Of a DNA stretch of 64,000 bases, positions 1 to 64,000 are shown piece by piece (position 1 is the stretch's first letter; every line of letters begins with the position of its first letter). The position numbers and the translations under genes are program-made. The stretch covers positions 312,744 to 376,743 of the forward strand of contig CAWCZF010000004.1 of NCBI GenBank assembly GCA_963799975.1, given 5' to 3'. The notes below the pieces were generated by a model that was given only the letters and a program-made list of their open reading frames with translations, was not told the origin of the DNA and did not search any database. This DNA comes from an uncultured Actinomycetota bacterium (GTDB taxonomy: Bacteria; Actinomycetota; Actinomycetes; Streptosporangiales; Streptosporangiaceae).

Positions 1-389
1 GCGGCCTGATCTCCAGCGCGGCCGACCTGACCCGCCTGATCTCGGCGATCTTCGGTGGCCGCGTGGTGCCGTCCTCGGAGCTGCCGGAGATGTTCACCGT
101 CCCGAAGGTCAGGTACGGCGGCACCGACAACTGCGTCCTCGGCCCCGAGGCCGGCCAGGCGTGCTTCAGCGCCGGCCTCATGAAGGTGATGCTGCCGAAC
201 GGCCTGGTCGGCTGGGGTAAGACGGGCGCGCGGCCCGGGTACACGAGCGGCCTGTTCGCAACGCGTGACCTGCGCCGCGTCCTCGTCTACTCGCTGACCC
301 CCACGGGGAACAAGGACGGCTCGGAGCTGCCGTACGCGCTGAGGATCGCCGCCGCCGCCTTCGACCCGGGCCTCATGGACGGCCACTGA
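1..389 (+). CDS. serine hydrolase / beta-lactamase-family (DD-peptidase-like) protein, C-terminal part; 5' end outside window
   Basis: The frame is open from the window edge to the stop at 387-389. The tail contains a KTG box (GWGKTGARPGYTSGLFATRD) typical of penicillin-binding/serine hydrolase folds. Confidence 0.55.
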   Translation, partial: GLISSAADLTRLISAIFGGRVVPSSELPEMFTVPKVRYGGTDNCVLGPEAGQACFSAGLMKVMLPNGLVGWGKTGARPGYTSGLFATRDLRRVLVYSLTPTGNKDGSELPYALRIAAAAFDPGLMDGH

Positions 390-398
390 CCGGGCGGG

Positions 399-737
399 CT
401 ACTCGCCGTCGAAGGCGCGTACCGCCCGTTTCGGCGCGGTCATGCGCCACGCCTCGACGAGAAGCTCGCGCAGGTGGTCCGCCGGGATCCGGTGGACGTC
501 GACGCCGACCCACCCGTGGCGCCCGACGTACGCGGGGTAGGCGAACGTCTCCGGATCCTCGGCGATCAGGGCCGACTGCTCGTCCTTGGTCGCCTTGACG
601 CTCGCGCGCGTGCCGTCGTCGGACATCATCGCGAAGATCTTGTTCCGTACGCGGAAGGTCGCCTCTCCCCAGGTCTCGCGCTCCTCCGCGGAGGGCAGGG
701 AGAGGGCGATCTCGCGCAGCTCGTCGCCGGAGGCCAT
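399..737 (-). CDS. MmcQ/YjbR-family DNA-binding protein
   Basis: Internal ATG at 735-737 of ORF 399..1151. The 112-aa product (MASGDELREIALSLPSAEERETWGEATFRVRNKIFAMM...GWVGVDV) has the typical YjbR pattern. The upstream part of the ORF is Arg/Gly-rich junk. Confidence 0.7.
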   Translation of the reverse strand: MASGDELREIALSLPSAEERETWGEATFRVRNKIFAMMSDDGTRASVKATKDEQSALIAEDPETFAYPAYVGRHGWVGVDVHRIPADHLRELLVEAWRMTAPKRAVRAFDGE

Positions 738-1210
738 CAGATGCGCGAGGCCGAGCGGTGCTCGTCCTCGTCCTCGGGGCCCTTGGGTACCCGGCAGGCG
801 TGTTCGAGGACCAGCGCGCCGACGATCAGGGCGATGGCGGCCAGCGCCGTCCCGCCGCTCACGTAGAAGTCGCGCCGCGGCGTCGGCTTGTCCAGCGAGG
901 ACGCGAGGTAGATCGCCATGCCGCCGAAGGCGCCGGCCAGCACCGCCGCCGCGTTCGCGCTGGCCTTGGCGAGCGCCGCGAGACGCGCGGCGACCAGCGG
1001 CTCTACCGGCCGGGTGCCCGGACGCCGCTGGATGCGGGCGCGGGTGACGAACGCGGTGTACAGCTCGCCGAGCGCCAGCAGGAGCAGCGAGGGCACCATC
1101 GTCCACGGCAGCAGCGGCAGCGAGCCGTACAGGAATCGCACCACGGCCCACGTCAGCCCCGCCGCCACGATCAGCGTGACGGCGAGGACGGGGAGACGAG
1201 TCGGCTTCAC
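737..1210 (-). CDS. DUF3180-type integral membrane protein, the usual gene downstream of folK in actinobacteria
   Basis: GTG at 1208-1210 overlaps the folK stop (GTGA). The product has four hydrophobic helices (LPVLAVTLIVAAGLTWAVV..., MVPSLLLLALGELY...). Its position matches the Rv3605c-like gene. Confidence 0.6.
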   Translation of the reverse strand: MKPTRLPVLAVTLIVAAGLTWAVVRFLYGSLPLLPWTMVPSLLLLALGELYTAFVTRARIQRRPGTRPVEPLVAARLAALAKASANAAAVLAGAFGGMAIYLASSLDKPTPRRDFYVSGGTALAAIALIVGALVLEHACRVPKGPEDEDEHRSASRI

Positions 1211-1728
1211 GCGGGCGGCTGCAGGGCTAGGTCGTCGCGGCGGCGCAGCTCCTGGTCGGCCACGCCGTCGAGCAGGTCGGTGAGGCGGCCACGGCCCGGC
1301 AGCGTCGCGTCCGGGTCGAGATCGCACCACGGGCGGAGCACGAAGGCGCGCTCGCCCGCGCGCGGGTGCGGCAGGAGCAGGTCGGGATCATCGGAGGTCA
1401 CGTCGCCCATCATCACGATGTCGATGTCGAGCGTACGGGGACCCCAGCGCACCACCCGCGTACGGTCCATCGACTCCTCGATGGCCAGCACGCGTTCGAG
1501 CAGCGACTCCGGGGCGACCCGGCTGTTCGCCACGATCACGACGTTGAGGAAGTCGCCCTGCTCCGGGCCGCCGACGGGTTTGGTCTCATAGACCGGCGAG
1601 AGCGCGACGAAGTCCAGCCCGGGGGCGTCGAAGAGCGCGTCGATCGCCTCCTGGAGGTTGTCCAGCCGATCGCCGAGGTTGCTGCCGAGGGAGAGCACGG
1701 TCTGGCGCTTCTCCGCGGATGTCGTCAT
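1207..1728 (-). CDS. folK: 2-amino-4-hydroxy-6-hydroxymethyldihydropteridine diphosphokinase
   Basis: MTTSAEKRQTVLSLGSNLGDRLDNLQEAIDAL...WGPRTLDIDIV...LPHPRAGERAFVLRPW is a classic HPPK signature. The ATG at 1726-1728 overlaps the folB stop (ATGA). Confidence 0.9.
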   Translation of the reverse strand: MTTSAEKRQTVLSLGSNLGDRLDNLQEAIDALFDAPGLDFVALSPVYETKPVGGPEQGDFLNVVIVANSRVAPESLLERVLAIEESMDRTRVVRWGPRTLDIDIVMMGDVTSDDPDLLLPHPRAGERAFVLRPWCDLDPDATLPGRGRLTDLLDGVADQELRRRDDLALQPPA

Positions 1729-2087
1729 TGGCGGCTCCGATGAATGGTCACGGCAATGTCGGTGAAGGGGTGCGGCACGGGAGCGCTCGGCTTGTGCACG
1801 GTGACCTCCACCTCCTCGACCAGGGGCGGGTCGAGGCACACACTCGCGAGGCGGTCCGCCAGCGTCTCGATGAGGTTGACGGACTCGCCTTCGACGACGG
1901 CGACCAGCCGGTCGGCCAGCGCGCCGTAGTCCACGGTACGCAACAGATCGTCGCCCGCGGCGGCCGGGCGGGTGTCGAGTCCGAGTACGACGTCGACCAC
2001 GAACTCCTGACCCAGCTCGCGTTCGGCGGGCAGGCAGCCGTGCCGGCCGCGGGCCCGCAGCCCGCTCAGCGCTATCCGGTCATTCAT
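1725..2087 (-). CDS. folB: dihydroneopterin aldolase
   Basis: 120-aa ORF: MNDRIALSGLRARGRHGCLPAERELGQEFVVDVVLGLD...VEEVEVTVHKP. It sits between the folP region and folK. Confidence 0.9.
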   Translation of the reverse strand: MNDRIALSGLRARGRHGCLPAERELGQEFVVDVVLGLDTRPAAAGDDLLRTVDYGALADRLVAVVEGESVNLIETLADRLASVCLDPPLVEEVEVTVHKPSAPVPHPFTDIAVTIHRSRQ

Positions 2088-2520
2088 CCTCGTCGTCGCC
2101 TTCTTCGCGGTTCAGCACCGGCGAACCGTGGTGCAGCCACATTCGCCAGCCTCCGTCCGTACGGATGAACGCGTTGGTGGTCACGACGCTTCCCCCGGAG
2201 GTGAGCGCGTCCGCGGACTCCTCGACGGCGGTGATGATGTTCTCCGAGCAGGTGAGCACGGCCTGGTCGCCCGAGACGCGCACCTGGGTGTCGGTGAGCA
2301 CGAACTGGATGTACGGGGTGTTCGCCATGATCAACGCCCAGGAGCGCAGCACCGTGCCGCGGCCGCGCAGCAGCGGCCAGCCCGGGTGCACGCAGACGAC
2401 CTCCTCGGCGTGCGGCCCGTCGGCCCAGACCAGGCCCATCCGGTCGAGGTCGGCGGACTCGAAGGCGGCGTAGAACTCGGCGTTGACCGTCTCGACGGCG
2501 CTCACGTCGGCCTGCGTCAC
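2080..2520 (-). CDS. nuclear transport factor 2 (SnoaL/DUF4440-like) family protein
   Basis: GTG at 2518-2520 (VTQADVSAVETVNAEFYAAFESADLDRMGLVWADG...GGWRMWLHHGSPV). It overlaps the folB start by 8 nt and the presumed folP stop (GTGA). Confidence 0.7.
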   Translation of the reverse strand: MTQADVSAVETVNAEFYAAFESADLDRMGLVWADGPHAEEVVCVHPGWPLLRGRGTVLRSWALIMANTPYIQFVLTDTQVRVSGDQAVLTCSENIITAVEESADALTSGGSVVTTNAFIRTDGGWRMWLHHGSPVLNREEGDDEDE

Positions 2521-3386
2521 GGCCGCCTCCCGCGAGGCGGCGCCCCACGCGGCCGCGGCGCGTACGGCGTCGGCGTTGGGCGCTGACGTTGTGCACGCGT
2601 ACGCACCAGGCCCCCGCGGCGGCGGCCAGCGCGGTGATCGCCACGGTGGCGTCGTCGGACTCGGCGAACGGCCGCGGGGTGCCGTCCGGGCGCGGCCAGC
2701 AGCTGCCCGAGGAACCGCTTGCGCGAGGCCGCCACCAGCACCGGATGGCCCAGGCTCGATCAGCTCGCCGAGATGGGCGAGCAGCGTCCAGTTGTGGTTG
2801 TCCTCCGGCCGCTTGGCGAAGCCGAGGCCCGGGTCCACGATGAGCCGCGCCGGGTCGACGCCCTCGCGGACGATCGCGCCGATACGGGCGCGCAACTCGT
2901 CGGCTGACCTCGCGTACGACGTCGGCGTAGATCGCGCGGGTGTCCATGTCGTGGCTGTGCCCGCGCCAGTGCATGACGACGTACGGCACGGCCGCCTTGG
3001 CCACGACGCGCGGCATGGCGGGGTCGGCCAGCCCGCCGCTGACGTCGTTGACGAGCCGCGCACCCGCCGCGACGGCAGCCTCGGCCACCTCGGCGCGCAT
3101 GGTGTCGACGCTCGACCGGGACGCCCTCGGCGGACAGCGCCTCGATCACCGGGACGACCCGGCGAAGCTCCTCGGTCAGGGAGACCCGCTGCGCGCCGGG
3201 CCGGGTCGACTCACCGCCGACGTCGACGAGGTCGGCACCGTCCCGCATGAGTTCGAGGCCGTGCCGGATCGCCGCCTCGCGGTCGAAGTAGGCCCCGCCG
3301 TCGGAGAAGGAGTCGGGGGTCACGTTGACCACGCCCATGACGAGACAACGCCCCGGATCGGGCAGGCCGGCGATGCTCGTGGTCAT
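2517..3386 (-). pseudogene. folP: dihydropteroate synthase; reading frame interrupted at least 5 times as given (probable indel errors, true decay not excluded)
   Basis: DHPS similarity is continuous but hops frame near 3115, 2905, 2750, 2690 and 2585. The segments are MTTSIAGL..GVVNVTPDSFSDGG..VDVGGESTRPG / SVDTMRAEVAEAAVAAGARLVNDVSGG / ADELRARIGAIVREGVDPARLIVDPGLGFAK / LVAASRKRFLG / ATVAITALAAAAGAWCVRVHNV. Each hop goes in the same direction (+1). Confidence 0.85.
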
Positions 3387-3498
3387 ACCGATCAGCCTAG
3401 TGCGAGGGCGTCCCCGAGATCCGGCCGTCGCGATCGCGTCCGCGGGACGCGGCTGAGGGCGAACGCCCGCGCTCAGTGCGGCGAGCCGACCGACCGCG

Positions 3499-5277
3499 TC
3501 AGGGGGAGGGCAGAGTGCGTTTCGGGGGGCGCTTGAGGCCCGGGAAGCGCAGTCTCGGCCAGACGATGAACGCCTCGGCCTCCAGGGCGGCCAGTGCGAT
3601 GCGCGGGGCGTCGTTCAGGCTCGGATAGACGAAGAACCGCGGCTGCCAGACCGGCTGGAACTTGGCGTTGAACTTGTACAGCGACTCGATCTGGAACCAG
3701 CGCGACAGGAACACCAGCAGCCCGCGCCATGCCTTGAGCACTGGACCCGCGCCGATTCGCTCGCCTCGGGCCAGGGCCGCGCGGAAGACCGCGAAGTTGA
3801 GTGACACCCGTTTGACGCCCAGGTCGGGCGCTGCCTTGAGGGCCTCGACGATGAGGAAGTCGTTCAGGCCCGGCTGGGCGGACCGGTCGCGGCGCATGAG
3901 GTCGAGGGAGAGCCCGTCGGTGCCCCACGGCACGAAGTGCAGGATCGCGTGCAGCGTGCCGTCCTTGGTGGCGGTGGCGAACACGCACTCCTCGTCGCCC
4001 GGCTCGCCGACCCTGCCCAGGGCCATCGAGAAGCCGCGTTCGTTGTCGGTGCCGCGCCACGCGCCCGCCCGCTCCCACAGCGCGCGCAACTCGTCGGGAC
4101 GGAAGTCCTTCTCCCGCCGGATCTCCGCGACGTACCCCTGCCGCCCCACGCGGTTGACCATCTGCCGTACGTTGCGCATCGTACGGCCGTCGAGGGAGAA
4201 CTCGGCGGCGTCCACGATGGCCTCGTCGCCGAGTTCGAGCGCGGACAGGCCGGACTCGCGGCACCAGACCTCAGCGGCGAGTTCGCTACAGCCCATGACG
4301 CCCGGCACCCAGGCGTGCGCCGCCGCCTCCTCCAGGAACGCCTGGATCGCGCCGGGCCACGCCTCGGGGTCGCCGATCGGGTCGCCGCCCGCCAGCATCA
4401 CGCCGGAGACCACCCGGTATGTCACGCACGCCTTGCCGGTGGGCGACCAGATCACGCTCTTGTCGCGGCGCAGCGAGAAGTAGCCGAGCGAGTCACGCGC
4501 TCCCTGCCGGTCGAGCAGTTCGCGGATGCGCTCCTCGTCCTCGGGCGACAGCGACGGCGCCGGCTCGGCCGGGCGCAGGAAGAGGAAGACCGTCATCCCG
4601 CCGGTGAACAGGCCGAGTGAGCCGAGCATCAGGCTGAACAGGTCGTTCTTGCGGTCGGAGACGAACGTCACCGGGCCGGTGGCGCCGACCAGGCCCGCGA
4701 CCACGTGCTCCAGCCGCGCGGAGAAGGCGTAACCGTGGTCGAGGCCGCCGGAATTGAGTGCGATGAAGAGCAGGCCGAGCCCGACGCTGGAAACCGCGAG
4801 GAACAGCCCCACCCACAGCGCGCGCCAGCGGGTGCGCGGGTCGCCGGTCGCGTAGAACTCGGCGCGGAAGTACACCAGCGTGGCGAGCATCGCCACCGCC
4901 ACGATCGCGGAGATCGCGAAGTCCTTCACGATGTGGGAGAAGACGGTGAAGGCGAGCAGGCCGACGACGGCACGCCAGGCGCGGCGCTTGCGGCGGCGCA
5001 GGCCGCGCGCGAGCAGGAGGAAGAGCAGGCCCGCGACGAGTGTCGCCGTACGCGCGGCGTTGTTGACCGAGCCGGGCACGAACTCGTCGACGCGTACCAT
5101 CCGGCGGTGCCACTCGGGGAGCAGTGCCCCGATCACATCGTGCAGTCCGACCAGGAAGGTCAGCCAGCCGGCGACCGCCGGAACCCAGCGGCGCTGCCGG
5201 CGACGCTCCTGAACGACCTCGCGCCCCTCGGCCTCGGGACGCCCTGAGGTCTCACGCTTCGACTCCACCATCATCAC
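3499..5277 (-). CDS. membrane protein with C-terminal phosphatidylglycerol lysyltransferase (MprF/LysX C-terminal, DUF2156) domain
   Basis: Intact 592-aa ORF. The N-terminal half is hydrophobic. The C-terminal half has ...SLGYFSLRRDKSVIWSPTGKACVTYRVV...FLIVEALKAAPDLGVKRVSLNFAVFR...KFNAKFQPVWQPRF, typical of aminoacyl-PG synthase domains. Confidence 0.75.
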   Translation of the reverse strand: MMMVESKRETSGRPEAEGREVVQERRRQRRWVPAVAGWLTFLVGLHDVIGALLPEWHRRMVRVDEFVPGSVNNAARTATLVAGLLFLLLARGLRRRKRRAWRAVVGLLAFTVFSHIVKDFAISAIVAVAMLATLVYFRAEFYATGDPRTRWRALWVGLFLAVSSVGLGLLFIALNSGGLDHGYAFSARLEHVVAGLVGATGPVTFVSDRKNDLFSLMLGSLGLFTGGMTVFLFLRPAEPAPSLSPEDEERIRELLDRQGARDSLGYFSLRRDKSVIWSPTGKACVTYRVVSGVMLAGGDPIGDPEAWPGAIQAFLEEAAAHAWVPGVMGCSELAAEVWCRESGLSALELGDEAIVDAAEFSLDGRTMRNVRQMVNRVGRQGYVAEIRREKDFRPDELRALWERAGAWRGTDNERGFSMALGRVGEPGDEECVFATATKDGTLHAILHFVPWGTDGLSLDLMRRDRSAQPGLNDFLIVEALKAAPDLGVKRVSLNFAVFRAALARGERIGAGPVLKAWRGLLVFLSRWFQIESLYKFNAKFQPVWQPRFFVYPSLNDAPRIALAALEAEAFIVWPRLRFPGLKRPPKRTLPSP

Positions 5278-5441
5278 GGCCCCACAGCGTAGTCAGCCGG
5301 GTGTTCGCCGTACGCCCTATCCTCATAATGCCACTTTGCCCCGTGTATACAGGCGTTCGCGACGGCAATCCCCGAGTCACGGTAACACCGCAGACTCCTT
5401 GTTCGACGTCGAGTCAGAGGCGTTGGTTCGCGCGCCGCGCG

Positions 5442-6034
5442 TCAGCGGCCGAGGATGAGGCTCATCGCCTCGGCGCGCGTGCTCGGCTGGTCACGGAAGT
5501 CTCCGCGTACGGCGGACGTGAGCGTCTTGGCACCGGGCTTGCGCACGCCGCGCATGGTCATGCACAGGTGTTCGGCCTCCACGACGACGATCACCCCGCG
5601 CGGCTCCAGGACGTTCATCAGGGCGTCGGCGATCTGCGAGGTCATCCGCTCCTGGATCTGCGGGCGGCGGGCGTAGACGTCGACCAGCCGGGCCAGCTTG
5701 GACAGCCCGGTGATCTGGCCCTTCTCGTTCGGGGTGTAGCCGACGTGCGCCATGCCGTGGAACGGCACCAGATGATGCTCGCAGAGGCTGTAGACCTCGA
5801 TGTCCTTGACGATCACCATCTCGTCGTGGTCGGCGTCGAAGACCGTGCTGAGCACGTCCTCGGGCCGCTGGCGCATGCCGGCGAGCTGTTCGGCGTACGC
5901 GCGTGCGACGCGCGCGGGGGTCTCGGCAAGACCATCGCGGTCGGGGTCCTCCCCGACCGCGATGAGGATCTCGCGGACCGCCTTCTCGATGCGTGCCTGA
6001 TCGATCGGCGGTCCGTGCTGCTCTGGAGCTGGCG

Positions 6035-6038
<4 letters not shown>
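5442..6038 (-). CDS. folE: GTP cyclohydrolase I
   Basis: GTG at 6036-6038 overlaps the ftsH stop (GTGA). Motifs include ...[22 protein letters not shown]...[16 protein letters not shown]. Confidence 0.9.
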
Positions 6039-8053
<2,015 letters not shown>

Positions 8054-8245
8054 TTATGCGGAACCCCATAGTGGGGCCCCGTCCCTCCTGACCAGCGTCA
8101 TCAGACCTCGTCGCGCGAACGCCCGGCGAGGCGGTCTTCCTGAGTGCGGCCCGCAAGGAGCCCGAGATAACGAAGGTACACCGGTGTCGCGGAAGACCGC
8201 AGCACGACGTCCGGCGCCCTACTTCGTAGTTGGCAACGTACGGGG

Positions 8246-8818
8246 CTAAGCCTCTTGTTCCCTGCCTCCACCGTAGACGTGCGGCGCGAGTGTGCCGACG
8301 AAGGGCAGATTGCGGTAGCGCTCCGCGTAGTCGAGGCCGTACCCGATCACGAACTCGTTGGGGATGTCGAAACCGACGTACTTGACTCCGACCTCGATCT
8401 TGGCCGCATCGGGCTTTCGCAGCAGCGTGCAGACCTCGAGCGAGGCCGGGCCGCGGGATTCGAGGTTGCTCCGCAGCCAGGAGAGTGTGAGCCCAGAGTC
8501 GACGATGTCCTCGACGATCAGCACGTGACGGCCCATGATGTCGGAGTCCAGGTCCTTGAGAATGCGCACGACGCCCGACGACTTGGTCCCCGAGCCGTAC
8601 GACGAGACGGCCATCCAGTCCATCGAGACCGGCGAGTGCAGGGCGCGCGCCAGGTCGGCCATGACCATGACCGCGCCCTTGAGGACCCCGACGAGCAGCA
8701 GGTCGCGGCCCGCGTAGTCCGCGTCGATCTGAGCGGCGAGCTCCCGGATCTTGGCCTGGAGCTCGTCCTCGGGGATGAGCACCTTCTCCAGGTCCGCCCG
8801 CATGTCCGCTTCGTCCAC
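8246..8818 (-). CDS. hpt: hypoxanthine phosphoribosyltransferase
   Basis: ...[22 protein letters not shown]...[17 protein letters not shown]...[22 protein letters not shown]. The start is uncertain: GTG 8818, ATG 8803, or ATG 8881. The 8881 start would overlap the tilS stop. Confidence 0.9.
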
Positions 8819-8877
8819 CAAAAGCCCTTCCAGCTCGCGCGGCCCGCTGCCGCCGTGTTCACCGTCAGCGGAACAAA

Positions 8878-9865
8878 TCATCGGGACGAGGTGCCCATTT
8901 GGGATGGTCCGAAGATCAGCTTTTCATACCGCCTCCGAACCCGTACGTGGCCGGGCAGGTCGACGTGTGACTGGCCGTGCCACGCGGTGACCAGGGCGTC
9001 CACGGCCTCGACATGCACCGCGGCGAGCGTACCGGGCGGGCTGCCGGCCGCGATGGCCGCCCTGTGCAGGACCCGGGTGCGCACGGCGCGCGGCAGACGG
9101 CGCCAGCACACGCACGTCCAGCGCCTCCGCACCGGCCTCCTCCAGCGCCTCCGCGGCCCAGTCGTCCAGGGCGTCGGCGTCGTCGCGGAGCATCCGGGCC
9201 GTACGCGCCAGGGCGGCGGCCATGCCGGGGCCCAGACCCTGCTCCAGCGCGGGCAGGACGTCGGCGCGCACGCGCGCACGTGCGTACGCGCGGTCGCGGT
9301 TGTGCGGATCGTCCCAGGGGCGCAGGCCCATGGCGGCACACGCGCGGTGGGTGAGGTCGCGGCCGAGATCCAGCAGCGGGCGGCGGTAGCGGCCGGAGAC
9401 GGCGGGCATGCCGGCGAGCGAGCGCGCGCCCGAGCCGCGTGCCAGCCCGAGCAGTACGGTCTCGGCCTGGTCGTCCAGTGTGTGCCCCAGGAGCACGACG
9501 GTGGCCCGGTGACGCGTGGCGGCCTCGCCGAGCGCGGCGTACCGCGCGGTGCGCGCGGCCGCCTCCATGCCGCCACCGGAGCCGACGGCGACCGTACGCG
9601 ACTCGGCCGGGGACAGCCCGAGCCTGGCCATGACGGCCACGACGTCGGCGGCACGCTCCGCCGAGCCCTCCTGCAGATCATGGTCGACCGTCACCCCACC
9701 GGCCTGGTGACCGGATCTGGCCGCCTCGAACGCCAGCGCCCCGGCGAGCGCGAGGGAGTCCGCGCCGCCGCTGCACGCGACGAGCACCAGGTCGCCGGCC
9801 TCGACGGCGGCGAGAGTACGGCGCACCGCGAGGCGCACCGCCGCGACCGCCGGATCAGGTCCCAC
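8878..9865 (-). pseudogene. tilS: tRNA(Ile)-lysidine synthetase; one frame interruption near 9110 as given
   Basis: N-terminal PP-loop ([17 protein letters not shown]), ...[22 protein letters not shown].... The C-terminal 75 aa continue in a +1 frame ([18 protein letters not shown]...[18 protein letters not shown]). Confidence 0.85.
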
Positions 9866-10086
9866 CCGTCCATTGTCGCGGCTCTGGAGGCCACGCGGGT
9901 GCCGGCCGCCCGCCCTGGCCTCGCCACAGGGGCCAGGGGGCGGGGAGATCACAGCCAGGTCCGGCCGTGCCCGTACGCCCAAGTGGCCGCGGAAGCGCCC
10001 CGCCCAGAGTTATCCACAGCCCGTCCGCTCCCCTTCCCCTCGCCGCGAGCCGGACTAGACAATGGAATTGGGGTGGCGCCCCCTGG

Positions 10087-10145
10087 GCGGGCGGGGCTAG
10101 TGCGGGCGGGGCTAGTGCGGGCGGGCTAGTGCGGGCGGGGCTCGT
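10087..10145. repeat. four tandem copies of a 15-bp unit (GCGGGCGGGGCTAGT; copy 3 lacks one G, copy 4 has one substitution) in an intergenic region
   Basis: Read directly at 10087-10101, 10102-10116, 10117-10130 and 10131-10145. Confidence 0.8.
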
Positions 10146-10270
10146 ACGGGCGGGGGTTTCCTGCCGTGCGTTGGGCATGGTGCGGCGGAGGGCTCGTTGA
10201 GTTCGACGACGCCGCCGGGCAGGGTTTTGTGCGGGCCGGGCTGTACGGGCGCGGCGGTGCGGTCTCCCGG

Positions 10271-11398
10271 CTAGTCGGCGGTGGCCTCGCCCGAGGCCGG
10301 CAGCTCAGGCGTGCCGATGACGCGGCTTATCCACAGGTCCGGGTCCTTGATCTCGGTGTGGGTCGGCAGCGTGTTGGGCGAGGTCCAGACGCGGTTGAAG
10401 CCGGCCATGCCGACGCGGTCGATGACGGCGGTGACGAAGCGCGAGCCCTCGGCGTACTGCTTCATCTTCATCTCCAGGCCCAGCAGCCGCCGGATCACGC
10501 GGTCCACCTGTGACGCGCCCTCGCGCCGGTGCTGGAACTTGGCGCGGATGTCGGCGACGGTCGGCACGACCTCGGGGCCGACCGCGTCCATCACGTAGTC
10601 GCCGTGGCCCTCGGCCAGCGTCATCACCGCGGTGAGTCGGTCGAGGATCTCGCGCTGCTCGGGGGTCTGGATCGCGTCGATGAGGTTGCCCTCGCCGCCG
10701 CGTACGACGTCCGCGACCGCCTCGCCGACGCCGCGCAGTCGCTCCAGCATGCGCGCCCGGATCGAGGTCGGAGGCCAGCAGGAAGGCGGTCATCTGGTCC
10801 TGGACGTACGCCCGCAGCCACGAGACCGAGGCGAACTGGGCGCGGTGGGTCTCCTCGTGCAGGCACACCCACAGCCGGAAGTCATGGGCGTCGACCTTGA
10901 GCTCCTGCTCGGCGCCGACGATGTTGGGCGCGACGAGCGTCAGCCGGCCCGTGGGCGCGCGGCCGGTGGGGTCCGGCGGCAGGAAGAGCTCGTACTGGCC
11001 GAGTACGCGGCTGGCCATGTAGGCGAGGATCGCGCCGACCTGCATGCCGGTCACCCGCGAGCCCACGGCCTGTACGACCGCGCCGCCGGCGCCGCCGCCG
11101 AGCAGGCCGCTGCCACGGCGCGCCTGGAGCTGCTCCATCAGCGGTTCGAGGACGACGCGGAAGCCGTCGACGTTCGCCTGGATCCAGCCGGGGCGGTCCA
11201 CCACCTTGGCCGGCGACGGGTCGATCCCGCCGTCCATCCCGGTGAAGTCGCGTACGTGGCCCTGCGCCACCTCGGAAAGCTCCCGCAGCTCGGCGACGAC
11301 CTGACGAGCCTCCCTGGGGCTGACCTGCGGCCCTGGGCGGACAAGACGGGTCCCCGTCTGAACGGCGACATTCCAGTCGATCATGGATGCTGGCATTG
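10271..11398 (-). pseudogene. zinc-dependent metalloprotease (DUF2342-type, HExxH); one frame interruption near 10755
   Basis: MPASMIDWNVAVQTGTRLV...RLWVCLHEETHRAQF... then a +1 hop to MLERLRGVGEAV...LAEGHGDYVMDAVG...MKQYAEGSRF. GGAG-like RBS context before the ATG at 11396-11398. Confidence 0.75.
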
Positions 11399-11511
11399 CA
11401 ACCCTCTCCGGCCGGGCCCTCCACCTAACGGTACGTCCCCGATCGCCTGGGGAGCATGCCTCACATGCTCCAACGCCCGGAGACCTCCGATGAACTCCCT
11501 CGACGTGACGA

Positions 11512-12896
11512 TCAACGACAACCGCAGCCGGCGAGGGTGCCGGCGAGCGTGTCCAGTGCGGCCAGCGCGAGCCGACGGGGACTGCACGTGGTTGGCCATG
11601 AACGCGAACGCGAGCAGCCGCCCGTCCGCGTCGTACACCACGCCGGCGAGGGTGTTGACCCCGTCGAGCGTGCCCGTCTTGGCGCGTACGACACCTCGGC
11701 CGGCCGCCGCCGTACCCAGGCCGTAGCGGTGGGCGAGCGTGCCGGAGAACCCCGCGATCGGCATGCCGGACATCACCGTACGCACCTCGGGGTGCTCGGC
11801 CGAGGAGGCGTCGAAGGCGAGGAGCCGCGCCAGGCCGCCCGGCGTGATCCGGTTGAGGTGGGAGAGCCCGCTGCCGTCGACCGTGTCGATGCCGGCCGCG
11901 ATGCCGAGGCCGCTCGAGCACCTGGTGCACCGCCGCGGCCCCGCCCTGGAAGGTGACCGGGCGGCCGAGCTTCATCGCGACCTGGCGTGCCATCGCCTCG
12001 GCGATGTCGTTGTCGCTGTCGGTCAGCAGCCGCTCGACCAGCGCGGAGATCGGCGGGGACTGTACGGCTCCGAGCCGCTGCGCGCCTTTGGGCGCGCGTC
12101 CGCGCGCGCCGATGGTGGCCGACACGCCCTGCCGGTCGAGCTGCCGTGCGAACGCCGCGGCGGCGATCCGCGGCGGGTCGGCGACCCGGGTGGGCGAGCC
12201 CGGCGCGACGCGGCCCTCGTCCAGTTCCAGCGCGGAGACCGGGGCGACGTCGCCCTCGGCGAAGTAGCCGGGCTTCCAGCCGGGCCCGGAGGTGCCGCCC
12301 TGGTAGGCGGAGGCGTCGTAGTCGACCTTCACGTGCCGTACGCCGGCGGCCTTCAGCGCGGTCGCGGTCTGCGCGGCCAGGTCGGCGAGCGTGGCCGGCT
12401 TGGGGTAGGCGTTCTTGGGCGCGGAGGTCGTCAGCGTGGGGTCGCCGCCGCCGACGAGGACCACGCCGTTGCCGTCGCGTACGGCGCTGGTGGTGATCCG
12501 GTGGTCCGGCCCGGCGGAGGCGAGCACGGCCGTCGAGGTGGTCAGCTTGGTGGTCGAGGCGGGTACGGCGGGCAGGTCGGCGTTGCTGGCGAACAGGGCC
12601 TTGTGCGTCATGGCGTCGATCACGGTGCCGCTGAGGTCGGCGCCCATGCCGGAGTTCCGCATCGGACCCGCCAGGCGCGCCGCCAGCGATCCGGATGTGG
12701 GCAGCGGCGCGCTCCCGGCCACCGGGGTCAGCGCGAGCTTGCCCGCGCTCATGATCGATCTGGCCGCCACCGTCGGCGGGCGCAGCGCGAGCGAACGGTC
12801 AGGTGTGAGCTTGACCACTGCCAGCGCGGCAGCGACCAGGAAGACGTTCAGCAGCGCCAGTGTGATCATGGCCACGGCGCGCTCGGGCCTGCGCAC
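11512..12896 (-). pseudogene. D-alanyl-D-alanine carboxypeptidase/endopeptidase (PBP4 / S13 family); two frame interruptions (near 11925 and 11585)
   Basis: Signal/TM segment (ITLALLNVFLVAAALAVV) and SxxK (PASTTKLTT). After the hops come ...TDSDNDIAEAM..., ...GVVRAKTGTLDGVNTLAGVV...FAFMAN and then ...ALDTLAGTLAGCGC. Confidence 0.8.
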
Positions 12897-13002
12897 GTAA
12901 CGCCCCTCTCATCGCCGCAGCACTAGTGACGTGCGACATTCTTGTAGAGGCCAACATCCAACCAGCAACCGCCTCGGCCCGCCCCGGGGAGCGGAGGACA
13001 TT

Positions 13003-13486
13003 GTGCAATTCGACGTCACTATCGAGATCCCCAAGGGACAACGCAACAAGTACGAGATGGACCATGAAACCGGACGGATCCGCCTGGACCGGATGCTCTT
13101 CACCTCCACCCAGTATCCGGCGGACTACGGCTTCATCGACCACACCCTCGGTGAGGACGGCGACCCGCTCGACGCACTCGTGCTCCTCCAGGAGCCGACC
13201 TTCCCCGGCTGCCTGATCCGCTGCCGTACGGTCGGGATGTTTCGGATGACCGACGAGGCCGGGCGGCGATGACAAGGTCCTGTGCGTACCGGCCACCGAC
13301 CCCCGCATGGAACACCTGCGGGACATCCACCACGTGCCGGAGTTCGACCGGTTGGAGATCCAGCACTTCTTCGAGGTCTACAAGGACCTGGAGCCGGGCA
13401 AGTCGGTCGAGGGCGCGAGCTGGGCGGGGCGCACCGACGCCGAGGCCGAGATCGAGCGTTCGTTCAAGCGCGCCAAGGACCACTGA
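13003..13486 (+). pseudogene. ppa: inorganic pyrophosphatase; one frame interruption near 13262
   Basis: GGAGGA RBS precedes the GTG at 13003. [57 protein letters not shown], then a +1 hop to [14 protein letters not shown]...[12 protein letters not shown]...KRAKDH and the stop at 13484-13486. Confidence 0.9.
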
Positions 13487-13489
13487 GCA

Positions 13490-14717
13490 CTAGCGGGGGC
13501 CGACCGGCCTGGTGGCGCCCGCGTAGTCCGGGCGGAAGGCGCCGGAGATCCGCACCCGCGCCCCGGTGAACGGTGCCTCCACCATCTGACCGCCGCCGAT
13601 GTAGATGCCGACGTGGTGGATCGTGCCGGGGTTCGCCGGGTTGTGCGCGAAGAAGACGAGGTCGCCCGGGCGTAGCTGGTCGCGTGTGGGGTGCGGGCCC
13701 GAGTAGTACTGCGTCGTCGCGTAGTGCGTGAGCGGGATCCCGGCGCGGGCCCAGGCGTACGTCACGAGTCCCGAGCAGTCGAAGCCGACGGTGTGCGCGC
13801 CCTGGGCGATGCCGAGCGAGGGGCCGGCCGGGTTGCCGCCGCCCCAGGAGTACGGCGTGCCGATCCACTTCAGGGCGGCACGCGCGGCGACCGAACCCAG
13901 CGCGGAGCCGCGCGGCAGCGCGGCCGGCGCGAGTTGCCGGGCGCCGGAGGCGGCCTGCTGCCGCGCCGCGCTCGCCGCCCTGGCGAGGATGCGGGCTCGC
14001 TGGAGGTCGGCGACGTGGGTGCGGGCCCGGCCGAGCGCGGCGACCAGGTCGGCCTTGCGCTGCTGTATCTGCTGCACGCTCGCCCGCTGGCGCGACACCG
14101 CGTCGGTCGCCGCCTCACGTGCGGCGGTCGCGGCGCGCGCGGCGTTGCGCTGTCCGCCGAGCGCCCGGCGTGACTGCCGCTCGAACAGGCCGGCGACGAC
14201 GCGCGCGGCCTTCTCCTGGTTGACGAAGGACTGCTGGCGGTTGGCCAGGACCTGCATGAACGTGGCCCGCTCCAGGAACCCGGCCGGGCCGCCCCGTCCG
14301 CCCAGCACGGCCGCCATCGACGGATAGCCGTCGTCGGTGCGGTAGGCGCGTGAGGCGAACATCGCGAGCTGCCGCCGCGTCTGGCCCAGCCGGTCGCGTG
14401 CGTGCGCCGAGCGCTGGAGGGCGACCTGGTAGTCGTGGTCGGCCTGGTCGAGGCGTGCCCGCGCGCCGTTGAAGCGCTCGACGGCGAGTCTCGGCCGCGT
14501 CGTTCAGGTCATCGAGCCGGCCGTCCGCCTGGGCCAGCGCGGCGCCGATCCGGCCGACGTCGGCGGCACGGTCCCGTACTTGCTGCTTGCTCTTCGCCAG
14601 GTCACGTGCGCTCGGGGACGGGTCGGCACGGGAGGGGTCGGTGAGCAGGGCGGTGATCGCGAGCGCGCTGAACGAGATCGCACCGAGTCGTCGCCGACGC
14701 GGATGGGAACCTGCCAA
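13490..14717 (-). pseudogene. secreted NlpC/P60 (C40) peptidoglycan hydrolase with N-terminal coiled coil (RipA-like); one frame interruption near 14495
   Basis: Signal peptide MAGSHPRRRRLGAISFSALAITALL, a coiled-coil region, and a C-terminal GTPYSWGGG...GFDCSGLVTYAW...HHVGIYIGGGQMVEAP catalytic core. Confidence 0.8.
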
Positions 14718-15443
14718 ATTCTCCCCCCGGAGGTCCGCCCGCGGCCGAGCGGGCTAACACGAAGGGTTACCACTGGCGACGCTCTGGAAACACGTGCACC
14801 ACGCGATATGTCCAGTCACTCACCTCCCACTAGCCTGCTGATCCATGGCCTTGCCGCGGCTTTGCGGCGGCACCGGGGCCGCGCGGATACGTGAAGATCG
14901 ACGCCTCGGCCGACGTCTCGCGACCCGGCGAACGGGCCCATCCCGAGCGCGTGGGCACGCGACGCGAGGTACGCGACGGGTGGACCCCCGGGGCGCCCCG
15001 GTGTCGGCGACCGTCAGGCGGCCGAGTCGGGAGTGCGCCGGCGACGCGTGCCTGGTGGGCGCGAGCCCACTCGGCGCATGCGAGGGACCGGGCGGCGAGG
15101 TCAGGCTCGGGGTGGGAGGCCGTATGACTGACGCTCCCGGCGGAACGCCGAGGCGAACCATGCGGGCGGCATCGGATCGGCGGCCCGCAGGACGGCGCCC
15201 CCGACCGACTCAGGCGGCCAAGCCCGGAGGGCTGGGCGGAGTGCGGCCGCGGGGGCGCGCCTGACGCGCGCAAGGGCTCGGGCGGCTGAGCCGCAGGCGG
15301 TGCCACGGAACGCACCAAGTGGGCGGGCTCGGAGGCGGGGGCGCGCTTGACGCGCGCAAGGGCTCGGGAGGCGCGAGTCGCGGCCCGAGGCGGCGCCACG
15401 GGCGTGCCCTGCGGAGCCGTGACACGCACCCGGTGGGCGGGCA

Positions 15444-17033
15444 TCAGGTGGCCGGGCCGGAAGGTGTGGGCGGCGGAGTGGGGGGTGGGTCGGAGTGCGG
15501 CGGCGGGGTGGGCGCGGGTTCGCTCGGCGGGTGCGTGGGGGTGGGGGACGGCTGGGTCGGCGGCGGCGTCGTCGGCGGCCTCGGGGTCGGCGTGGGTGCG
15601 GGCGGCGGTGCTGGGGGCGTCGGCGGGGGTGCCGAGTGCCCTCCGCTCCACACGACCATCACCTGCGCGCCGCCGGGCCAGAAATCGATCACCGTGGAGC
15701 CCGGGCCGACGGACGGCGCGCGTACGGTGACGGCGCGCATGTCGCCCGGCTCCAGCGTGCCGCCCGCGGGGCTGAGTCCCAGCGGGCCGGTGCCGCTGGT
15801 GTGCCACTGGACGGCGGTGTCGCCGCAGCCGAGCGTGATCGTCCCCGTACCGCCGGCCGGGAGCGTCAGCCGGCCGGGCGCGACTTCCAGCGTGGCGGCG
15901 GGAGGCCGCGCGGGGGCCTGCGGCGGCATCGGGCCGTCCAACTCGATCACGGGTACGGGCGCGGGTGAGCCGGGGTCGACCAGCGGCAGATCAGCCGCCA
16001 CCGGGCGCGCCCCGGCGGGACCGCCGGGCGGCGCGGGGCTCGGTCGCGGCGAGCGTGGTCCCGGCGGCGCGGCGACGACGCCGTGGGAGCCGTGGGCGGC
16101 CTCTTCGCCGAGGTGACGGCACAGCAGGGCCGCGACCAGCGCCAGCACGACCGCGCCGGCGACCGCGGTCAGCGCGTGCGCGGTGCGTCGCGACACGCCG
16201 CGCAGGGCGGGTGTGCGGGCGGCATCCGGCTGCACCGGAAAGCCGTGCGCGCCGAACCGGGAGACGCGTTCGGCCGCGAACAGCCGGTATCCGGCCAGGT
16301 CGGGGTCGGTGAAGCAGTTCATGATCTGGGCGCGCAGCGCCTGCGGCGGCTCGGCCCACGGCAGCAGGGCGTAGACCTTGGCCGGCGCGACGTTGTCCGG
16401 CAGATGCCGCGCGCACCGGGCGCACTCGATCGAGTGACGGACGAGCGTCTCGCGCAGGTCGTCGTCGATCTCGTGCCGGCGCGGCCGCAGGATCGCCGCG
16501 CGGCCCGCACAGGCGTGCACGTCGTCGTGGGCGAGAATCTCGGCGATCAGGGCGGCCTCGAGCAGCACCCCGGCCTGATCGAGCCGCTCGGCGGCGTCGC
16601 GCGCCCGCAGCCCGGTGACGAGGGCGATGTCGGCGGTGGACAGGCCGTGCCGGTGCCGGAGGTCGAGCAGTTCGCGGCTGAGCGGCGGCAGGCCGGTGAC
16701 CGCACGCCACGCCATCAGGCGCAGGTCGACGTCGTCCTGGTCGTGCCGCGCCACCGGCGGGTCGGGGGATACGGGGCCGGCCGGCCGCCGTCGACGGCAC
16801 TCGATGCGGGCGAACGCGTAGAGCCAGGGGCCGAAGCGCGCGGGCGGGCGCAGCCGGCCGGCATGCGCCTCGGCGCCCAGCAACGCGTCACGGAACGCCA
16901 CCTGGGCTGCGTCGCGGTCGTGCAGTTGGAACCAGCAGTAGGCATAGAGGCGTACGGCGTAGTCGTCGTAGACCGCACCCAGCGCGATCGGATCACGCGA
17001 CCGCAGCGCCTCGACCAAAAGCCGGTCCTCCAT
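15444..17033 (-). CDS. ECF-type sigma-70 factor fused to a ZAS (HxxxCxxC) anti-sigma segment, one TM helix and a Pro-rich extracytoplasmic tail
   Basis: Intact 529-aa ORF. Sigma region 2-like N-terminus (VYDDYAVRLYAYCWFQL..) and region 4-like (LSRELLDLRHRHGLSTADIALVTG). HSIECARC motif, TM helix AHALTAVAGAVVLALVAALLC, and a C-terminal PPPTPPAPPPAPTPTPRPP... tail. Confidence 0.7.
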   Translation of the reverse strand: MEDRLLVEALRSRDPIALGAVYDDYAVRLYAYCWFQLHDRDAAQVAFRDALLGAEAHAGRLRPPARFGPWLYAFARIECRRRRPAGPVSPDPPVARHDQDDVDLRLMAWRAVTGLPPLSRELLDLRHRHGLSTADIALVTGLRARDAAERLDQAGVLLEAALIAEILAHDDVHACAGRAAILRPRRHEIDDDLRETLVRHSIECARCARHLPDNVAPAKVYALLPWAEPPQALRAQIMNCFTDPDLAGYRLFAAERVSRFGAHGFPVQPDAARTPALRGVSRRTAHALTAVAGAVVLALVAALLCRHLGEEAAHGSHGVVAAPPGPRSPRPSPAPPGGPAGARPVAADLPLVDPGSPAPVPVIELDGPMPPQAPARPPAATLEVAPGRLTLPAGGTGTITLGCGDTAVQWHTSGTGPLGLSPAGGTLEPGDMRAVTVRAPSVGPGSTVIDFWPGGAQVMVVWSGGHSAPPPTPPAPPPAPTPTPRPPTTPPPTQPSPTPTHPPSEPAPTPPPHSDPPPTPPPTPSGPAT

Positions 17034-17039
17034 GGCGCT

Positions 17040-17189
17040 GAAGTTAAAGCCTTTTCCGCATCGCCATCAACGGTTTCCGAAGAAATCATTGAAGATTGTT
17101 TTGCCCGCCAGGAGAAATGTCGATCATTTATAGCTATAAGCCATTTTTTGCAGTGCTTTAAGGGGTTTTGGAGGCGTTCGAGCAGGTCG
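17040..17189. promoter_or_regulatory. conspicuously AT-rich intergenic region upstream of the sigma-fusion gene, containing a perfect 12-bp palindrome TTATAGCTATAA (17128-17139)
   Basis: Base composition and the palindrome were read directly. The location is immediately 5' of the start at 17033 (minus strand). Confidence 0.35.
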
Positions 17190-18254
17190 TCAGCCCGTGA
17201 CCCGGGCGATTCCCGCCATGGCGCAGCCCGCTTCGAGCTCGGAGATACCGAAGGCAGCGACCGGCCCAAGAGCACCCGATTCGACCATTCCCCGCGCGGC
17301 CTGGCAGGCGGCCCAGGAAAGGACACCGGCCGTGAAATCGTACGGATCGCCGCCCGAAAGGTGAACGTCGGTCAGCAGCCTGCCCTCGGCGTCGTAGGCG
17401 ACCGCGACGATGCGGGACGTCAGCGTGCTCTTGCCGCTCCTGCGCCGCCGTACGAAACGCGCGAACGCCCCCAGGCTCAGCCGCGCGCCGAACGCCGCGC
17501 CTCGCCCGCGTGGCAGCCGCGCCACCAGTCGCGTGGCACGGCCGAACCAGCCCAGGTAGACGTTGACCTCGTACAGCGCCGGGTACGACGCGGGCAGCGC
17601 GAACTGTTCGGAGCCGCCGATCGACAGGGCCATCCGCGACCGGCCGGCCACCTGGAACTCACGCACCCGGGGGCGGAGCTCGTCGTGGATCCGCCCGCGG
17701 AAGGTGTACATCGGGGCCGTGGCCACCGCGGCGGCGGACAGGAGGGTGCCGCTGGACAGGCCGCGCACCAGTTCGCCGCCGCCGACGAAGTAGCCGACGT
17801 CGACGCGGAAGCCGTCCTCGCCGACCCGGTCGAGGGCGAGCGCGGCGGCCAGGTTCCCCGGCACGTAGTCGTAGCCGAACGCGGGGATCAGCGCGGACCG
17901 CGCCTTGGGCCCGTACGACTCATAAACCTCGCGGATGAACGGCGCCTCACCGGCGGAGTCGAGGTAGTGCGCGCCCGCGTCCACCGCCGCGTCCAGCGCG
18001 GCGTGCCCGTGGCGCGCGAACGGGCCGACCGTGCTGATCAGTACGTCGTCCCGCTCGACCAGGCCGCGTACGCTGGCCGGCTCGTCGGCGTCGGCCCAGG
18101 CCGTCTCCAGGCCGCCGAGCTCGGCCGCCAGCGCGGTCAGGGCCGCGCCGTCGCGCCCGGCGAGGACGGGCCGCCCGCCCCGCGCCACGAGCGCACGCGC
18201 GGTCAGGCCGCCCGTGTAGCCGGTGGCGCCGAAGACGACGATGCGGCCCGCCAT
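17190..18254 (-). CDS. saccharopine dehydrogenase-like NAD(P)-binding oxidoreductase
   Basis: Intact 354-aa ORF. N-terminal Rossmann motif IVVFGATGYTGGL, then ...VLISTVGPF... Confidence 0.65.
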   Translation of the reverse strand: MAGRIVVFGATGYTGGLTARALVARGGRPVLAGRDGAALTALAAELGGLETAWADADEPASVRGLVERDDVLISTVGPFARHGHAALDAAVDAGAHYLDSAGEAPFIREVYESYGPKARSALIPAFGYDYVPGNLAAALALDRVGEDGFRVDVGYFVGGGELVRGLSSGTLLSAAAVATAPMYTFRGRIHDELRPRVREFQVAGRSRMALSIGGSEQFALPASYPALYEVNVYLGWFGRATRLVARLPRGRGAAFGARLSLGAFARFVRRRRSGKSTLTSRIVAVAYDAEGRLLTDVHLSGGDPYDFTAGVLSWAACQAARGMVESGALGPVAAFGISELEAGCAMAGIARVTG

Positions 18255-18311
18255 GACGATTCCCCCCGGCTAAGGTCGAGTTCGGCCTGTTGCGCTGAGA
18301 GTACTAATCCG

Positions 18312-19067
18312 TCACAAAGCGTGCTGGTTTTTCCGTGACGCATCGATCATCGGCGGCAGGATGCGCTCCGCGGCCGCGGCGATGGCGGTCACCTGGGCCG
18401 TGGTGAACACCGCGGGCTGCCGCTGGATGAGCCGGTGCGCACGCTTGGCGCGCTGCACCGTGACGCCGTCGAAGACGAGCCCCGCCCTCGGCATCCGCGT
18501 GCCGTGCACGGCGATGATCGCGTGTACCTCGACCTCATGGCCGACGTCTTCGGACAGTCGGTCGCCGACCGTACGCGCCGCGTCCCTGGCCAGCACGAGC
18601 AGGCTCGTGATCGGCCGCGGCCCGGCCCACAAGCGGCGGTCCGTGGCGCGCAGCCGCGTGAGCGGCGGCCAGCGGCGAGACACGATCGTGTAGACGCCGG
18701 TGAGCCCGATGACGAGATGGTCCAGGTTCGCGCGTGCGGGCGCGGGCAGTGCCCGGTCGTGCAGGACATGGAAGTAGGCCGGGTCGAGCCGGGACAGCCG
18801 CCGTCCCGTACGCCGCTCGGCCGCCGCACCCCGCCGCCAGCGGGTCACCGGATCGGGCCGTACACGCAGGAGGTAGGAGTGGGCGAGCAGCACCGCGAGC
18901 GCGACCGCGAGCCCCTGCGGCCAGTCGAAGATCCCGGCCGTCATGGCGCCCGCGAAGCCCGCGAGCGCGAGCCGCGCGAGGATCCGCGCGTGCCGGTACT
19001 CCGCCCGAAGTCGCCGGTATCGCGCCTGCGCCGACGCACCGGCCACGGAAGCACCTCGTCCAGGCAC
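18312..19067 (-). CDS. NERD (nuclease-related) domain membrane protein
   Basis: 251-aa ORF with two N-terminal TM helices, then ...ERRTGRRLSRLDPAYFHVLHDRALP...NLDHLVIGLTGVYTI..., the typical NERD core. Confidence 0.55.
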   Translation of the reverse strand: MPGRGASVAGASAQARYRRLRAEYRHARILARLALAGFAGAMTAGIFDWPQGLAVALAVLLAHSYLLRVRPDPVTRWRRGAAAERRTGRRLSRLDPAYFHVLHDRALPAPARANLDHLVIGLTGVYTIVSRRWPPLTRLRATDRRLWAGPRPITSLLVLARDAARTVGDRLSEDVGHEVEVHAIIAVHGTRMPRAGLVFDGVTVQRAKRAHRLIQRQPAVFTTAQVTAIAAAAERILPPMIDASRKNQHAL

Positions 19068-19139
19068 CGCTCCCTCCCCAGGGCAAGAGTGGTGTCCCCC
19101 GGGCCCGGGTTCAAGGCACTTGACGACCGCTCGACCGAG

Positions 19140-20201
19140 TCATGGCCGGTCTGCGCCCCGCGGGCCCTCGCGGCGCAGCCGGGCGGCGAGCCCGCGGTTG
19201 ATCCGGCGCGGCCAGGACGGGCCGCCGTAGATCAGCCCCGTGTACGCCTGGACGAGCGTCGCGCCCGCTTCGAGGCGCTCCCACACCTCGTCGGCGGTCT
19301 CGACGCCCCCGACGGAGATCAGGACGAGCCGGTCGCCGGTGCGCTCGCGCAGGCGCCGCAGCACCGCGAGCGACCGCTGTTTCAGCGGCGCCCCGGACAG
19401 CCCGCCCGCCCCGGCCGCCTCGACGTTCACGCTGGTCAGGCCGGTACGGGAGATCGTGGTGTTGGTCGCGATGATGCCGTCGAGGCCGAGCGCGAGCGCG
19501 AGGTCGGCGACCGCGTCGACGTCGGCGTCGGCCAGGTCCGGTGCGATCTTGACGAGCAGCGGCACGTGCCGCGGCGTGGCCTCGTCGGCGGCCGCGCGTA
19601 CGGCGCGCAGCAGCGGCTCCAGCCGGTCGGCGGCCTGGAGGTCGCGCAGGCCGGGGGTGTTCGGGGAGCTGACGTTGACCACGAGGTAGTCGGCGAGCGC
19701 GGCGAGACGCCGGGCGCTCGCCGCGTAGTCGGCGACGGCCTCCTCCTCCGGGACAGCCTTGGTCTTGCCGATGTTGACGCCGACGACGACGCGGCGCGTG
19801 CCGCCCAGCCGCCGCGCCGCCGCGTCGGCCCCGGCATTGTTGAAGCCCATCCGATTGATGATCGCCCGGTCGCGTACGAGCCGGAACAGCCGCGGCCGCG
19901 GGTTGCCGGGCTGCGGCCGCGCCGTGACGGTGCCGATCTCCACGAACCCGAACCCGAACGCGCCCAGCGCCTCGTACGCCTCGGCGTCCTTGTCGAAGCC
20001 GGCGGCCAGCCCGAGCGGGCTGGGGAAGTCCAGTCCGAGCGCGCGCACCCGCAACGCGGGGTCGCGCGAGCCGTACAGCCGCCGGACGAGCGGCAACGCC
20101 CCCGGGATGATCGCCAGGGCGTGCAGGGCGCGGAAGCCGAGCCGGTGCGCGGTCTCGGCGGGCAGCCGGCGCAGCAGGACGGTGAAGAGGAGTCGGTACA
20201 T
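19140..20201 (-). CDS. pyrD: quinone-dependent dihydroorotate dehydrogenase (class 2)
   Basis: [21 protein letters not shown]...[11 protein letters not shown]...[23 protein letters not shown]...INRMGFNN.G...[12 protein letters not shown]... Confidence 0.9.
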
Positions 20202-20229
20202 CGCCGCCGATTCTTCCAGCAAGGCTACG

Positions 20230-21018
20230 GTGGACGCCGTGACGCCCCTCCCGTACATCGAGATCAACGGCCACGCCGCGACCGTCACGGAGCTGATCCA
20301 TCCCCTCCTGGTCAACTACGGCCACTTCACCGCGATGCAGGTACGCGGCGGCCGGGTGCGCGGGATCGACCTGCACCTCAATAGGCTGGACACCGCGACC
20401 AAAGCGCTGTTCGGCACGGGCCTGGACGGCGGGCGGGTGCGCGAGTACGTGCGCCGCGCGCTCGGCGACGTCCAGGACGCGTCGGTGCGGGTGAACGTCT
20501 TCTGGCCCGATGGGCACGACGAGCCGTCCATCCTGGTCGCCGTACGGCCGCCGGCGAAGGCGCCGGACGCTCCGCTGAGCGTGCAGACCGCGCGCTACCA
20601 GCGGCCCGTCGCGCACGTGAAGCACCTCGGGGGCTTCGGGCAGCATTTCTACGGTTTGCGGGCCGAACGCGACGGCTTCGACGAGGCCCTGCTGGTCGAC
20701 GGCGACGGCGTCGTGGCCGAGGGCACGATCGCCAACCTCGGGTGCTTCGACGGCACCTCGGTGCTCTGGCCGGACGCGCCGGCCCTGGACGGCATCACCA
20801 TGCTGCTGCTCGAGGCGGTCCTGCCGGGCCGCGGCGTGCCGTCGCGGCGCGGCCGCGTGCACGCCGCGGACCTCGCGTCGCAGGAGGCGGTGTTCGTCAC
20901 GAACTCCCGCGGGATCGCGGCCGTCGAGCGCGTCGACGACGTGCGGCTGCCGGTCTCGGCCGCGTTCATGCGGACGCTGTCCGACGCGTACGAGTCGGTG
21001 CCGTGGGACGCGATCTGA
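20230..21018 (+). CDS. class IV (branched-chain / D-amino-acid type) aminotransferase-fold protein
   Basis: GTG at 20230, in frame with ORF 19759..21018. ...[21 protein letters not shown]...DGITMLLL...VFVTNS.GI is characteristic of fold-type IV PLP enzymes. Confidence 0.65.
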
Positions 21019-21044
21019 CGCCGCGCCGGGTGTTGGGAAACGCC

Positions 21045-21072
21045 AAGGCCCCGCCGTCTCCGGCGGGGCCTT
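21045..21072 (+). terminator. perfect 12-bp stem / 4-nt loop hairpin downstream of the aminotransferase gene
   Basis: AAGGCCCCGCCG-TCTC-CGGCGGGGCCTT lies 27 nt after the stop codon. There is no T-tract, as is common in high-GC actinomycetes. Confidence 0.55.
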
Positions 21073-21243
21073 GCACGCTCGTGTACCGGTGCGCGGGTCG
21101 CCTCACGGCGAAAAGCACAACACGGCTCCAGCCGAACGGTATTCCGTGAAGGCAGTGGTTAGGCCCGGGGGACTCCAGACGCACCGGCCACGTCGAGTGT
21201 AACAAGAGGGCCTCGCGGGTTTGTTCCCGTCAGGTGAGGCTTC

Positions 21244-21591
21244 TTACGGGCACAGGACCTCACGTACCTCCATCGCGAACCGCTTGGCGTCGGGCCAGCG
21301 CGCGGCGATCTCAACGGCGCGGTCGAGGCTCTTGCAGTCGACCATGATGTAGCCGGCGAACTGCTCCTTCGCCTCGATGAACGGCCCGTCGGTGATGGCC
21401 GGAACGCCGTCGCGCACCCGTACGGTGCGGGTGGTTGCCGGGTCGGCCAGCGCCTCGCCGCCGAGGAGTTCGCCGGACTCGGTCAGCTCCTTCATGATCG
21501 CGTCGACGTCGCCGAACAACGCCGTGCGCTCCGCCTCGGTCAGCTCCTCGACGTACCCGGCACGGTTGTAGATCAGCACCATGTACTTCAT
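21244..21591 (-). CDS. YciI-family protein
   Basis: 115-aa ORF MKYMVLIYNRAGYVEELTEAERTALF...DGPFIEAKEQFAGYIMVDC.SLDRAVEIAARWP, the canonical YciI/DGPF pattern. Confidence 0.8.
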   Translation of the reverse strand: MKYMVLIYNRAGYVEELTEAERTALFGDVDAIMKELTESGELLGGEALADPATTRTVRVRDGVPAITDGPFIEAKEQFAGYIMVDCKSLDRAVEIAARWPDAKRFAMEVREVLCP

Positions 21592-21699
21592 GGTTGTCGC
21601 TCCTCATCCTGGCGGCGGCCGTCCTCCGGCCCGCCTCTCACCGCGGAGTCGGAGCGGAGCGCGGGGCCTCGACATCCCCGCTGCCGGAGATTTCGTGTC

Positions 21700-22068
21700 C
21701 TACCGTACGGGTCGCGTCCGGTGCTCGCGGGGCAGGACCCCGGCGATGCCGAGTGCGCCGAGTACGTCCGCGCAGCGCCCGGTCGGCGTGGTCTCGCCCA
21801 CGATGTGACGGGGTTCGAGGCCCTCGTCGTCGAAGTCCTCGATCTGATCGGTCCCATCGCTCTGGCAACGCACGACCGTACGTGCCCGGAGGTGTCGGTG
21901 GCCGGCCTTCCGTACCGTCCCGGGGTGCCGTACGTGCGCGGACGCGGGTACGGCGGGTTCGGGGCCGAGGTCGGCGAGCGCGACACTTCCCGTACCCGCG
22001 ACCGCCCCGGCCGCCAGCACCGCGCACGCCGCCCTCGCGAGCCACCGTCTCTCGTCGCCGTCTCGCAT
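21700..22068 (-). CDS. hypothetical small secreted protein
   Basis: The ORF has a signal-like N-terminus (RRWLARAACAVLAAGAVAGTGSVALA) and two Cys. No family was recognised. Confidence 0.3.
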   Translation of the reverse strand: MRDGDERRWLARAACAVLAAGAVAGTGSVALADLGPEPAVPASAHVRHPGTVRKAGHRHLRARTVVRCQSDGTDQIEDFDDEGLEPRHIVGETTPTGRCADVLGALGIAGVLPREHRTRPVR

Positions 22069-22127
22069 CGCGCCGCTCCCCTCTCCAGGCTTCCGTATCC
22101 GTCGGAAGGACCTCTAACCGGGCGCGC

Positions 22128-23048
22128 CTAGCGCGGATCTGCTGCCGCGTAAGATCTTCCTTTCCCGTGCCGGGTCCCGGCGGCGACCTCGCGGGCGACC
22201 CGGTCGAAGGCGCGTACGCGCGCGGTCTCGGCGGAGGACCGCCAGATGAGCCCCCATTCGAGGGGCGGTGCGTCGCGCAGCGGGACGTACGCGACATCCG
22301 GCCGAACGTAGTAGCGGGTCACGTGCTCACCGACCGGATAAACGCCCTGACCGGCGCCGATGAGGGTCAGCATCTCCTGGAACGTCGCGGTGAGCGGACC
22401 ACGCTCGATGTCGCGCCCGCCGGGTGTCCGCTCGGGCACGCGTTCCCAGCGGTCCAGACCCGCGCAGGGTGCGCGCAGGACCTCACCGCGCGCCAGGTCC
22501 TCCAGCGACACGTACGGCCGGCGGGCGAAGGGGTGCCCCGCCGACACCGCCAGCACGTGTGGCTCGCGGAGGAGGATCGCGCCGGTGACCAGTGCCGGGT
22601 CATGGATCGGCAGAGTCGCCGCCAGGACGTCGATCTCTCCATTGCGCAGCGCGGCCAGGCAGTCGCCGACCTGCGCCTCGTGGATCGCGACCGCGCTGCC
22701 CGGATGGCGGGTGCGAAACTCCTCAGACACCAGGGCGACCAGCCGACCGGCCGCGGCGTTGACGAAACCGGCCCGCAGCACCCCCTCGACCCCCCGCCCC
22801 GCCGCGACCGCGCGGTCCAGACCCTCCCGCAGCGCCCGGTAGGCCGGGCGCAGGTCCGCCTCCAACTGCCGGCCCAGCGGCGTGAGCGTCACCCGCCGGC
22901 TCGTCCGCTCGAACAGCGGCGCACCGACCCGGCGTTCGAGCGCCTTGATGACCTGGCTGACACGGGCCGTCGAGACGTGCAGGCGCTCGGCCGTACGGCC
23001 GAAGTGCAGTTCGTCGGCCAGCGTCAGGAACGCGGCGATCTCTTCCAT
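22128..23048 (-). CDS. LysR-family transcriptional regulator
   Basis: [59 protein letters not shown] is the wHTH signature, followed by a substrate-binding domain. It is divergent from the SnoaL-like gene. Confidence 0.9.
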
Positions 23049-23153
23049 GGCTCCCCGTTCACTCCTCCTTAACAATCGTTGCCGGATCCGGCGTTGTTCC
23101 CGGTCGGCGCGGGCGTGACGGTGGAGTCATCACTTGTCGAGGGGAGCACGGAA

Positions 23154-23636
23154 ATGTACGTCACCACACATCAGGCGCTGACGGCCCAGGACGACATGCG
23201 GGACCGTACGGAGGTGATCGACGCGCTGTACCGGTTCGGGCTCGGACAGGATCTGCCCGACCGCGACCTGTTCGCGTCCTCGTTCGCCGCAGACGCCACG
23301 CTCGACTTCCGCCCCGCCGCCGCCAAACTCGGGATCCAGAGCGCGCTGATGACCGGCCGCGACACGATCGTGGACACGATCCTCGGCCTGTTCGACGGCC
23401 GTGTCACGACCACACACGTTGTGACCAACCCCCGCGTACGGCTCGACGGCGACACCGCGCGGCTCACCGCGATCGTGGCGGCCCAGCACCTGCTGTCCGC
23501 CGACCACGGGCGGCACGCGTTGCTGACCAACCGCTACGACGCCGGGCTCGTACGCGAGGGAGAGCGCTGGACGCTGCACCGGGTCGTCATCGACAATGTC
23601 TGGTTCACCGGCGAGCCCAAAGTCATCTTCTCCTGA
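23154..23636 (+). CDS. SnoaL-like / NTF2-fold protein
   Basis: MYVTTHQALTAQDDMRDRTEVIDALYRFGLGQDL.D..LF...F..DA.LDF...TTHVVTNPRV..DGD.A, a SnoaL_4-like pattern. Confidence 0.65.
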   Translation: MYVTTHQALTAQDDMRDRTEVIDALYRFGLGQDLPDRDLFASSFAADATLDFRPAAAKLGIQSALMTGRDTIVDTILGLFDGRVTTTHVVTNPRVRLDGDTARLTAIVAAQHLLSADHGRHALLTNRYDAGLVREGERWTLHRVVIDNVWFTGEPKVIFS

Positions 23637-23639
23637 TCC

Positions 23640-24392
23640 CTACGCCTGGCGTGTGGGCAGGACGACGATCTGGCGGAGGTTGACGTGGCGCGGGCGGCTC
23701 GTCGTGTACGCGACCAGGTCGGCGATCTCCTCCGCCGACAGCCCGCCGATCGCGTCGAACATCCGCGCCAGGCCGCCGGACAGCTCCGCGTTGTCGATCT
23801 GGTCGCCGAGTTCGGTGGCGGTGAGCCCCGGCTCGATGTTGGTGACGCGGACGTCCTTGGGGCCCAGCTCCGTACGCAGCGAGGCGGAGAGCTGGGTGAC
23901 GGCGGCCTTGGTCGCCCCGTACACCGCGTAGCTCGGGAACCACACGTGCGACCCGATCGAGGAGATGTTCACCAGGTCGGCGGTACGGCCGTCGCTCGCG
24001 GCCGCGACCAGGTCGGGGGTGAACGCAGCGACGATCCGCAGCAGCCCGGTGAGGTTGGTGTCGATCATGCGGGTCCACTCGTCGGTGCGGCCGTCCTCGA
24101 TCGGGTTCGGCAGCATGACGCCGGCCGCGTTGACGACCAGGTCCACCCGGCCGAAGGCGTCGTGGATCCGCGCGGCGGCCGCGTCGACCTCCGCGTCCGC
24201 GGTGACGTCCGCGGCGACCGCGAGGGCACGCCCGCCGTCCGCCTCGATCTCCTTCGCCAGCGTGGCGAGCCGGTCCTCGCGTCGTGACAGCAGCGCGACG
24301 CGTGCGCCCTGGGCGGCAAGCGTGCGCGCGACGGCGGCGCCCATCCCGCTGGCGGCTCCGGTGACGACGGCCGTACGGTCCTGGAGGTTCAT
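23640..24392 (-). CDS. SDR-family oxidoreductase
   Basis: MNLQDRTAVVTGAASGMGAAV (TGxxxGxG), NAAG, and the YxxxK motif (YGATKAAV). Confidence 0.9.
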   Translation of the reverse strand: MNLQDRTAVVTGAASGMGAAVARTLAAQGARVALLSRREDRLATLAKEIEADGGRALAVAADVTADAEVDAAAARIHDAFGRVDLVVNAAGVMLPNPIEDGRTDEWTRMIDTNLTGLLRIVAAFTPDLVAAASDGRTADLVNISSIGSHVWFPSYAVYGATKAAVTQLSASLRTELGPKDVRVTNIEPGLTATELGDQIDNAELSGGLARMFDAIGGLSAEEIADLVAYTTSRPRHVNLRQIVVLPTRQA

Positions 24393-24537
24393 CGGGTTCT
24401 CCTCGGTGTGAGTCGGTACGGCCGATCCTGCGGGCGCGTACGCGGCCTGCCCAGGGCTCCGTCTCACCCTCGGCGCGGCGAACCTGGGTCCAGCAGAACC
24501 ACCCTTAAAAACGCCGATCAGCCCCATACTGGACAGC

Positions 24538-25386
24538 ATGGACAGGCGGGCCGAGTTGACGGAGTTCCTGCGCACGCGGCGCGCGCGGGTGCGGCCCGAG
24601 GACGTGGGCCTGCGGCCGTACGGGCGGCGGCGCGTGCCCGGACTCCGGCGCGAGGAGCTGGCGCAGCTCGCCGGGATGAGCGTCGACTACTACGTGCGCC
24701 TCGAACAGGGCCGCGCGAACAATGTCTCCGAAGAGGTGCTCGCCGCGGTCGCGGCCGCGCTGAGCCTGGACGACGACGAACGCGCCCACCTGAGCGATCT
24801 CGCGCGGCCCGTCGCGACGCGGCGGCGGCGGCGACCGGCACGCGCCGAGCGCGTACGCCCGGGGGTGCGCCGGCTGCTGGAGATGGCCGACGGCGTGCCC
24901 GCGTACGTGATCGGGCGGCGCGGCGACGTCCTCGCCTGGAACCGTCTCGCCTGCGCCCTGTTCACCGACTTCGGCGCGATGCCCGCTGCGGACCGCAACT
25001 GGGCTCGCATGATCTTCTTCAACGAGGACGTGCGGGCGCTCTTCGACGACTGGACGGTCAAGGCGCGAGAGACCGTGGCGTACCTGCGGCTCAAGGCGGG
25101 CCAGTATCCCGATGATCCCGAACTGGCCGCCCTCGTCGGGGAGCTCTCGGTCAAGAGCGAGGACTTCCGCCAGTGGTGGGCCGAACACGACGTACGGGAC
25201 AAGAGCGGCGGCCGCAAGGTGCTGCGGCATCCGCTGGTCGGCGAGATCGTCGTCGACTATGAGTCGCTTCGGCTGCCCGACGACGCCGACCAGGTACTCG
25301 TGACCTGCACGGTCAAGGCGAACTCCCCGTCCGAGGCGAACCTTCGCCTGCTCGCCGCCTGGACCGCCGAGGCGCCCGTCCACTGA
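24538..25386 (+). CDS. XRE-family HTH regulator with MmyB-like C-terminal domain
   Basis: LRREELAQLAGMSVDYYVRLEQGR is the HTH. The C-terminal ...NWARMIFF....R..F.DW...A...VA.LR... pattern is typical of MmyB-type regulators. It is divergent from the SDR gene. Confidence 0.8.
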   Translation: MDRRAELTEFLRTRRARVRPEDVGLRPYGRRRVPGLRREELAQLAGMSVDYYVRLEQGRANNVSEEVLAAVAAALSLDDDERAHLSDLARPVATRRRRRPARAERVRPGVRRLLEMADGVPAYVIGRRGDVLAWNRLACALFTDFGAMPAADRNWARMIFFNEDVRALFDDWTVKARETVAYLRLKAGQYPDDPELAALVGELSVKSEDFRQWWAEHDVRDKSGGRKVLRHPLVGEIVVDYESLRLPDDADQVLVTCTVKANSPSEANLRLLAAWTAEAPVH

Positions 25387-25429
25387 CGGGACCGGGCGGC
25401 CCGGCGTCGCACCGGGCCACCCGGCGTGG

Positions 25430-26896
25430 TCAGCGGCCGGTGCCGCTGGCCCACAGTGTGGTGCCGCCCTGACGGATCGTCAGGTTGCCGTCGCCCTGCA
25501 GGACCAGGACCGCCCCGTCGTGGCCGTCGGTGCGCGAACTCCACAGCGTCGCGTTGCCGCTGGAGTAGAGGACGAAGTTCCCGTCGGCCTGGAAGACGGC
25601 ATGCGTGCCCTGCGCGTGCGTGCCGGTCGCCCACACGACGGCGTCGTGGTCGTCGCGGAGCACGAGGTCGCCGTCCGTACGCAGGGCGAGCGTGAGCCGG
25701 TTGGTCCGTACCTGCTCGCCCGGGCGCAGGACGTACGTGCCCTGGACGACGCGCGTCTGCGCCGGGGCTTCCGGCTTCCGGTCCGGCGTGTTCGCCGGGT
25801 CCGGCTTCTTGCCGTCGCCGTTGTCGTTGCCAGTGCTACTGCTGCTCGGCGTGGGGGTGCGCCGCGCCGTCGTCGCCGGGCGTTCGGCGGTGTTCTGCTG
25901 CTCGGCCGCCTCGTGATGCTCGGCCGCGGTGGCCGAGGGCGTCGCGTTCGGCGTGTCGCGTACGGCGTCGGTGTGCGCCTTCGCCTTGGGGTGCACGACG
26001 AGCTTGCTCTCCGCCGTGTCCCGCGTGTCCTGTGTGTCCTGCGTGTCCCCCGTGTCCGGTGCGGTCGGTGTGGGCTCCGGATGGGCGGACGGCTGGGGCC
26101 GGCCGTGCGAACGATGCCGGTCCTCGTGCCCCGGCCGCGTCGCCGGCCCATCGGACGGCTTGCCGGTCTGGCTGTCGGATGGCTTGCCGGTCTGGCTGTC
26201 GGATGGCTTGCCGGTCGGGGTGCCCGCCGGTTTCGGGGTGGTCGAGGGGGTCGCGGAGGGCGCGAGCTTCACCGGCGGCGGTGGGGCGGGCGGCGGCGGC
26301 GCGGAGGGACGCCGAGCCTGCCAGCTCGGTACCGGCGCGGGCACCGGAACGACCGGCTGCTGCCGGTGGATGACCTGCTTCTTCGCCTCCGTGTGCGGCG
26401 GACGCGACTTCGTCACCGACGAGGCCGGGTCGCTGAGGAACCGTACGTGCGGTGTGATCATCGCGAACGGCGCCCCTGCCAGGACCGCCACGCCCGTCGC
26501 GGCGACGAGCACGATGCCCGTACGCCTCCGCCGCGCGTTCGCGTCCCCCCGCGCCACAAGCTCGCCTGGCCGGGCCGCCGCAGACGACGCGCCGGGCCTA
26601 CGCCGTACGGGCCGCTCCGCTTCCCCGCCGGACGCTTCCCCGCCGCGTACTCCCCCGCCGGACGCTTCTCCGCCCGGCGACTCGCTCGGCGACTCAACCC
26701 GTGACCCCGCGGCCGGGTTTCCGCTCTCCGGCTCGGCACCGCCGAGCACGGTGACCGGCGACGCGTCCAGCGGCCCGGTAACGGGCACCTCCCCCGGATC
26801 CTCGCCGCCGGCCACCCTGGGTGGCCGCCCGTGCGACGCGGCCGCCCCGTCCGCCCCGTTGGGCGTCACGTCACCGGCCGCCGGTACCTCTGCCAT
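25430..26896 (-). CDS. single-pass membrane protein with long Pro/Thr/Asp-rich low-complexity linker and C-terminal bulb-type (GNA-like) mannose-binding lectin domain
   Basis: ATG at 26894-26896 with a GGGAG RBS. TM helix TGIVLVAATGVAVLAGAPFAMI. Internal tandem GKPSDSQT and TQDT repeats. The C-terminal domain has one canonical QxDxNxVxY (FQADGNFVLY) and two degenerate copies (RTDGDLVLR, QGDGNLTIR). Confidence 0.7.
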   Translation of the reverse strand: MAEVPAAGDVTPNGADGAAASHGRPPRVAGGEDPGEVPVTGPLDASPVTVLGGAEPESGNPAAGSRVESPSESPGGEASGGGVRGGEASGGEAERPVRRRPGASSAAARPGELVARGDANARRRRTGIVLVAATGVAVLAGAPFAMITPHVRFLSDPASSVTKSRPPHTEAKKQVIHRQQPVVPVPAPVPSWQARRPSAPPPPAPPPPVKLAPSATPSTTPKPAGTPTGKPSDSQTGKPSDSQTGKPSDGPATRPGHEDRHRSHGRPQPSAHPEPTPTAPDTGDTQDTQDTRDTAESKLVVHPKAKAHTDAVRDTPNATPSATAAEHHEAAEQQNTAERPATTARRTPTPSSSSTGNDNGDGKKPDPANTPDRKPEAPAQTRVVQGTYVLRPGEQVRTNRLTLALRTDGDLVLRDDHDAVVWATGTHAQGTHAVFQADGNFVLYSSGNATLWSSRTDGHDGAVLVLQGDGNLTIRQGGTTLWASGTGR

Positions 26897-27060
26897 GCCG
26901 TCTCCCTCGCGTCGCTGCCCCGCACTGCGCAAAAGGGCTGTACGGATATCACGGCGCGCAGAGGTCGCCGGGGTCATTCGCGGCCTGACCCCGGCGGCGA
27001 AGCCTCGATTTCGGTCCCCTCCCGCTACGGCCGGCCCGCGGAAGGGGAAAGGCGGAGATA

Positions 27061-27696
27061 TCACGATTCCTCGCGCCAGAGAGCGGCGCGAAAGCCGGAA
27101 GCGTCGTCCAATCGCTGCCACGCCGCGTGATTGAGTTCCGCAGAGCCGCATCGATTGTTCTTCAGTCGACCTTCCGCAGTGTGGCGATGAATTCGCAACT
27201 GCCAGGTCAAGGCACTGGCACATGACGAGATCATCGCCTCGAAGGCCTTACGCCACCACCGGTTCCGGCCCGCACCCGCCATGGCATTCTCGTCCGCCAC
27301 GTGCACATCCTCACGGCCGTCCGCGGTGGACCACACCTGCCACCAGCCCGGCGGCAGTTGCACCTTGCCAAAGGTGAATGCCCACACCATGTGCGCGACG
27401 ATGACGCACAGGAGGACGGGCCGGTTCGGCCCGCGAACGGCGCGAGCGGCACGCCAGTAGAAGCTGAGCACGGTGAGCCAGGTCACGCCGACGAGAATGA
27501 GGACGACGGCGAATCCGGCGGTCATCAGGTATTCGACCAGGCCATGCGAAGCGCCGGCGATCGACGAAGAGACGGGCCGCGTCGCCTGCCTTCTGGAGAG
27601 CAGGCCGTCCAGGACCCACCCGCCCGCCAGGACGGCACCCGTCCAGCGCCATGGCCGCCACCCGGAACCCTTCTCTTCGGGAGGCTCCTTAGCCAT
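27061..27696 (-). CDS. hypothetical integral membrane protein
   Basis: 211-aa ORF with 3-4 hydrophobic helices (WTGAVLAGGWVL, LMTAGFAVVLILVGVTWLTVLSFYW, VLLCVIVAHMVWAFTF). No family was recognised. Confidence 0.45.
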   Translation of the reverse strand: MAKEPPEEKGSGWRPWRWTGAVLAGGWVLDGLLSRRQATRPVSSSIAGASHGLVEYLMTAGFAVVLILVGVTWLTVLSFYWRAARAVRGPNRPVLLCVIVAHMVWAFTFGKVQLPPGWWQVWSTADGREDVHVADENAMAGAGRNRWWRKAFEAMISSCASALTWQLRIHRHTAEGRLKNNRCGSAELNHAAWQRLDDASGFRAALWREES

Positions 27697-28300
27697 GGAG
27701 ACCGCCGGAGTTGAAAATAAGCGGCGAATAGGGCACCATTTTCATTTATAGGACTCCTGTATCCGATCAGATACGACGGTCGGTGTTACGGAGGGGGCCA
27801 CCCTGTCTCTCACCTCTAGCGCCAACTCGAGAAGAGCCAGGGTGGCCCGATTTATTTGTCGGCTCTTACGCCACGAATAGCCCCAGATCGACGCAATTCA
27901 CAGGCGAGACCTCGCCCTCACGGCCCCCCGAGAGCATGGTCGGCCATCCCACAATGGTGACTTTCCGTGACATCGAGAGCGACCCCTCAACCGAGAGAGA
28001 CCAGCCACCCGGTGGGCCACAGGCCGAACCACGTGCAGGTATTGGCACACAGTACCAAAGATGGGGGTTACATACACTTCACGGCGTGTCGACCTTTAAG
28101 TCCTAATGCACCGGTTACGGGCGGTGGAATCGCATCACGGAGAGTCCCGGCCGCACACCGTACGACCGCCTACCGCTCGGACTTGATGAACGATCGATCA
28201 TCGAACGATTGCGGCTGATCTCGGTCACTGACAGCCGTGAGAATCCGATTCGCAATCGGTCAGGTGCATCCGTCGACACATCTCGTCGAATGCCGAGAAC

Positions 28301-28684
28301 TCAGCCCCGCGACTCAGCCGATTTGTCCCGTGCGACGGCGAGTCCCCACATCACCAGCGGCGCCTGCAACGGCAGCCGCCCGTACGCCGCGGCGCGATAG
28401 GGCAGGGCGCGGCCGCGCCAGTCGTAGGCCATCTTCACGTTCGCCGGAAAGACGCCGACGAACAGGCCGGTGGCCGCGAGCGCCCCGAGCCGCCGCGTAC
28501 GCGGCACGAGAATCGCCGCCGCGCACCCCAGTTCGGCTACGCCGCTCCCGTACGTCCAGAGCCGAGGCGATCCCGGCAGCAACGCCGGGACGATCGCGTC
28601 GTACGGACGAGGTCGCAGGAAATGGGTCGCTCCGGCCCCGGCGAGAAGAGCCGCGAGCCCGAGCGCCGAACGACTGATCCTCAT
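28301..28684 (-). CDS. DoxX-like small membrane protein
   Basis: MRISRSALGLAALLAGAGATHFLRP..YDAIVP..LP........GVAELGCAAAILVPRTRRLGA....LFVGVFPANV.MA; four helices. Confidence 0.5.
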   Translation of the reverse strand: MRISRSALGLAALLAGAGATHFLRPRPYDAIVPALLPGSPRLWTYGSGVAELGCAAAILVPRTRRLGALAATGLFVGVFPANVKMAYDWRGRALPYRAAAYGRLPLQAPLVMWGLAVARDKSAESRG

Positions 28685-28762
28685 GACATGCCACCGTAAA
28701 CCCCGAAGGGCCGCCCAGGACGCCGGCGCGGCGATCCTGGACGGCCCGATCATCGGCAGGGC

Positions 28763-31537
28763 TCAGCTAGGCAGCGTCCACTGCTGCGCCGCGGAGCCGT
28801 TGCAGGTGTAGATCTGCAACTGGGTGCCGTCCGTCGTACTGCTGTTCGGATCGTCCAGGCACTTCCCGGACTGCGGGTTGGTCAGCGACTTGGCCGACGC
28901 GCTGTAGGTCCACTGCTGCGCGCCCGTTCCATTGCAGTCATACAACTGGACCTTCGTGCCGTTCGCCGTACCGCTGTTGTTGACGTCCAGGCACTTGCCG
29001 AACGCGGTCAGCGTCCCGTCGCCGGGCACCGTCCACTTCTGCGCGTTGGTCCCGTTGCAGGTGTAGATCTGGATCGCCGTGCCGTTCGCCGTACCGCTGT
29101 TGCTGACGTCCACGCACTTCCCGGCGATCCCGGACGTGATCGGGCCGGACTTGCCGCCCGACGCGCCCGAGCCCGGGTAGGACGGCGGCGCGGAGGAGCG
29201 CCGCCGTCGCCCATGAGGTGTTGGCGGTCGTGCCAAGCGTCGATGCTGAGCGTGCCACCGCTCGTCACCGCGGAGGGCGGCAGGTAGGCGTTGTTCCAGT
29301 TGGCGCCGTTCCAGGTCGCACTCTGCACGTACGGGGCGTTGGTCGCGGCGCCCGGGGCGTTGATCGTCAGCGTGTTCCCGGTGCTGAGCGTGATGACGAC
29401 CTGGGTGAACTGCGGGCTGCCCAGCGCGAGGTCCGCCGTGCCCGGGCGTCTCGGGGAAGATCCCCATCGCCGACCAGACGTACCAGGCGCTCATCGTGCC
29501 GAGGTCGTCGTTGCCGACGCCCCAGCCCGTCGGGGAGTCCGGCCACAGCTGGTTCTGCACGTTGCGGATGACCGACTGCGTCTTCCACGGCTGGCCGACG
29601 TAGTCGTACTCCCAGGGCAGTTCGACGCTGGGCTCGTTGCCGAGGTCGGCGTGGTCGCCGCCGCTGCCGTTGTACGCGCCGAGCACGTGGTCCAGGTAGG
29701 AGACCATGCCCGCGTTGCCGCCCTTGGCGTCGGCCAGGCCGCGCACGTTGAACGGCACCATGCCGGTGTACTGCCAGGACGTGCCCTCGACCATGTTGTC
29801 GCCGCTGGTCGGGCTGAACCCGCCGGCCCAGCCGCCGCTCGCCGTACGAGGCTGCACGAAGCCGCTGGAGGTGTTGAGGACGTTCTTCCAGTCCTGGGCG
29901 CGATCGGCGAACTTCTTCTGGTTCGCGCTGTCGCCGAGCGCGCCCGCGAAGGCGCCGAGCGCGAAGTCGGCCGTGTTGTACTCCAGCGTCGTGGAGACCG
30001 ACCCGTAGTAGTTGCAGCAGCCATAGGATCCGTCGCTCGGCAGATAGCCGATGCTGTCGAGGTAGCTCAGCCCGGGCCGTACGTTGTTGGCGACGGTGGC
30101 CTCGTGGACCATCGCGGTCTTGGCCGCGGCGGTGTCGAAGCCGCGCCCGCCGAACGCGTAGATGTCGGCGATGATCGAGTCGGCCGGGTCGCCGACCATG
30201 ACGTAGGACTCGCCGTTGGCCTGCGCCCACTTGGGCAGCCGGGTGCTCTGCGCGTAGTCGTTGACCGCGGACTGTGCGACGTCGCTCGCCTGCGACGGCG
30301 CGACCATGCCGATCAGCTGTGCCTGACTGCGGTAGATGTCCCAGCCGGAGTAGTTCGCGTACTGGGCGTGGCCCGCGGCGACCGAGTGCACGGCGTTGTC
30401 GAAGCCCATGTACTGCCCGTTCGTGTCGCTGAACACGTTCGGGTGCAGCAACGCGTGGTACAGCGCCGTGTAGAAGACGTGCTGCTGCGCCGTGGTGCCG
30501 CCGGAGGTCTGGACCTTGCCGAGCACGGCGTTCCACGCGTTGTGCGCGGCGGTGCGCTTGCCGTCGAAGTCGAAGTTGGCGACCTCGGCGTCGCGGTTGG
30601 CCTTCGCGTTGGCATCGGAGGTGAAGCGAGATGCCGATCCGTGCGTTCACCACGTGGTTCGTGGTCGTGTTGAACGTCAGATACCCGCCGTTCGGTGCGG
30701 CGAGCGGCGCGGCCTGCGCCTGCTGGGTGCCGTGCAGCTTCGGCTTGCCGGGCTGCTCGGCCGCGTCCTTGGCGACCGACTTCGGCGTCGTACGCGCCGT
30801 GGACTTGGCCGCGAGGTCGTCTTCGCGCCGGCCTTGACCGCCGAGGAGAGCCAGGTGCCGGTCGTGAACGGCTGGTCGAAGGCGACCGAGAAGTGCAGCG
30901 TGTAGGTGTTGCCCGCGCCGCAGAAGTGGCCGCTGGTCACCGAGCCGACGACCTCGGTGTTGCTGACCACCTGCCAGTAGGTGGCGTAGTCGCCGTTCTG
31001 GCTGCCGGTGAGCTTGAACAGCAGGTTCGCCTGGGTCGTGGCGGGGAAGGTGAATCGCCCGATACCGCCGCGGGTCGTGGTGGTCAGCTCGGTCTTCACG
31101 CCGTTGCCGAGCGTCACGCCGTAGTAGCCGGGCGAGGCGGACTCGTTCGCGTGCGTGTACGACGAGCTCGCCGAGCCCGGGCTGCTGATCGCGCCGGTGG
31201 TCGGCATGATCGGGACGTCGCCGTACGCCCCGCAGCCGGGGCCGGCGATGTGGGTCAGGCTGAATCCGGTGATCGTTGGGCTGGTGTACACGTAGCCGCC
31301 GCCTTGCGCGCGGGAGGCGGTGTCGGGGCTCCACTGCGTCATGCCGAACGGCACGTCGGCGCCGGGGAAGTCATTCGCCCCGTTCGTGGTGCCGAGCAGC
31401 GGGTTGACGAGGGAGGCGGGATCGGAGACGAGGGGAGCGGCGGCGGTGGTCTGCGCGTACGCCTGGGCGGGGACGATCATCGCGGCGAGCAGCGTGCCGG
31501 CGGACACGAGCAGGCCGAGCGGACGGGGCAATGCCAT
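28763..31537 (-). pseudogene. secreted GH92-type alpha-mannosidase with C-terminal ricin-B (CBM13) lectin domain; about 4 frame interruptions (near 30830, 30640, 29445, 29210)
   Basis: Signal peptide MALPRPLGLLVSAGTLLAAMIVPAQAYA. ...VNPLLGTTNGANDFPGADVPFGMTQWSPDT..., ...FYTALYHALLHPNVFSD.NGQY.GFD..., ...GNEPS.ELPWEYDY.GQPWKTQ.... The C-terminus has three QxW-type ricin repeats (CVDVSNSGTANGTAIQIYTCNGTNAQKW...). Confidence 0.8.
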
Positions 31538-31713
31538 GCGGATGCGCCCTTTCGCGGAGGGGAGACAGGGCTCATGACAACGTTGTCAGGAACTTCGTAC
31601 GTCTCTTGCGGGAGCGCCGTCAAGGGATCTGTCAGCACCCGGCCACACGGCCGTCCAATGCCGGTTCACGTACGCGTAGGCTGGCGAGGGGGAGCCGAAG
31701 GACGGAGCGAAGC

Positions 31714-32564
31714 ATGGGCATGATGATGGCCGTCAGCTTCACGCGTTACGGGCGGCTCTACTACCTCGACCCAGGGCAGCACTCGCCCAAGGTCGGCGAC
31801 AAGGTGCTCGTGCCCACCGAATCCGGCGCCGAGGTCGCCGAGTGCATCTGGGCGCCGCAGTACGTCTCCGAGGACGTCGAGCGGCCTGCCGGTCTGCGAG
31901 GGCATCGCCGGCGAGGAGCATCTGGCACGCGACGAGGCCAACCGGCGGCGGCGCGCGGAGTCCCGCTCGATCGCCAAGACGACTGATCCGCAAGCACGAG
32001 CTGCCGATGAAGGTGATCGGCGTCGACTACCTCGACGCCGACAACGTCTTCCGCGTCTACTTCTCCGCGCCCCACCGCGTCGACTTTCGCGCCCTGGTCC
32101 GCGACCTGGCCCGGTCGATGAAGGCACGCGTCGAGCTGCGCCAGGTCGGCCCGCGCGACGAGGCGCGCCTGCAGGGCGGCATCGGCCCGTGCGGCCGCGA
32201 CCTGTGCTGCGCGACGTTCCTGAAGGACTTCGAGCCGGTGTCCGTACGCATGGCCAAGGAGCAGGACCTGCCGGTCAACCCCCTGCGCATCGCCGGCGCG
32301 TGCGGGCGGCTGATGTGCTGCCTGAAGTACGAGCACCCGCTCTACGTCGAGGCGCACGACCGCATGCCCAAGCTCGGCGAACGCGTCGGCACCCCCGCCG
32401 GCAACGGCCAGGTCGTCGGCCGCAACGTCCCGTCCGACACCGTCAGCGTACGGCTGGACGGCGGCCGAAAATGCGCCTGCCCGGTAGCCTCGGTCTGCGG
32501 GCCGCGCCAGCAGCACGACGAACACTACGACGACAATCAGGATGACTCGCCGGACGCTGGGTAA
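31714..32564 (+). pseudogene. PSP1 domain protein (RicT/YaaT-like); two frame interruptions (near 31880 and 31980)
   Basis: MGMMMAVSFTRYGRLYYLDPG...VGDKVLVPTESGAEVAECIW... then ...MKVIGVDYLDADNVFRVYFSAPHRVDFRALVRDLARS..ARVELRQVGPRD.A...GG.G.CGR.LCC..FL. Confidence 0.8.
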
Positions 32565-32630
32565 CGATGGGTTCGCAGGCAGCAAGCGTAGGCTGCCTCC
32601 GAAAACATCGGCGACAAGAACGGTAACGGC

Positions 32631-34142
32631 GTGAAAAAGTTTCGTACGGTGACCGGGCTGGCGGTTGCCGCCTTCGTGGCGGCGGCCTGCACGGGGACCC
32701 CGAATTCCAAGGCCGCCCCGTCGCCGTCGGCGCTGACCGGCGTCGCACGCTACTACGCGCAACGCCTCTCCTGGCACGACTGCGGCGACGGCTTCCAGTG
32801 CGGAACGATCCACATGCCGCTCGACTACAACCGCCCGGACGTCAACCGCATCGCGATGTCGGTCATCCGCCTGCCGGCCGAGGGCCCGCGCAAGGGCTCG
32901 CTGCTGATCAACCCGGGCGGCCCGGGCGGCTCAGGCGTCCAGTTCGTCCGCGACGCGGCCCGCCAGTACGGCGCCGACCTGCGCAAGAACTTCGACCTCG
33001 TCGGCTTCGACCCGCGCGGCGTCAACCAGACCAAGCCCGCCGTACGCTGCCTGACGAGCAAGCAGCTCGACCGGTTCTTCGCCACCGACACCTCGCCGGA
33101 CCGACCGGGCCGGAATCAATGACCTGGTCAAGGTCAGCCGAGGGCTGGGCGGACGACTGCCGCACCCGCATCCCGTCGCTGCTCCCGTACGTCGGCACGA
33201 TCAGCGCCGCCAAGGACATGGACATCCTCCGCGCCGCCGTCGGCGACCCGGGCATGACGTACTACGGCGCGTCGTACGGCACGTACCTGGGCGCGTACTA
33301 CGCCGAACTCTTCCCCCGCCGCATCCGCGCCATGGTCCTCGACGGCGCCGTGGACCCGAAGCTGACGGGCGACGCGGTCAACATCGAACAGGCCAAGGGC
33401 TTCGACACGGCCGTACACTCGTTCGCCGCCGACTGCGTGAAGGTCGCCGACTGCCCGCTGGGCAACGGCACGACACGCGGAGCGCTGCTGCGCCTGCAAC
33501 GCCTGTTCGCCCAGACGGAGAAGAAGCCGCTGAAGAACAACCTCGGCGACGGCCGCCAGGTCGAACGCATCCATGATCGAGTTGGGCGTGGCGTCGGCGC
33601 TGTACAACAAGCAGACGTGGCCGGTCCTGCGGCTGGCGCTGAAGAGCGCCATCGACCAGAGCGACGGCACGACATTGATGCGCCTGGGCGACCTGCTGGT
33701 GGAGCGCAACAAGGACGGCACATACTCCAACCAGAGCGAGGCCAACATGGCCATCAACTGCGTGGACAAGCCGTACGCACGGACCCTCGGCCCGTGGAAG
33801 GAAGAGGCCGCCAAGGCCAAGCAGGTAGCCCCGATCTTCGGCGAGTTCGTGGTGTGGGGCACCCTGCCGTGCGCGTACTGGCCGGTGGAGAGCCGAGAAA
33901 AACCCCGCCCCCTGCACGCGGACGGCGCCAAGCCGATCCTGGTGGTAGGCACGACCCGCGACCCGGCAACCCCGTACAAGTGGGCCCAGAACCTGGCCGC
34001 CGAACTCCGCTCGGGCGTCCTCCTTAGCCTGGACGGAGACGGCCACACGGCGTACCTGCAGGGCAACCCCTGCATCACGAGCGCCGTCGACCACTATCTG
34101 ATCACGGCGGCTCCCCCCAGGAAGAACACCCTGTGCCACTGA
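32631..34142 (+). pseudogene. secreted lipoprotein, alpha/beta-hydrolase tripeptidyl aminopeptidase (S33) family; two frame interruptions (near 33115 and 33565)
   Basis: Lipobox MKKFRTVTGLAVAAFVAAAC. ...LINPGGPGGSG..., ...YYGASYGTYLGAYYAELFP (GxSxG nucleophile elbow), ...GTTRDPATPY..., ...DGDGHTAY... Confidence 0.8.
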
Positions 34143-34209
34143 GCCCGGTTGTGCGAGGAGTGGACCGGAACCGGTAGACTTCGGGGCGCGCCGCATCTTG
34201 GTGCGGCCG

Positions 34210-34282
34210 GCCGCCTTAGCTCAGTCGGTAGAGCGATTCACTCGTAATGAATAGGTCATCGGTTCGATTCCGATAGGCGGCT
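34210..34282 (+). tRNA. tRNA-Thr (anticodon CGT)
   Basis: The cloverleaf folds by hand: acceptor GCCGCCT/AGGCGGC, D-arm GCTC/GAGC, anticodon arm ATTCA-CTCGTAA-TGAAT, T-arm ATCGG-TTCGATT-CCGAT, discriminator T. CCA is not encoded. Confidence 0.93.
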
Positions 34283-34283
34283 C
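34238..34283. repeat. attL: 46-bp direct repeat (3' half of tRNA-Thr), identical to 51971-52016
   Basis: TCACTCGTAATGAATAGGTCATCGGTTCGATTCCGATAGGCGGCTC occurs at both positions with no mismatch. Confidence 0.9.
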
Positions 34284-34350
34284 CCAGCTCAAAGGCCCCC
34301 TCCGATCTTCGGAGAGGGCCTTTTGCTAACGCTCTTGCTAACAGGCGCGT

Positions 34351-35586
34351 CTACGCCGCCGTGATGGCCTTCGCGAAGACGTCCGCAGCAGCGGTCTCGG
34401 CGGATCGGATCACGTGGGCGTACACCCTCAAGGTGATGGCCGGGTCACCGTGCCCGAGCCTTGCGGCGACGACGTGGACCGGGACTCCGGCCAGGAGGAG
34501 CGTCGTGGCGTGGATGTGGCGCAGGTCGTGCAGGCGTGCGTACGGCAGCAGTTCCGCCGGAGGCTCCCCCTCCTTCGGGTCGTTGTGCGCGTTGATGAGC
34601 TTGCGTGGAAGCGCCGTCACGGTGTCCGGGTAAATCGGGTCGCCCCAGCTCGTTGCGAAGACGTGGCCGTCCTTTTCGCCCCGCCACGATTCACCGGCGA
34701 GGAGCTTGTCAGCCGACTGCGTCTTGTGGTGCTCGCGAAGAACGGTGACCGTCTCCTCATCGATGCTGACGATGCGTTTTCTTCCGCTCTTTGTCGTCCC
34801 TTCCAGCCTCTCCCCCTCGACCACGCCTGCCGAGCCCGTGATGGTGATCTGCTTGCCGTCCAGGTCGACGTCGTTCCAGCGGAGATTGAGCAGTTCGCCC
34901 CGTCGCGCGCCCGTGTAGGCGGCCACATGGAAGAAGGCGAACAGCCGATGACGTCGCGCGATGGACAGAAAGGTCCTTAGCTCGGCAGGCGTCCAGACGG
35001 TCCCGGGCTCCGCCGCGCGAACACGTGGCCGCTTCGCCCGCTCGACCGGTGAGGTGTCGATGAGCTGATCGACTACGACCGCGTCACGGAACGCACGGCG
35101 AAGGATCGCGTGCGTGTGCACGACGGTCGCCACCGCGAGTGGTCCTCCGTTCCGGCCGCCTCCCTTGAGGAGGTCCAGGTAGAGCTTGGTGATGGCGGAG
35201 GGGCGGACGGCCTGGAGCTTCAGGCCGCCGATGTACGGATTGACGTAGAGCCGGATGCCCTTGCGGTAGTCCTCAAGCGTCCCCGGCTTGATCTCCATGG
35301 CGTGGCTGTCGAGCCACTGGCCGAGGTACTCGGCGACAGTGATCTCATTCCGGTCGATGTACTCGCCGCGGCGTGCCTTGACGCGCGCTTCGTCGCGGGC
35401 GGCCTTGGCTTCCTCCTCGCTGGGGAACCCGCCCACCCAACGCGGACGGCTCGCGCCGGTCTCGGGGTCCTTGACGCGGATGACGTAGGACCAGGTGTTG
35501 CCGCGCTTCATGACGCCGTCGCGAAGCTTGGGCTTGCTCTTCCTGGTCCGCTTGCGGTTGTTCGGTCCTTCGGGGGTCGTGGTCAT
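34351..35586 (-). CDS. int: tyrosine-type site-specific integrase
   Basis: Intact 411-aa ORF next to the tRNA. It has an N-terminal SAM-like domain, ...AAYTGARRGELLNLRW.DVDL..., ...LHDLRHIHATTLLLAGVPVHVVAARLGH.DPAITLRVYAHV (R..HxxR..Y catalytic set). Confidence 0.93.
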   Translation of the reverse strand: MTTTPEGPNNRKRTRKSKPKLRDGVMKRGNTWSYVIRVKDPETGASRPRWVGGFPSEEEAKAARDEARVKARRGEYIDRNEITVAEYLGQWLDSHAMEIKPGTLEDYRKGIRLYVNPYIGGLKLQAVRPSAITKLYLDLLKGGGRNGGPLAVATVVHTHAILRRAFRDAVVVDQLIDTSPVERAKRPRVRAAEPGTVWTPAELRTFLSIARRHRLFAFFHVAAYTGARRGELLNLRWNDVDLDGKQITITGSAGVVEGERLEGTTKSGRKRIVSIDEETVTVLREHHKTQSADKLLAGESWRGEKDGHVFATSWGDPIYPDTVTALPRKLINAHNDPKEGEPPAELLPYARLHDLRHIHATTLLLAGVPVHVVAARLGHGDPAITLRVYAHVIRSAETAAADVFAKAITAA

Positions 35587-35765
35587 CAGGCGGCCTCTTC
35601 CATGAGCTGGTCGATGTAGGAGGTGAGTGCGCGGTAGGGCACGCGGCGTGAGCCACCGATGCGGAGTGAGGCGATGGCGCCGGCCTTGATGAGCTCGTAG
35701 AGCTTGCTGCGGGAGATGCCGAGCGCGGCGGCGGCTTCGGGCACGGTGAGCAGGAGCTTCGTCAT
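35586..35765 (-). CDS. xis: excisionase / MerR-type HTH DNA-binding protein
   Basis: 59-aa MTKLLLTVPEAAAALGISRSKLYELIKAGAIASLRIGGSRRVPYRALTSYI. The stop overlaps the int ATG. The ATG at 35763-35765 overlaps the presumed repSA stop. Confidence 0.8.
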   Translation of the reverse strand: MTKLLLTVPEAAAALGISRSKLYELIKAGAIASLRIGGSRRVPYRALTSYIDQLMEEAA

Positions 35766-37164
35766 GCGGCGGCCTGTTCGACAGCGCCGGGAGTAAGTGG
35801 TGGCAGCGGTCTGCCGCTGAGTGCGGCAGATGAGGAAGGCTTCGCCGGGGGTGTGGCCTCGTCCGGCGTATTGCCAGTGGGCGACGATGAGGACTTGGTC
35901 CTCGTCGGTGAGGGGGAGTCGGCCGGTGGTGATGTGGTGTTCGCGCTGGTTGTGGGCGCTCGGGCGGTGCGGAGTGCGCCGAGGGTGGTGGAGTATCGGC
36001 GGGATTTGGTGGAGAAGTGGCCGCGGAAGCCGAGCATGTGGGACCACTCGGTGAGGCGGAGGTCTGCGAGTTCGGGCAGGCCGCCGAGGCGGTGGCATTC
36101 GGTGATCAGTCGGCGTGGGTGGTCGCGGAGGCCGAGCCGGTTGAGGTCGTCGGTGGGTCGTATGGGGCGGTCGAGGGTGCCGACGCATTCGGCGGCTTTG
36201 GTGGCGTACTTGGCGATGTAGCCGGCGACGGCTTGGTCGGTGAGTTCGCCGGTGGTGGTGATGGGGCGTACGTCGACCTGGTCGCCCCAGGCGAGGCACG
36301 CGTGAGGTGAAGGTGTCGGCGGCCGGGGTGTTGACGGTTACGGCTTGGGCCGCGTGCCGTACGGCCCCGTCGAGGACATCGGCCGTCGCCCAGCCCGGGG
36401 CGGTTGTCGTGGGCCCGTCTGGTCCGTCGAAGCGGATGACGGCGTGGAAGTGGACGACGCCGCGCCGCTGGTATTCGGCGACCTTGGCGAAGGAGACGGT
36501 CAGGATGTCCCGCAGCTCGCGGGCGGTCAGGCCCGCGGATTTGGCGACGTGTCGGCGGAGTGCGAGGGTGAAGCGGCGCCATAGTTCGGGGGCGAGTGAG
36601 TTGAACAGGACCGAGCCGGAATAGTCGTAGCAGTCCGGGCAGAGCGGCTCGCCGAGGCGGGGATCGTCGGTGCCGTGTCGTTCGGTGCAGGACTGCGGGC
36701 GTCCGTGCGGGCAGGGGCCGAGGTCACGGCGAGGGCGGCACGGGCGGAGTGTGGCCGTTGTGTTGCCGTCGCGTGTGGACGGGTCCGAAGGATGGGGCGG
36801 TCAGGGTGGCGAAGACGGCGGGGTGGTCGGTGACGGTGGCGGGTATGCCTTTGCCGCCGACGAGGCCGGCGCGGACGAGTTGGTAGGTGTCGGCTCGGTA
36901 GGTCTCGGCGCAGGAGGGGCAGCGGGATGCGCGGCGTGTCTTGCAGGCGACGCGGAGTACGCCGTCCGGCTCGTGGTCGGTGGAGTAGCGGTGCAGGACG
37001 GTGCCGGTCAGCGGGTCGTGGTGTTCGATGCGGCCGCGGAGGTGGATGGGTTGTGCGCATCCGCCGGTCCGCTGGATCTGGGCGGCCCATCGCTGGTAGT
37101 CCGGGGCGGTGGCCCGGCGGGCGATGTCGCGGAGGGTCAGCGGGGACGGGACGGCAGCGGGCAA
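35762..37164 (-). pseudogene. repSA: RepSA-type AICE replication initiator; at least 4 frame interruptions as given
   Basis: Segments in three frames: ...TLRDIARRATAPDYQRWAAQIQRTGGCAQPIHLRGR...CKTRRASRCPSCAETYR / ...GEPLCPDCYDYSGSVLFN...VAEYQRRGVVHFHAVIRFDG / ...WGDQVDVRPI...AGYIAKYATK / ...MLGFRGHFSTKSRRYSTTLGALR / ...LIVAHWQYAGRGH. Confidence 0.8.
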
Positions 37165-37260
37165 GATTGACCGGTCTCCTGTCGTTGTGAAGCGGTGGAG
37201 ATGGCCCCCGACGTGGCGCGGAACTTGGCGGTTGTGCGGCCACGCCGGGGGCGCAGGGCG

Positions 37261-37389
37261 TCAGCAGAAGCCGAGGCCCTCGCAGTGCTCGCAGGTCCGG
37301 CCGTAGGAGTCGAGTCCTCCGCCGCCGCAGTGGCAGCACTGGTAGGTCTCGATGGGCGGGACGTGGGCGGGTCGCGGGTCGGTACTCAT
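37261..37389 (-). CDS. 42-aa Cys-rich zinc-ribbon protein (CxxCxGxG, DnaJ-finger-like); below the ORF-track size cut-off
   Basis: Hand translation: MSTDPRPAHVPPIETYQCCHCGGGGLDSYGRTCEHCEGLGFC. The ATG overlaps the stop of the upstream gene (ATGA). Small genes like this are common in AICE backbones. Confidence 0.5.
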   Translation of the reverse strand: MSTDPRPAHVPPIETYQCCHCGGGGLDSYGRTCEHCEGLGFC

Positions 37390-37754
37390 CAGGCGGCAGC
37401 GGCCTCGTGCTCGAAGGTCGGGGCGTAGGTCATGAGCGCCTGATGGGCGGCTCGGCGGCGCGCGGGGATGTGAACGGCGCTGTAGGTGATCCGGCCGAAG
37501 GTCTTGGCGACCGTGTAGTGGCCGCCGTCCGCGGTGTCGTCGGTGACGGTCTCGCCGAGTGCGGCGGCGATGGTGTCGATCTCGGCCCGCTCGGTCGCGT
37601 CGTCTTCGCTGCGGGCGAAGACGGTGTAGTCCTCTCCGAACTCGCGGACGGGGACACCGGGGTTGGCCTCAAGGAAGTCGGCCAGGGCGCGGAGGCCGGC
37701 GATGGTCTGGGTACGGGCGAACAGGTCATCGGGGAAGATCGGCTGTGTGGTCAT
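37389..37754 (-). CDS. hypothetical AICE backbone protein
   Basis: 121-aa ORF with acidic, non-repetitive composition (MTTQPIFPDDLFARTQTIAGLRALADFLEANPGVPV...). It sits in the operon chain. Confidence 0.5.
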   Translation of the reverse strand: MTTQPIFPDDLFARTQTIAGLRALADFLEANPGVPVREFGEDYTVFARSEDDATERAEIDTIAAALGETVTDDTADGGHYTVAKTFGRITYSAVHIPARRRAAHQALMTYAPTFEHEAAAA

Positions 37755-37763
37755 CTGGTTCCT

Positions 37764-38484
37764 TCAGGCGGTTCGGATTTGGCGGAGCAGGTCGGAGGCG
37801 AGTTGGTTGGAGACGCCGAGGCGGGCGCGTAGGGCGTCGCGGGTGATCGGCCGTCCGTGGTGGCTCTGGTGTTCGTCGGCGACCCGGCGGGCGAAGGTGA
37901 GGAGTTCGGCCGCCGGGTGCCGGGACGCGGCGCGTCGTCGGCGCCGCTTGATCGTCCGCATCGTTTCGTCGCCTGCTCGGCCGCGTCGTCCTGCTCGTCC
38001 GCTTGGTCGTCCTGCTCGTCCGGGACGGGGATGGGGGCCGGGGACGGCCGTCCGAAGGAGGGCGGGACGGGGGACGATGCCGCCGTGGTGGTGGCCGGGG
38101 TGCGGCCGGTGGAGCGGCGTTCGAGCATCGAGACGGCGACGAGGAAGGCACCGGCCGGGGTGCCGGCGGTGAGCCATCCCCAGGTGGTCGGCTGGGCTTG
38201 GTCGAGGTTGGCGGCCAGGGACAGGACGATGCCGCCGACCAGGACGAGCGTGGGCCAGGACAGCCCGCGTACGGCCGGTGGGTACGTTTGTCGCGTTGGC
38301 GTTCGCGTGCGGCCATGACGCAGGTCAGGTCGATGCAGATGGCGATGGCCCAGGCCATCCAGCCGTGTTGTCCGTGCTGGTCGGCGGTGTCGCGGATGTG
38401 GGTGAACGATCCAGCGGCGGCGATCGAGGCCAGGACGAGCATCGGCCCGGAGTCCGCGGCGATCTCGGCCAGGCGGGGCAGCAT
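37764..38484 (-). pseudogene. DUF2637-type membrane protein (Spd-like spread protein) with C-terminal HTH-like tail; two frame interruptions
   Basis: MLPRLAEIAADSGPMLVLASIAAAGSFTHIRDTADQHGQHGWMAWAIAICIDLTCVMAA... / ...WGWLTAGTPAGAFLVAVSMLERR... / ...LLTFARRVADEHQSHHGRPITRDALRARLGVSNQLASDLLRQIR. Confidence 0.6.
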
Positions 38485-38742
38485 CAGGCCGCCCACGGGT
38501 CGAGCACCTCGGCGAGCAGGGCGGCGAGTTCGGCGGTCACAGTGGTGTGTCTCGGCCCAGGTGTGCGCCTGCTCGAACCGGTCGGTGAACAGCCATTCCA
38601 TGCAGCGTTCGCACACTGCGGCGTACAGGCCGCGTCCCTCGTCCCACTCGACCGAGACGGGACCGGCCGGGGTCGGACCGGGACCGGGCACGGACGGACG
38701 GGGACGGCGAGGACGAAGCTTGATGATCTTGGCCAGTGCCAT
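38484..38742 (-). pseudogene. small hypothetical AICE protein (Cys/His-containing); probably ends at the TGA at 38484-38486 after a 1-nt shift
   Basis: AGGAG RBS, then ATG at 38740-38742: MALAKIIKLRPRR...VSVEWDEGRGLYAAVCERCMEWLFTDRFEQAHTWAETHHC. The alternate frame gives ...AELAALLAEVLDPWAA with a stop overlapping the next ATG. Confidence 0.4.
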
Positions 38743-38819
38743 GAGGACTCCTGTTTTCGGGCATGCGTCGGCTGGGGAGTTGGCGCGGGGGGGTGCGCCG
38801 GGCGGTTGGGGGGAGGGGG

Positions 38820-40172
38820 TTATGCGGCTTCGTCGTGGCCGGTGGCCGTCAGCTCGGCCCAGGGGCGCGCGAGGTGGGCGAAGCGCCGGGCGGCGCGTTC
38901 GGCCGCTTCCTCGCTGACGTAGACGGACCGGGCGCGATGCCAACTGCCGTCCTGTCCGGCGATGACCGCGACGCCGGGCATCTCGGCGGGGATCTGCCGG
39001 GCGGCCTCCAGCGCGGCCGGGTCCATGTCGCCCAGCGTCATGTTCGCCGTCTCGGGATCGTTCACGCGGTGGCAGATACGGCCCGGAGAGCTGGGATCGA
39101 AGGGCGGTCACACCGGGGCCGAGGTCGGAGCCGATCCGCTGGCCGCAGATCATCAGGTACACCCCGAAGGCGCGGCCGAGTTGCGCCACCCGGAGCAGTG
39201 CGGTCGCGGCCCGGGATACCTCTTCTTTCTGGCTCTTGTCGGCCATCAGGAACAGTTCGGCGACCTCGTCCACCAGGACCACGACCGGGGTCCGGCCGCA
39301 GGTGCTCGGGGAGTTTCCAGATGTTGCGGGCGCCATGGGTCCGGCAGAGCGCCATCCGTACGGTGACGATCTGGACGAGGTCATCGAGGAGCCCGACGCA
39401 TTCGGTACGGGTGGTGGCCAGCGCGGACAGCCGCGGAGCGTACGGGGTGAACTCGACGCCGCCCTTGAGGTCGAAGCCGACGAGGGCGATCGGCTGGGGC
39501 GCGAGTCCCTTGATGATGGCGTTGGCCAGGTTCGACTTGCCGGATTGGGTCGCTCCGGCGTTCAGCCAGTGCGGGCACGGTCCGGAAGTCCATGACCCAC
39601 GGTTGGCCGTTCTCCAGACGGCCAGGTCGTACGGTCAGCAGCTCTCCTGTCTCCGGGGCGATGTCGACCACGCGTCAGCGGGTCGCGCATGGTGGCGAGC
39701 AGCAGCGACGCGGCCCGGCTTGGACTTGACGACCCGTACGGCGTGGACCCGCCAGGCGTGCGCGAGCCGTTCGGCGACCTTGGCGTAGTCGTCGGGGACC
39801 TGGCCGTCGAGCAGCTTGACCCAGACCCGCCAGCCCAGCCGTGTCGGCCGCAGCACCCACAGCGGGGGAGCCTTCTCGACGAGGACGCTCCGGAGACGAC
39901 GCCGCTCGACACACGGCCGCCACGTCTCTCGCCGATCGCGACATCGAACCCGCGAGCGGTACCGAGTCCAGGCCGAGACGCCAGCGCCGCCGCTTGCAGG
40001 ACAGGCCACAGCCGACGGCGACGTGCGACCAGGTCAGGTAGACGAGTACGGCCTTGACCGGGAACTCAATGACGTACCAGAAGGAGCGAGGCAGCCACCG
40101 CCGCCACGCCCAGCCCCCGGCCGCCGAAGCGGCCAGGGCACCGAGAGCGACGACGATCGTCGTGTGGTTCAC
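38820..40172 (-). pseudogene. traB: FtsK/SpoIIIE-family dsDNA translocase (TraB/TraSA-type conjugative transfer protein); at least 5 frame interruptions
   Basis: N-terminal TM region (VNHTTIVVALGALAASAAGGWAW...). Walker A HWLNAGATQSGKSNLANAII. ...VVVLVDEVAELF... (Walker B). ...FGVYLMICGQR...TALRSQLSG... C-terminus ...ICHRVNDPETANMTLGD.... Confidence 0.8.
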
Positions 40173-40183
40173 GGTCGATCGTG

Positions 40184-40524
40184 TCAGGCCGCAGCCTGGC
40201 CGGCGGCGCGCCGCGAGTGATCGAGTCGGCCCGGTAGGCGATCCCCGAGCGCGTGACCCCGTCGCGGGTCTGCTCCCAGGGGAAGGCCGTGAGCTTGAAC
40301 GGCGTGACGATCTGGCCGACCTGCACCGCCGGGTCACCGGAGATGGCGACGTTGATCAGTTCGACCCGCCCCGACTCGTTCGCGGCCGAGAGGCCCACCT
40401 GATAGACGGTCTGGCCGTTCCGGTCGACCTTCACCTCACCGGTGTCCTGGTTGACGAGCTTCGGGCGAGGGGCCGCCACGCATACGAACGAGAGTGCCGC
40501 GGTGTCTACCGGGATGTTCCGCAA
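40184..40524 (-). pseudogene. pra: Pra-type 'replication, integration and excision activator' protein; the listed ORF runs on to 40066, but a shifted frame ends at the TGA at 40184-40186 just before the traB GTG
   Basis: MRNIPVDTAALSFVCVAAPRPKLVNQDTGEVKVDRNGQTVYQVGLSAANESGRVELINVAISGDP...FPWEQTRDGVTRSGIAYRADSI. Position (between korSA and traB) and size match pSAM2 pra. Confidence 0.55.
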
Positions 40525-40555
40525 TCCGATCTCCCTGCTTCGATCGGATCAATAT

Positions 40556-40579
40556 ACTTAGTAGGTTAACGTACTAAGT
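40556..40579. promoter_or_regulatory. 24-bp near-perfect palindrome ACTTAGTAgGTTAACgTACTAAGT in the pra / korSA divergent promoter region; candidate GntR (KorSA) operator
   Basis: Read directly. 8-bp perfect outer arms plus a central GTTAAC. It lies 39 nt upstream of the korSA ATG. Confidence 0.5.
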
Positions 40580-40617
40580 AGTGATGGTCTACTATGGACG
40601 TGAAGAAGGGAGAGTGA

Positions 40618-41362
40618 TGGCGATCACACAACCCCGGTACGCGCAAGTGGCAGACGTGCTGCGCGACCGGATCAACGCCGGGACGTACGAACCCGGTGAT
40701 CAGCTTCCGTCCCAGCGCGAGCTAAGGGAGGAGTTCGATATCTCCGTCCCGACCGCGAAGGCCGCGATCTCGCAGCTCGTCAGCGAGGGACTCGTCTACG
40801 CCCACCAGGGGCGAGGCGTGTTCGTGCGGGAGACGAAGGAGCTACTTAGGTTCGCCGGCGGTCGCTACGGCCTGGCCGGCACGCCGAACGCTCGCGAAGA
40901 AGAGGCCAGCGGTATCGAGCTGGACGTCCGCGCCGAACATCGACAGGTCCAGGCCACACCCGAAGTCGCGGCAAGGCTGGAGATCGAGCCGGGCGACATG
41001 TGCAGCGAAGCCGTCTACTCGTGGTACCTGGACGGCGAACCGGTCATGATCAGCACCCAGTGGGAGCCACTCGCCATGACCCGCGAGAACCGAGATCGAG
41101 ACGCCCGCCGGCGGGGAGCGCGGCGAACCGGACGTGATCACGCGGTTCGGCAAGATCGGCATCACCGTGAAGAAGACCCGCGAGGACATCCGGACCCGGA
41201 TGCCGACCCCGGACGAGGCCCACACGCTCAAGACCCCCAGCGGGGTGCCGGTCTTCTACATTCAGCGCACTCACTACGCCAGACGTCCCGGTGGAAACCG
41301 CGGACATCGTCATGCGAGGGGACTCGTTCGTCGTCCGTAACGAACAAGCCATCCCCCTCTAA
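40618..41362 (+). pseudogene. korSA: GntR/HutC-family transcriptional repressor (KorSA-type) with UTRA domain; two frame interruptions (near 41085 and 41285)
   Basis: MAITQPRYAQVADVLRDRINAGTYEPGDQLPSQRELREEFDISVPTAKAAISQLVSEGLVYAHQGRGVFV (wHTH). The UTRA part continues in shifted frames (...ITRFGKIGITVKKTREDIRTRMPTPDEAHTLK.P.GVPVFYIQRT.Y...). Confidence 0.8.
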
Positions 41363-41716
41363 CCAAACGCGCAGACAGGGGCCGTGACGCGATCCAGTTC
41401 AGCGATCGTCCCGGCCTCGTCCTTCGCCAATCCCTGATTATGTACCTCAGAGCAAAGACAGGAAATGCGGAGAGTCATCATTATGAACCCGAGCGCCGTA
41501 CCCCGAAGATGCCCACACCATCGCCGATCGCTTGGTGAAAGCCTGCCAAGCCCAGGGCTTGAGCGCCGCCATACTCAGCCCGACACGTATCAAGGTGAGC
41601 CTGCCGAAGGCCCACCACCACCTCGCCGAAGTCATCAAGATCATGCCCGACGAGGACGAGAACCTCGTCCCTCTACTGGAGCTGGGACGAACGCATCTGC
41701 CCGGCTAGCGAGATCG

Positions 41717-41992
41717 ATGAGAGCGGTCAAAGTCGATCAAGCACGTCGTCACGCCGCCCCTTCGCTCCCAGTTCTGATGACCGCCGAAGAGAACGAACTG
41801 GCACGCGCCGTACGCGAGTTCAACGCAGCCGTCGACTCACTGACGTGGCCCGGAGTGAGCTGGATAGCCGAACTCGCACAGCTCAAGATCCTCATCACCA
41901 AGTACCCCGACCACGCTCGGCAGCTACTCGGCGAGCAACCGCCGGCTACCGCCAACACACCGGGAGTGAGCTGGAACCACCACCCCGGCTGA
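41717..41992 (+). CDS. hypothetical protein (start uncertain; ATG at 41777 also possible)
   Basis: The tail of ORF 41465..41992 is protein-like (MTAEENELARAVREFNAAVDSLTWPGVSWIAELAQLKILITKYPDHARQLLGE). No family was recognised. Confidence 0.3.
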   Translation: MRAVKVDQARRHAAPSLPVLMTAEENELARAVREFNAAVDSLTWPGVSWIAELAQLKILITKYPDHARQLLGEQPPATANTPGVSWNHHPG

Positions 41993-42294
41993 ATGCAGCA
42001 CGGTTCTCGTGTCGTCGGCGTGTGGGACGACCGGGTGATCGAGACCCTTGATCCCCGGTCGGCCCCCGCGCCTGAAATGGCGGACGAGTTGGACTCCGAG
42101 TCCAGACCGGCGAGCACGGAATTAGTACACGTCATCGCCAAGGACCGTGCGCGTAGCCGTACCTCAAGAGCGACGATCCGCAGAGTCTGGGAGGTGCCGC
42201 TCAGCACCCTTGCCGCCGAAACGTTCTCCCACGCCGGTTCGATCCACCGTCGCACACCTGGTTTGAATCCCTCCGACCAGATTGGCCTACCGCA

Positions 42295-42661
42295 ATGCTC
42301 TCCCCATCGTCGGACTCCCCTGACGACCAGTTACTACGACCGAACGAAGCAGCCGAACTCTTAGGCGTCCTACCACACCAGCGTCGCGAAGTGGGCAAGA
42401 GCCGGAAGACTACGGCCCTCCTTCACCCCCGGCGGCCATCGCCGCTACCGACTGGCCGACGTCCGCGAACTCCTCAACCTCAACGAAATAACGCCAGAGC
42501 AACGCCAACTCGAACAGGACGCGGTCAGGCTGTACGAACAGGGCTGGAGCATCCGCCAAGTCGCCGCCCAGTTCGGAACCACCTACGGCACCATGCGCAG
42601 ACTCCTCCTCAGACACAAAACGCTGAGGTCGCGGAGCACCCCACGGCCCGAACGCCCGTAG
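42295..42661 (+). pseudogene. excisionase-family (MerR-like) HTH plus second HTH DNA-binding protein; one frame interruption near 42368
   Basis: ...DDQLLRPNEAAELLGV / YHTSVAKWARAGRLRPSFTPGGHRRYRLADVRELL...QDAVRLYEQGWSIRQVAAQFGTTYGTMRRLLLRH. Stop at 42659-42661. Confidence 0.55.
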
Positions 42662-42673
42662 CGGACCGGGCGC

Positions 42674-43772
42674 TCAGCCACAATGACGCGTGACGGTCGA
42701 TACCGCGTCGTCGAGGCCGCCTCCAGTCGCGTCCATGACGGCGTCCACGGACCAGGAGAGCGTGCGGCCGTCCTGTGTCAATTCCAAGGTGAGGCCGGCT
42801 TCGAAGCGGGTGGCGAACAGTGCGAAGTCCGCCGCCGGAACCGCTTGGTGGACGGCGTCGAGCAACGCGGCCGCGAAGTCGTCGCGTTGGGCCCTGGCTG
42901 CCAAGTCGCACTCGCGCAGGGCGGCGGCGACCGCGGCGCTGGCCGGGTCGTAGGCCGACAGGTGGGGCAGCGACGCCGGGTCGCGTAGACACGCGGCAGC
43001 GTCCAGGCCCCAGGAGCGGACGCCCTCCTCCGCGTCGAGCGACTCGATGAGCGGAGCCGTGGCCCGGGGGTCGCCCGCCTGGCCAGCCGAAGACCGCCTC
43101 CTCGTGGACGGCGCGGCTGTCATCGCGGATGCGCGCCCACAAGGCGGCGCGCGCGGCAGGGGTGTCGACGGCCAGTTGGCTGCCCAGGCCGAACGTCGCC
43201 CAGTCGCGCACATCGGCATCCGGGTCTCCAGTCAGGCGCACCAGCACGTCGACCTCGATGCCGCCGAAGTCGCCGGTGGCCACGGCGGGCAGCGCCTGGG
43301 CCACCTGGCAGCGAACGTCCGCGCCAGGGTGCCCGGCCAGACTCACCAGGACCGAGATCGCCCGTTCGTCGGCCGTACGGCCGAGGGCGCGAGCCAGGGA
43401 CCAGGCGACGTCGGTATCGGTCTCCGGCGCCAAGCCCAGCAACGCGGATGCGGCCTCCTCGCGTACGGACTCGTGTCGGTCACTCGCGCAACCCAGGAGA
43501 TCGCAGCCGACCGAGCGGGTCACCGGATCGGGTGAGCCGAGCATCCCGACGCCGTGCCGCAGCGACGCTTCGCCGTCCTCCGCGACCTGGCCGAGGATCT
43601 GCCAGACGGCGTCGTACTCCTCTGGGTCCGTGACATCACGCGCCACCTCACGGCCCGCGTGACCCGAACGTCGATTGCCGGCTGCGTTCTCTCGCGAGGT
43701 CGAGCGAACTCCGTCGATCCCCGGCCGGACACCGCGACCGCACCCCATTAACGCAGACACCGGCTCGCCCAT
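42674..43772 (-). pseudogene. HEAT-repeat (PBS-lyase-type) protein; one frame interruption near 43085; start uncertain
   Basis: Repeated D.D..VR..A...LG units (SPDPVTRSVGCDLLG, HPGADVRCQVAQALP, DPDADVRDWATFGLG). The C-terminal part continues in ORF 42674..43219 (..GDPRATAPLIESLDAEEGVRSWGLDAAACL...). Confidence 0.6.
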
Positions 43773-43885
43773 CGAGAAACCGCAGCGAAGCCGAACCAGC
43801 ACCTATAAAGCATCAGGTGGGACTGAAGTGACAAGCATCTACCGGGACAGGACAGGCTTACGGGGCGCGTGGATGAGGACTTTCT

Positions 43886-46800
43886 CTACGTCTTCAAGGG
43901 CGCCGCTCCGCGTCGCCGGCCGGTCCATCCGGGCCGGGCGTGCGGCCTCTCCGGGCCGGTCCCGGCCCGGCCAACCGGCCCTACTCGTCTGGCTCTTGAA
44001 GCCACGGGAAGGTCTTCCCCGGTGAGCTGCCGCCAGACAGAGGTGACGGTCTCACGGTCCTTCTTGTGAGCTTGGCGCAGCATGCTCACGATGCCCTCGA
44101 CCAAGTCGTTGAGATCCCGTTCAACCGCGATCACCAACGCCTCAAAGAGGCAGCGAGTGCTTAGGCTCACCTGGCTGAGTTCCAGGAGAGCCATACCCAT
44201 AACCGTCGTGCTTCGGGCGAGGTCAGGGCGGTAGCGGTCGGGGTTGGTCTCGGCCAGCTCGCGATAGGTCTGACGGCTTCTTCGGTGACCGGGAGTGCCT
44301 CGGCCGGGCGGCCCAGCGCCGAGAACCGGACACCGAGGTTGGACAGGGAGGAGGCGAGGTCGGGGCGGTAGCGGTCGGGGTTGGTCTCGGCCAGCTCGCG
44401 GCGGATAGCGACGGCTTCTTCGGTGACCAGGAGTGCCTCGGCCGGGCGGCCCAGCGCCGAGAACCGGACACCGAGGTTGGACAGGGAGGAGGCGAGGTCG
44501 GGGCGGTAGCGGTCGGGGTAAGTCTCGGCCAGCTCGCGATAGGTCTGGACGGCTTCTTCGGTGACCGGTAGTGCCTCGGCCGGGCGGCCCAGCGCCGAGA
44601 ACATGGCGCCGAGGTTGGTCAGGGAGGAGGCGAGGTCGGGGCGGTAGCGGTCGGGGTAAGTCTCGGCCAGCTCGCGATAGGTCTGGACGGCTTCTTCGGT
44701 GACCGGGAGTGCCTCGGCCGGGCGGCCCAGCGCCGAGAACATGGCGCCGAGGTTGGTCAGGGAGGAGGCGAGGTCGGGGCGGTAGCGGTCGGGGTAAGTC
44801 TCGGCCAGCTCGCGATAGGTCGGGGATGGCTTCTTCGGTGACCGGGAGTGCCTCGGCCGGGCGGCCCAGCGCCGAGAACATGGCGCCGAGGTTGGTCAGG
44901 GAGGAGGCGAGGTCGGGGCGGTAGCGGTCGGGGTAAGTCTCGGCCAGCTCAGCGATAGGTCTGGACGGCTTCTTCGGTTGACCGGTGAGTGCCTTGGCCG
45001 TGCGGCCCAGCGCCGAGAACGGGATACCGAGGTTGGTCAGCGAGCGCGCGAGGTCGGGGCGGTAGCGGTCGGGGTGGTCAGCGGCCAGCTCGCGGTGGAG
45101 CGCGACGGCTTCCTCGGTCGACCGGCAGTGCCTCGGCCGGGCGGCCCAGCTCCGAGAGCATGACGCCGAGGTTGGTCAGCGAGGAGGCGAGGTCGGGGCG
45201 GTACGCGGTCGGGGTAAGTCGCGGCCAGTTCGCGGTAGATCTGCGACGGCTTCCTCGGACGAGCGGCGAGCGCCTCGGCCGGGCGGCCCAGCTCCGAGAA
45301 CCGGACACCGAGGTTGGACAGGGAGGAGGCGAGGTCGGGGCGGTACCGGTCGGGGTCAGTCGCGGCCAGTTCGCGATAGAGCGTGGACGGCTTCCTCGGT
45401 CGACCGGCAGTGCCTCGGCCGGGCGGCCCAGCGCCGAGAACCGGACACCGAGGTTGGACAGGGAGGTGGCGAGGGCGGGGCGGTAGAGGTCGGGCTCGGT
45501 CGCGGCCAGCTCGCGGCGGATCGCGACAGCTTCCTCGGCCGAGCGGCAGCGCCTCGGCCGGGCGGCCCAGCGCCGAGAACCGGACACCGAGGTTGGACAG
45601 CGAGGAGGCGAGGGCGGGGCGGTAGCGGTCGGGGTTGGCCGCGGCCAGCTCGCGGCGGATAGCGACGGCTTCCTCGGTGACCAGGAGTGCCTCGGCCGGG
45701 CGGCCCAGCGCCGAGAACATGACGCCGAGGTTGGACAGGGAGGAGGCGAGGTCGGGGCGGTAGCGGTCGGGGTGGGTCGCGGCCAGCTCGCGGCGGATCG
45801 CGACGGCTTCCTCGGTCGAGCGGGCAGCGCCTCGGCCGGGCGGCCCAGCGCCGAGAACTGGACGCCGAGGTTGGTCAGGGAGGAGGCGAGGTCGGGGCGG
45901 TAGCGGTCGGGGTAAGTCGCGGCCAGCTCGCGATAGATCGGGACGGCTTCTTCGGTCGACCGGGAGTGCCTCGGCCGGGCGGCCCAGCTCCGAGAACCGG
46001 ACACCGAGGTTGGACAGGGAGGAGGCGAGGTCGGGGCGGTAGAGGTCGGGGTAAGTCTCGGCCAGCTCGCGATAGGTCTGGACGGCTTCTTCGGTGACCG
46101 GGAGTGCCTCGGCCGGGCGGCCCAGCGCCGAGAACCGGACACCGAGGTTGGACAGGGAACGGGCGAGGTCGGGTAGGTAGATCTCGCGGTCGGTGTCGGT
46201 GAGGGTGCGGCACACTAAGGTAAGGAATTCGGTCAAAGTCGCGCTGAAGAACGCGCCGCTGACCGATGACTTGGGGAGCTGGTCGGCTACGGCGAACGCG
46301 TTTTGTTTGAACGCGGTCGGATTGGTGCGGCCGAGCTGGAGCAAGCCATGTCGCAGAATGACAGCTGTTTCCATGGTGGCCGCGAGTGGGGGAGCCGCCG
46401 CCGCGAACGGCGCCGGATGATCCACGATCAGGCCCCGTACCTGATCAGCGATTACGCGATATTCGGGGTGGCTAGTAGTGCGCAGGAGGGTGAACAGCGC
46501 CGCGTAGGCCGTGTCGAAGTCATCGATCAAATCAGCGACATGGCCCAGCAGTAAGGTCTGGGCCGACAAGATGTCGCCCAACAGGAGCTCGGCGAGGCGA
46601 TCGGGCTGGAGATGACCAACCCCGTCCTCAACCCCGGCGAGTGGGGGATACAGGGCCGCGAGCCAGCCCACCAGCCCCGCAACGATGCCATCGTCGCGTT
46701 CCTGCTCTTCCTTGTCAAGCCGGCGGCGAGTCCGGCGAGCGCCTGGCAGCGTTCCCGATCACACGGCCCCATCAAGATCAATGCCGCCACCGCCCGATCC

Positions 46801-48382
46801 AGTACGGCATCTTGTTCACGAACACGGGCATCGGGATCGAGCTGCGCCGACAAAACACCCTCGGCAAGCAGCCCGCGTCGGGCGGCCACCCGCCGTAAAT
46901 AGCGGCGTTCGTGGCGGATCAAGGCACGCTCTTCCCCCTTCCCAAGGGGCGGGCGTTCTTCACCCGTGGCCTCAGCGAGCAGATCAGTGAGCGCGGTGAT
47001 CTGCAACGTCAACGCATTCCCAAGACGATCGTCATCAAGATCGCGTGGAGCATCCGACAGCCGCTCCGCCAACGCCCTCCACCCGGAAGCCTCCACGCCC
47101 GGCACGGGCGGTTCTGGCAGCCGCGCCAGATGCTCGGCCAGCCCCTTGACCGCCGCCGCATACGCCTCCCGGCGCGATCGCCCTTCCTTTGTCAGGGCAC
47201 CGAGCCGCCGAAGGTCAGTGACGGCAGACCATGCATTGGTGAGATTGGTCCACCAGTCCCCCGCCGACCGTGCCAGCAACAACACCCGCACCATCCGAGC
47301 GGGTGGTTCCTCAGCCAAATCCGCCAATACCGCGATGTCGTTCGGGTTGGTCTCTGCATAGTCCGCGACGATCAGCACCGGCTGCGACGAACCCCGCACC
47401 CGGCCCACATACTCCCGCAGACCACCGGCAGGAAACCCGCCATCACCGTCACCGGCAGGATCGGCCGATCGCCGCAGAAATCCGGTGATCCACTCACCGC
47501 GCTGTGTGTCGGTGAGGAACTCTCGCGCCAACCGCGTCTTGCCTTGGCCGCCCTCCCCGGTCACGAGCAACATCGAGAACCGGTCTCGGCCATCGCGCCA
47601 CCGGCGCAACTCGGCCAGCACATCCCCACGGCCGCGAAAGCCCACGGCCTCTACCGCCGGTGCCAGCACCGAACCCGGCGTCCCCGCCTCCACCACCCCA
47701 GACGGAACCTGAAACAGATCACGCAGCTCTACCGACTCCACCACCGGTTCCACGCCGGTGTCCTCGGTGATCAGCTCCCTAAACTTCGCATCGGCCATGA
47801 TCTGATGGATGCGCACCGCATACAGCCGGTCATTGGAAAACCGCCCATCATCTTGTGCGGCGACACCGACCAACAAGCCGCGGCAAAAAACCGCAGCGCC
47901 CGATATACCAGCCCATTCATGACCGTGCACCACACGCGGTCCGCTGCGCTGGCCGAGCACGTATCCGCGTTTGGAACCGACCGCCAGCGGAGATAACCGG
48001 CCATCGAGCTGCTCCACACCCCGAACGGAGTCAAAATCCACGAACTCCGGGAATCCCAGACCCGTATAGTCCGCAGCGTCGCTTCCAGTGAAGCGGCCCC
48101 ACCGCACCGGCGGCGCCCCTGACACAAAAAGATCATCCAACCGGACCAGCGCCACATCATGGGCGATGCTTCGCCACACCGGAGTGGCCCCATGCTCACT
48201 CACCGGCCCCGCATCCGGATGGCCGAGAAAGACCCGCGCCGCGGCCACCATTCGCCGGTCGACTCATCCACCAGGACATGCCGAGCGGTCAACACCAGCC
48301 GCCGTCCAACCAAATACCCCGAACCGCCAAACGATTCCGCCATCGTCCCGGCTCGGACATCGGCTAGCCGCAAGCCGTCCAT
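43886..48382 (-). pseudogene. giant S1 (trypsin-like) peptidase domain - STAND-class P-loop NTPase - helical linker - TPR-type repeat protein; frame interrupted near 48245 and 46720 and repeatedly inside the repeat array. A shifted frame gives a more natural stop at 43981-43983 (...GEDLP-WLQEPDE*)
   Basis: The start ATG at 48380-48382 abuts the Trypco2 gene stop. Protease triad candidates: LTARHVL (His), HDVALVRL (Asp), AGISGAAVF (GxSG Ser). Walker A LLVTGEGGQGKTRLAREF, Walker B-like PVLIVADYAET, then VRVLLLARS. After ~250 aa of helical region come at least 14 repeats of consensus PDLASSLSNLGVRFSALGRPAEALPVTEEAVxxYRELAExxPDRYR. Confidence 0.8.
44200..46190 (-). repeat. tandem array of at least 14 near-identical ~138-bp (46-codon) coding repeats (TPR-type) inside the STAND gene
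   Basis: The motif ..GGCGGCCCAG ends at 44316, 44454, 44592, 44730, 44869, 45010, 45149, 45291, 45431, 45570, 45708, 45848, 45987 and 46125. Spacings are 138 x5, otherwise 139-142, never shorter. Confidence 0.9.
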
Positions 48383-48694
48383 TCACTCACCCCACGGGCG
48401 CGCCTGACGACGCCGCACATCGACCGGCACACCACCCGTCGCCGCATCCTTCACATCCAACTTCACCCGCAGCCGATGCGTATCCGCCCGCGCTACCTTC
48501 CCCGCTCCACCCAACGTCACCACACCTAACACCACCTTGCCGTCCACCCCGCCCTCCGACCGCGACTCCACCAAGAACTCCATCTCCACCTCGGTCACCC
48601 TGAACTGCAACTGCTGATCTTGAGCAGCGTCCTGCGCAACCCCCAACTCATCACGCAGCACCTCAAGCGCCTGACTCAACCCCACATACTCCAT
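48383..48694 (-). CDS. Trypco2-like (trypsin co-occurring domain 2) small protein
   Basis: The internal ATG at 48692-48694 gives 103 aa: MEYVGLSQALEVLRDELGVAQDAAQDQQLQFRVTEVEMEFLVESRSEGGVDGKVVLGVVTLGGAGKVARADTHRLRVKLDV. The pattern is helix, then 'F.V.EVE.EF.V', then 'K..hhVV.LGG.G......TH+h+V.L', which I recognise as Trypco2. The stop is directly adjacent to the protease-STAND start codon. Confidence 0.7.
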   Translation of the reverse strand: MEYVGLSQALEVLRDELGVAQDAAQDQQLQFRVTEVEMEFLVESRSEGGVDGKVVLGVVTLGGAGKVARADTHRLRVKLDVKDAATGGVPVDVRRRQARPWGE

Positions 48695-48900
48695 AACCCC
48701 GCCAACCCCGCTCCGTAGACACCAGACAGACAAAGTGTGACACCAGACGTCACTCCGAACCCGAAAACGACAAAACCGGATACGGCCAGGGACGAAGCAC
48801 GCCGCCACAGACCTGCCGCCGGCAGGCGCCACAACCCCCGAGTGCAGCCTCGCCCACCGACCTGCGCCGGCCAGCCAAGCCGGTTGAGCGAGCCCAAAGC

Positions 48901-48918
48901 GGGGGTCTCGAGACCCCC
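48901..48918. promoter_or_regulatory. perfect 18-bp palindrome GGGGGTCTCGAGACCCCC about 200 bp upstream of the Trypco2 start; hairpin or operator
   Basis: Read directly. A second inverted repeat, CCTGCCG-C-CGGCAGG, lies at 48812-48826. Confidence 0.35.
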
Positions 48919-48991
48919 AGCCCCCGCGAGCCGGAGCACTCACGCCCGCGAAACCGTCTATCACACCACCTCGCCGTCCGCGAGGGAGTGC

Positions 48992-49165
48992 GGGCTGCTT
49001 GACGAATTGTGCCTGACGCTCAGTCCGCAGATCGTGGGGGGAGCCGGGCCGCGCGTTCTTAACGGTCCTCTCATCGAGGGCTTGTCGATGCGGCTTGAAC
49101 TTCTCTTCGAGGAAGACGGCTTTCTGTTCATGCGCTACCTACGTGCGGACGATCCTGGCACCTGA
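48992..49165 (+). pseudogene. C-terminal fragment of a RibD_C / dihydrofolate-reductase-family protein (N-terminal ~3/4 missing)
   Basis: GLLDELCLTLSPQIVGGAGPRVLNGPLIEGLSMRLELLFEEDGFLFMRYLRA matches the last beta-alpha-beta units of the RibD C-terminal domain. The upstream in-frame sequence is non-homologous. Confidence 0.55.
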
Positions 49166-49224
49166 GCGCTATCACTCGGCGGCTCAGGTACGTCTGCACT
49201 CAAGATGCGGATGCACGAGAAGCG

Positions 49225-50135
49225 CTAGGTCAAGTTGTGGCGCGCGGTGGCCGGCGGACGCCAGCCCAAAATGCTCTCGACCATGCGAACCGATGGGACG
49301 ACGTTGGCGATGTCGTGCACTCGGACGATCCTCGCTCCCTGGAGAATGCACACGGAGAGGGTTGCAATAGTCCCCGCTAGGCGTTCGTTCTGCGGCAGGT
49401 CGAGGGTCTCGCCGATGAAGTCCTTGTTTGATACTGCAACCAGGGTCGGATAACCGATACCCGTGATTTCTGGCAGATGGCGGGTTAGTTCCAATGAGTG
49501 ATGCGTATTCTTATTGAGATCGTGGCCCGGATCGAGAATGATTCTGTCTTCCGGCACCCCATGGCTGACCGCCGCGTTCGCTTGCTGGCGAAGATGGCAG
49601 CGACCTCCCCGGCGACGTCTTCGTACGCGGGGCGTGGGAATGGCGTGCGTGGCGCTGCCAGGCTATGCGTGATGATCAAACCTGCTTCGGCCTCTGCGAC
49701 TGTGTCTGCCAAGGCTAGGTCGTGTAGGCCCGTAATATTGTTGATCACGTCTGCGCTGGCCGCTAGCGCTACGCGAGCGACTTCGGGCCGGTAGGTTTCG
49801 ACCGAGATGACCGCGTCGGTTCGTTCGCGGGCAGCCTTTACGAGGGGGAGGACGCGATCGATCTCTTCGCGCTCGGTCACCTCGGGGCCGGGCGAAAAGG
49901 GAACTCCGCCAATGTCGAGCCAATCCGCCTCATGGAGAATCGCATTCTCGACCGCCGTGATGGCCTTCGATAGATCGAAAGTGCGGCCACGATCATGGAA
50001 CGAGTCGGGAGTCCGATTGATTATCGCCATGACCGCAACCTGGCGCGAAAAGTCGAACCTCCGACGACCGATGGTCCGACGCGGACTTATGAAGTCAGGA
50101 TAGAAAATCTTAGGATTCGTTTCCATGAGACCCAA
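49225..50135 (-). pseudogene. second dihydropteroate-synthase-fold gene, FolP2-like (mycobacterial Rv1207 type); single frame interruption near 49583
   Basis: ...VMAIINRTPDSFHDRGRTFDL...ADWLDIGGVPFSPGPEV...VISVETYR.EVA..AL.A.ADVINNITG... / ...VPEDRIILDPGHDLNKNTHHSLELTRHL.E...GYPTLVAVSNKDFIGETL......RLAGTIA..SVCILQGARIVRVHD. The local sequence is visibly more AT-rich than the rest of the window. Confidence 0.8.
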
Positions 50136-50321
50136 CTTTGACGAAAGAGCGCGATGAATCGGACTCTCGGCAAGCTAACGGCGAAGCCGACGGTCTAACG
50201 TCTCCGAGCAGCCGCGACCAGGGAGAACAGCTCAAAGCTACGTCAGGGACTCGGGCCGGCGAGCGTCCTGACACGCGCCCGCAGGAGAGGGCGGGACTGG
50301 TGGAGGTAGACGAGTCGCAAG

Positions 50322-51233
50322 TCAGGACTGCCGTCGACGTACGTTGGTGACCAACCTCAGCAGCCCGAAGAACACCAACGCGCCGACCACGACAACGCTC
50401 ATCGCGATGGCTCGCTCCGAGAACGTCTTGGCCTTGACGATCACCGTTCCGGAGCCGATCAGAAAGCCCAGCAAGGTCACGAACAGGCCCAACACCTCAA
50501 CCATCTTCAACAGCCCCTCGGACACCAGTTCCTGAGCGACTGTTACCCGTTGGGTGAGATGCCGTGACGCCTCATCGATCTTCTGTTCCATCGCGGCTGA
50601 CGCCTGGTCGATCCGCTCGTCCACCCTGGCAGAGATCTCGTCCCCAAGAGCAGCGGCAGTCTCGGCCGCCTGCTGACGCATGTCGCGCGTGTTGATGATC
50701 GTTCGGCGCTCCTGCGCGTACTGCTCGTGGACGAGGATGTTCCCCACGCCGAACAGGTCGATCGCGAGATCGATGGCAGCAAGGGCTTCGTCGTACCTCC
50801 CAAGGCGCCGCAGTGCGGCAGCTCGCCGGTAGTGGATGTTCTCGTTGACCTCGCCTCTGGCCATCATGTCGTCGGCCAGGCTCAGCAAGGTCTCTGCCTG
50901 CTCCTCAAGATGATCAGCGAACCAAATCGCACTCAGGCAGACCTGGAGGCTCTTGTTGTCCGTGTCTGGCGCACGTACGGCCCGGTGGAAGAGATCGAGT
51001 CCGTTCGAGGCCCGCGAGCCGATACCGCCGAACGCCGCGAAGCTCATGATCAGTGCATCGTCGTGGAACTCACCCAGCCACTCATTGCAACGGGCCTGGC
51101 TCTCGCGAAACCGGTAGTCGAAGCGGAGCCGCTGACCGTGCACGTACGCCAAGACGAGCCGCTGCATACGAGAGCCGCTCAGCCCCCGCGCTGAACCCCA
51201 CTCCAGAGGCCCCGGGGTACCTCTGCTCGGCAA
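50322..51233 (-). CDS. hypothetical protein: TPR-like helical region, coiled coil, two C-terminal TM helices. It probably extends N-terminally to about 51505 through 1-2 frame interruptions near 51200
   Basis: 303-aa ORF. ...YRRAAALRRLGRYDEALAAIDLAIDL (TPR-like). ETAAALGDEISARVDERIDQASAAMEQKIDEASRHL (coiled coil). LKMVEVLGLFVTLLGFLIGSGTVIV and AIAMSVVVVGALVFFGLLRLV (TM helices). AT-richer codon usage, like folP2. Confidence 0.5.
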   Translation of the reverse strand: MPSRGTPGPLEWGSARGLSGSRMQRLVLAYVHGQRLRFDYRFRESQARCNEWLGEFHDDALIMSFAAFGGIGSRASNGLDLFHRAVRAPDTDNKSLQVCLSAIWFADHLEEQAETLLSLADDMMARGEVNENIHYRRAAALRRLGRYDEALAAIDLAIDLFGVGNILVHEQYAQERRTIINTRDMRQQAAETAAALGDEISARVDERIDQASAAMEQKIDEASRHLTQRVTVAQELVSEGLLKMVEVLGLFVTLLGFLIGSGTVIVKAKTFSERAIAMSVVVVGALVFFGLLRLVTNVRRRQS

Positions 51234-51970
51234 GACGTGCCAGCCACGCGAGATCGGTCGAGGCCGTGCGGATCTGGGGGAGGGTCGAGGCCGTAGCGTT
51301 CGACGGCGACGGCCAGGCCCGCGATCCAGCCGAGTCCGTCAGACGATGCCTGAGACGTGAAGTGGTCGACCAGCACAGCGGCGCGTTCCGCGGCGGGCGC
51401 GACCCTCATCCGCTCATCAAGGGCGGAGTCACCTTCGCCGGCATCCGATGGTGGAGCCTCATCCGCCGAACGCCGACCCTGCGGCGGGACGGGGCCTTGC
51501 ACCATGATCCTCCTAGCTCGCGCCGGGATGCGCCGACGTCATCCGGACTCAGCCGTGCCCGACCGGCATTCTAAGTCCAGGGCGAGCACTACGGCTCTGG
51601 GACGTCACCACCACAGGCCGCGGAAGGGGTACCGGTCGGTGTCGGTTACCCGCCTGGTGCTGCCGCACCGCTTCCGGTCCTCGGCGCGCTAGCGCGCACC
51701 TGCGGTCCGGGTCGGCTTGCCCCCGAATCACAGTGGTGCCGGCGCGTACGGGCGCGAGGAACTTGGCTCCGTCGAGAGGTCCACTCGCGCACGTGATTCG
51801 TTGGGTAGCTTGACGACGAGCTGGTGTGCTGAGGGCTCCAGTTCGCCAACCGGGCGCGGGCTCAGGTTGCTAACGCCGGTGCTAACGACCGCTCTGGACG
51901 GGCCTGGACAGGCTTGGACCGAGGAGAGGGCGGAGCGCAGGTCAGCGGTCAGATCTGGACGGCCGTGGAC

Positions 51971-52016
51971 ACCCTTAGCCTCACTCGTAATGAATAGGTC
52001 ATCGGTTCGATTCCGA
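51971..52016. repeat. attR: 46-bp copy of the tRNA-Thr 3' half
   Basis: Identical to 34238-34283. The upstream sequence lacks a D-arm, so this is not a second tRNA gene. Confidence 0.9.
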
Positions 52017-52110
52017 TAGGCGGCTCGTGCTTTGACCAGGGCGTTCACCTTAATCCGGTGGACGCCCTGAGTCATTCCGGCGGCAATTCCTGTTGCAGTT
52101 CCCGGGATGG

Positions 52111-52366
52111 TCACTGTGCCTCACCCCATAGAGCGCGCCCCATGCGCTGCATTCCGTCCTCGGCCATCGGTGACGCTACGTGCGTGTAGCGCTGGACGAG
52201 CCGGATGTCGGAGTGTCCGAGGATCTCCTGAACCGTGCGGACGTGGACGCCCTGCTCGATCAGCAGGGTCCCTGCGGTGTGCCGCCCGTCGTGCACACGA
52301 GCGGCACGGACGCCGGCCGCCGCGAGCTGTCGGCCTGCCGGATGGCGAGGCCGAGGCCACGCTCAG
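52111..52366 (-). pseudogene. C-terminal remnant (~85 codons) of a second tyrosine integrase
   Basis: ...LAAAGVRAARVHDGRHTAGTLLIEQGVHVRTVQEILGHSDIRLVQRYTHV (HxxR...Y box). There is an in-frame stop just upstream and no N-terminal domains. It has the same position and orientation relative to the att repeat as the intact int. Confidence 0.75.
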
Positions 52367-52396
52367 CAGCGCTCTCACCATGACTAGGGAGTCTCG

Positions 52397-53257
52397 ATGA
52401 GTGAGGCAGAGCAGATCGCCGGGGAGCACGTTGAGAAGGACGCTAAGGGACCGTCACAGGCGTCCCAGCTCGTCAAGGTCGCCCGGGACCGGTTCGAGCT
52501 GTTCATGTCCGATGACGGCCGCCCGTACGCGGTGCGTAAGGAGGGCCCGAACCTGGCATTGCCCCTGAGGGGTAAGGCTGGCCTGCGCTCGACGTTGGCG
52601 AAGATCTACACGGACGAACAGGGCGGTGCGGTCCCGTCTCAATTGGCGCTGGGCGACGCCATGACCGTGCTGGAGGGTGTCGCGCAGGCCGCCGGGCTGC
52701 GGACGGCTCACCTTCGGGTCGCTTGGCACGATGGGGGAATCGTGGTGGACCTCGGCACGATCGACGGCCGATGCGTTGTGATCCGTCCGGATGGGTGGTC
52801 CCGGGAATCACGTTCCCCCGTGTTGTTCCGCCGGTCCGGCGCCATGAAGGCGCTTCCCGATCCGGTATGCGATGGTAACGGTCTGGCCAAGCTCTACGGC
52901 CTGTTGAACATGGAGCAGGACGCTGCCCGGAAGCTGGTCGGCTGGCTGGTGGCGGCGTTCATCCCGGACCTGCCGCACCCGATCCTGACGTTCCGTGGTG
53001 GGCAGGGAACTGGCAAGTCAAAGACGGCCCAGATGGTGATTGGGATCGTCGACCCACCCGCCCGGTGCCCCGAAGCGGACGGCGCCCCGGGACGTGAAGT
53101 CCTGGGCGACGCAGGCGTTCAACTCCTGGGCCTGTGTTTGGACAACATCAGCTACGTGCCCGACTGGCTGAGTGATGCCACGACTCGCCCCGCAGAGAAC
53201 CCGCTCGCCGTGCTCCGGAAGCTGGAGGTCAACGGCCGGCCGCTGCTGACGAACTAG
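52397..53257 (+). CDS. P-loop protein of phage/plasmid primase-helicase-associated type (probably C-terminally truncated)
   Basis: 286-aa ORF with Walker A LTFRGGQGTGKSKTAQMV. The tail looks unrelated (possible frame break near 53050). It lies within the decayed element. Confidence 0.4.
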   Translation: MSEAEQIAGEHVEKDAKGPSQASQLVKVARDRFELFMSDDGRPYAVRKEGPNLALPLRGKAGLRSTLAKIYTDEQGGAVPSQLALGDAMTVLEGVAQAAGLRTAHLRVAWHDGGIVVDLGTIDGRCVVIRPDGWSRESRSPVLFRRSGAMKALPDPVCDGNGLAKLYGLLNMEQDAARKLVGWLVAAFIPDLPHPILTFRGGQGTGKSKTAQMVIGIVDPPARCPEADGAPGREVLGDAGVQLLGLCLDNISYVPDWLSDATTRPAENPLAVLRKLEVNGRPLLTN

Positions 53258-53593
53258 GCAAGCAGGCCCGCCGGGCGCGGCCCCGGCTCGACACGCTCAC
53301 CGGACGGGCACGCGTCCCGCGCTCGCCTCGGCAGGCTTCCATAACGGCTGACCACACGCCACCAGGAGGTCATTACCATGGCCCGGCGAGGCTGGGGAAG
53401 ACGCTCTGCTCGCCTGGAGAAACTCCCTTCGCACGAGCCCGATGGGTGCTCTTACGCCCGGTTCCCGGCTTGGGTGGCGAAGGTGTGGCACTGGGGGCTT
53501 CTCCGGCGGGGACTTGTTGACGGTGGCGTGAGTGGTGGCGTGGTCAGGGCCGGGAAACGGCTGATCCCCCCGTGGCGCGTGCCCGCACCTCGG

Positions 53594-54244
53594 TCAGAGT
53601 GCGCTAATGGTCGTCCCGATTTTGGCGAACGGCAAGGCCGCGCCCTTCTTGGCGGTCATCGTGATGAAGCAGGTCTTCCCGGTGCTGCCGGCGACCTGAT
53701 ACTGCACGCCGATCGTTTCCGTGGCGCCGACCATGCGCAGGTACGTCGTCTTTTGCCCAGACTGACCGTTGACGGTGACGTCCTCCGTCTTGATGTTCTG
53801 CGCGCCGATCTGCTTCAGCTGCGCCTTCAGTTGCGCGGCGGAGGGGGGAGTCCCAGCCTGGCACCAGCCGTTCAGGTTTGAGGCGAAGTGCTCGGTCTGG
53901 GCAGACTTCGGGTCGAGCGCGTAGGCGGCGTGGTTCTGCTTCAACGCCGCGATCGTCTGCTCGGCGAGCGCGGGGCTGACGCCGGCCTCCTTGAAGGCCG
54001 CGCGCGCGTGGGCCGAGGAGAGATCCACGGTCACCCAGCTTCTCGGAACACCAGCAGTGAAGCCGTTCTTCGGGCCGCCGATTTTGCGGAAGTTCGCCGG
54101 CAGTTTCTGGACGGCCCGGGAGGTGCTCTTACCGGAGGATGCGGCCGACTGAGAACCTGACGCTTTGTCGCCGGAGCCGCCAGAGCATGCCGCCAGTGGG
54201 ATGCTGAAACAAAGCAGACCGACCGGAAGCATACGAACCCTCAT
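53594..54244 (-). CDS. lipoprotein, unknown function
   Basis: MRVRMLPVGLLCFSIPLAACSGG lipobox followed by a Ser/Gly linker. 216 aa. Confidence 0.6.
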   Translation of the reverse strand: MRVRMLPVGLLCFSIPLAACSGGSGDKASGSQSAASSGKSTSRAVQKLPANFRKIGGPKNGFTAGVPRSWVTVDLSSAHARAAFKEAGVSPALAEQTIAALKQNHAAYALDPKSAQTEHFASNLNGWCQAGTPPSAAQLKAQLKQIGAQNIKTEDVTVNGQSGQKTTYLRMVGATETIGVQYQVAGSTGKTCFITMTAKKGAALPFAKIGTTISAL

Positions 54245-54317
54245 CTGTTCACCTCGTAAAATCGTGCTGCTTGTGACGTTGGTTGCGGCTGAGCTTGGAA
54301 AACCTACCAAAACGGGG

Positions 54318-54900
54318 TCAGTTGGGCGACAGCAGTACATGCGCCGGAGCCGAGCGCTGAACCAAGACAGGCCAACCGGTCCGGCCGGAACGGCCGGATG
54401 CCTGGGAGCACCACTCCGGCCGTGCGGGGTTATGGTGAGCGTGTCCCGTGATCCGGTCAGGGTACGAACAAAGATCATCTACTCTGGTAGCCGCCGCATA
54501 GCAACCCTCGGCGCGCATGTGTTCGGCCATCGAGTAGCCGAGCAGTCTCCTGGTCCCAATGTCGATCACGGTCGCCAAGTACATCCATCGTCTTGAGGCG
54601 AGGGGCAGATAGGTCACATCCCCGCACCGGCGGGCATCGGCGAGACCCGTGCTGAAGGTCCGCTTCAGCAGGTCCGGCACTGGTGAAGCCGACGGATCGG
54701 GGATCGTGGTGCGGCACCGGCGGCGCAGGTGCCGGCCGACCGCGAGATACCCACGATCTGAGACAGCCGCTTCACGCCGAACGCGCGGTGGTGGGACTCG
54801 ACGAAGGAAAGCGGCTCAATCCAGCGTCTCCCGAGCGAAACAGGCGGCTGCCTTGCGCAGGATCTCCCGCTCGAGCTTCAGCTCGGCGACCTGTTTACCG
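54318..54900 (-). mobile_element. IS3-family transposase remnant (end of OrfA plus truncated N-terminal part of the OrfB rve domain)
   Basis: ...QVAELKLEREILRKAAACFARE (OrfA C-terminus) and ...DLLKRTFSTGLADARRCGDVTYLPLASRRWMYLATVIDIGTRRLLGYSMAEHM (start of the DDE core). Homology stops near 54490 and no inverted repeats were seen. Confidence 0.65.
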
Positions 54901-55027
54901 CAGCCGGGCCAGCTCGGCGTCTTCCTTGGATGTGTCTGGGCTGGTGGATGTCGATCCGATGGTCGCCTGTTCGTGTAGGTGGTGAGGGGCTGGCGATACG
55001 GCCCACAGAGCGGAAGGACACGGAACC

Positions 55028-55795
55028 ATGATTGAGTACCTGCCTCCACCCCGCACGCTGTTGACCGGCCTGGCCATGGTCGAATCCGCCCGCTGGCATG
55101 ACGGTCGGCTGTGGTTCGCCCACTGGGGTGCGGGCGAGGTCGTCGCCGTCGACATGGACGGCAAAGCTGAGGTGATGGCCGAGGGCCCTCCCAGGATGGG
55201 CTGGGCGATCGACTGGCTTCCCGACGGGCGCCTGGTGACGACCGGCCCAGCCGTGACTCGTCAGGAGCCGGACGGTGCGCTGGTACGGCACTGCGATCGG
55301 GGCGGCAACGAGATCGTGATCGATCCGCGCGGCCGCATGTACGTCAATGGCTTCGACTTCGACTTCATCGGTGGCGGCACGCCGGAGCCGGGCTGGATCA
55401 ACCTCGTCGCGTCCGACGGGACCTACCGTCAGGTGGCCGGCGACATCGAGTTCCCCAACGGCATGGTGGTGACGCCGGACGGCTCCACCCTGGTCGTTGC
55501 CGAGTCCTTCGCCGGTCGGCTCAGCGCGTTCGACATCCAGGACGACGGTGCACTCACCGACCGCAGAGTGTGGGCCGAGGGGCAGGGTCCGGACGGCATC
55601 TGCATAGACGCCGAAGCGGCGATCTGGACGCAGACCGCCGACACGACTGCACACACAGATGATCCGAACGCTCCGGCCGGCGCGTGTGTCCGGGTACTCG
55701 ACGGGGGCACGATCACCTACCGTGTCGAGACCGAGCTGCCATGCTTCGCTGCCACCCTCGGCGGTCCCGACGGCCGCCACCTGTTCCTCTCTTGA
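55028..55795 (+). CDS. SMP-30/gluconolactonase/LRE-like beta-propeller protein
   Basis: ...ESARWHDGRLWF......GEVVAVD.DG......GWAIDWLPDGRL....GNEIVID.RGR.YV...FPNGMVVTPDGSTLVVAES...RLSAFDI..DG.L..RRVWA...PDGICIDAE.AIW. Confidence 0.7.
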   Translation: MIEYLPPPRTLLTGLAMVESARWHDGRLWFAHWGAGEVVAVDMDGKAEVMAEGPPRMGWAIDWLPDGRLVTTGPAVTRQEPDGALVRHCDRGGNEIVIDPRGRMYVNGFDFDFIGGGTPEPGWINLVASDGTYRQVAGDIEFPNGMVVTPDGSTLVVAESFAGRLSAFDIQDDGALTDRRVWAEGQGPDGICIDAEAAIWTQTADTTAHTDDPNAPAGACVRVLDGGTITYRVETELPCFAATLGGPDGRHLFLS

Positions 55796-56024
55796 CGCAG
55801 ACGCACGTGTGCAAACTCGGTTGATGGGCGACGTTTCGTTGTCGGGTGATCCAGCTCGTGCGCAACCGCAGGGGCCTCTCAGTACCGGCTCGCCATCACG
55901 GTGTGAACGACCGCAGGGCCGGATCGGTTCGGCGTCGGCAAGGGGTCCCCAATCGTCGGCGGAAGGACCTTCTCGCTGTGGGCGGCCGGTAGCGTCATGA
56001 GTCGTTCGAGAACTTGCGCCGCCT

Positions 56025-56501
56025 TTGGCAGCTGCGGTGTCCGAACGGTTCATGGCGCTTTCCCGGAGGTGTGTGGTGAACAGTAAGCGGCAGGGACAAT
56101 TGCAGCAGGTGGTGGCTCCGTTGCTGGCTGCCGGTGAGCAGGTGCAGGTCATGGCCGCCGCCGGGGTGGGCACGGTTACGGTGAAGCGGCAGCTCGCCAC
56201 GGCGGTCGCGGTCGGTGTCGCGACGGGTGGGCTGATGACGGCCATGCCGGTGCCGCGGCAGATGTACATCGCCGTCACCGACCGCCGCATCCTGTTCTTC
56301 GACGGCGCGGGTAAGCCGGGCAAGCAGATGATGGATCTGTCGCGCCAGTACGTACGCGTCTCGCCGCCGCAGAAGGCCACGCTCGGGCTGGCGATGCGGA
56401 TCCGGCTCGAGGTCGAGGGCTCGGACACGGGCGTCCAGGTCACGTTCCCGCACGTGGCGAAGGCCGATGGTCGGGCATTCGCCGCTGCTCTCGGCGGCTA
56501 G
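56025..56501 (+). CDS. hypothetical protein (PH/YokE-like?)
   Basis: 158-aa ORF with normal composition. The start is uncertain and no family was recognised. Confidence 0.35.
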   Translation: MAAAVSERFMALSRRCVVNSKRQGQLQQVVAPLLAAGEQVQVMAAAGVGTVTVKRQLATAVAVGVATGGLMTAMPVPRQMYIAVTDRRILFFDGAGKPGKQMMDLSRQYVRVSPPQKATLGLAMRIRLEVEGSDTGVQVTFPHVAKADGRAFAAALGG

Positions 56502-56839
56502 CGGCCGGCTCGCCGCAAGCCGGTCTTACGCCCCTTGGCCGCGGTAAGTGTTCCGGGGTCGTCCGGGTCGTAGTGGATGGTCACCGGGGAAAGATCGTCG
56601 GTCGTTCCGGGCAGTTCCCCGAAGTAGACCCGGCCGGCTACAGCCCATTCTCCGTAGCAGGTTGTGCTCCTGCCGAAGCGGCCATCAGAAACGTCGCAGT
56701 GCAGCACGTCAGCGGCGCCTTGCCCGGTCGCTCCGAGGTTCGCGGTCTCGATCTGCACCACGAACCCGACTGCGGCCACCGTGAGGAGGCCCGCCAGACC
56801 TCCGACGATCATCGGCACCGCCACCTTGAGCAGAGGCAC
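56498..56839 (-). CDS. hypothetical membrane-anchored protein
   Basis: 113-aa ORF with an N-terminal TM helix (VAVPMIVGGLAGLLTVAAVGFVV). Confidence 0.4.
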   Translation of the reverse strand: MPLLKVAVPMIVGGLAGLLTVAAVGFVVQIETANLGATGQGAADVLHCDVSDGRFGRSTTCYGEWAVAGRVYFGELPGTTDDLSPVTIHYDPDDPGTLTAAKGRKTGLRRAGR

Positions 56840-56944
56840 GGACCACCGCCGTGTCCCGCATCCTGTTCAGAAGAACAGCAGCTCAGAACACTCCACATCC
56901 TCACGCACGCGACACAGGTTAACGTTCAGTGGAGGAGGTGAAGT

Positions 56945-57688
56945 ATGGCGATATCTGACGGTGTCGCGGTGGTCACCGGTGCCGGTTCGGGACTCGGCCG
57001 GCACATCGCGCGTGCCCTCCTTGACGCCGGCTATCGCGTGGCGCTCGCCGGTCGGCGGGCCGACGCGCTGAGAGAGACGGCCGACGGGCCGGAGACGCTG
57101 GCGGTGCCCACCGACGTCGGCGACCCGCAGGCGGTGAAGCGGCTGTTCGACGAGGTGAAGGGCACGTGGGGCCGCCTGGACCTCCTCGTCAACAACGCCG
57201 GTACCTTCGCGCCGGCCGGCGCCGTGGACGAGATCGACCACGAAGGCTGGCAGCGCGCTCTCGACACCAATCTGACCGGTGCCTTCCTCTGCGCCCAGCA
57301 CGCCGTACGGATGATGAAGGAGCAGCGCCCCCAGGGCGGAAGGATCATCAACAACGGCTCCATCTCCGCGCAGACCCCGCGCCCCCGCAGCGTCGCCTAC
57401 ACCGCGACCAAGCACGCCATCACCGGCCTGACCAAGTCCATCTCCCTCGACGGCCGAGGCCACGGCATCGCCTGCGGGCAGATCGACATCGGCAACGCCG
57501 CCACCGAGATGACCGCCGGCATCGCCGCGGGTGCTCTCCAGCCGGACGGCCGCCGCCTCGAGGAGCCCACCTTCGACGCCGGCCACGTCGCACGCGCCGT
57601 CCTCTACATGGCGGGTCTCCCCCTGGACGCCAACGTCCAGTTCATGACCATCACCGCGACCACGATGCCCTTCATCGGCCGCGGCTGA
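56945..57688 (+). CDS. SDR-family oxidoreductase
   Basis: [27 protein letters not shown]. Confidence 0.9.
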
Positions 57689-58490
57689 CACGGCGGGCCG
57701 CGTCCAGCGCCTGCGCGCGGTAGCCCCCGCCGAACAGAACCAGGTGTACGAGCAGCGGGTGGAGCTGGTGCAGCGGCACCCGGTCCCGCCAGCCGTCCGC
57801 CAGCGGAAACGCCTCGTCGTACGCGGCCAGGATCCGGGGCAGCTCCGGTGCGCCGAACAGCGCCAGCATGGCCAGGTCGGTCTCCCGGTGCCCGCCGTAC
57901 GCGGCCGGGTCGACCAGCCAGGCGCGGTCGGTCCCCCACAGGACGTTGCCCGACCACAGGTCGCCGTGGACGCGGGCCGGCGGCTCCCCCGGGTCGGCGA
58001 TCCGCGTCATGGCCAGCTCGATCTCGGCGGCCTCAGGCAGCGACAGTTCCCCCTGGTCGACGGCCATCCGGACGTACGGCAGCACGCGGCAACGCGCGTA
58101 CCACTCGGGCCAGGACGAGCCGGAGGAGTTGTCGAGCGGCAGGGTCGCGATGAAACCGGGCCACGGGGCCCCGAAGGAATCGGCGCCACGGGTGTGGAGA
58201 GCCGCCAGTGACCGGCCGAGCTCCTCGGCCGCCGGAGCGGACGGCCGCCCCTCGGCGATCCACGGGAGTACGAGCGCGGCGTCGTCGGCCGCGAGAACCT
58301 CGGGCGCCACGGACGGCCCCAGCCAGCACAGCCCGGCCGCCTCGGCCGCGAAGAGGCCCGGGAGCGGACGCCGAGCCTCCTTCACGAACACCGTGCGCCC
58401 GTCCTCCAGGTCCGCCCGCAGCAGCCGCCACTCGTGGCTGGTTCCGAGGTCGGCGAGCCGTACGACGGGGACGCCGAGCAGGGACCTCAT
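57672..58490 (-). CDS. fructosamine/ketosamine kinase-family protein
   Basis: [16 protein letters not shown]......VFVKEA....GLFAAEA.GL.WL...LH........FG..W.GFI..L...N..S.SWPEWY....[12 protein letters not shown]......[21 protein letters not shown]. The ATG overlaps the stop of the PTP gene (ATGA). Confidence 0.8.
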
Positions 58491-58963
58491 CGCGCTTTGA
58501 GCTCGCCGCGGATGTGTTCGATCAGTCCGGGCACGGCCGCCTCGATCTGCTCGCGTACGTCCTCGAAGCCGGCGTCCTGACCGTAGTAGGGATCGGCCAC
58601 GTCGAGCTCGGACGCGTCCGGGTCGAACTCCCGCAGCAGCCGGACCTTGCCGCGCGCCGACTCGTCGAGGGCCATCCGCAGCAGGTCGGTACGGTGCCCA
58701 CGGTCCAGCGCGACGATCAGGTCGTACCGGTCGAACCAGGCGACCTCGAACTGCCGGGCCCGGTGCTCGTGCTGGTAGCCGGCCCGGCGCAGCGTCGCCA
58801 CCGTACGAGCGTCGGCGGCGTCGCCGACGTGCCACCCGCCCGTACCCGAGCTGTCCACCTCGACGGAGATCCCCGCCTCCTCGGCGCGGCGGCGGAGGAT
58901 GTGCTCGGCCATCGGCGAGCGGCAGATGTTGCCCGTGCAGACGAAGGTGACCCGGTACGGCAT
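58487..58963 (-). CDS. low-molecular-weight protein-tyrosine phosphatase
   Basis: MPYRVTFVCTGNICRSPMAE (CX5R-S P-loop) ... DVADPYYG. Confidence 0.9.
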   Translation of the reverse strand: MPYRVTFVCTGNICRSPMAEHILRRRAEEAGISVEVDSSGTGGWHVGDAADARTVATLRRAGYQHEHRARQFEVAWFDRYDLIVALDRGHRTDLLRMALDESARGKVRLLREFDPDASELDVADPYYGQDAGFEDVREQIEAAVPGLIEHIRGELKAR

Positions 58964-59107
58964 GCGAGCGATTCTAGGCTCTGCCTCTCGATCGGCTATG
59001 GCGTGGGCTGGGCGTTCGGACCGTTGAGGACGTCGAGCTGAGCCGTGAGGCGGCCGAGGGCGAACTCCAGCCCGTCGTTCGAGCCATAGCCGTGCGATGG
59101 GACCGCG

Positions 59108-60508
59108 TCACAATGCGCGGAGAATGTCCTCCACGCGTTCCTTGGCGTCGCCGAACAGCATCTGGCTGTTCTCGCGGAAGAACAGCGGGTTCTGCACGCC
59201 GGCGTATCCCGGGGCCATCGACCGCTTGAAGATGATCACGTCCGACGCCTCCCAGACGTGCAGGACCGGCATGCCCTCGATCGGGCTGCCGGGCTCGGAC
59301 GAGCTGGGGTTCACCGTGTCGTTCGCCCCGATCACCAGGACTACGGAGGTGTCGGCGAAGTCGTCGTTGATCTCGTCCATCTCCAGGACGATGTCGTAGG
59401 GCACCTCGGCCTCGGCGAGCAGCACGTTCATGTGGCCGGGCAGCCGCCCGGCCACCGGGTGGATGCCGAAGCGCACGTCGATGCCGCGGTCGCGCAGGCG
59501 GCGGGTGAGGTCCGCGACCGGATACTGCGCCTGCGCGACGGCCATGCCGTACCCAGGGGTGATCACGACGGACTTCGCGTCCTTGAGCAGTTCGGCGGTC
59601 TCCTCGGCGGTGATCGTACGGTAGTCGCCGTACTCGGTCGTGTCGGCGGTGGCCTCGATCCCGAAGCCGCCGGCGATCACCGAGATGAACGACCGGTTCA
59701 TGGCCTGGCACATGATGTAGGACAGGTACGCGCCGGAGGAGCCGACGAGCGCGCCGGTGACGATCAGCAGGTTGTTGTCCAGCAGGAAGCCCGACGCCGC
59801 GGCGGCCCAGCCGGAGTAGCTGTTGAGCATCGACACGACCACCGGCATGTCGCCGCCGCCGATCGAGGCGACCAGGTGCCAGCCGAGCGCCAATGCCACG
59901 GCGGTCATCGCGATCGGCAGGCCGAGCTGCGGCTGGGCGACGAACACGCCCGTGAGCACGGCGAACGCGGCCAGCGCGCCCACGTTGAGCGCGTTCTTGC
60001 CGGGCAGCATCAGCGGACGCGACTTGATCCGCGCGGACAGCTTGAGGAACGCCACGACCGACCCGGTGAACGTCACCGCGCCGATGAAGATCCCGATGAG
60101 GACCTCGGCGTGGTGTACCCGCAGCAGCGACCCGGCGATCTCGGTCTGGGCGTGGCCTTTCGCCTCGACCTCGAGGTAGCCGTCCCAGCCGACGAGGACC
60201 GCGGCGAGGCCGACGAAGCTGTGCAGGATCGCGATCAGCTCGGGCATGCTCGTCATCTCGACGACGCGTGCGCGCCACAGGCCGATCCCCGCGCCGATCA
60301 CCATGGCGAGGATCACGAGCCCGATCCCAGCGGCGGTGATGCTCCGTGAGGCCAGCCCGATCGTGGCGACCAGGGCGATCGCCATGCCGGCGATCCCGTA
60401 CACCACTCCGGAACGTGACGTCTCGTGCTTGGACAGGCCGGCCAGGCTGAGGATGAACAGCACGGCGGCGACGATGTAGGCCGCCTGCGCGGCCGTGGTG
60501 GCGGTCAC
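59108..60508 (-). CDS. pntB: NAD(P) transhydrogenase subunit beta
   Basis: Intact 466-aa ORF. N-terminal multi-TM domain plus C-terminal dIII (...[14 protein letters not shown]...[24 protein letters not shown]...GANDTVNP...). Confidence 0.93.
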
Positions 60509-60514
60509 TCCGGC

Positions 60515-62056
60515 TCAGCCTTTCGAGAACATGCGGAGCATGCGGCGGGTCACGGCGAATCCGCCGAAGATGTTGATGCTCGCCAGCAGGATCGCGGCGG
60601 ACGCCAGGACGGTCACCATGGTGTTCCCGTGCCCGATCTGGAGGAGGGCACCCACGACGACGATGCCGGAGATCGCGTTGGTCACCGACATTAGCGGCGT
60701 GTGCAGCGCGTGGTGGACGTTCCCGATGACGTAGTAGCCGATCACGATCGCCAAGATGAAGACGGTGAAGTTGCCCATGAGCTGGCTCGGCGCGAACGCG
60801 GTCACCAGGAACAGCGCGAGCGCGCCCAGCCCGACGACCACGTACGAGCGTCGTGGTGACGGTGGCCGTTTCGGCGCGGCCACGCGTGGTGGTGGCGTCT
60901 CCTTCGGCGGCTCCGACACGCGTACGGGCGGTGGCGGCCAGGTCTTCACGCCGTTGCGCACGACGGTGACCGAACGCTGCACGACGTCGTCGAAGTCCAG
61001 GACGAGCTGCCCGTTCTTGGTGGGTGTCAGCAACTTCAGCAGGTTCACCAGGTTGGTGCCGTACAGCTGGGAGGCCTGGGCGGGCAGCCGGCCGGCCAGG
61101 TCGGTGTAGCCGATGATCGTGACGCCGTTGTCCGTCACGATCTTCTCGCCCGGTACGGTGCCCTCGACGTTGCCGCCCTGGGCGGCGGCCATGTCGACGA
61201 TGACGCTGCCCGGCTTCATCGCGGCGACGTGCTCGGCGGTGATCAGCCGCGGCGCGGGACGGCCCGGGATGAGCGCGGTGGTGATGATGATGTCGACCTC
61301 GGCGGCCTGCTCGGCGTACAGCTCCGCGGCGCGTCGGTCGTAGTCCTCCGACGTCGCCTTCGCGTAGCCGTCCGCGCCGGACTCGACCGCGACCTCGACG
61401 GCGAGGAACTCCCCGCCCAGCGATCTGACCTGCTCGGCGACCTCGGGCCGCGGGTCGGTGGACCGGACGATCGCGCCGAGACTGTTGGCCGCGCCGATCG
61501 CCGCCAGCCCGGCCACGCCGGCGCCGGCGACGAGCACCTTGGCGGGCGGCACCTTGCCGGCGGCGGTCACCTGGCCGGTGAGGAACCGGCCGAAGACGTG
61601 CACCGCCTCGATCACGGCGCGGTATCCGGCGATGTTGGCCATCGAGCTGAGTACGTCGAGCGACTGGGCGCGGGAGATGCGCGGCACCGCGTCCATCGCG
61701 AGCACGGTGATCGGGCGTTCGGCCAGCGCGTCCACCAGTTCCGGGTTCAGCCCCGGGCTGACCAGGCCGATCAGGGTCGCGCCGTCGCGCAGCGCGGCGA
61801 TCTCCTGGGCCGTCGGCGGGTTCACCTTGAGTACGACGTCGGCCTGCCAGGCGTCCTGGTCGGCGACGACCTGCGCGCCCGCGCCGGCGTATGCCTCGTC
61901 GGTGCAGCCCGACGCGACTCCCGCGCCCGCCGCGACGACGACCTCGTAGCCGAGCTCGATCAGCTGGCGGACAGTCGCTGGCGTCCCGGCGACGCGAGTC
62001 TCTCCCGGCGTCGACTCCATGACCAGGCCGACCCGCTTCGCGGCTGACTCAGGCAT
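60515..62056 (-). CDS. pntA: Re/Si-specific NAD(P)+ transhydrogenase subunit alpha (dI plus membrane dII-alpha fused)
   Basis: Intact 513-aa ORF. ...E.RVA.TP..V..L...G.EV.V..GAG..., [11 protein letters not shown] Rossmann motif, and C-terminal TM helices. Confidence 0.93.
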
Positions 62057-62149
62057 CGCCGTTGACCCCTTTCGTCGCGCACTATGTGTGCGGATGAGGC
62101 GTTACTACCGCCCTCAGCGACGATAACCCCTTCGACCGAGTCCTCCGGT

Positions 62150-62560
62150 TCACCGGGCGCCCGGCCAGGCGATCATGGCCTGCGCGGCGACTCTCTCCAG
62201 CCCCTCCCGGCTCACTCCGTCACGTGCCTGCGCGGACATGCCCTGGATCACCGAGGAGGAGAAGGTGGCGACCGTGTCGGGGTCGGCCAGGCCGTCGGCG
62301 GCGATCCGGTCGCGGATGGCCCTCTTGCCGGCCTCCCGCATCGCCCGCAGCTCGGCCTCGACGTCCGGCGACCCGCAGTTGACCGCGGCCGCGATGATGA
62401 GGCAGCCCCAGGGGTGGGCCGGATCGGTGTATTCGGCCGCCGCCTCGCGCAGGATCCGCTCGATCGCGGCGCGTGCGGTGGGTTCCTCCGCGAGGGCCGC
62501 ACCGGGCGGCACGGTCGCCGCGGCCTCACGTGCCGCCCTGGGCCGCGTCGGGCAGGTACG
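62150..62560 (-). pseudogene. TetR-family regulator remnant: ligand-binding C-terminal domain only, HTH missing
   Basis: ...ARAAIERILREAAAEYTDPAHPWGCLIIAAAVNCGSPD.EAELRAMREAGKRAIRDRI...FSSSVIQGMSAQARDG.SRE.LERVA. The upstream in-frame sequence is not a TetR HTH. Confidence 0.5.
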
Positions 62561-62654
62561 AGACGTCGCCGACGTGGTCGCCTTCGTCGCCTCCCCCGAC
62601 GCGCGCTGGATCACCGGCGACCGGATCGACGTCACCGGAGGCTCCGACCTCTGA
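62553..62654 (+). pseudogene. last ~30 codons of an SDR oxidoreductase, abutting/overlapping the TetR remnant on the opposite strand
   Basis: VRDVADVVAFVASPDARWITGDRIDVTGGSDL* is the canonical SDR C-terminus. No Rossmann part lies upstream. Confidence 0.5.
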
Positions 62655-62677
62655 GCTCGGCCTCACGCGACGGCAGA

Positions 62678-62705
62678 GGGCGCCCCGGCCGAAACCGGGA
62701 CGCCC
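62678..62705. terminator. imperfect GC hairpin (11-bp arms, one mismatch, 6-nt loop) between convergent genes
   Basis: GGGCGCCCCGG-CCGAAA-CCGGGACGCCC, read directly. Confidence 0.3.
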
Positions 62706-62725
62706 CCCTTCGTGGAGATTCGAAT

Positions 62726-64000
62726 CTAGTGCGTGACGGCGCCCAGGGCGTCGACGATGCCGTGGCCGTAGAAGCCGTTGTGGTTCTTCGGCCCCTCACA
62801 GGTGTGGGTGGTGGTCACGGTATTGTACGTGCCGTCGGCCTGTTTGACGTGCCGCGTGTACGTGAAGTCGCGCGGGTATCGGGCAGGCGTGCTCGGTCGC
62901 GGTGCCCTCGAGGATCGACTCGACCCGGTCCGGGGACAGGGTCAGGCCGCCGTGGACGCGGTCGCGGTGACCGTACCTGCTGACGATCAGCGCCACCACG
63001 CCCGTCGCGTGCGGTGATGCCATCGACGTGCCCTGCAGGTACTGGTAGTAGCCGCAGAGTCGAGCCCTTGCACGAGCGGACCACGAACGGGACGTTCGGG
63101 GTGCCGTCGGGGTTGAGCTCGCCGTTCGGGCCACGGCCAGCGACTTCGGGTACGCGGCCAGGACGGCCTTGGTCACGTCCGCCTTCCGGTCCGGCCGTGT
63201 CGTACGTGTCGCCGCCCGGGCGCCGCGACCTCGACGTAGCCGTTGCCGTAGTCGGAGTAGTAGGACTTGCGCTCGCTGATGCCCAGGGCCGAGACGGGGA
63301 TGACGTTCTTGCCCTCGCTCGGCTCGGAGATGCAGGACGGCGGGATCGTACGGGGGTACGGCGCCTCGCCCGCCACGGCCGGGTAGTCCGGGCTGGAGGC
63401 GTCAGTGATCGTCTTGGTGTAGTCGGTGGCACCGTTGCCGGCCGCCGACGACCAGGGTGACGCCGTGCCGGTGCGCGTACGCCGAGCGCCCGTTCCGACG
63501 CCTGGATGATCGTCCGCTGCTCGGCCTGGTACTCCGGCGAGTCGGCCGGGTTGTCCGTGCAGTTGAACAGCCACGGGTCGGTGTAGAACGACATGTTGAC
63601 CACGTCGATCCCGTGGTCGGCCGAGTACGTCAGCGCGTCGACCACGGGCTGCAGGAAGAAGAAGCCCGAGTCCTGACCGGCGCGTACGTTGACCAGGCTC
63701 ACGTCCGGCGCGACGCCCGCGATGCCGACGCCGTTCAGCGGCGAGGCGATCGTCGAGGCGACGTGCGTGCCGTGCTCGTTGTCGTCCTCGTCCACCGGGT
63801 CGACGCAGGACGGGTGCTCACACGGGCCGTCGACCTCGTTGCCGTCGGCGTCGACCGGGATGTCCGTGGTGAAGTTACGGCTCAGCGCGCGGTTGAAGTT
63901 GGGCGCGATGTCGGGGTGAGTCCCGTCGACGCCGGTGTCGATGACACCGACGAGCACGCGATGGTCGCCCGGCTCCTTCTTGTACGAGCCGTCCGCCGTC
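62726..64000 (-). pseudogene. secreted S8 (subtilisin-like) serine peptidase; N-terminus beyond the window; at least 3 frame interruptions (about 63450, 63210, 63060, and possibly 62880)
   Basis: VIDTGVDGTHPDI (Asp box), DDNEHGTHVASTIA (His box), ...YYQYLQGTSMASPHATGVVALI (Ser box) lie in different frames. Stop at 62726-62728. Confidence 0.8.

Follow-up and report, generated by a model that had tools for sequence, protein, structure and literature searches.

Among the closest described systems is the Pepco and trypsin-Avs4 pair of Streptomyces subrutilus, which was studied by genetics, biochemistry and cryo-EM (Evans et al., bioRxiv 10.1101/2025.11.14.688446); Pepco is treated there as the same protein as Trypco1/Trypco2. 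SsPepco exists before cleavage as a pre-assembled 9-10-mer barrel and turns into a toxic pore once its C-terminal tail has been cut off by the trypsin-STAND protein encoded next to it. Toxicity is lost on deletion of Pepco, a Pepco shortened to the cleavage site is toxic alone, and SsAvs4 senses the phage portal protein (bioRxiv 10.1101/2025.11.14.688446). The initial annotation of the window (the whole 64,000-nt stretch of DNA analysed here) had stated that a protease-effector architecture with a Trypco2 partner had no experimental characterisation, a statement that the work of Evans et al. renders outdated. Its attribution of the arrangement to Kaur, Burroughs, Iyer and Aravind 2020 (PMC7159879) was also loose, as that study describes Trypco1/2 as trypsin-domain neighbours in vWA-MoxR VMAP ternary systems and not as partners of STAND-TPR proteins.

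The Trypco2-protease pair of the window lies inside a 17.8-kb pSAM2-type AICE (actinomycete integrative and conjugative element, a self-transmissible class), between 46-nt att repeats, at a tRNA-Thr gene. The 3' part (34238-34283) of tRNA-Thr(CGT) (34209-34286, plus strand) constitutes attL, and a perfect 46-nt copy located 17,743 nt away (51981-52026, plus strand) constitutes attR. The minus strand of the element encodes a tyrosine integrase (34351-35586; Phage_integrase, E = 5e-22), an Xis-like HTH_17 protein (35586-36299), part of a pSAM2-type RepSA replication initiator whose gene is frame-split (36724-37164; PF20199, E = 1.3e-48, covering 1-118 of 438 model positions) and a frame-split region with FtsK/SpoIIIE-type Tra and DUF2637 (37726-39384), and the plus strand encodes a KorSA-like GntR/UTRA regulator (40581-41387). 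The cargo of ~9 kb comprises a HEAT-repeat protein, the Trypco2 system, a folP-like gene and a TPR protein. The AICE-cargo location proposed initially is therefore borne out, as the att repeats flank the pair together with int, xis, RepSA, Tra and the Kor-like gene.

The smaller gene of the pair (48383-48694, minus strand) encodes a predicted pro-toxin of 103 aa, and the Trypco2 pattern first read in it was confirmed by a match to Pfam PF19631 (E = 6.1e-21; 74.9 bits, cutoff 24.2; model positions 1-77 of 78). The predicted layout is an N-terminal helix, four beta-strands, a conserved V93 and the tail RRRQARPWGE. In the AF2 model (pLDDT 73.7), the helix spans residues 6-24, the strands (29-39, 42-47, 53-59 and 74-83) are amphipathic and the tail is disordered; the helix is only moderately amphipathic, its observed hydrophobic moment being reached by 7.8% of shuffles. 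Among 93 homologues, the column of V93 holds V or I in 87 and G88 is kept in 81, while the tail has a median length of 10 aa with 36% charged residues and 12% Pro across homologues and is 50% charged at this locus. As judged from these features and the model, the predicted protein shows the hallmarks of Pepco, namely V93, a charged tail and a helix with strands. The adjacency of the two genes was also verified: the Trypco2 stop TGA (48383-48385) directly abuts the ATG (48380-48382) of the protease gene (TGAATG), and the two genes likewise abut at four homologous loci (L001, L002, L003 and L007). A neighbourhood survey supported conserved Trypco2-protease linkage: of 80 homologous loci at species level, 76 contain Trypco2, and in 71 its gene immediately precedes that of the protease on the same strand.

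The larger gene (43981-48382, minus strand) had been described as a gene of ~4.4 kb; it is not one ORF in this sequence but is split across all three frames, with pieces at 48200-48382, 46527-48251, 45037-46671 and 43886-44881, among others; three-frame translation and reconstruction gave a frame-corrected product of ~1,465 aa. Its trypsin-like (S1, Trypsin_2) protease domain (47862-48325, minus strand; aa 20-174) carries the triad H35, D76 and S161 in the motifs LTARHV (48275-48292), HDVALVRL (48138-48161) and GISGAAVF (47886-47909), respectively. The domain reaches the Pfam cutoff only after frame correction (Trypsin_2 PF13365, 29.6 bits against 27.6, covering 1-144 of 144), and a PDB profile search matched it to Deg/HtrA proteases, complement factor D and glutamyl endopeptidase. 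The P-loop NTPase core that follows, a STAND-type ATPase (47244-47639, minus strand), contains Walker A GEGGQGKT (47535-47558), Walker B LIVADYAE (47352-47375) and LLLARS (47265-47282). In an alignment of 22 homologues, H35, D76, S161 and the Walker A residues G276-K282 were invariant and the Walker B D341 nearly so, in agreement with the triad and P-loop NTPase originally assigned. Profile searches supported the proposed Trypco2, Trypsin_2 (frame-corrected) and TPR_10 domains, but nSTAND_NTPase5 stayed below the Pfam cutoff for the window sequence (18 against 34 bits), as did AAA_16; the homologue P0012 passes the nSTAND_NTPase5 cutoff at 37.1 bits. Foldseek neighbours of the NTPase AF2 model (pLDDT 82.8) were ORC/Cdc6, the plant NB-ARC NLRs NRC3, ZAR1 and NRC1, and EfAvs5. 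The STAND NTPase is not demonstrably Avs4 or a member of any other numbered Avs family, and its sequence appears nSTAND5-like with a regular TPR array.

A helical or winged-helix linker (46180-47243, minus strand), all-helical in the AF2 model and carrying HExxY and LQPDRLAE motifs conserved in the 22-homologue alignment, connects the NTPase to the TPR array. TRF placed the array at 44216-46180 (period 138 nt, 14.1 copies, 90% matches), and unit alignment resolved 14 near-identical tandem units of 46 aa (44234-46179, minus strand) of the TPR_10/TPR_12, kinesin-light-chain type, consistent with the at least 14 repeats counted before. TPR_10 matched with E = 5e-29 and a PDB profile search returned kinesin light chain; per-column variability among units was concentrated at residues 10, 14-15, 18, 27-29, 34-36 and 41-43. 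The reconstruction ends in C-terminal capping helices and a probable true stop (43981-44233, minus strand). The likeliest position of this stop is the TAG (43981-43983), which gives a protein ending in EDLPPWLQEPDE, and not 43886 as first annotated.

We consider it probable that the locus, carried as AICE cargo, is a two-gene defence module of the Pepco (Trypco2)/trypsin-STAND kind that kills the cell and is gated by proteolysis, and that the breaks in its larger gene are artefactual. In the proposed mechanism, the 14-unit C-terminal TPR array would bind a foreign protein, and binding would license NTP-dependent oligomerisation of the STAND NTPase, as suggested by STAND/Avs proteins in general. 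Oligomerisation may then gather and activate the N-terminal trypsin-like domains, with their conserved H35/D76/S161 triad, and the protease is predicted to cut the Trypco2 tail after V93, ahead of RRRQARPWGE, by homology to the Ile97-Arg98 site of SsPepco. The pre-assembled Trypco2 beta-barrel would become a membrane pore through which the cell is killed or arrested, a step shown for SsPepco and expected by analogy for the window protein. Since no PADLOC (2023) model matches Trypco2 or the protease-STAND-TPR protein, the defence role rests on the homology of the effector pair and on context. The module would be of a kind characterised experimentally in 2025.

The larger gene contains ~19 single-base indels in 4.4 kb. 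Two deletions precede the TPR array (~48250 and ~46712), the array itself accounts for 15 insertions and one deletion, and one further deletion is probable in the C-run after TGEDLP (~44005). Such a load, ~8 per kb in the array against a window background of ~1 per kb, could mark a true pseudogene in which the many frameshifts are real and Trypco2 alone is intact, and the closest complete-genome homologue, from Spirillospora NBC_00431 (L001), has one frameshift ahead of its array. However, the essential tilS and other genes of the same window (dacB, Zincin_2, folP-like, RepSA and FtsK-like tra), housekeeping genes among them, are frame-split too, which argues for assembly errors. So does L004, an independent assembly of a near-identical element found in another sample, in which the missing base is present at both upstream breaks. 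At the first (48240-48256, minus strand; CCGCGGC^GCGGG), the extra base restores WWPRRPVILGHP; at the second (46705-46720, minus strand; GGCTT^GACAAGG), L004 reads GGCTTGGACAAGG, restoring AAGLDKEE. The L004 array, itself from a noisy assembly, shows deletion-type indels (unit lengths 133-139) in contrast to the insertions of the window array. Homologues in good assemblies point the same way: all 73 complete loci carry the gene as a single ORF (median 1,114 aa from the protease start), and the L040 and L086 arrays, of up to 14 copies, show 90-92% identity and 0% indels. The indels in the array sit at unit columns where the units differ from one another (78, 85 and 100), as expected of consensus errors in a tandem repeat, and the excess within the array may be a repeat-consensus artefact. 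With indels removed, all 14 units translate to a clean TPR consensus, and neither in-frame stops nor degraded motifs appear, whereas a real pseudogene would also gather substitutions. The ~19 breaks are most likely errors of a noisy long-read assembly, and the real gene is very probably intact; the dead locus feared in the initial annotation is very unlikely, and that worry most likely unfounded.

The module could instead serve the AICE, for example through exclusion of competing conjugative elements or plasmids, post-segregational addiction or hyphal kin discrimination, and not phage defence, a purpose that we regard as unlikely. Its position inside the AICE between att sites and the lack of a PADLOC anti-phage match for either protein are compatible with such a purpose, as is the apparent difference between the arrays of the window element and the otherwise near-identical L004 element; a regular hypervariable TPR array resembles the repeats of allorecognition-type NLRs. 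Against this, anti-phage systems are routinely carried by mobile elements, and most homologous loci come from chromosomal contigs without an obvious AICE, as judged by an informal look only. The characterised relative, moreover, responds to phage portal proteins (bioRxiv 10.1101/2025.11.14.688446). It seems highly improbable that Trypco2 is an adaptor or inhibitor of a protease that kills by cleaving host or invader proteins, although both Kaur et al. and the DGR paper use the terms adaptor or partner domain for the Trypco domains. Loss of Pepco abolishes toxicity in the SsPepco system and Pepco truncated at the cleavage site needs no partner to be toxic, while the cleavage-site residue and tail are conserved in the window Trypco2. 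Among the roles initially offered (substrate, inhibitor or adaptor), that of substrate is the one supported by experiment on SsPepco (Evans et al.).

Read as a Pepco (Trypco2)/trypsin-STAND defence module, the locus shares with the vWA-MoxR VMAP trypsin-Trypco pairs (PMC7159879) a conserved trypsin-like peptidase with a Trypco2 neighbour, and such systems are enriched in multicellular actinobacteria. It differs from the ternary systems (PMC7159879) in that no vWA, MoxR or VMAP component was found in its neighbourhood; it has two genes and not three components because protease and STAND NTPase are fused in one protein. The tripartite organization of effector, NTPase and repeat sensor recalls Avs/AVAST and bacterial NACHT STAND sensors (Gao 2022; Nature 2026, PMC13581612), as do the presumed oligomerisation on ligand binding and an NTPase model that resembles NB-ARC NLRs and EfAvs5. 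Unlike those proteins, the predicted effector is a protease acting in trans on a separately encoded pro-toxin, and the sensor is a highly regular, near-identical array instead of an irregular shape-complementary solenoid. Removal of a C-terminal inhibitory segment by a neighbouring protease to yield a membrane pore is also the logic of bacterial gasdermin-protease and EACC1-protease modules, although the folds are unrelated and the Pepco barrel is assembled before cleavage, whereas gasdermin and EACC1 assemble after it. The element matches pSAM2-type AICEs in int, xis, RepSA, FtsK-like Tra, the GntR Kor-like regulator and integration at a tRNA 3' end with a 46-nt att repeat, but differs in carrying ~9 kb of cargo. 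Compared with SsPepco-SsAvs4, the window copy is AICE-borne, its NTPase is nSTAND5-like without a PADLOC Avs match, and its sensor is a regular 14 x 46-aa TPR_10/12 array; compared by description, its Trypco2 is shorter than SsPepco (103 against 117 aa) with a shorter tail (10 against ~20 aa), and the predicted P1 is Val93 against the tested Ile97. With the pair of S. subrutilus 10-1-1 it shares an actinomycete host, a small Pepco gene directly upstream of a trypsin-like protease-STAND-alpha-helical repeat sensor protein, a predicted helix followed by beta-strands, and a conserved aliphatic residue ahead of a charged, Pro-containing C-terminal tail.

The Trypco2 gene and the large gene downstream of it lie within an integrated element bounded by att repeats, the 3' 46 nt of tRNA-Thr(CGT) (34209–34286) being repeated perfectly at 51981–52026. 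Between the repeats are found a tyrosine integrase, an HTH_17 Xis-like gene, a RepSA fragment, an FtsK/SpoIIIE-DUF2637 region and a GntR/UTRA regulator. This gene set, with att repeats derived from a tRNA 3' end, is that of a pSAM2-type AICE, and the initial description of the pair as AICE cargo was therefore correct. The cargo comprises the Trypco2 system, a HEAT-repeat protein, a folP-like gene and a TPR protein. The folP-like gene, a second dihydropteroate-synthase-like (Pterin_bind) gene at 49225–50135 (minus strand), is frame-split and adjoins Trypco2, and the separate small TPR protein is encoded at 50322–51233 (minus strand). L004, a near-identical element from another metagenome sample, likewise has this folP-like gene ahead of Trypco2.

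The 103-aa ORF at 48383–48694 (minus strand) was confirmed to encode Trypco2, as its sequence pattern had suggested: Pfam PF19631 matched it above the threshold (74.9 bits; cutoff 24.2; E = 6e-21), and the alignment covered the model in full (positions 1–77 of 78). A search of 1.84 billion representative proteins returned 384 relatives at E ≤ 1e-3. Toward the C terminus of the family, the column of residue V93 is occupied by Val in 49 and Ile in 38 of 93 members (either in 87) and is Val here. A conserved Gly precedes it, and after it comes a short tail with 36% charged residues and 12% Pro (here RRRQARPWGE). The AF2 monomer model contains an N-terminal helix (residues 6–24) with an only moderate hydrophobic moment and four strands with alternating polarity, and the tail is modeled without regular structure. 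A sequence search of the PDB with Trypco2 gave no match; Foldseek with the model returned a best E of 0.13, and every match was a hot-dog thioesterase, which we attribute to chance.

The two genes are tightly linked. The Trypco2 TGA stop directly abuts the ATG of the large gene at 48380–48382, without a gap, just as the initial annotation had described, and a promoter and terminator scan gave signals no better than those in shuffled sequence. In the closest relatives Trypco2 likewise abuts or overlaps the protease gene, as it does in an intact 998-aa case from a complete Dactylosporangium genome. Species-representative genomes yielded 80 homologous loci; every one carries the N-terminal protease domain and 76 carry a Trypco2 gene (71 immediately upstream on the same strand, four divergent and one downstream), so that the linkage for which a neighborhood survey had been proposed is kept in most loci. 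At least 524 such loci are present in the species-representative collection, nearly all from actinomycetes. Two other loci have neighbors that suggest a mobile or defense-island context elsewhere: in L003 (2012–5456) the region directly upstream of the Trypco2 pair encodes a group II intron reverse transcriptase and an IS4 transposase, and in L002 the pair has an Mrr-type restriction gene downstream.

In the window the large gene (43981–48382, minus strand) is not a single ORF, and its pieces occupy all three frames. Every motif listed by the initial annotation was found where it had been placed. Frame correction gives a protein of ~1,465 aa. Trypsin_2 (PF13365) aligned end to end over aa 20–174, scoring just above the cutoff (29.6 versus 27.6 bits), and in an alignment of 22 homologues the triad H35, D76 and S161 (GxSGA) was invariant. 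In the same alignment, Walker A (G276–K282) was also invariant, as were R366, L368–L370 and R372 of the LLLARS region, while Walker B D341 (DYAE) was nearly so. A profile built from these 22 homologues and compared with the PDB matched S1 proteases (Deg/HtrA, factor D and glutamyl endopeptidase) at the N terminus and kinesin-light-chain TPRs at the C terminus. The 3' half of the gene is the TPR array, in which a 138-nt unit recurs 14.1 times with 90% identity; TPR_10 (E = 4.7e-29) and TPR_12 (E = 6e-25) aligned to it, bearing out the claim of at least 14 near-identical repeats. The profile comparison proposed for the corrected proteins thus gave matches to Trypco2, Trypsin_2 and TPR_10/TPR_12, and for the NTPase nSTAND_NTPase5 (PF25199) reached 18 bits against a Pfam cutoff of 34. 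Its motifs GEGGQGKT, LIVADYAE and LLLARS are nonetheless conserved, homologues P0012 and P0049 score 37.1 and 31 bits, respectively, with the same profile, and a precomputed nSTAND5 match is present on many homologues. The structure of this region was modeled from a 574-aa ORF of the window rather than from the frame-corrected protein (pLDDT 82.8), and the structural neighbors of the AF2 model were ORC/Cdc6, plant NB-ARC NLRs and EfAvs5, as would be expected of a STAND module. PADLOC matched neither protein, whether as fragments or frame-corrected. With the Avs4 models in PADLOC-DB there was no match either, the sole hit being a trivial one to the protease region of Avs1b (E = 0.058); we do not class the system as Avs4.

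Whether the gene is intact depends on how its frame breaks are read. Upstream of the array there are two single-base deletions, at ~48250 and ~46712. Alignment of the 14 repeat units revealed 15 single-base insertions and one single-base deletion, clustered at unit columns 78, 85 and 100, which are codons polymorphic between units; column 85 bears an insertion in seven of the eight units from 46041 to 45064, the exception being unit u45762. Such column-clustered insertions do not look like random error but like a systematic consensus artifact of tandem repeats, with the two alleles written out one after the other (for example, GTC[G]ACC). A further deletion is likely in the C-run directly after TGEDLP, and its correction yields a protein ending in EDLPPWLQEPDE followed by a TAG stop at 43981–43983. 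Once corrected, all 14 units conform to a clean 46-aa TPR consensus with zero stop codons.

Four lines of evidence indicate that the breaks are assembly errors and not decay of the locus: split housekeeping genes, the bases present in L004, the contig names and the intact homologues. The essential tilS (8878–9982) has its PP-loop and substrate-binding domains in different frames, and DacB (S13) and a Zincin_2 protein (10271–12896) have pieces in two or three frames each; within the element, RepSA and the FtsK-like tra gene (36724–39384) are split as is the folP-like gene (49225–50135). The HEAT gene (42609–43802) is also divided between frames. Across the window the assembly has ~1 indel per kb, which makes its ORF-based annotation unreliable. 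L004 was reached through P0104, which belongs to the same cluster as the Trypco2 protein, exact look-up of the Trypco2 protein of the window and of P0097 in the contig index having given no match. It has the same gene order, and at both upstream break sites it contains the exact extra base that restores the frame, within otherwise identical sequence. The project contig names are those of MFD long-read MAGs, from which we infer a noisy long-read origin. In species-representative genomes the homologous gene was intact in all 73 complete cases among the 80 (median 1,114 aa and maximum 1,726 aa, counted from the protease start), and indel-free arrays of like length and homogeneity occur, for example, at L040 (14.3 copies at 92%) and L086 (13.7 copies at 90%). 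The nearest homologue from a complete genome, that of Spirillospora sp. NBC_00431 (CP107927; locus L001), keeps its entire array in one frame after a lone break at ~8170 of L001; because this frameshift falls between the linker and the array, the annotation divides the gene into an 866-aa 'serine protease' and a 545-aa ORF. The break marks either a genuine pseudogene or a leftover error.

For the array, programmed frameshifting and a true 417-nt higher-order repeat were also considered, the latter since units of 139, 140 and 138 nt would together preserve the frame. Both were rejected, as later unit triplets total 421 and 419 nt and the unit lengths in L004 differ. There the array shows mostly deletions, with units of 133–139 nt, as opposed to the insertions of the window. 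A GC3-based frame plot with an HMM for frameshifts was too noisy within the element (63–69% GC), although in the core region it did flag switches of frame, and Pfam afterwards confirmed them. Assembly error remains our reading, with a wider consequence: near-identical 138-nt arrays in noisy long-read assemblies give rise to dense pseudo-frameshifts, by which intact immune genes look dead and their annotation is fragmented.

The 14 near-identical TPR units vary at only about ten hypervariable positions. The arrays of the window (44234–46179) and of L004 (5825–7737) have 14 units each and are ~84% identical; outside the array the shared gene is identical along long stretches, and the units seem unlike at the hypervariable positions. 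This difference could be true sensor diversification or the noise of two error-prone assemblies. Rapid diversification of the sensor on the AICE strikes us as improbable on present data; were the divergence real, the module would act as a mobile recognition receptor that shuffles its repeats, much like the repeat arrays of fungal NLRs, possibly directed against rival conjugative elements or non-kin hyphae and not phage. The regular hypervariable array would offer a tractable system in which to study how NLR-like receptors of bacteria come to differ in specificity.

A set of sister proteins (P0012 and P0017, also P0006, P0009, P0013, P0015 and P0020; loci L005 4001–7237 and L006) retains Trypsin_2 and nSTAND5 but lacks the TPR array, its C terminus being an ECF sigma-70 domain instead (regions 2 and 4, at roughly aa 786–940). 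The sister gene is followed closely downstream by a Trypco2 gene of 106 aa, and L005 has a second, free-standing ECF sigma gene nearby. Such a protein may act as a sigma factor under protease control or as a sensor resembling a sigma factor.

The initial annotation had traced the pair to Kaur et al. 2020 (PMC7159879) and considered its architecture to be without experimental characterization. The attribution stands insofar as Trypco1/2 were named there as neighbors of trypsin domains, but the context described was that of vWA-MoxR VMAP ternary systems, and Pfam scans of the AICE ORFs flanking the pair found no vWA, MoxR AAA+ or VMAP gene, although frame-split genes could mask weak matches. The second statement has been overtaken, as a system of this kind was studied by Evans et al. 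in November 2025 (bioRxiv 10.1101/2025.11.14.688446). They equate Pepco with Trypco1/Trypco2, and in Streptomyces subrutilus its gene lies immediately upstream of a trypsin-bearing Avs4 homologue. SsPepco forms SDS-resistant 9–10-mer beta-barrels, and the activated STAND-protease cuts off a ~2 kDa tail after the conserved Ile97; SsPepco truncated exactly after Ile97 is lethal, and toxicity requires the catalytic serine and the Pepco amphipathic helix (10.1101/2025.11.14.688446). The architecture is thus already known and experimentally characterized; what is new here is an AICE-borne member, recovered in a poor assembly. Its nSTAND5/TPR-array variant joins the Pepco-protease class of proteolysis-gated pore effectors.

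From the V93 column, the preceding Gly, the charged tail and the modeled helix and strands, we conclude that the locus probably works like SsPepco-SsAvs4, with a different sensor. Compared with the published description of SsPepco, the Trypco2 protein shares an aliphatic residue followed by a charged, Pro-containing tail, with Val93 as the predicted counterpart of the conserved Ile97 that precedes the cut in SsPepco, whereas its partner differs from SsAvs4 in pairing an nSTAND5-like STAND module with a regular TPR array.

Follow-up and report, generated by a model that had tools for sequence, protein, structure and literature searches.

The window analysed here, a 64,000-nt stretch of contig CAWCZF010000004.1 from an uncultured actinobacterium of the Streptosporangiaceae, contains a 17.7-kb element integrated at a tRNA-Thr gene. 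The element carries as cargo two genes, one for a small Trypco2 (Pepco) protein and the other for a large protein that joins a protease domain, a STAND NTPase and an array of TPR-like units.

34238–34283, plus strand: attL, the 3′ part of the tRNA-Thr(CGU) gene (34209–34286; ARAGORN, Rfam)
34351–35586, minus strand: tyrosine integrase of the element (Pfam Phage_integrase, E=5.3e-22, plus SAM-like and Arm domains)
35832–37251, minus strand: replication-initiator (rep) gene of the element (tblastn of an intact 522-aa Nonomuraea gerenzanensis ORF)
43886–48382, minus strand: protease-STAND-TPR gene as assembled (homologue alignment, ORF list, stitched protein)
48383–48694, minus strand: Trypco2 (= Pepco) gene, 103 aa, apparently intact (Pfam PF19631)
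51981–52026, plus strand: attR, a perfect 46-nt copy of the tRNA-Thr 3′ end (direct repeat of 34238–34283)

The GC content of the element is 0.675 versus 0.71 and 0.69 in its flanks. When the element was searched against a plasmid collection, rep alone gave matches (76% to Nonomuraea); it reads in frames −2, −3, −1 and −3, corresponding to three frameshifts. The Trypco2 protein matches PF19631 with E=6.5e-21 over profile positions 1–77 of 78. Its gene lies directly upstream of the protease-STAND-TPR gene on the same strand, with the stop codon abutting the ATG at 48382. In 57 of 80 related loci, too, the next ORF upstream is Trypco2-like and has the same orientation. Three further candidates for components of the system, a HEAT-repeat ORF (42609–43802), a TPR/TM ORF (50322–51233) and the folP gene of the element, were rejected as having no counterpart in the 80 related loci.

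After frame repair, the protease-STAND-TPR product is about 1,470–1,490 aa long (gene of ~4.5 kb) and consists, in this order, of a trypsin-like protease, the STAND NTPase, a helical linker, 14 TPR units and a C-terminal cap. As assembled, the gene is broken by two frameshifts outside the array and 16 indels inside it. It lies on the minus strand, so that the orientation differs from that described in an earlier note on this DNA.

47862–48325, minus strand: trypsin-like serine protease domain (Pfam Trypsin_2, PF13365, after stitching)
48234–48238, minus strand: frameshift 1, outside the array, net −1 or +2, within GGCGCGGGTCTTT (three-frame translation, tblastn of homologues)
47535–47558, minus strand: Walker A motif (P-loop) GEGGQGKT of the STAND NTPase (alignment A1)
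46675–46721, minus strand: frameshift 2, outside the array, between ...CQALAGLAA and LVGWLAALYPP... (three-frame translation, tblastn)
44213–46158, minus strand: array of 14 TPR-like units (Tandem Repeats Finder, unit cutting and MAFFT alignment, Pfam)

In tblastn searches, three homologues (P0001, P0002 and P0008) align over three frames, 48382–48239, 48233–46722 and 46674–46057. A possible extra break is located near the end of the gene, where an alternative frame has a TAG at 43981–43983. The stitched protease domain covers the entire PF13365 profile (1–144 of 144) with 30.1 bits against a cutoff of 27.6. The catalytic triad is made up of His in LTARHVL (~48278–48280), Asp in DVALVRL (~48156–48158) and Ser in GISGAAV (~47901–47903). 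As assembled, the His is out of frame with the Asp and Ser, and repair of a single frameshift rejoins them. In the alignment of relatives (A1), D32, S117 and G115/G118 are invariant and the motifs LTARHV, DVALVRL and GISGAAV are conserved. The Walker A residues G232, G234, G235, G237 and K238 are likewise invariant. The NTPase scores only 18.0–18.2 bits against nSTAND_NTPase5 (PF25199), below the cutoff of 34, and its AAA_16 match is weak. Its homologues, which are 45–55% identical with E-values down to 3e-152, carry PF13365, PF25199 and TPR_10/12. The STAND/NLR context proposed earlier for the repeats is thus upheld, the array being the C-terminal portion of a protease-STAND gene with GEGGQGKT.

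Tandem Repeats Finder (TRF) reported a single array at 44216–46180 with a period of 138, 14.1 copies, 90% matches and a score of 2841. Together with unit cutting, this bears out the earlier description of a 138-bp basic period and 14 units. A higher-order repeat with a TRF period of 417 was rejected, as it fits less well (87% vs 90% for period 138). The units, nominally 46 aa or 138 nt, are arranged head-to-tail on the minus strand.

Unit starts, minus strand: U1 46158; U2 46020; U3 45881; U4 45741; U5 45603
Unit starts, minus strand: U6 45464; U7 45324; U8 45182; U9 45043; U10 44902
Unit starts, minus strand: U11 44763; U12 44625; U13 44487; U14 44349–44213

In gene order, units U1–U7 measure 138, 139, 140, 138, 139, 140 and 142 bp, and U8–U14 139, 141, 139, 138, 138, 138 and 137 bp. 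Because nine of the 14 units deviate from 138 bp (range 137–142), the array has no single spanning reading frame; as assembled, it is divided among three frames and at least five ORFs that overlap. Altogether, there are 15 inserted bases and one deletion, and only U1, U4, U11, U12 and U13 are free of indels. The clean 46-residue units of the first reading appear only once these 16 indels are taken out. The pair of units offered there as an example (44317–44454 versus 44455–44592) is indeed near-identical, with 127 of 138 positions matching, but the indels of the array had been overlooked. Similarly, the motif GGCGGCCCAG, said to recur 14 times, has 13 exact copies in the array, and U9 carries a one-base variant. 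The whole window contains 16 copies versus 0.69 expected, a number reached in none of 100 shuffles.

Insertions are confined to five of 137 junctions, four of which touch a polymorphic column, and the inserted base is usually the alternative allele of the adjacent polymorphic site, placed as a duplicate. Three units differ in the base inserted at junction 57|58, which in each case is an allele of the neighbouring site, and at one junction an insertion is common to seven units. The indel density in the array is ~8/kb compared with at most ~2/kb in the worst-hit ordinary genes of the window. Those genes were examined through split domains verified by Pfam or tblastn; a GC3-based frame HMM, too ambiguous in 70% GC DNA, gave no window-wide frameshift count. 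The chromosomal folP (2083–3614) is spread across three frames, and the second folP, that of the element, is split too. Similar damage is seen in Zincin_2, Peptidase_S13, rep, a chimeric FtsK/DUF2637 ORF and a GntR gene with a truncated UTRA domain. Since frameshifts break many other genes of the window, both copies of folP among them, the indels in the array are most likely consensus or polishing errors and not decay. The other frameshifts in the protease-STAND-TPR gene are probably of the same origin and the real gene is probably intact. The warning that assemblers and polishers corrupt such arrays has thus come true for this copy, and because its indels are probably consensus errors, the copy number and the order of units are provisional.

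We also considered that the gene is a genuine pseudogene in an element much of which is decaying, the indels being real and some of them spread by gene conversion. The gene is frameshifted outside the array as well, and so are rep, FtsK/DUF2637, GntR, HEAT and folP of the element. However, the damage extends to chromosomal genes outside the element (folP, Zincin_2 and Peptidase_S13), and real frameshifts would leave both folP copies dead. The insertion common to seven units could be produced by one real frameshift followed by gene conversion, but the three different bases inserted at junction 57|58, each matching a neighbouring allele, are not the outcome of one spread event. Bacterial indels are usually biased towards deletion, and the 15:1 excess of insertions runs against this bias. 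Moreover, scaffold codons of the units have a pN/pS of 0.07 (pS 0.12), in-frame nonsense mutations are absent from the corrected units, and the two att copies match perfectly along all 46 nt. It is true that the TPR regions of the closest homologue, from Spirillospora NBC_00431 (P0001), and of the metagenomic P0002 are also out of frame, so real decay could be common in the family. On balance, we regard genuine decay as unlikely.

Alternatively, the frame changes might be functional, reflecting programmed frameshifting or phase variation of the sensor. The cumulative insertions do come back in frame after U3, U6 and U10, and their total of +15 equals 0 mod 3, but a return to frame is expected by chance about one time in three. 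The sites have no slippery or homopolymeric tracts, the out-of-frame stretches translate into proline/arginine-rich nonsense, and like frameshifts are scattered over unrelated genes. Intact relatives, 1,136–1,418 aa long, show no such frame changes. We give this explanation practically no credibility.

We favour consensus error. According to TRF, 138-bp arrays follow the NTPase across the family, with copy numbers from 2.5 to 14.3. Relatives' arrays with at least 90% matches have 0% indels, the sole exception (L023) being at 1%. Two intact relatives are particularly informative, a 1,418-aa ORF of Actinomadura sp. WMMA1423 (L033; 14.3 units, 92% matches, 0% indels) and a 1,411-aa protein of Kineococcus sp. 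SYSU DK006 (L079; 13.7 units). Both share with the present locus the gene pair, domain order, 138-bp period, similar copy number and hot positions. They differ in having uninterrupted frames and are only ~33% identical in the protease-NTPase part and ~49% in the units. The collections searched contained no close relative of the locus, the best protein match among 5.8 billion sequences being 55% identical. A peptide-pattern scan of the genome contigs and an exact-protein look-up of the integrase likewise revealed no independent copy.

Once indels were removed, the translated unit consensus and the list of variable positions given in the earlier note could be reproduced. The scaffold, described there as invariant, is nearly so: singleton replacements occur at positions 9, 15, 17 and 26, and positions 20–22 and 46 vary as well. 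Replacements are limited to about 10–16 positions of the unit. By pairwise Nei–Gojobori estimates on the indel-corrected sequence of these recombining units, ten positions picked independently on the basis of relatives have a pN/pS of 2.12, against 0.38 elsewhere, with pS of 0.13 in both. Thus, the variation is focused and non-synonymous as had been claimed, neither evenly distributed nor mostly synonymous. The five indel-free units alone display zero scaffold replacements and a pN/pS of 1.7 at variable codons. The pattern extends to other genera. The entropy profile of the units correlates with that of 15 other arrays (Spearman rho 0.65, p=1e-6), and the hot positions derived from the window array have pN/pS above 1 in six of eight clean arrays of relatives.

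Could the focused variation itself be an assembly artefact, with the true locus having fewer or more divergent repeats and the pattern coming from a collapsed or chimeric consensus? The array is corrupted at the indel level, and four related contigs (L030, L059, L074 and L061) stop inside or at their arrays. On the other hand, indel-free arrays of other genera, some from long-read and some from Illumina assemblies, have the same unit length and hot positions, the independent arrays of L033 and L079 have similar copy numbers, and the indel-free units of the window give the same pattern by themselves. We therefore see very little chance that this is the explanation.

The units are 81–99% identical at the nucleotide level with indels removed, and their mean amino acid identity is 0.83 within the array versus 0.42–0.58 to other arrays. 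Judged from these sequences, the comparison shows that the units are homogenised by concerted evolution. They are also mosaic, with all four gametes present in 208 of 406 site pairs, in agreement with the repeat shuffling suggested earlier. Part of the mosaicism and some of the substitutions may be artefactual if reads from different units were mixed in the consensus. A related idea is that the insertions placing both alleles side by side represent a real mixture of arrays in the sequenced culture, merged by the consensus. Such a mixture would be generated by frequent array recombination, for example among the several chromosome copies that multinucleate hyphae contain. We give this idea a slim chance; if true, somatic-like diversification of a bacterial NLR sensor would be visible within one culture.

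As for the fold, the array matches Pfam TPR_10 with E=4.7e-29 and also TPR_12. The AF2 model of U11–U14a is entirely helical (pLDDT 95.6), each unit comprising two 21-residue helices. A Foldseek search with the model detected the TPR domain of kinesin light chain (KLC) and a Podospora protein with nearly identical TPRs (PDB 4Y6W, TM 0.80). To map the variable positions, we used the predicted secondary structure, the periodicity along the helices and the canonical TPR register. In helix A, as delimited by the AF2 secondary structure, the variable stripe includes unit positions 39, 43, 46, 3, 7, 8 and 11; in helix B, positions 20–22, 27–29 and 34–36 form a heptad-periodic stripe. In the Pfam TPR_1 register, unit positions 46, 3, 7 and 11 correspond to TPR positions 2, 5, 9 and 13, and ligand-contact positions on the concave TPR face are known to be 2, 5, 9, 12 and 13 (PMC1261162). 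Variable helix-A positions therefore match the predicted concave, ligand-contact face. The earlier suggestion that variability maps to the ligand-binding face holds to this extent, the match being limited to helix A.

The solved structure closest by sequence (E=1e-8), and one of the best by fold (TM 0.74–0.79), is the KLC TPR domain (PDB 3ZFW, 6SWU). It too is a long-helix TPR, and it binds peptides in its concave groove; being eukaryotic, with six divergent repeats and neither an NTPase nor a part in immunity, it is comparable in structure only. The Podospora anserina 42PR TPR-like protein (PDB 4Y6W/4Y6C) has the same fold. The unit here is 46 residues and not the 42 of the 42PR class (Marold 2015), making it a length variant within one fold class.

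Internally conserved NLR repeats have been delimited as units at least ~80–85% identical and C-terminal to a STAND NTPase (Dyrka 2014; Marold 2015), and the array, with its mean identity of 0.83 and pN/pS of 2.12, belongs among them in both identity and focused replacement. The signature of near-identical repeats has been described in Dyrka 2014 (PMC4986451), Dyrka 2020 (bioRxiv 10.1101/2020.01.06.895854) and Kaur 2020 (PMC7159879); it is already known for fungal and bacterial NLRs and is not new here. The TPR, ANK and WD repeats with high internal conservation that Dyrka et al. 2014 (PMC4986451) described in fungal NLRs likewise follow a STAND NTPase, are 80–90% identical between units and have few variable positions, with replacement excess at concave-face helix positions. 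The differences are the bacterial host and a protease effector paired with a separate toxin gene. The bacterial NLRs in which Dyrka et al. 2020 (bioRxiv 10.1101/2020.01.06.895854) noted internally conserved TPR/WD repeats are also from filamentous actinobacteria, combine an NTPase with TPR units 80–90% identical, and have been proposed to diversify rapidly; they have Bell/amyloid-motif effectors and NB-ARC, in contrast to the protease and Trypco2 found here.

The closest functional parallel involves Trypco domains, first defined by Kaur et al. 2020 (PMC7159879), whose Pepco–protease module was characterised in a 2025 preprint (bioRxiv 10.1101/2025.11.14.688446). In that work, on Streptomyces subrutilus, the SsAvs4 trypsin domain cuts SsPepco to yield a toxic β-barrel, the only pair for which such sensor-dependent activation is known. 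Both loci are actinobacterial, with a small Trypco2/Pepco gene immediately upstream of a gene for an N-terminal trypsin-like protease, a STAND NTPase and a helical-repeat sensor. They differ in that the NTPase here gives no hit to the PADLOC defence models, has nSTAND_NTPase5 relatives and is not demonstrably of one family with Avs4, and in that the putative sensor here is a regular array of near-identical 46-aa units.

Taken together, we consider it likely that a two-gene NLR-like conflict system on the tRNA-Thr element has the array as its C-terminal sensor and that the indels of the array are consensus errors. The array may determine specificity, and by analogy with the SsPepco–SsAvs4 pair we infer a ligand, an anti-phage role and Trypco2 cleavage. 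The TPR superhelix would bind a foreign, probably phage, protein, and binding would release oligomerisation of the NTPase, bringing the protease domains together. The assembled proteases would then clip the C-terminal tail of Trypco2/Pepco, and the clipped protein might form a β-barrel pore that kills the cell. New specificities could arise as unequal recombination or gene conversion reshuffles existing unit variants.

A different possibility is a regulatory or housekeeping STAND/TPR protein, either AfsR/SARP-like or a chaperone-type scaffold, in which repeat identity simply reflects recent tandem duplication. PADLOC-DB v2 HMMs at E≤0.01 recognised neither the parts of the system (NTPase ORF, Trypco2 and TPR units) nor the homologue P0008. 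In NCBIfam, the array weakly resembles AfsR and FxSxx system proteins in their TPR parts. These NCBIfam scores, though, are 25–54 bits against cutoffs of 300–1430. Moreover, an N-terminal protease with an abutting Trypco2/Pepco is the signature of conflict systems (PMC7159879; bioRxiv 10.1101/2025.11.14.688446), and the two genes are carried by a mobile element. Neutral recent duplication would also not be expected to give an excess of replacements at positions that recur from genus to genus. Accordingly, a regulatory or housekeeping protein appears highly improbable.

If the real gene of this conflict system is intact, the locus would represent a further bacterial NLR-like receptor that evolves its binding surface by reshuffling near-identical repeats, in this case mobilised on an integrative element. 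It would also support a common strategy of diversifying intracellular receptors in filamentous actinobacteria and fungi. At the same time, near-identical repeat arrays are hot spots of consensus error; annotators will therefore tend to label such genes as fragments or pseudogenes, and they will be under-counted when defence repertoires are surveyed. For engineering or ligand prediction, the cross-genus comparison points to unit positions 7, 8, 11, 15, 22, 27–29, 43 and 46 as candidate specificity positions.

The tandem array is real and lies well above chance expectation. Tandem Repeats Finder delineated a single array at 44216-46180 (period 138, 14.1 copies, 90% matches, 1% indels), and the marker GGCGGCCCAG is present 16 times across the window, versus 0.69 expected. 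Thirteen of these occurrences fall inside the array and the fourteenth unit carries a one-base variant, so that the earlier count of 14 was one too high. With unit boundaries set at the codon of each unit's first Ser, 14 units (U1-U14 in gene order) run from 46158 to 44213 on the minus strand, which is the coding strand. Their lengths are 138, 139, 140, 138, 139, 140, 142, 139, 141, 139, 138, 138, 138 and 137 nt. The earlier note had described 14 near-identical 138-bp units encoding clean 46-residue repeats; the array, its period and the number of units stand, but nine units depart from 138 bp, with 15 bases inserted and one deleted overall. Because of these indels, the array as assembled is split into five or more overlapping ORFs spread over three frames, and its out-of-frame stretches translate into Pro/Arg-rich nonsense. 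The 46-residue units emerge once the indels are removed, but are absent from the assembled sequence.

The distribution of the indels bears on whether they reflect decay of the trypsin-like protease/STAND NTPase/TPR gene (43886-48382, minus strand; hereafter the STAND gene) or an error. Their density is 16 in 1.95 kb, compared with at most ~2 per kb in the worst-hit ordinary genes, and insertions outnumber deletions 15 to 1. The insertions are confined to five of 137 possible junctions, four of which touch a polymorphic column. Three units are hit at junction 57|58, with CTG+C, CTC+G and CTC+A; in each, the third-position base of the unit itself precedes a different allele of the same Leu codon, for which C, G and A are all present among the units. 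Likewise, CGC+G at junction 117|118 places the CGC and CGG alleles side by side, and in U7, GCAG combines the codon-27 alleles GCG and CAG. Junction 63|64 is affected in seven units, which carry G+A (four units), G+G, G+T or A+A, next to a codon that varies between ACC, GCC and TCC. In long-read polishing, a gap-friendly consensus of piled-up reads from different units or array variants keeps both alleles, and we infer that the both-alleles insertions are the mark of such mixing. Relatives' arrays of similar identity have 0% indels, except for one (L023) at 1%. We consider it quite probable that the array indels are an assembly artefact. A true pseudogene appears unlikely: spread of one real frameshift by gene conversion predicts an identical inserted base everywhere, but the inserted bases differ. 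The TPR parts of two homologous proteins, P0001 (Spirillospora sp. NBC_00431) and P0002 (metagenomic), are likewise out of frame, which fits either explanation. That the merged-allele insertions represent real array heterogeneity within the sequenced culture is highly improbable.

Frame loss in such arrays recurs among public assemblies. The closest homologue, from the 'complete' genome of Spirillospora sp. NBC_00431 (L001, CP107927.1, 11838-13973), carries the annotation of an 866-aa serine protease, but its final ~150 residues are out-of-frame TPR sequence, and P0002 terminates in the same way. In four related draft genomes (L030, L059, L074 and L061), a contig ends inside the 138-bp array or at most 30 nt away, which shows these repeats to be break points for short-read assemblers. 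The present locus illustrates how severe assembly damage in near-identical arrays can be.

Frameshifts are spread through the whole window, beyond the STAND gene. The damaged regions, several of them on the integrated element considered below, are:

2083-3614: chromosomal folP; Pterin_bind profile parts 1-75, 77-150 and 145-192 in three different frames
10271-12650: damaged region
35832-37251: rep gene; three shifts, the alignment to the intact 522-aa ORF of Nonomuraea passing through frames -2, -3, -1 and -3
37726-39384: chimeric ORF joining FtsK and DUF2637 fragments
40581-41387: damaged region
42609-43802, minus strand: HEAT-repeat ORF just downstream of the STAND gene; weak PADLOC HEAT-ARM_XIII match (7.7e-8)
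49225-50135, minus strand: folP of the element, a second dihydropteroate synthase (Pterin_bind) gene; profile parts 1-164 and 163-244 split across frames

Zincin_2 is also split (profile parts 1-204 and 217-344), Peptidase_S13 is broken across frames, and the GntR gene has a truncated UTRA domain. The HEAT-repeat ORF looks frameshifted, its C-terminal half being Arg/Gly/Pro-rich nonsense, though without Pfam confirmation. FtsH, LPG synthase, DHODH, PntA, FolB, FolK and DUF3180 are intact. Since folP is generally considered essential, two truly broken copies in a free-living 70%-GC actinomycete are unlikely. The assembly of the window therefore has residual indel errors, and any 'pseudogene' call in it deserves distrust.

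The array gene extends upstream to an ATG at 48382. Homologues P0001, P0002 and P0008 align with it through three frames in succession (48382-48239, 48233-46722 and 46674-46057), and the 2.2-kb non-repeat part therefore contains two further frameshifts. Frame stitching yielded a full-length trypsin-like domain (Pfam Trypsin_2, 30.1 bits vs cutoff 27.6, profile 1-144 of 144), followed by a P-loop, GEGGQGKT, with weak matches to AAA_16 and nSTAND_NTPase5; no PADLOC v2 model matched the NTPase. The nearest proteins (42-55% identity) carry PF13365, PF25199 and TPR_10/12. Directly upstream lies an intact Trypco2 gene (48383-48694, minus strand; 103 aa; PF19631, E=6.5e-21), whose stop codon touches the ATG of the STAND gene, and this pair is kept in 57 of 80 related loci. 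In seven close relatives of the NTPase (P0006, P0009, P0012, P0013, P0015, P0017 and P0020; 42-51% identity), an N-terminal sigma-70 (ECF-type) domain replaces the trypsin-like protease or is added to it. This amounts to an effector swap, suggesting signalling via transcription instead of proteolysis in some members.

With indels removed, 30 of the 46 codons lack any amino-acid change, and the variable positions are 3, 7, 8, 11, 20-22, 27-29, 34-36, 39, 43 and 46, plus singleton replacements at 9, 15, 17 and 26. pS is equal in scaffold and variable codons (0.12-0.14), whereas pN/pS is 0.07 and 1.9, respectively, and replacement diversity is ~30-fold apart, a circular comparison as the codons were picked from the same data. 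For this reason, hot positions were re-chosen from other genomes. A unit HMM located arrays in 28 related loci, and 15 of these arrays had an internal identity of 70% or more. In this set of 15, variability was greatest at positions 7, 46, 29, 28, 8, 27, 15, 43, 11 and 22, and the two variability profiles are correlated (Spearman 0.65, p=1e-6). At these ten externally chosen positions, pN/pS in the window is 2.12, versus 0.38 elsewhere. In the reverse test, the window's top ten positions gave pN/pS >1 in six of eight clean arrays. Thus, the proposal that variation is focused on a few codons is borne out; neither an even spread nor mostly synonymous change was observed. Positions 28-29 are dimorphic: of the 28 arrays, which come from many genera, 25 contain both 'IR' and 'xY' (mostly HY) units. 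Some of the 'hypervariation' is therefore old polymorphism kept inside arrays and not free variation. Minor states include His and Cys, whose codons are single-step intermediates linking those of Tyr and Arg.

The in-frame stretch from U11 to mid-U14 (164 residues) is predicted to fold into helix pairs (pLDDT 95.6), with helix A formed by unit positions 37-46 plus 1-11 and helix B by 15-35. In structure, it most resembles kinesin light chain TPRs (TM 0.74-0.79), LGN and 4Y6W/4Y6C (TM 0.80), the latter being a Podospora protein with 'nearly identical TPR-like repeats'. In the Pfam TPR_1 register, profile position 1 is unit position 45, so variable positions 46, 3, 7 and 11 correspond to TPR positions 2, 5, 9 and 13. 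These belong to the seven most variable, concave-face TPR positions of Magliery and Regan and touch ligand in HOP co-crystal structures (PMC1261162). By this register, the expected concave location is probable for these four residues of helix A, along which they form, with 39, 43 and 8, one +3/+4 stripe. In helix B, the variable sites (20-22, 27-29 and 34-36) recur at period 7 and therefore share one face.

Unit identity is 0.83 within the array versus 0.42-0.58 to units of any other array; for six other highly homogeneous arrays, the between-array mean is 0.64. This is the pattern of concerted evolution. All four allele combinations occur in 208 of 406 pairs of informative sites. Units are therefore mosaics built from a restricted number of local variants, in agreement with the shuffling proposed earlier, although consensus chimerism could be behind part of this mosaicism.

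Kaur et al. (PMC7159879) defined Trypco1 and Trypco2 as domains that, in the conflict systems of multicellular bacteria, are partnered with trypsin-like peptidases. According to a 2025 preprint, Pepco (Trypco1/2) is found beside the trypsin-fused STAND protein SsAvs4 and forms SDS-stable beta-barrels; when SsAvs4 binds phage portal protein, the protease cuts a ~2-kDa C-terminal tail off Pepco, and truncated Pepco is lethal, in keeping with pore formation (bioRxiv 10.1101/2025.11.14.688446). By analogy, the superhelical groove of the array may bind a foreign protein, binding would drive NTPase oligomerisation, and this in turn would switch on cleavage of Trypco2 by the protease; each of these steps is inferred. 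Fungal NLRs are known to combine high identity among their repeats with a few positively selected concave positions (PMC4986451), and the same signature was explicitly noted in actinobacterial and cyanobacterial NLRs (bioRxiv 10.1101/2020.01.06.895854). The 138-bp array is a trait of the family: intact ORFs of ~1,410-1,420 aa contain 14.3 units with 92% matches in Actinomadura sp. WMMA1423 (L033) and 13.7 units with 90% matches in Kineococcus sp. SYSU DK006 (L079). The locus is therefore a rather divergent addition to an already known repeat-NLR type, and what is notable about it, besides the assembly damage to its array, is its location on a tRNA-Thr integrative element.

This 17.7-kb integrated element (34238-52026) has a perfect 46-nt direct repeat at its ends, the two copies and one ORF between them lying at:

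34238-34283: first repeat copy, at the tRNA-Thr(CGU) 3' end
50322-51233, minus strand: TPR protein with a C-terminal hydrophobic segment, upstream of the element's folP
51981-52026: second repeat copy

Its genes include an integrase, a replication initiator (76% nucleotide identity to Nonomuraea gerenzanensis), an FtsK-like gene (fragment), DUF2637 and a GntR/UTRA regulator. GC content is 0.675, versus 0.71 and 0.69 in the flanks. The element looks like an actinomycete integrative conjugative element, and the Trypco2 plus trypsin-STAND system is its cargo. Neither the HEAT-repeat ORF nor the TPR ORF with the hydrophobic segment is conserved beside the 80 relatives, and both are therefore probably unrelated cargo. 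The dihydropteroate synthase gene of the element is additional to the chromosomal folP, which adjoins folB-folK, and could be of the sulfonamide-resistance type or a backup copy.
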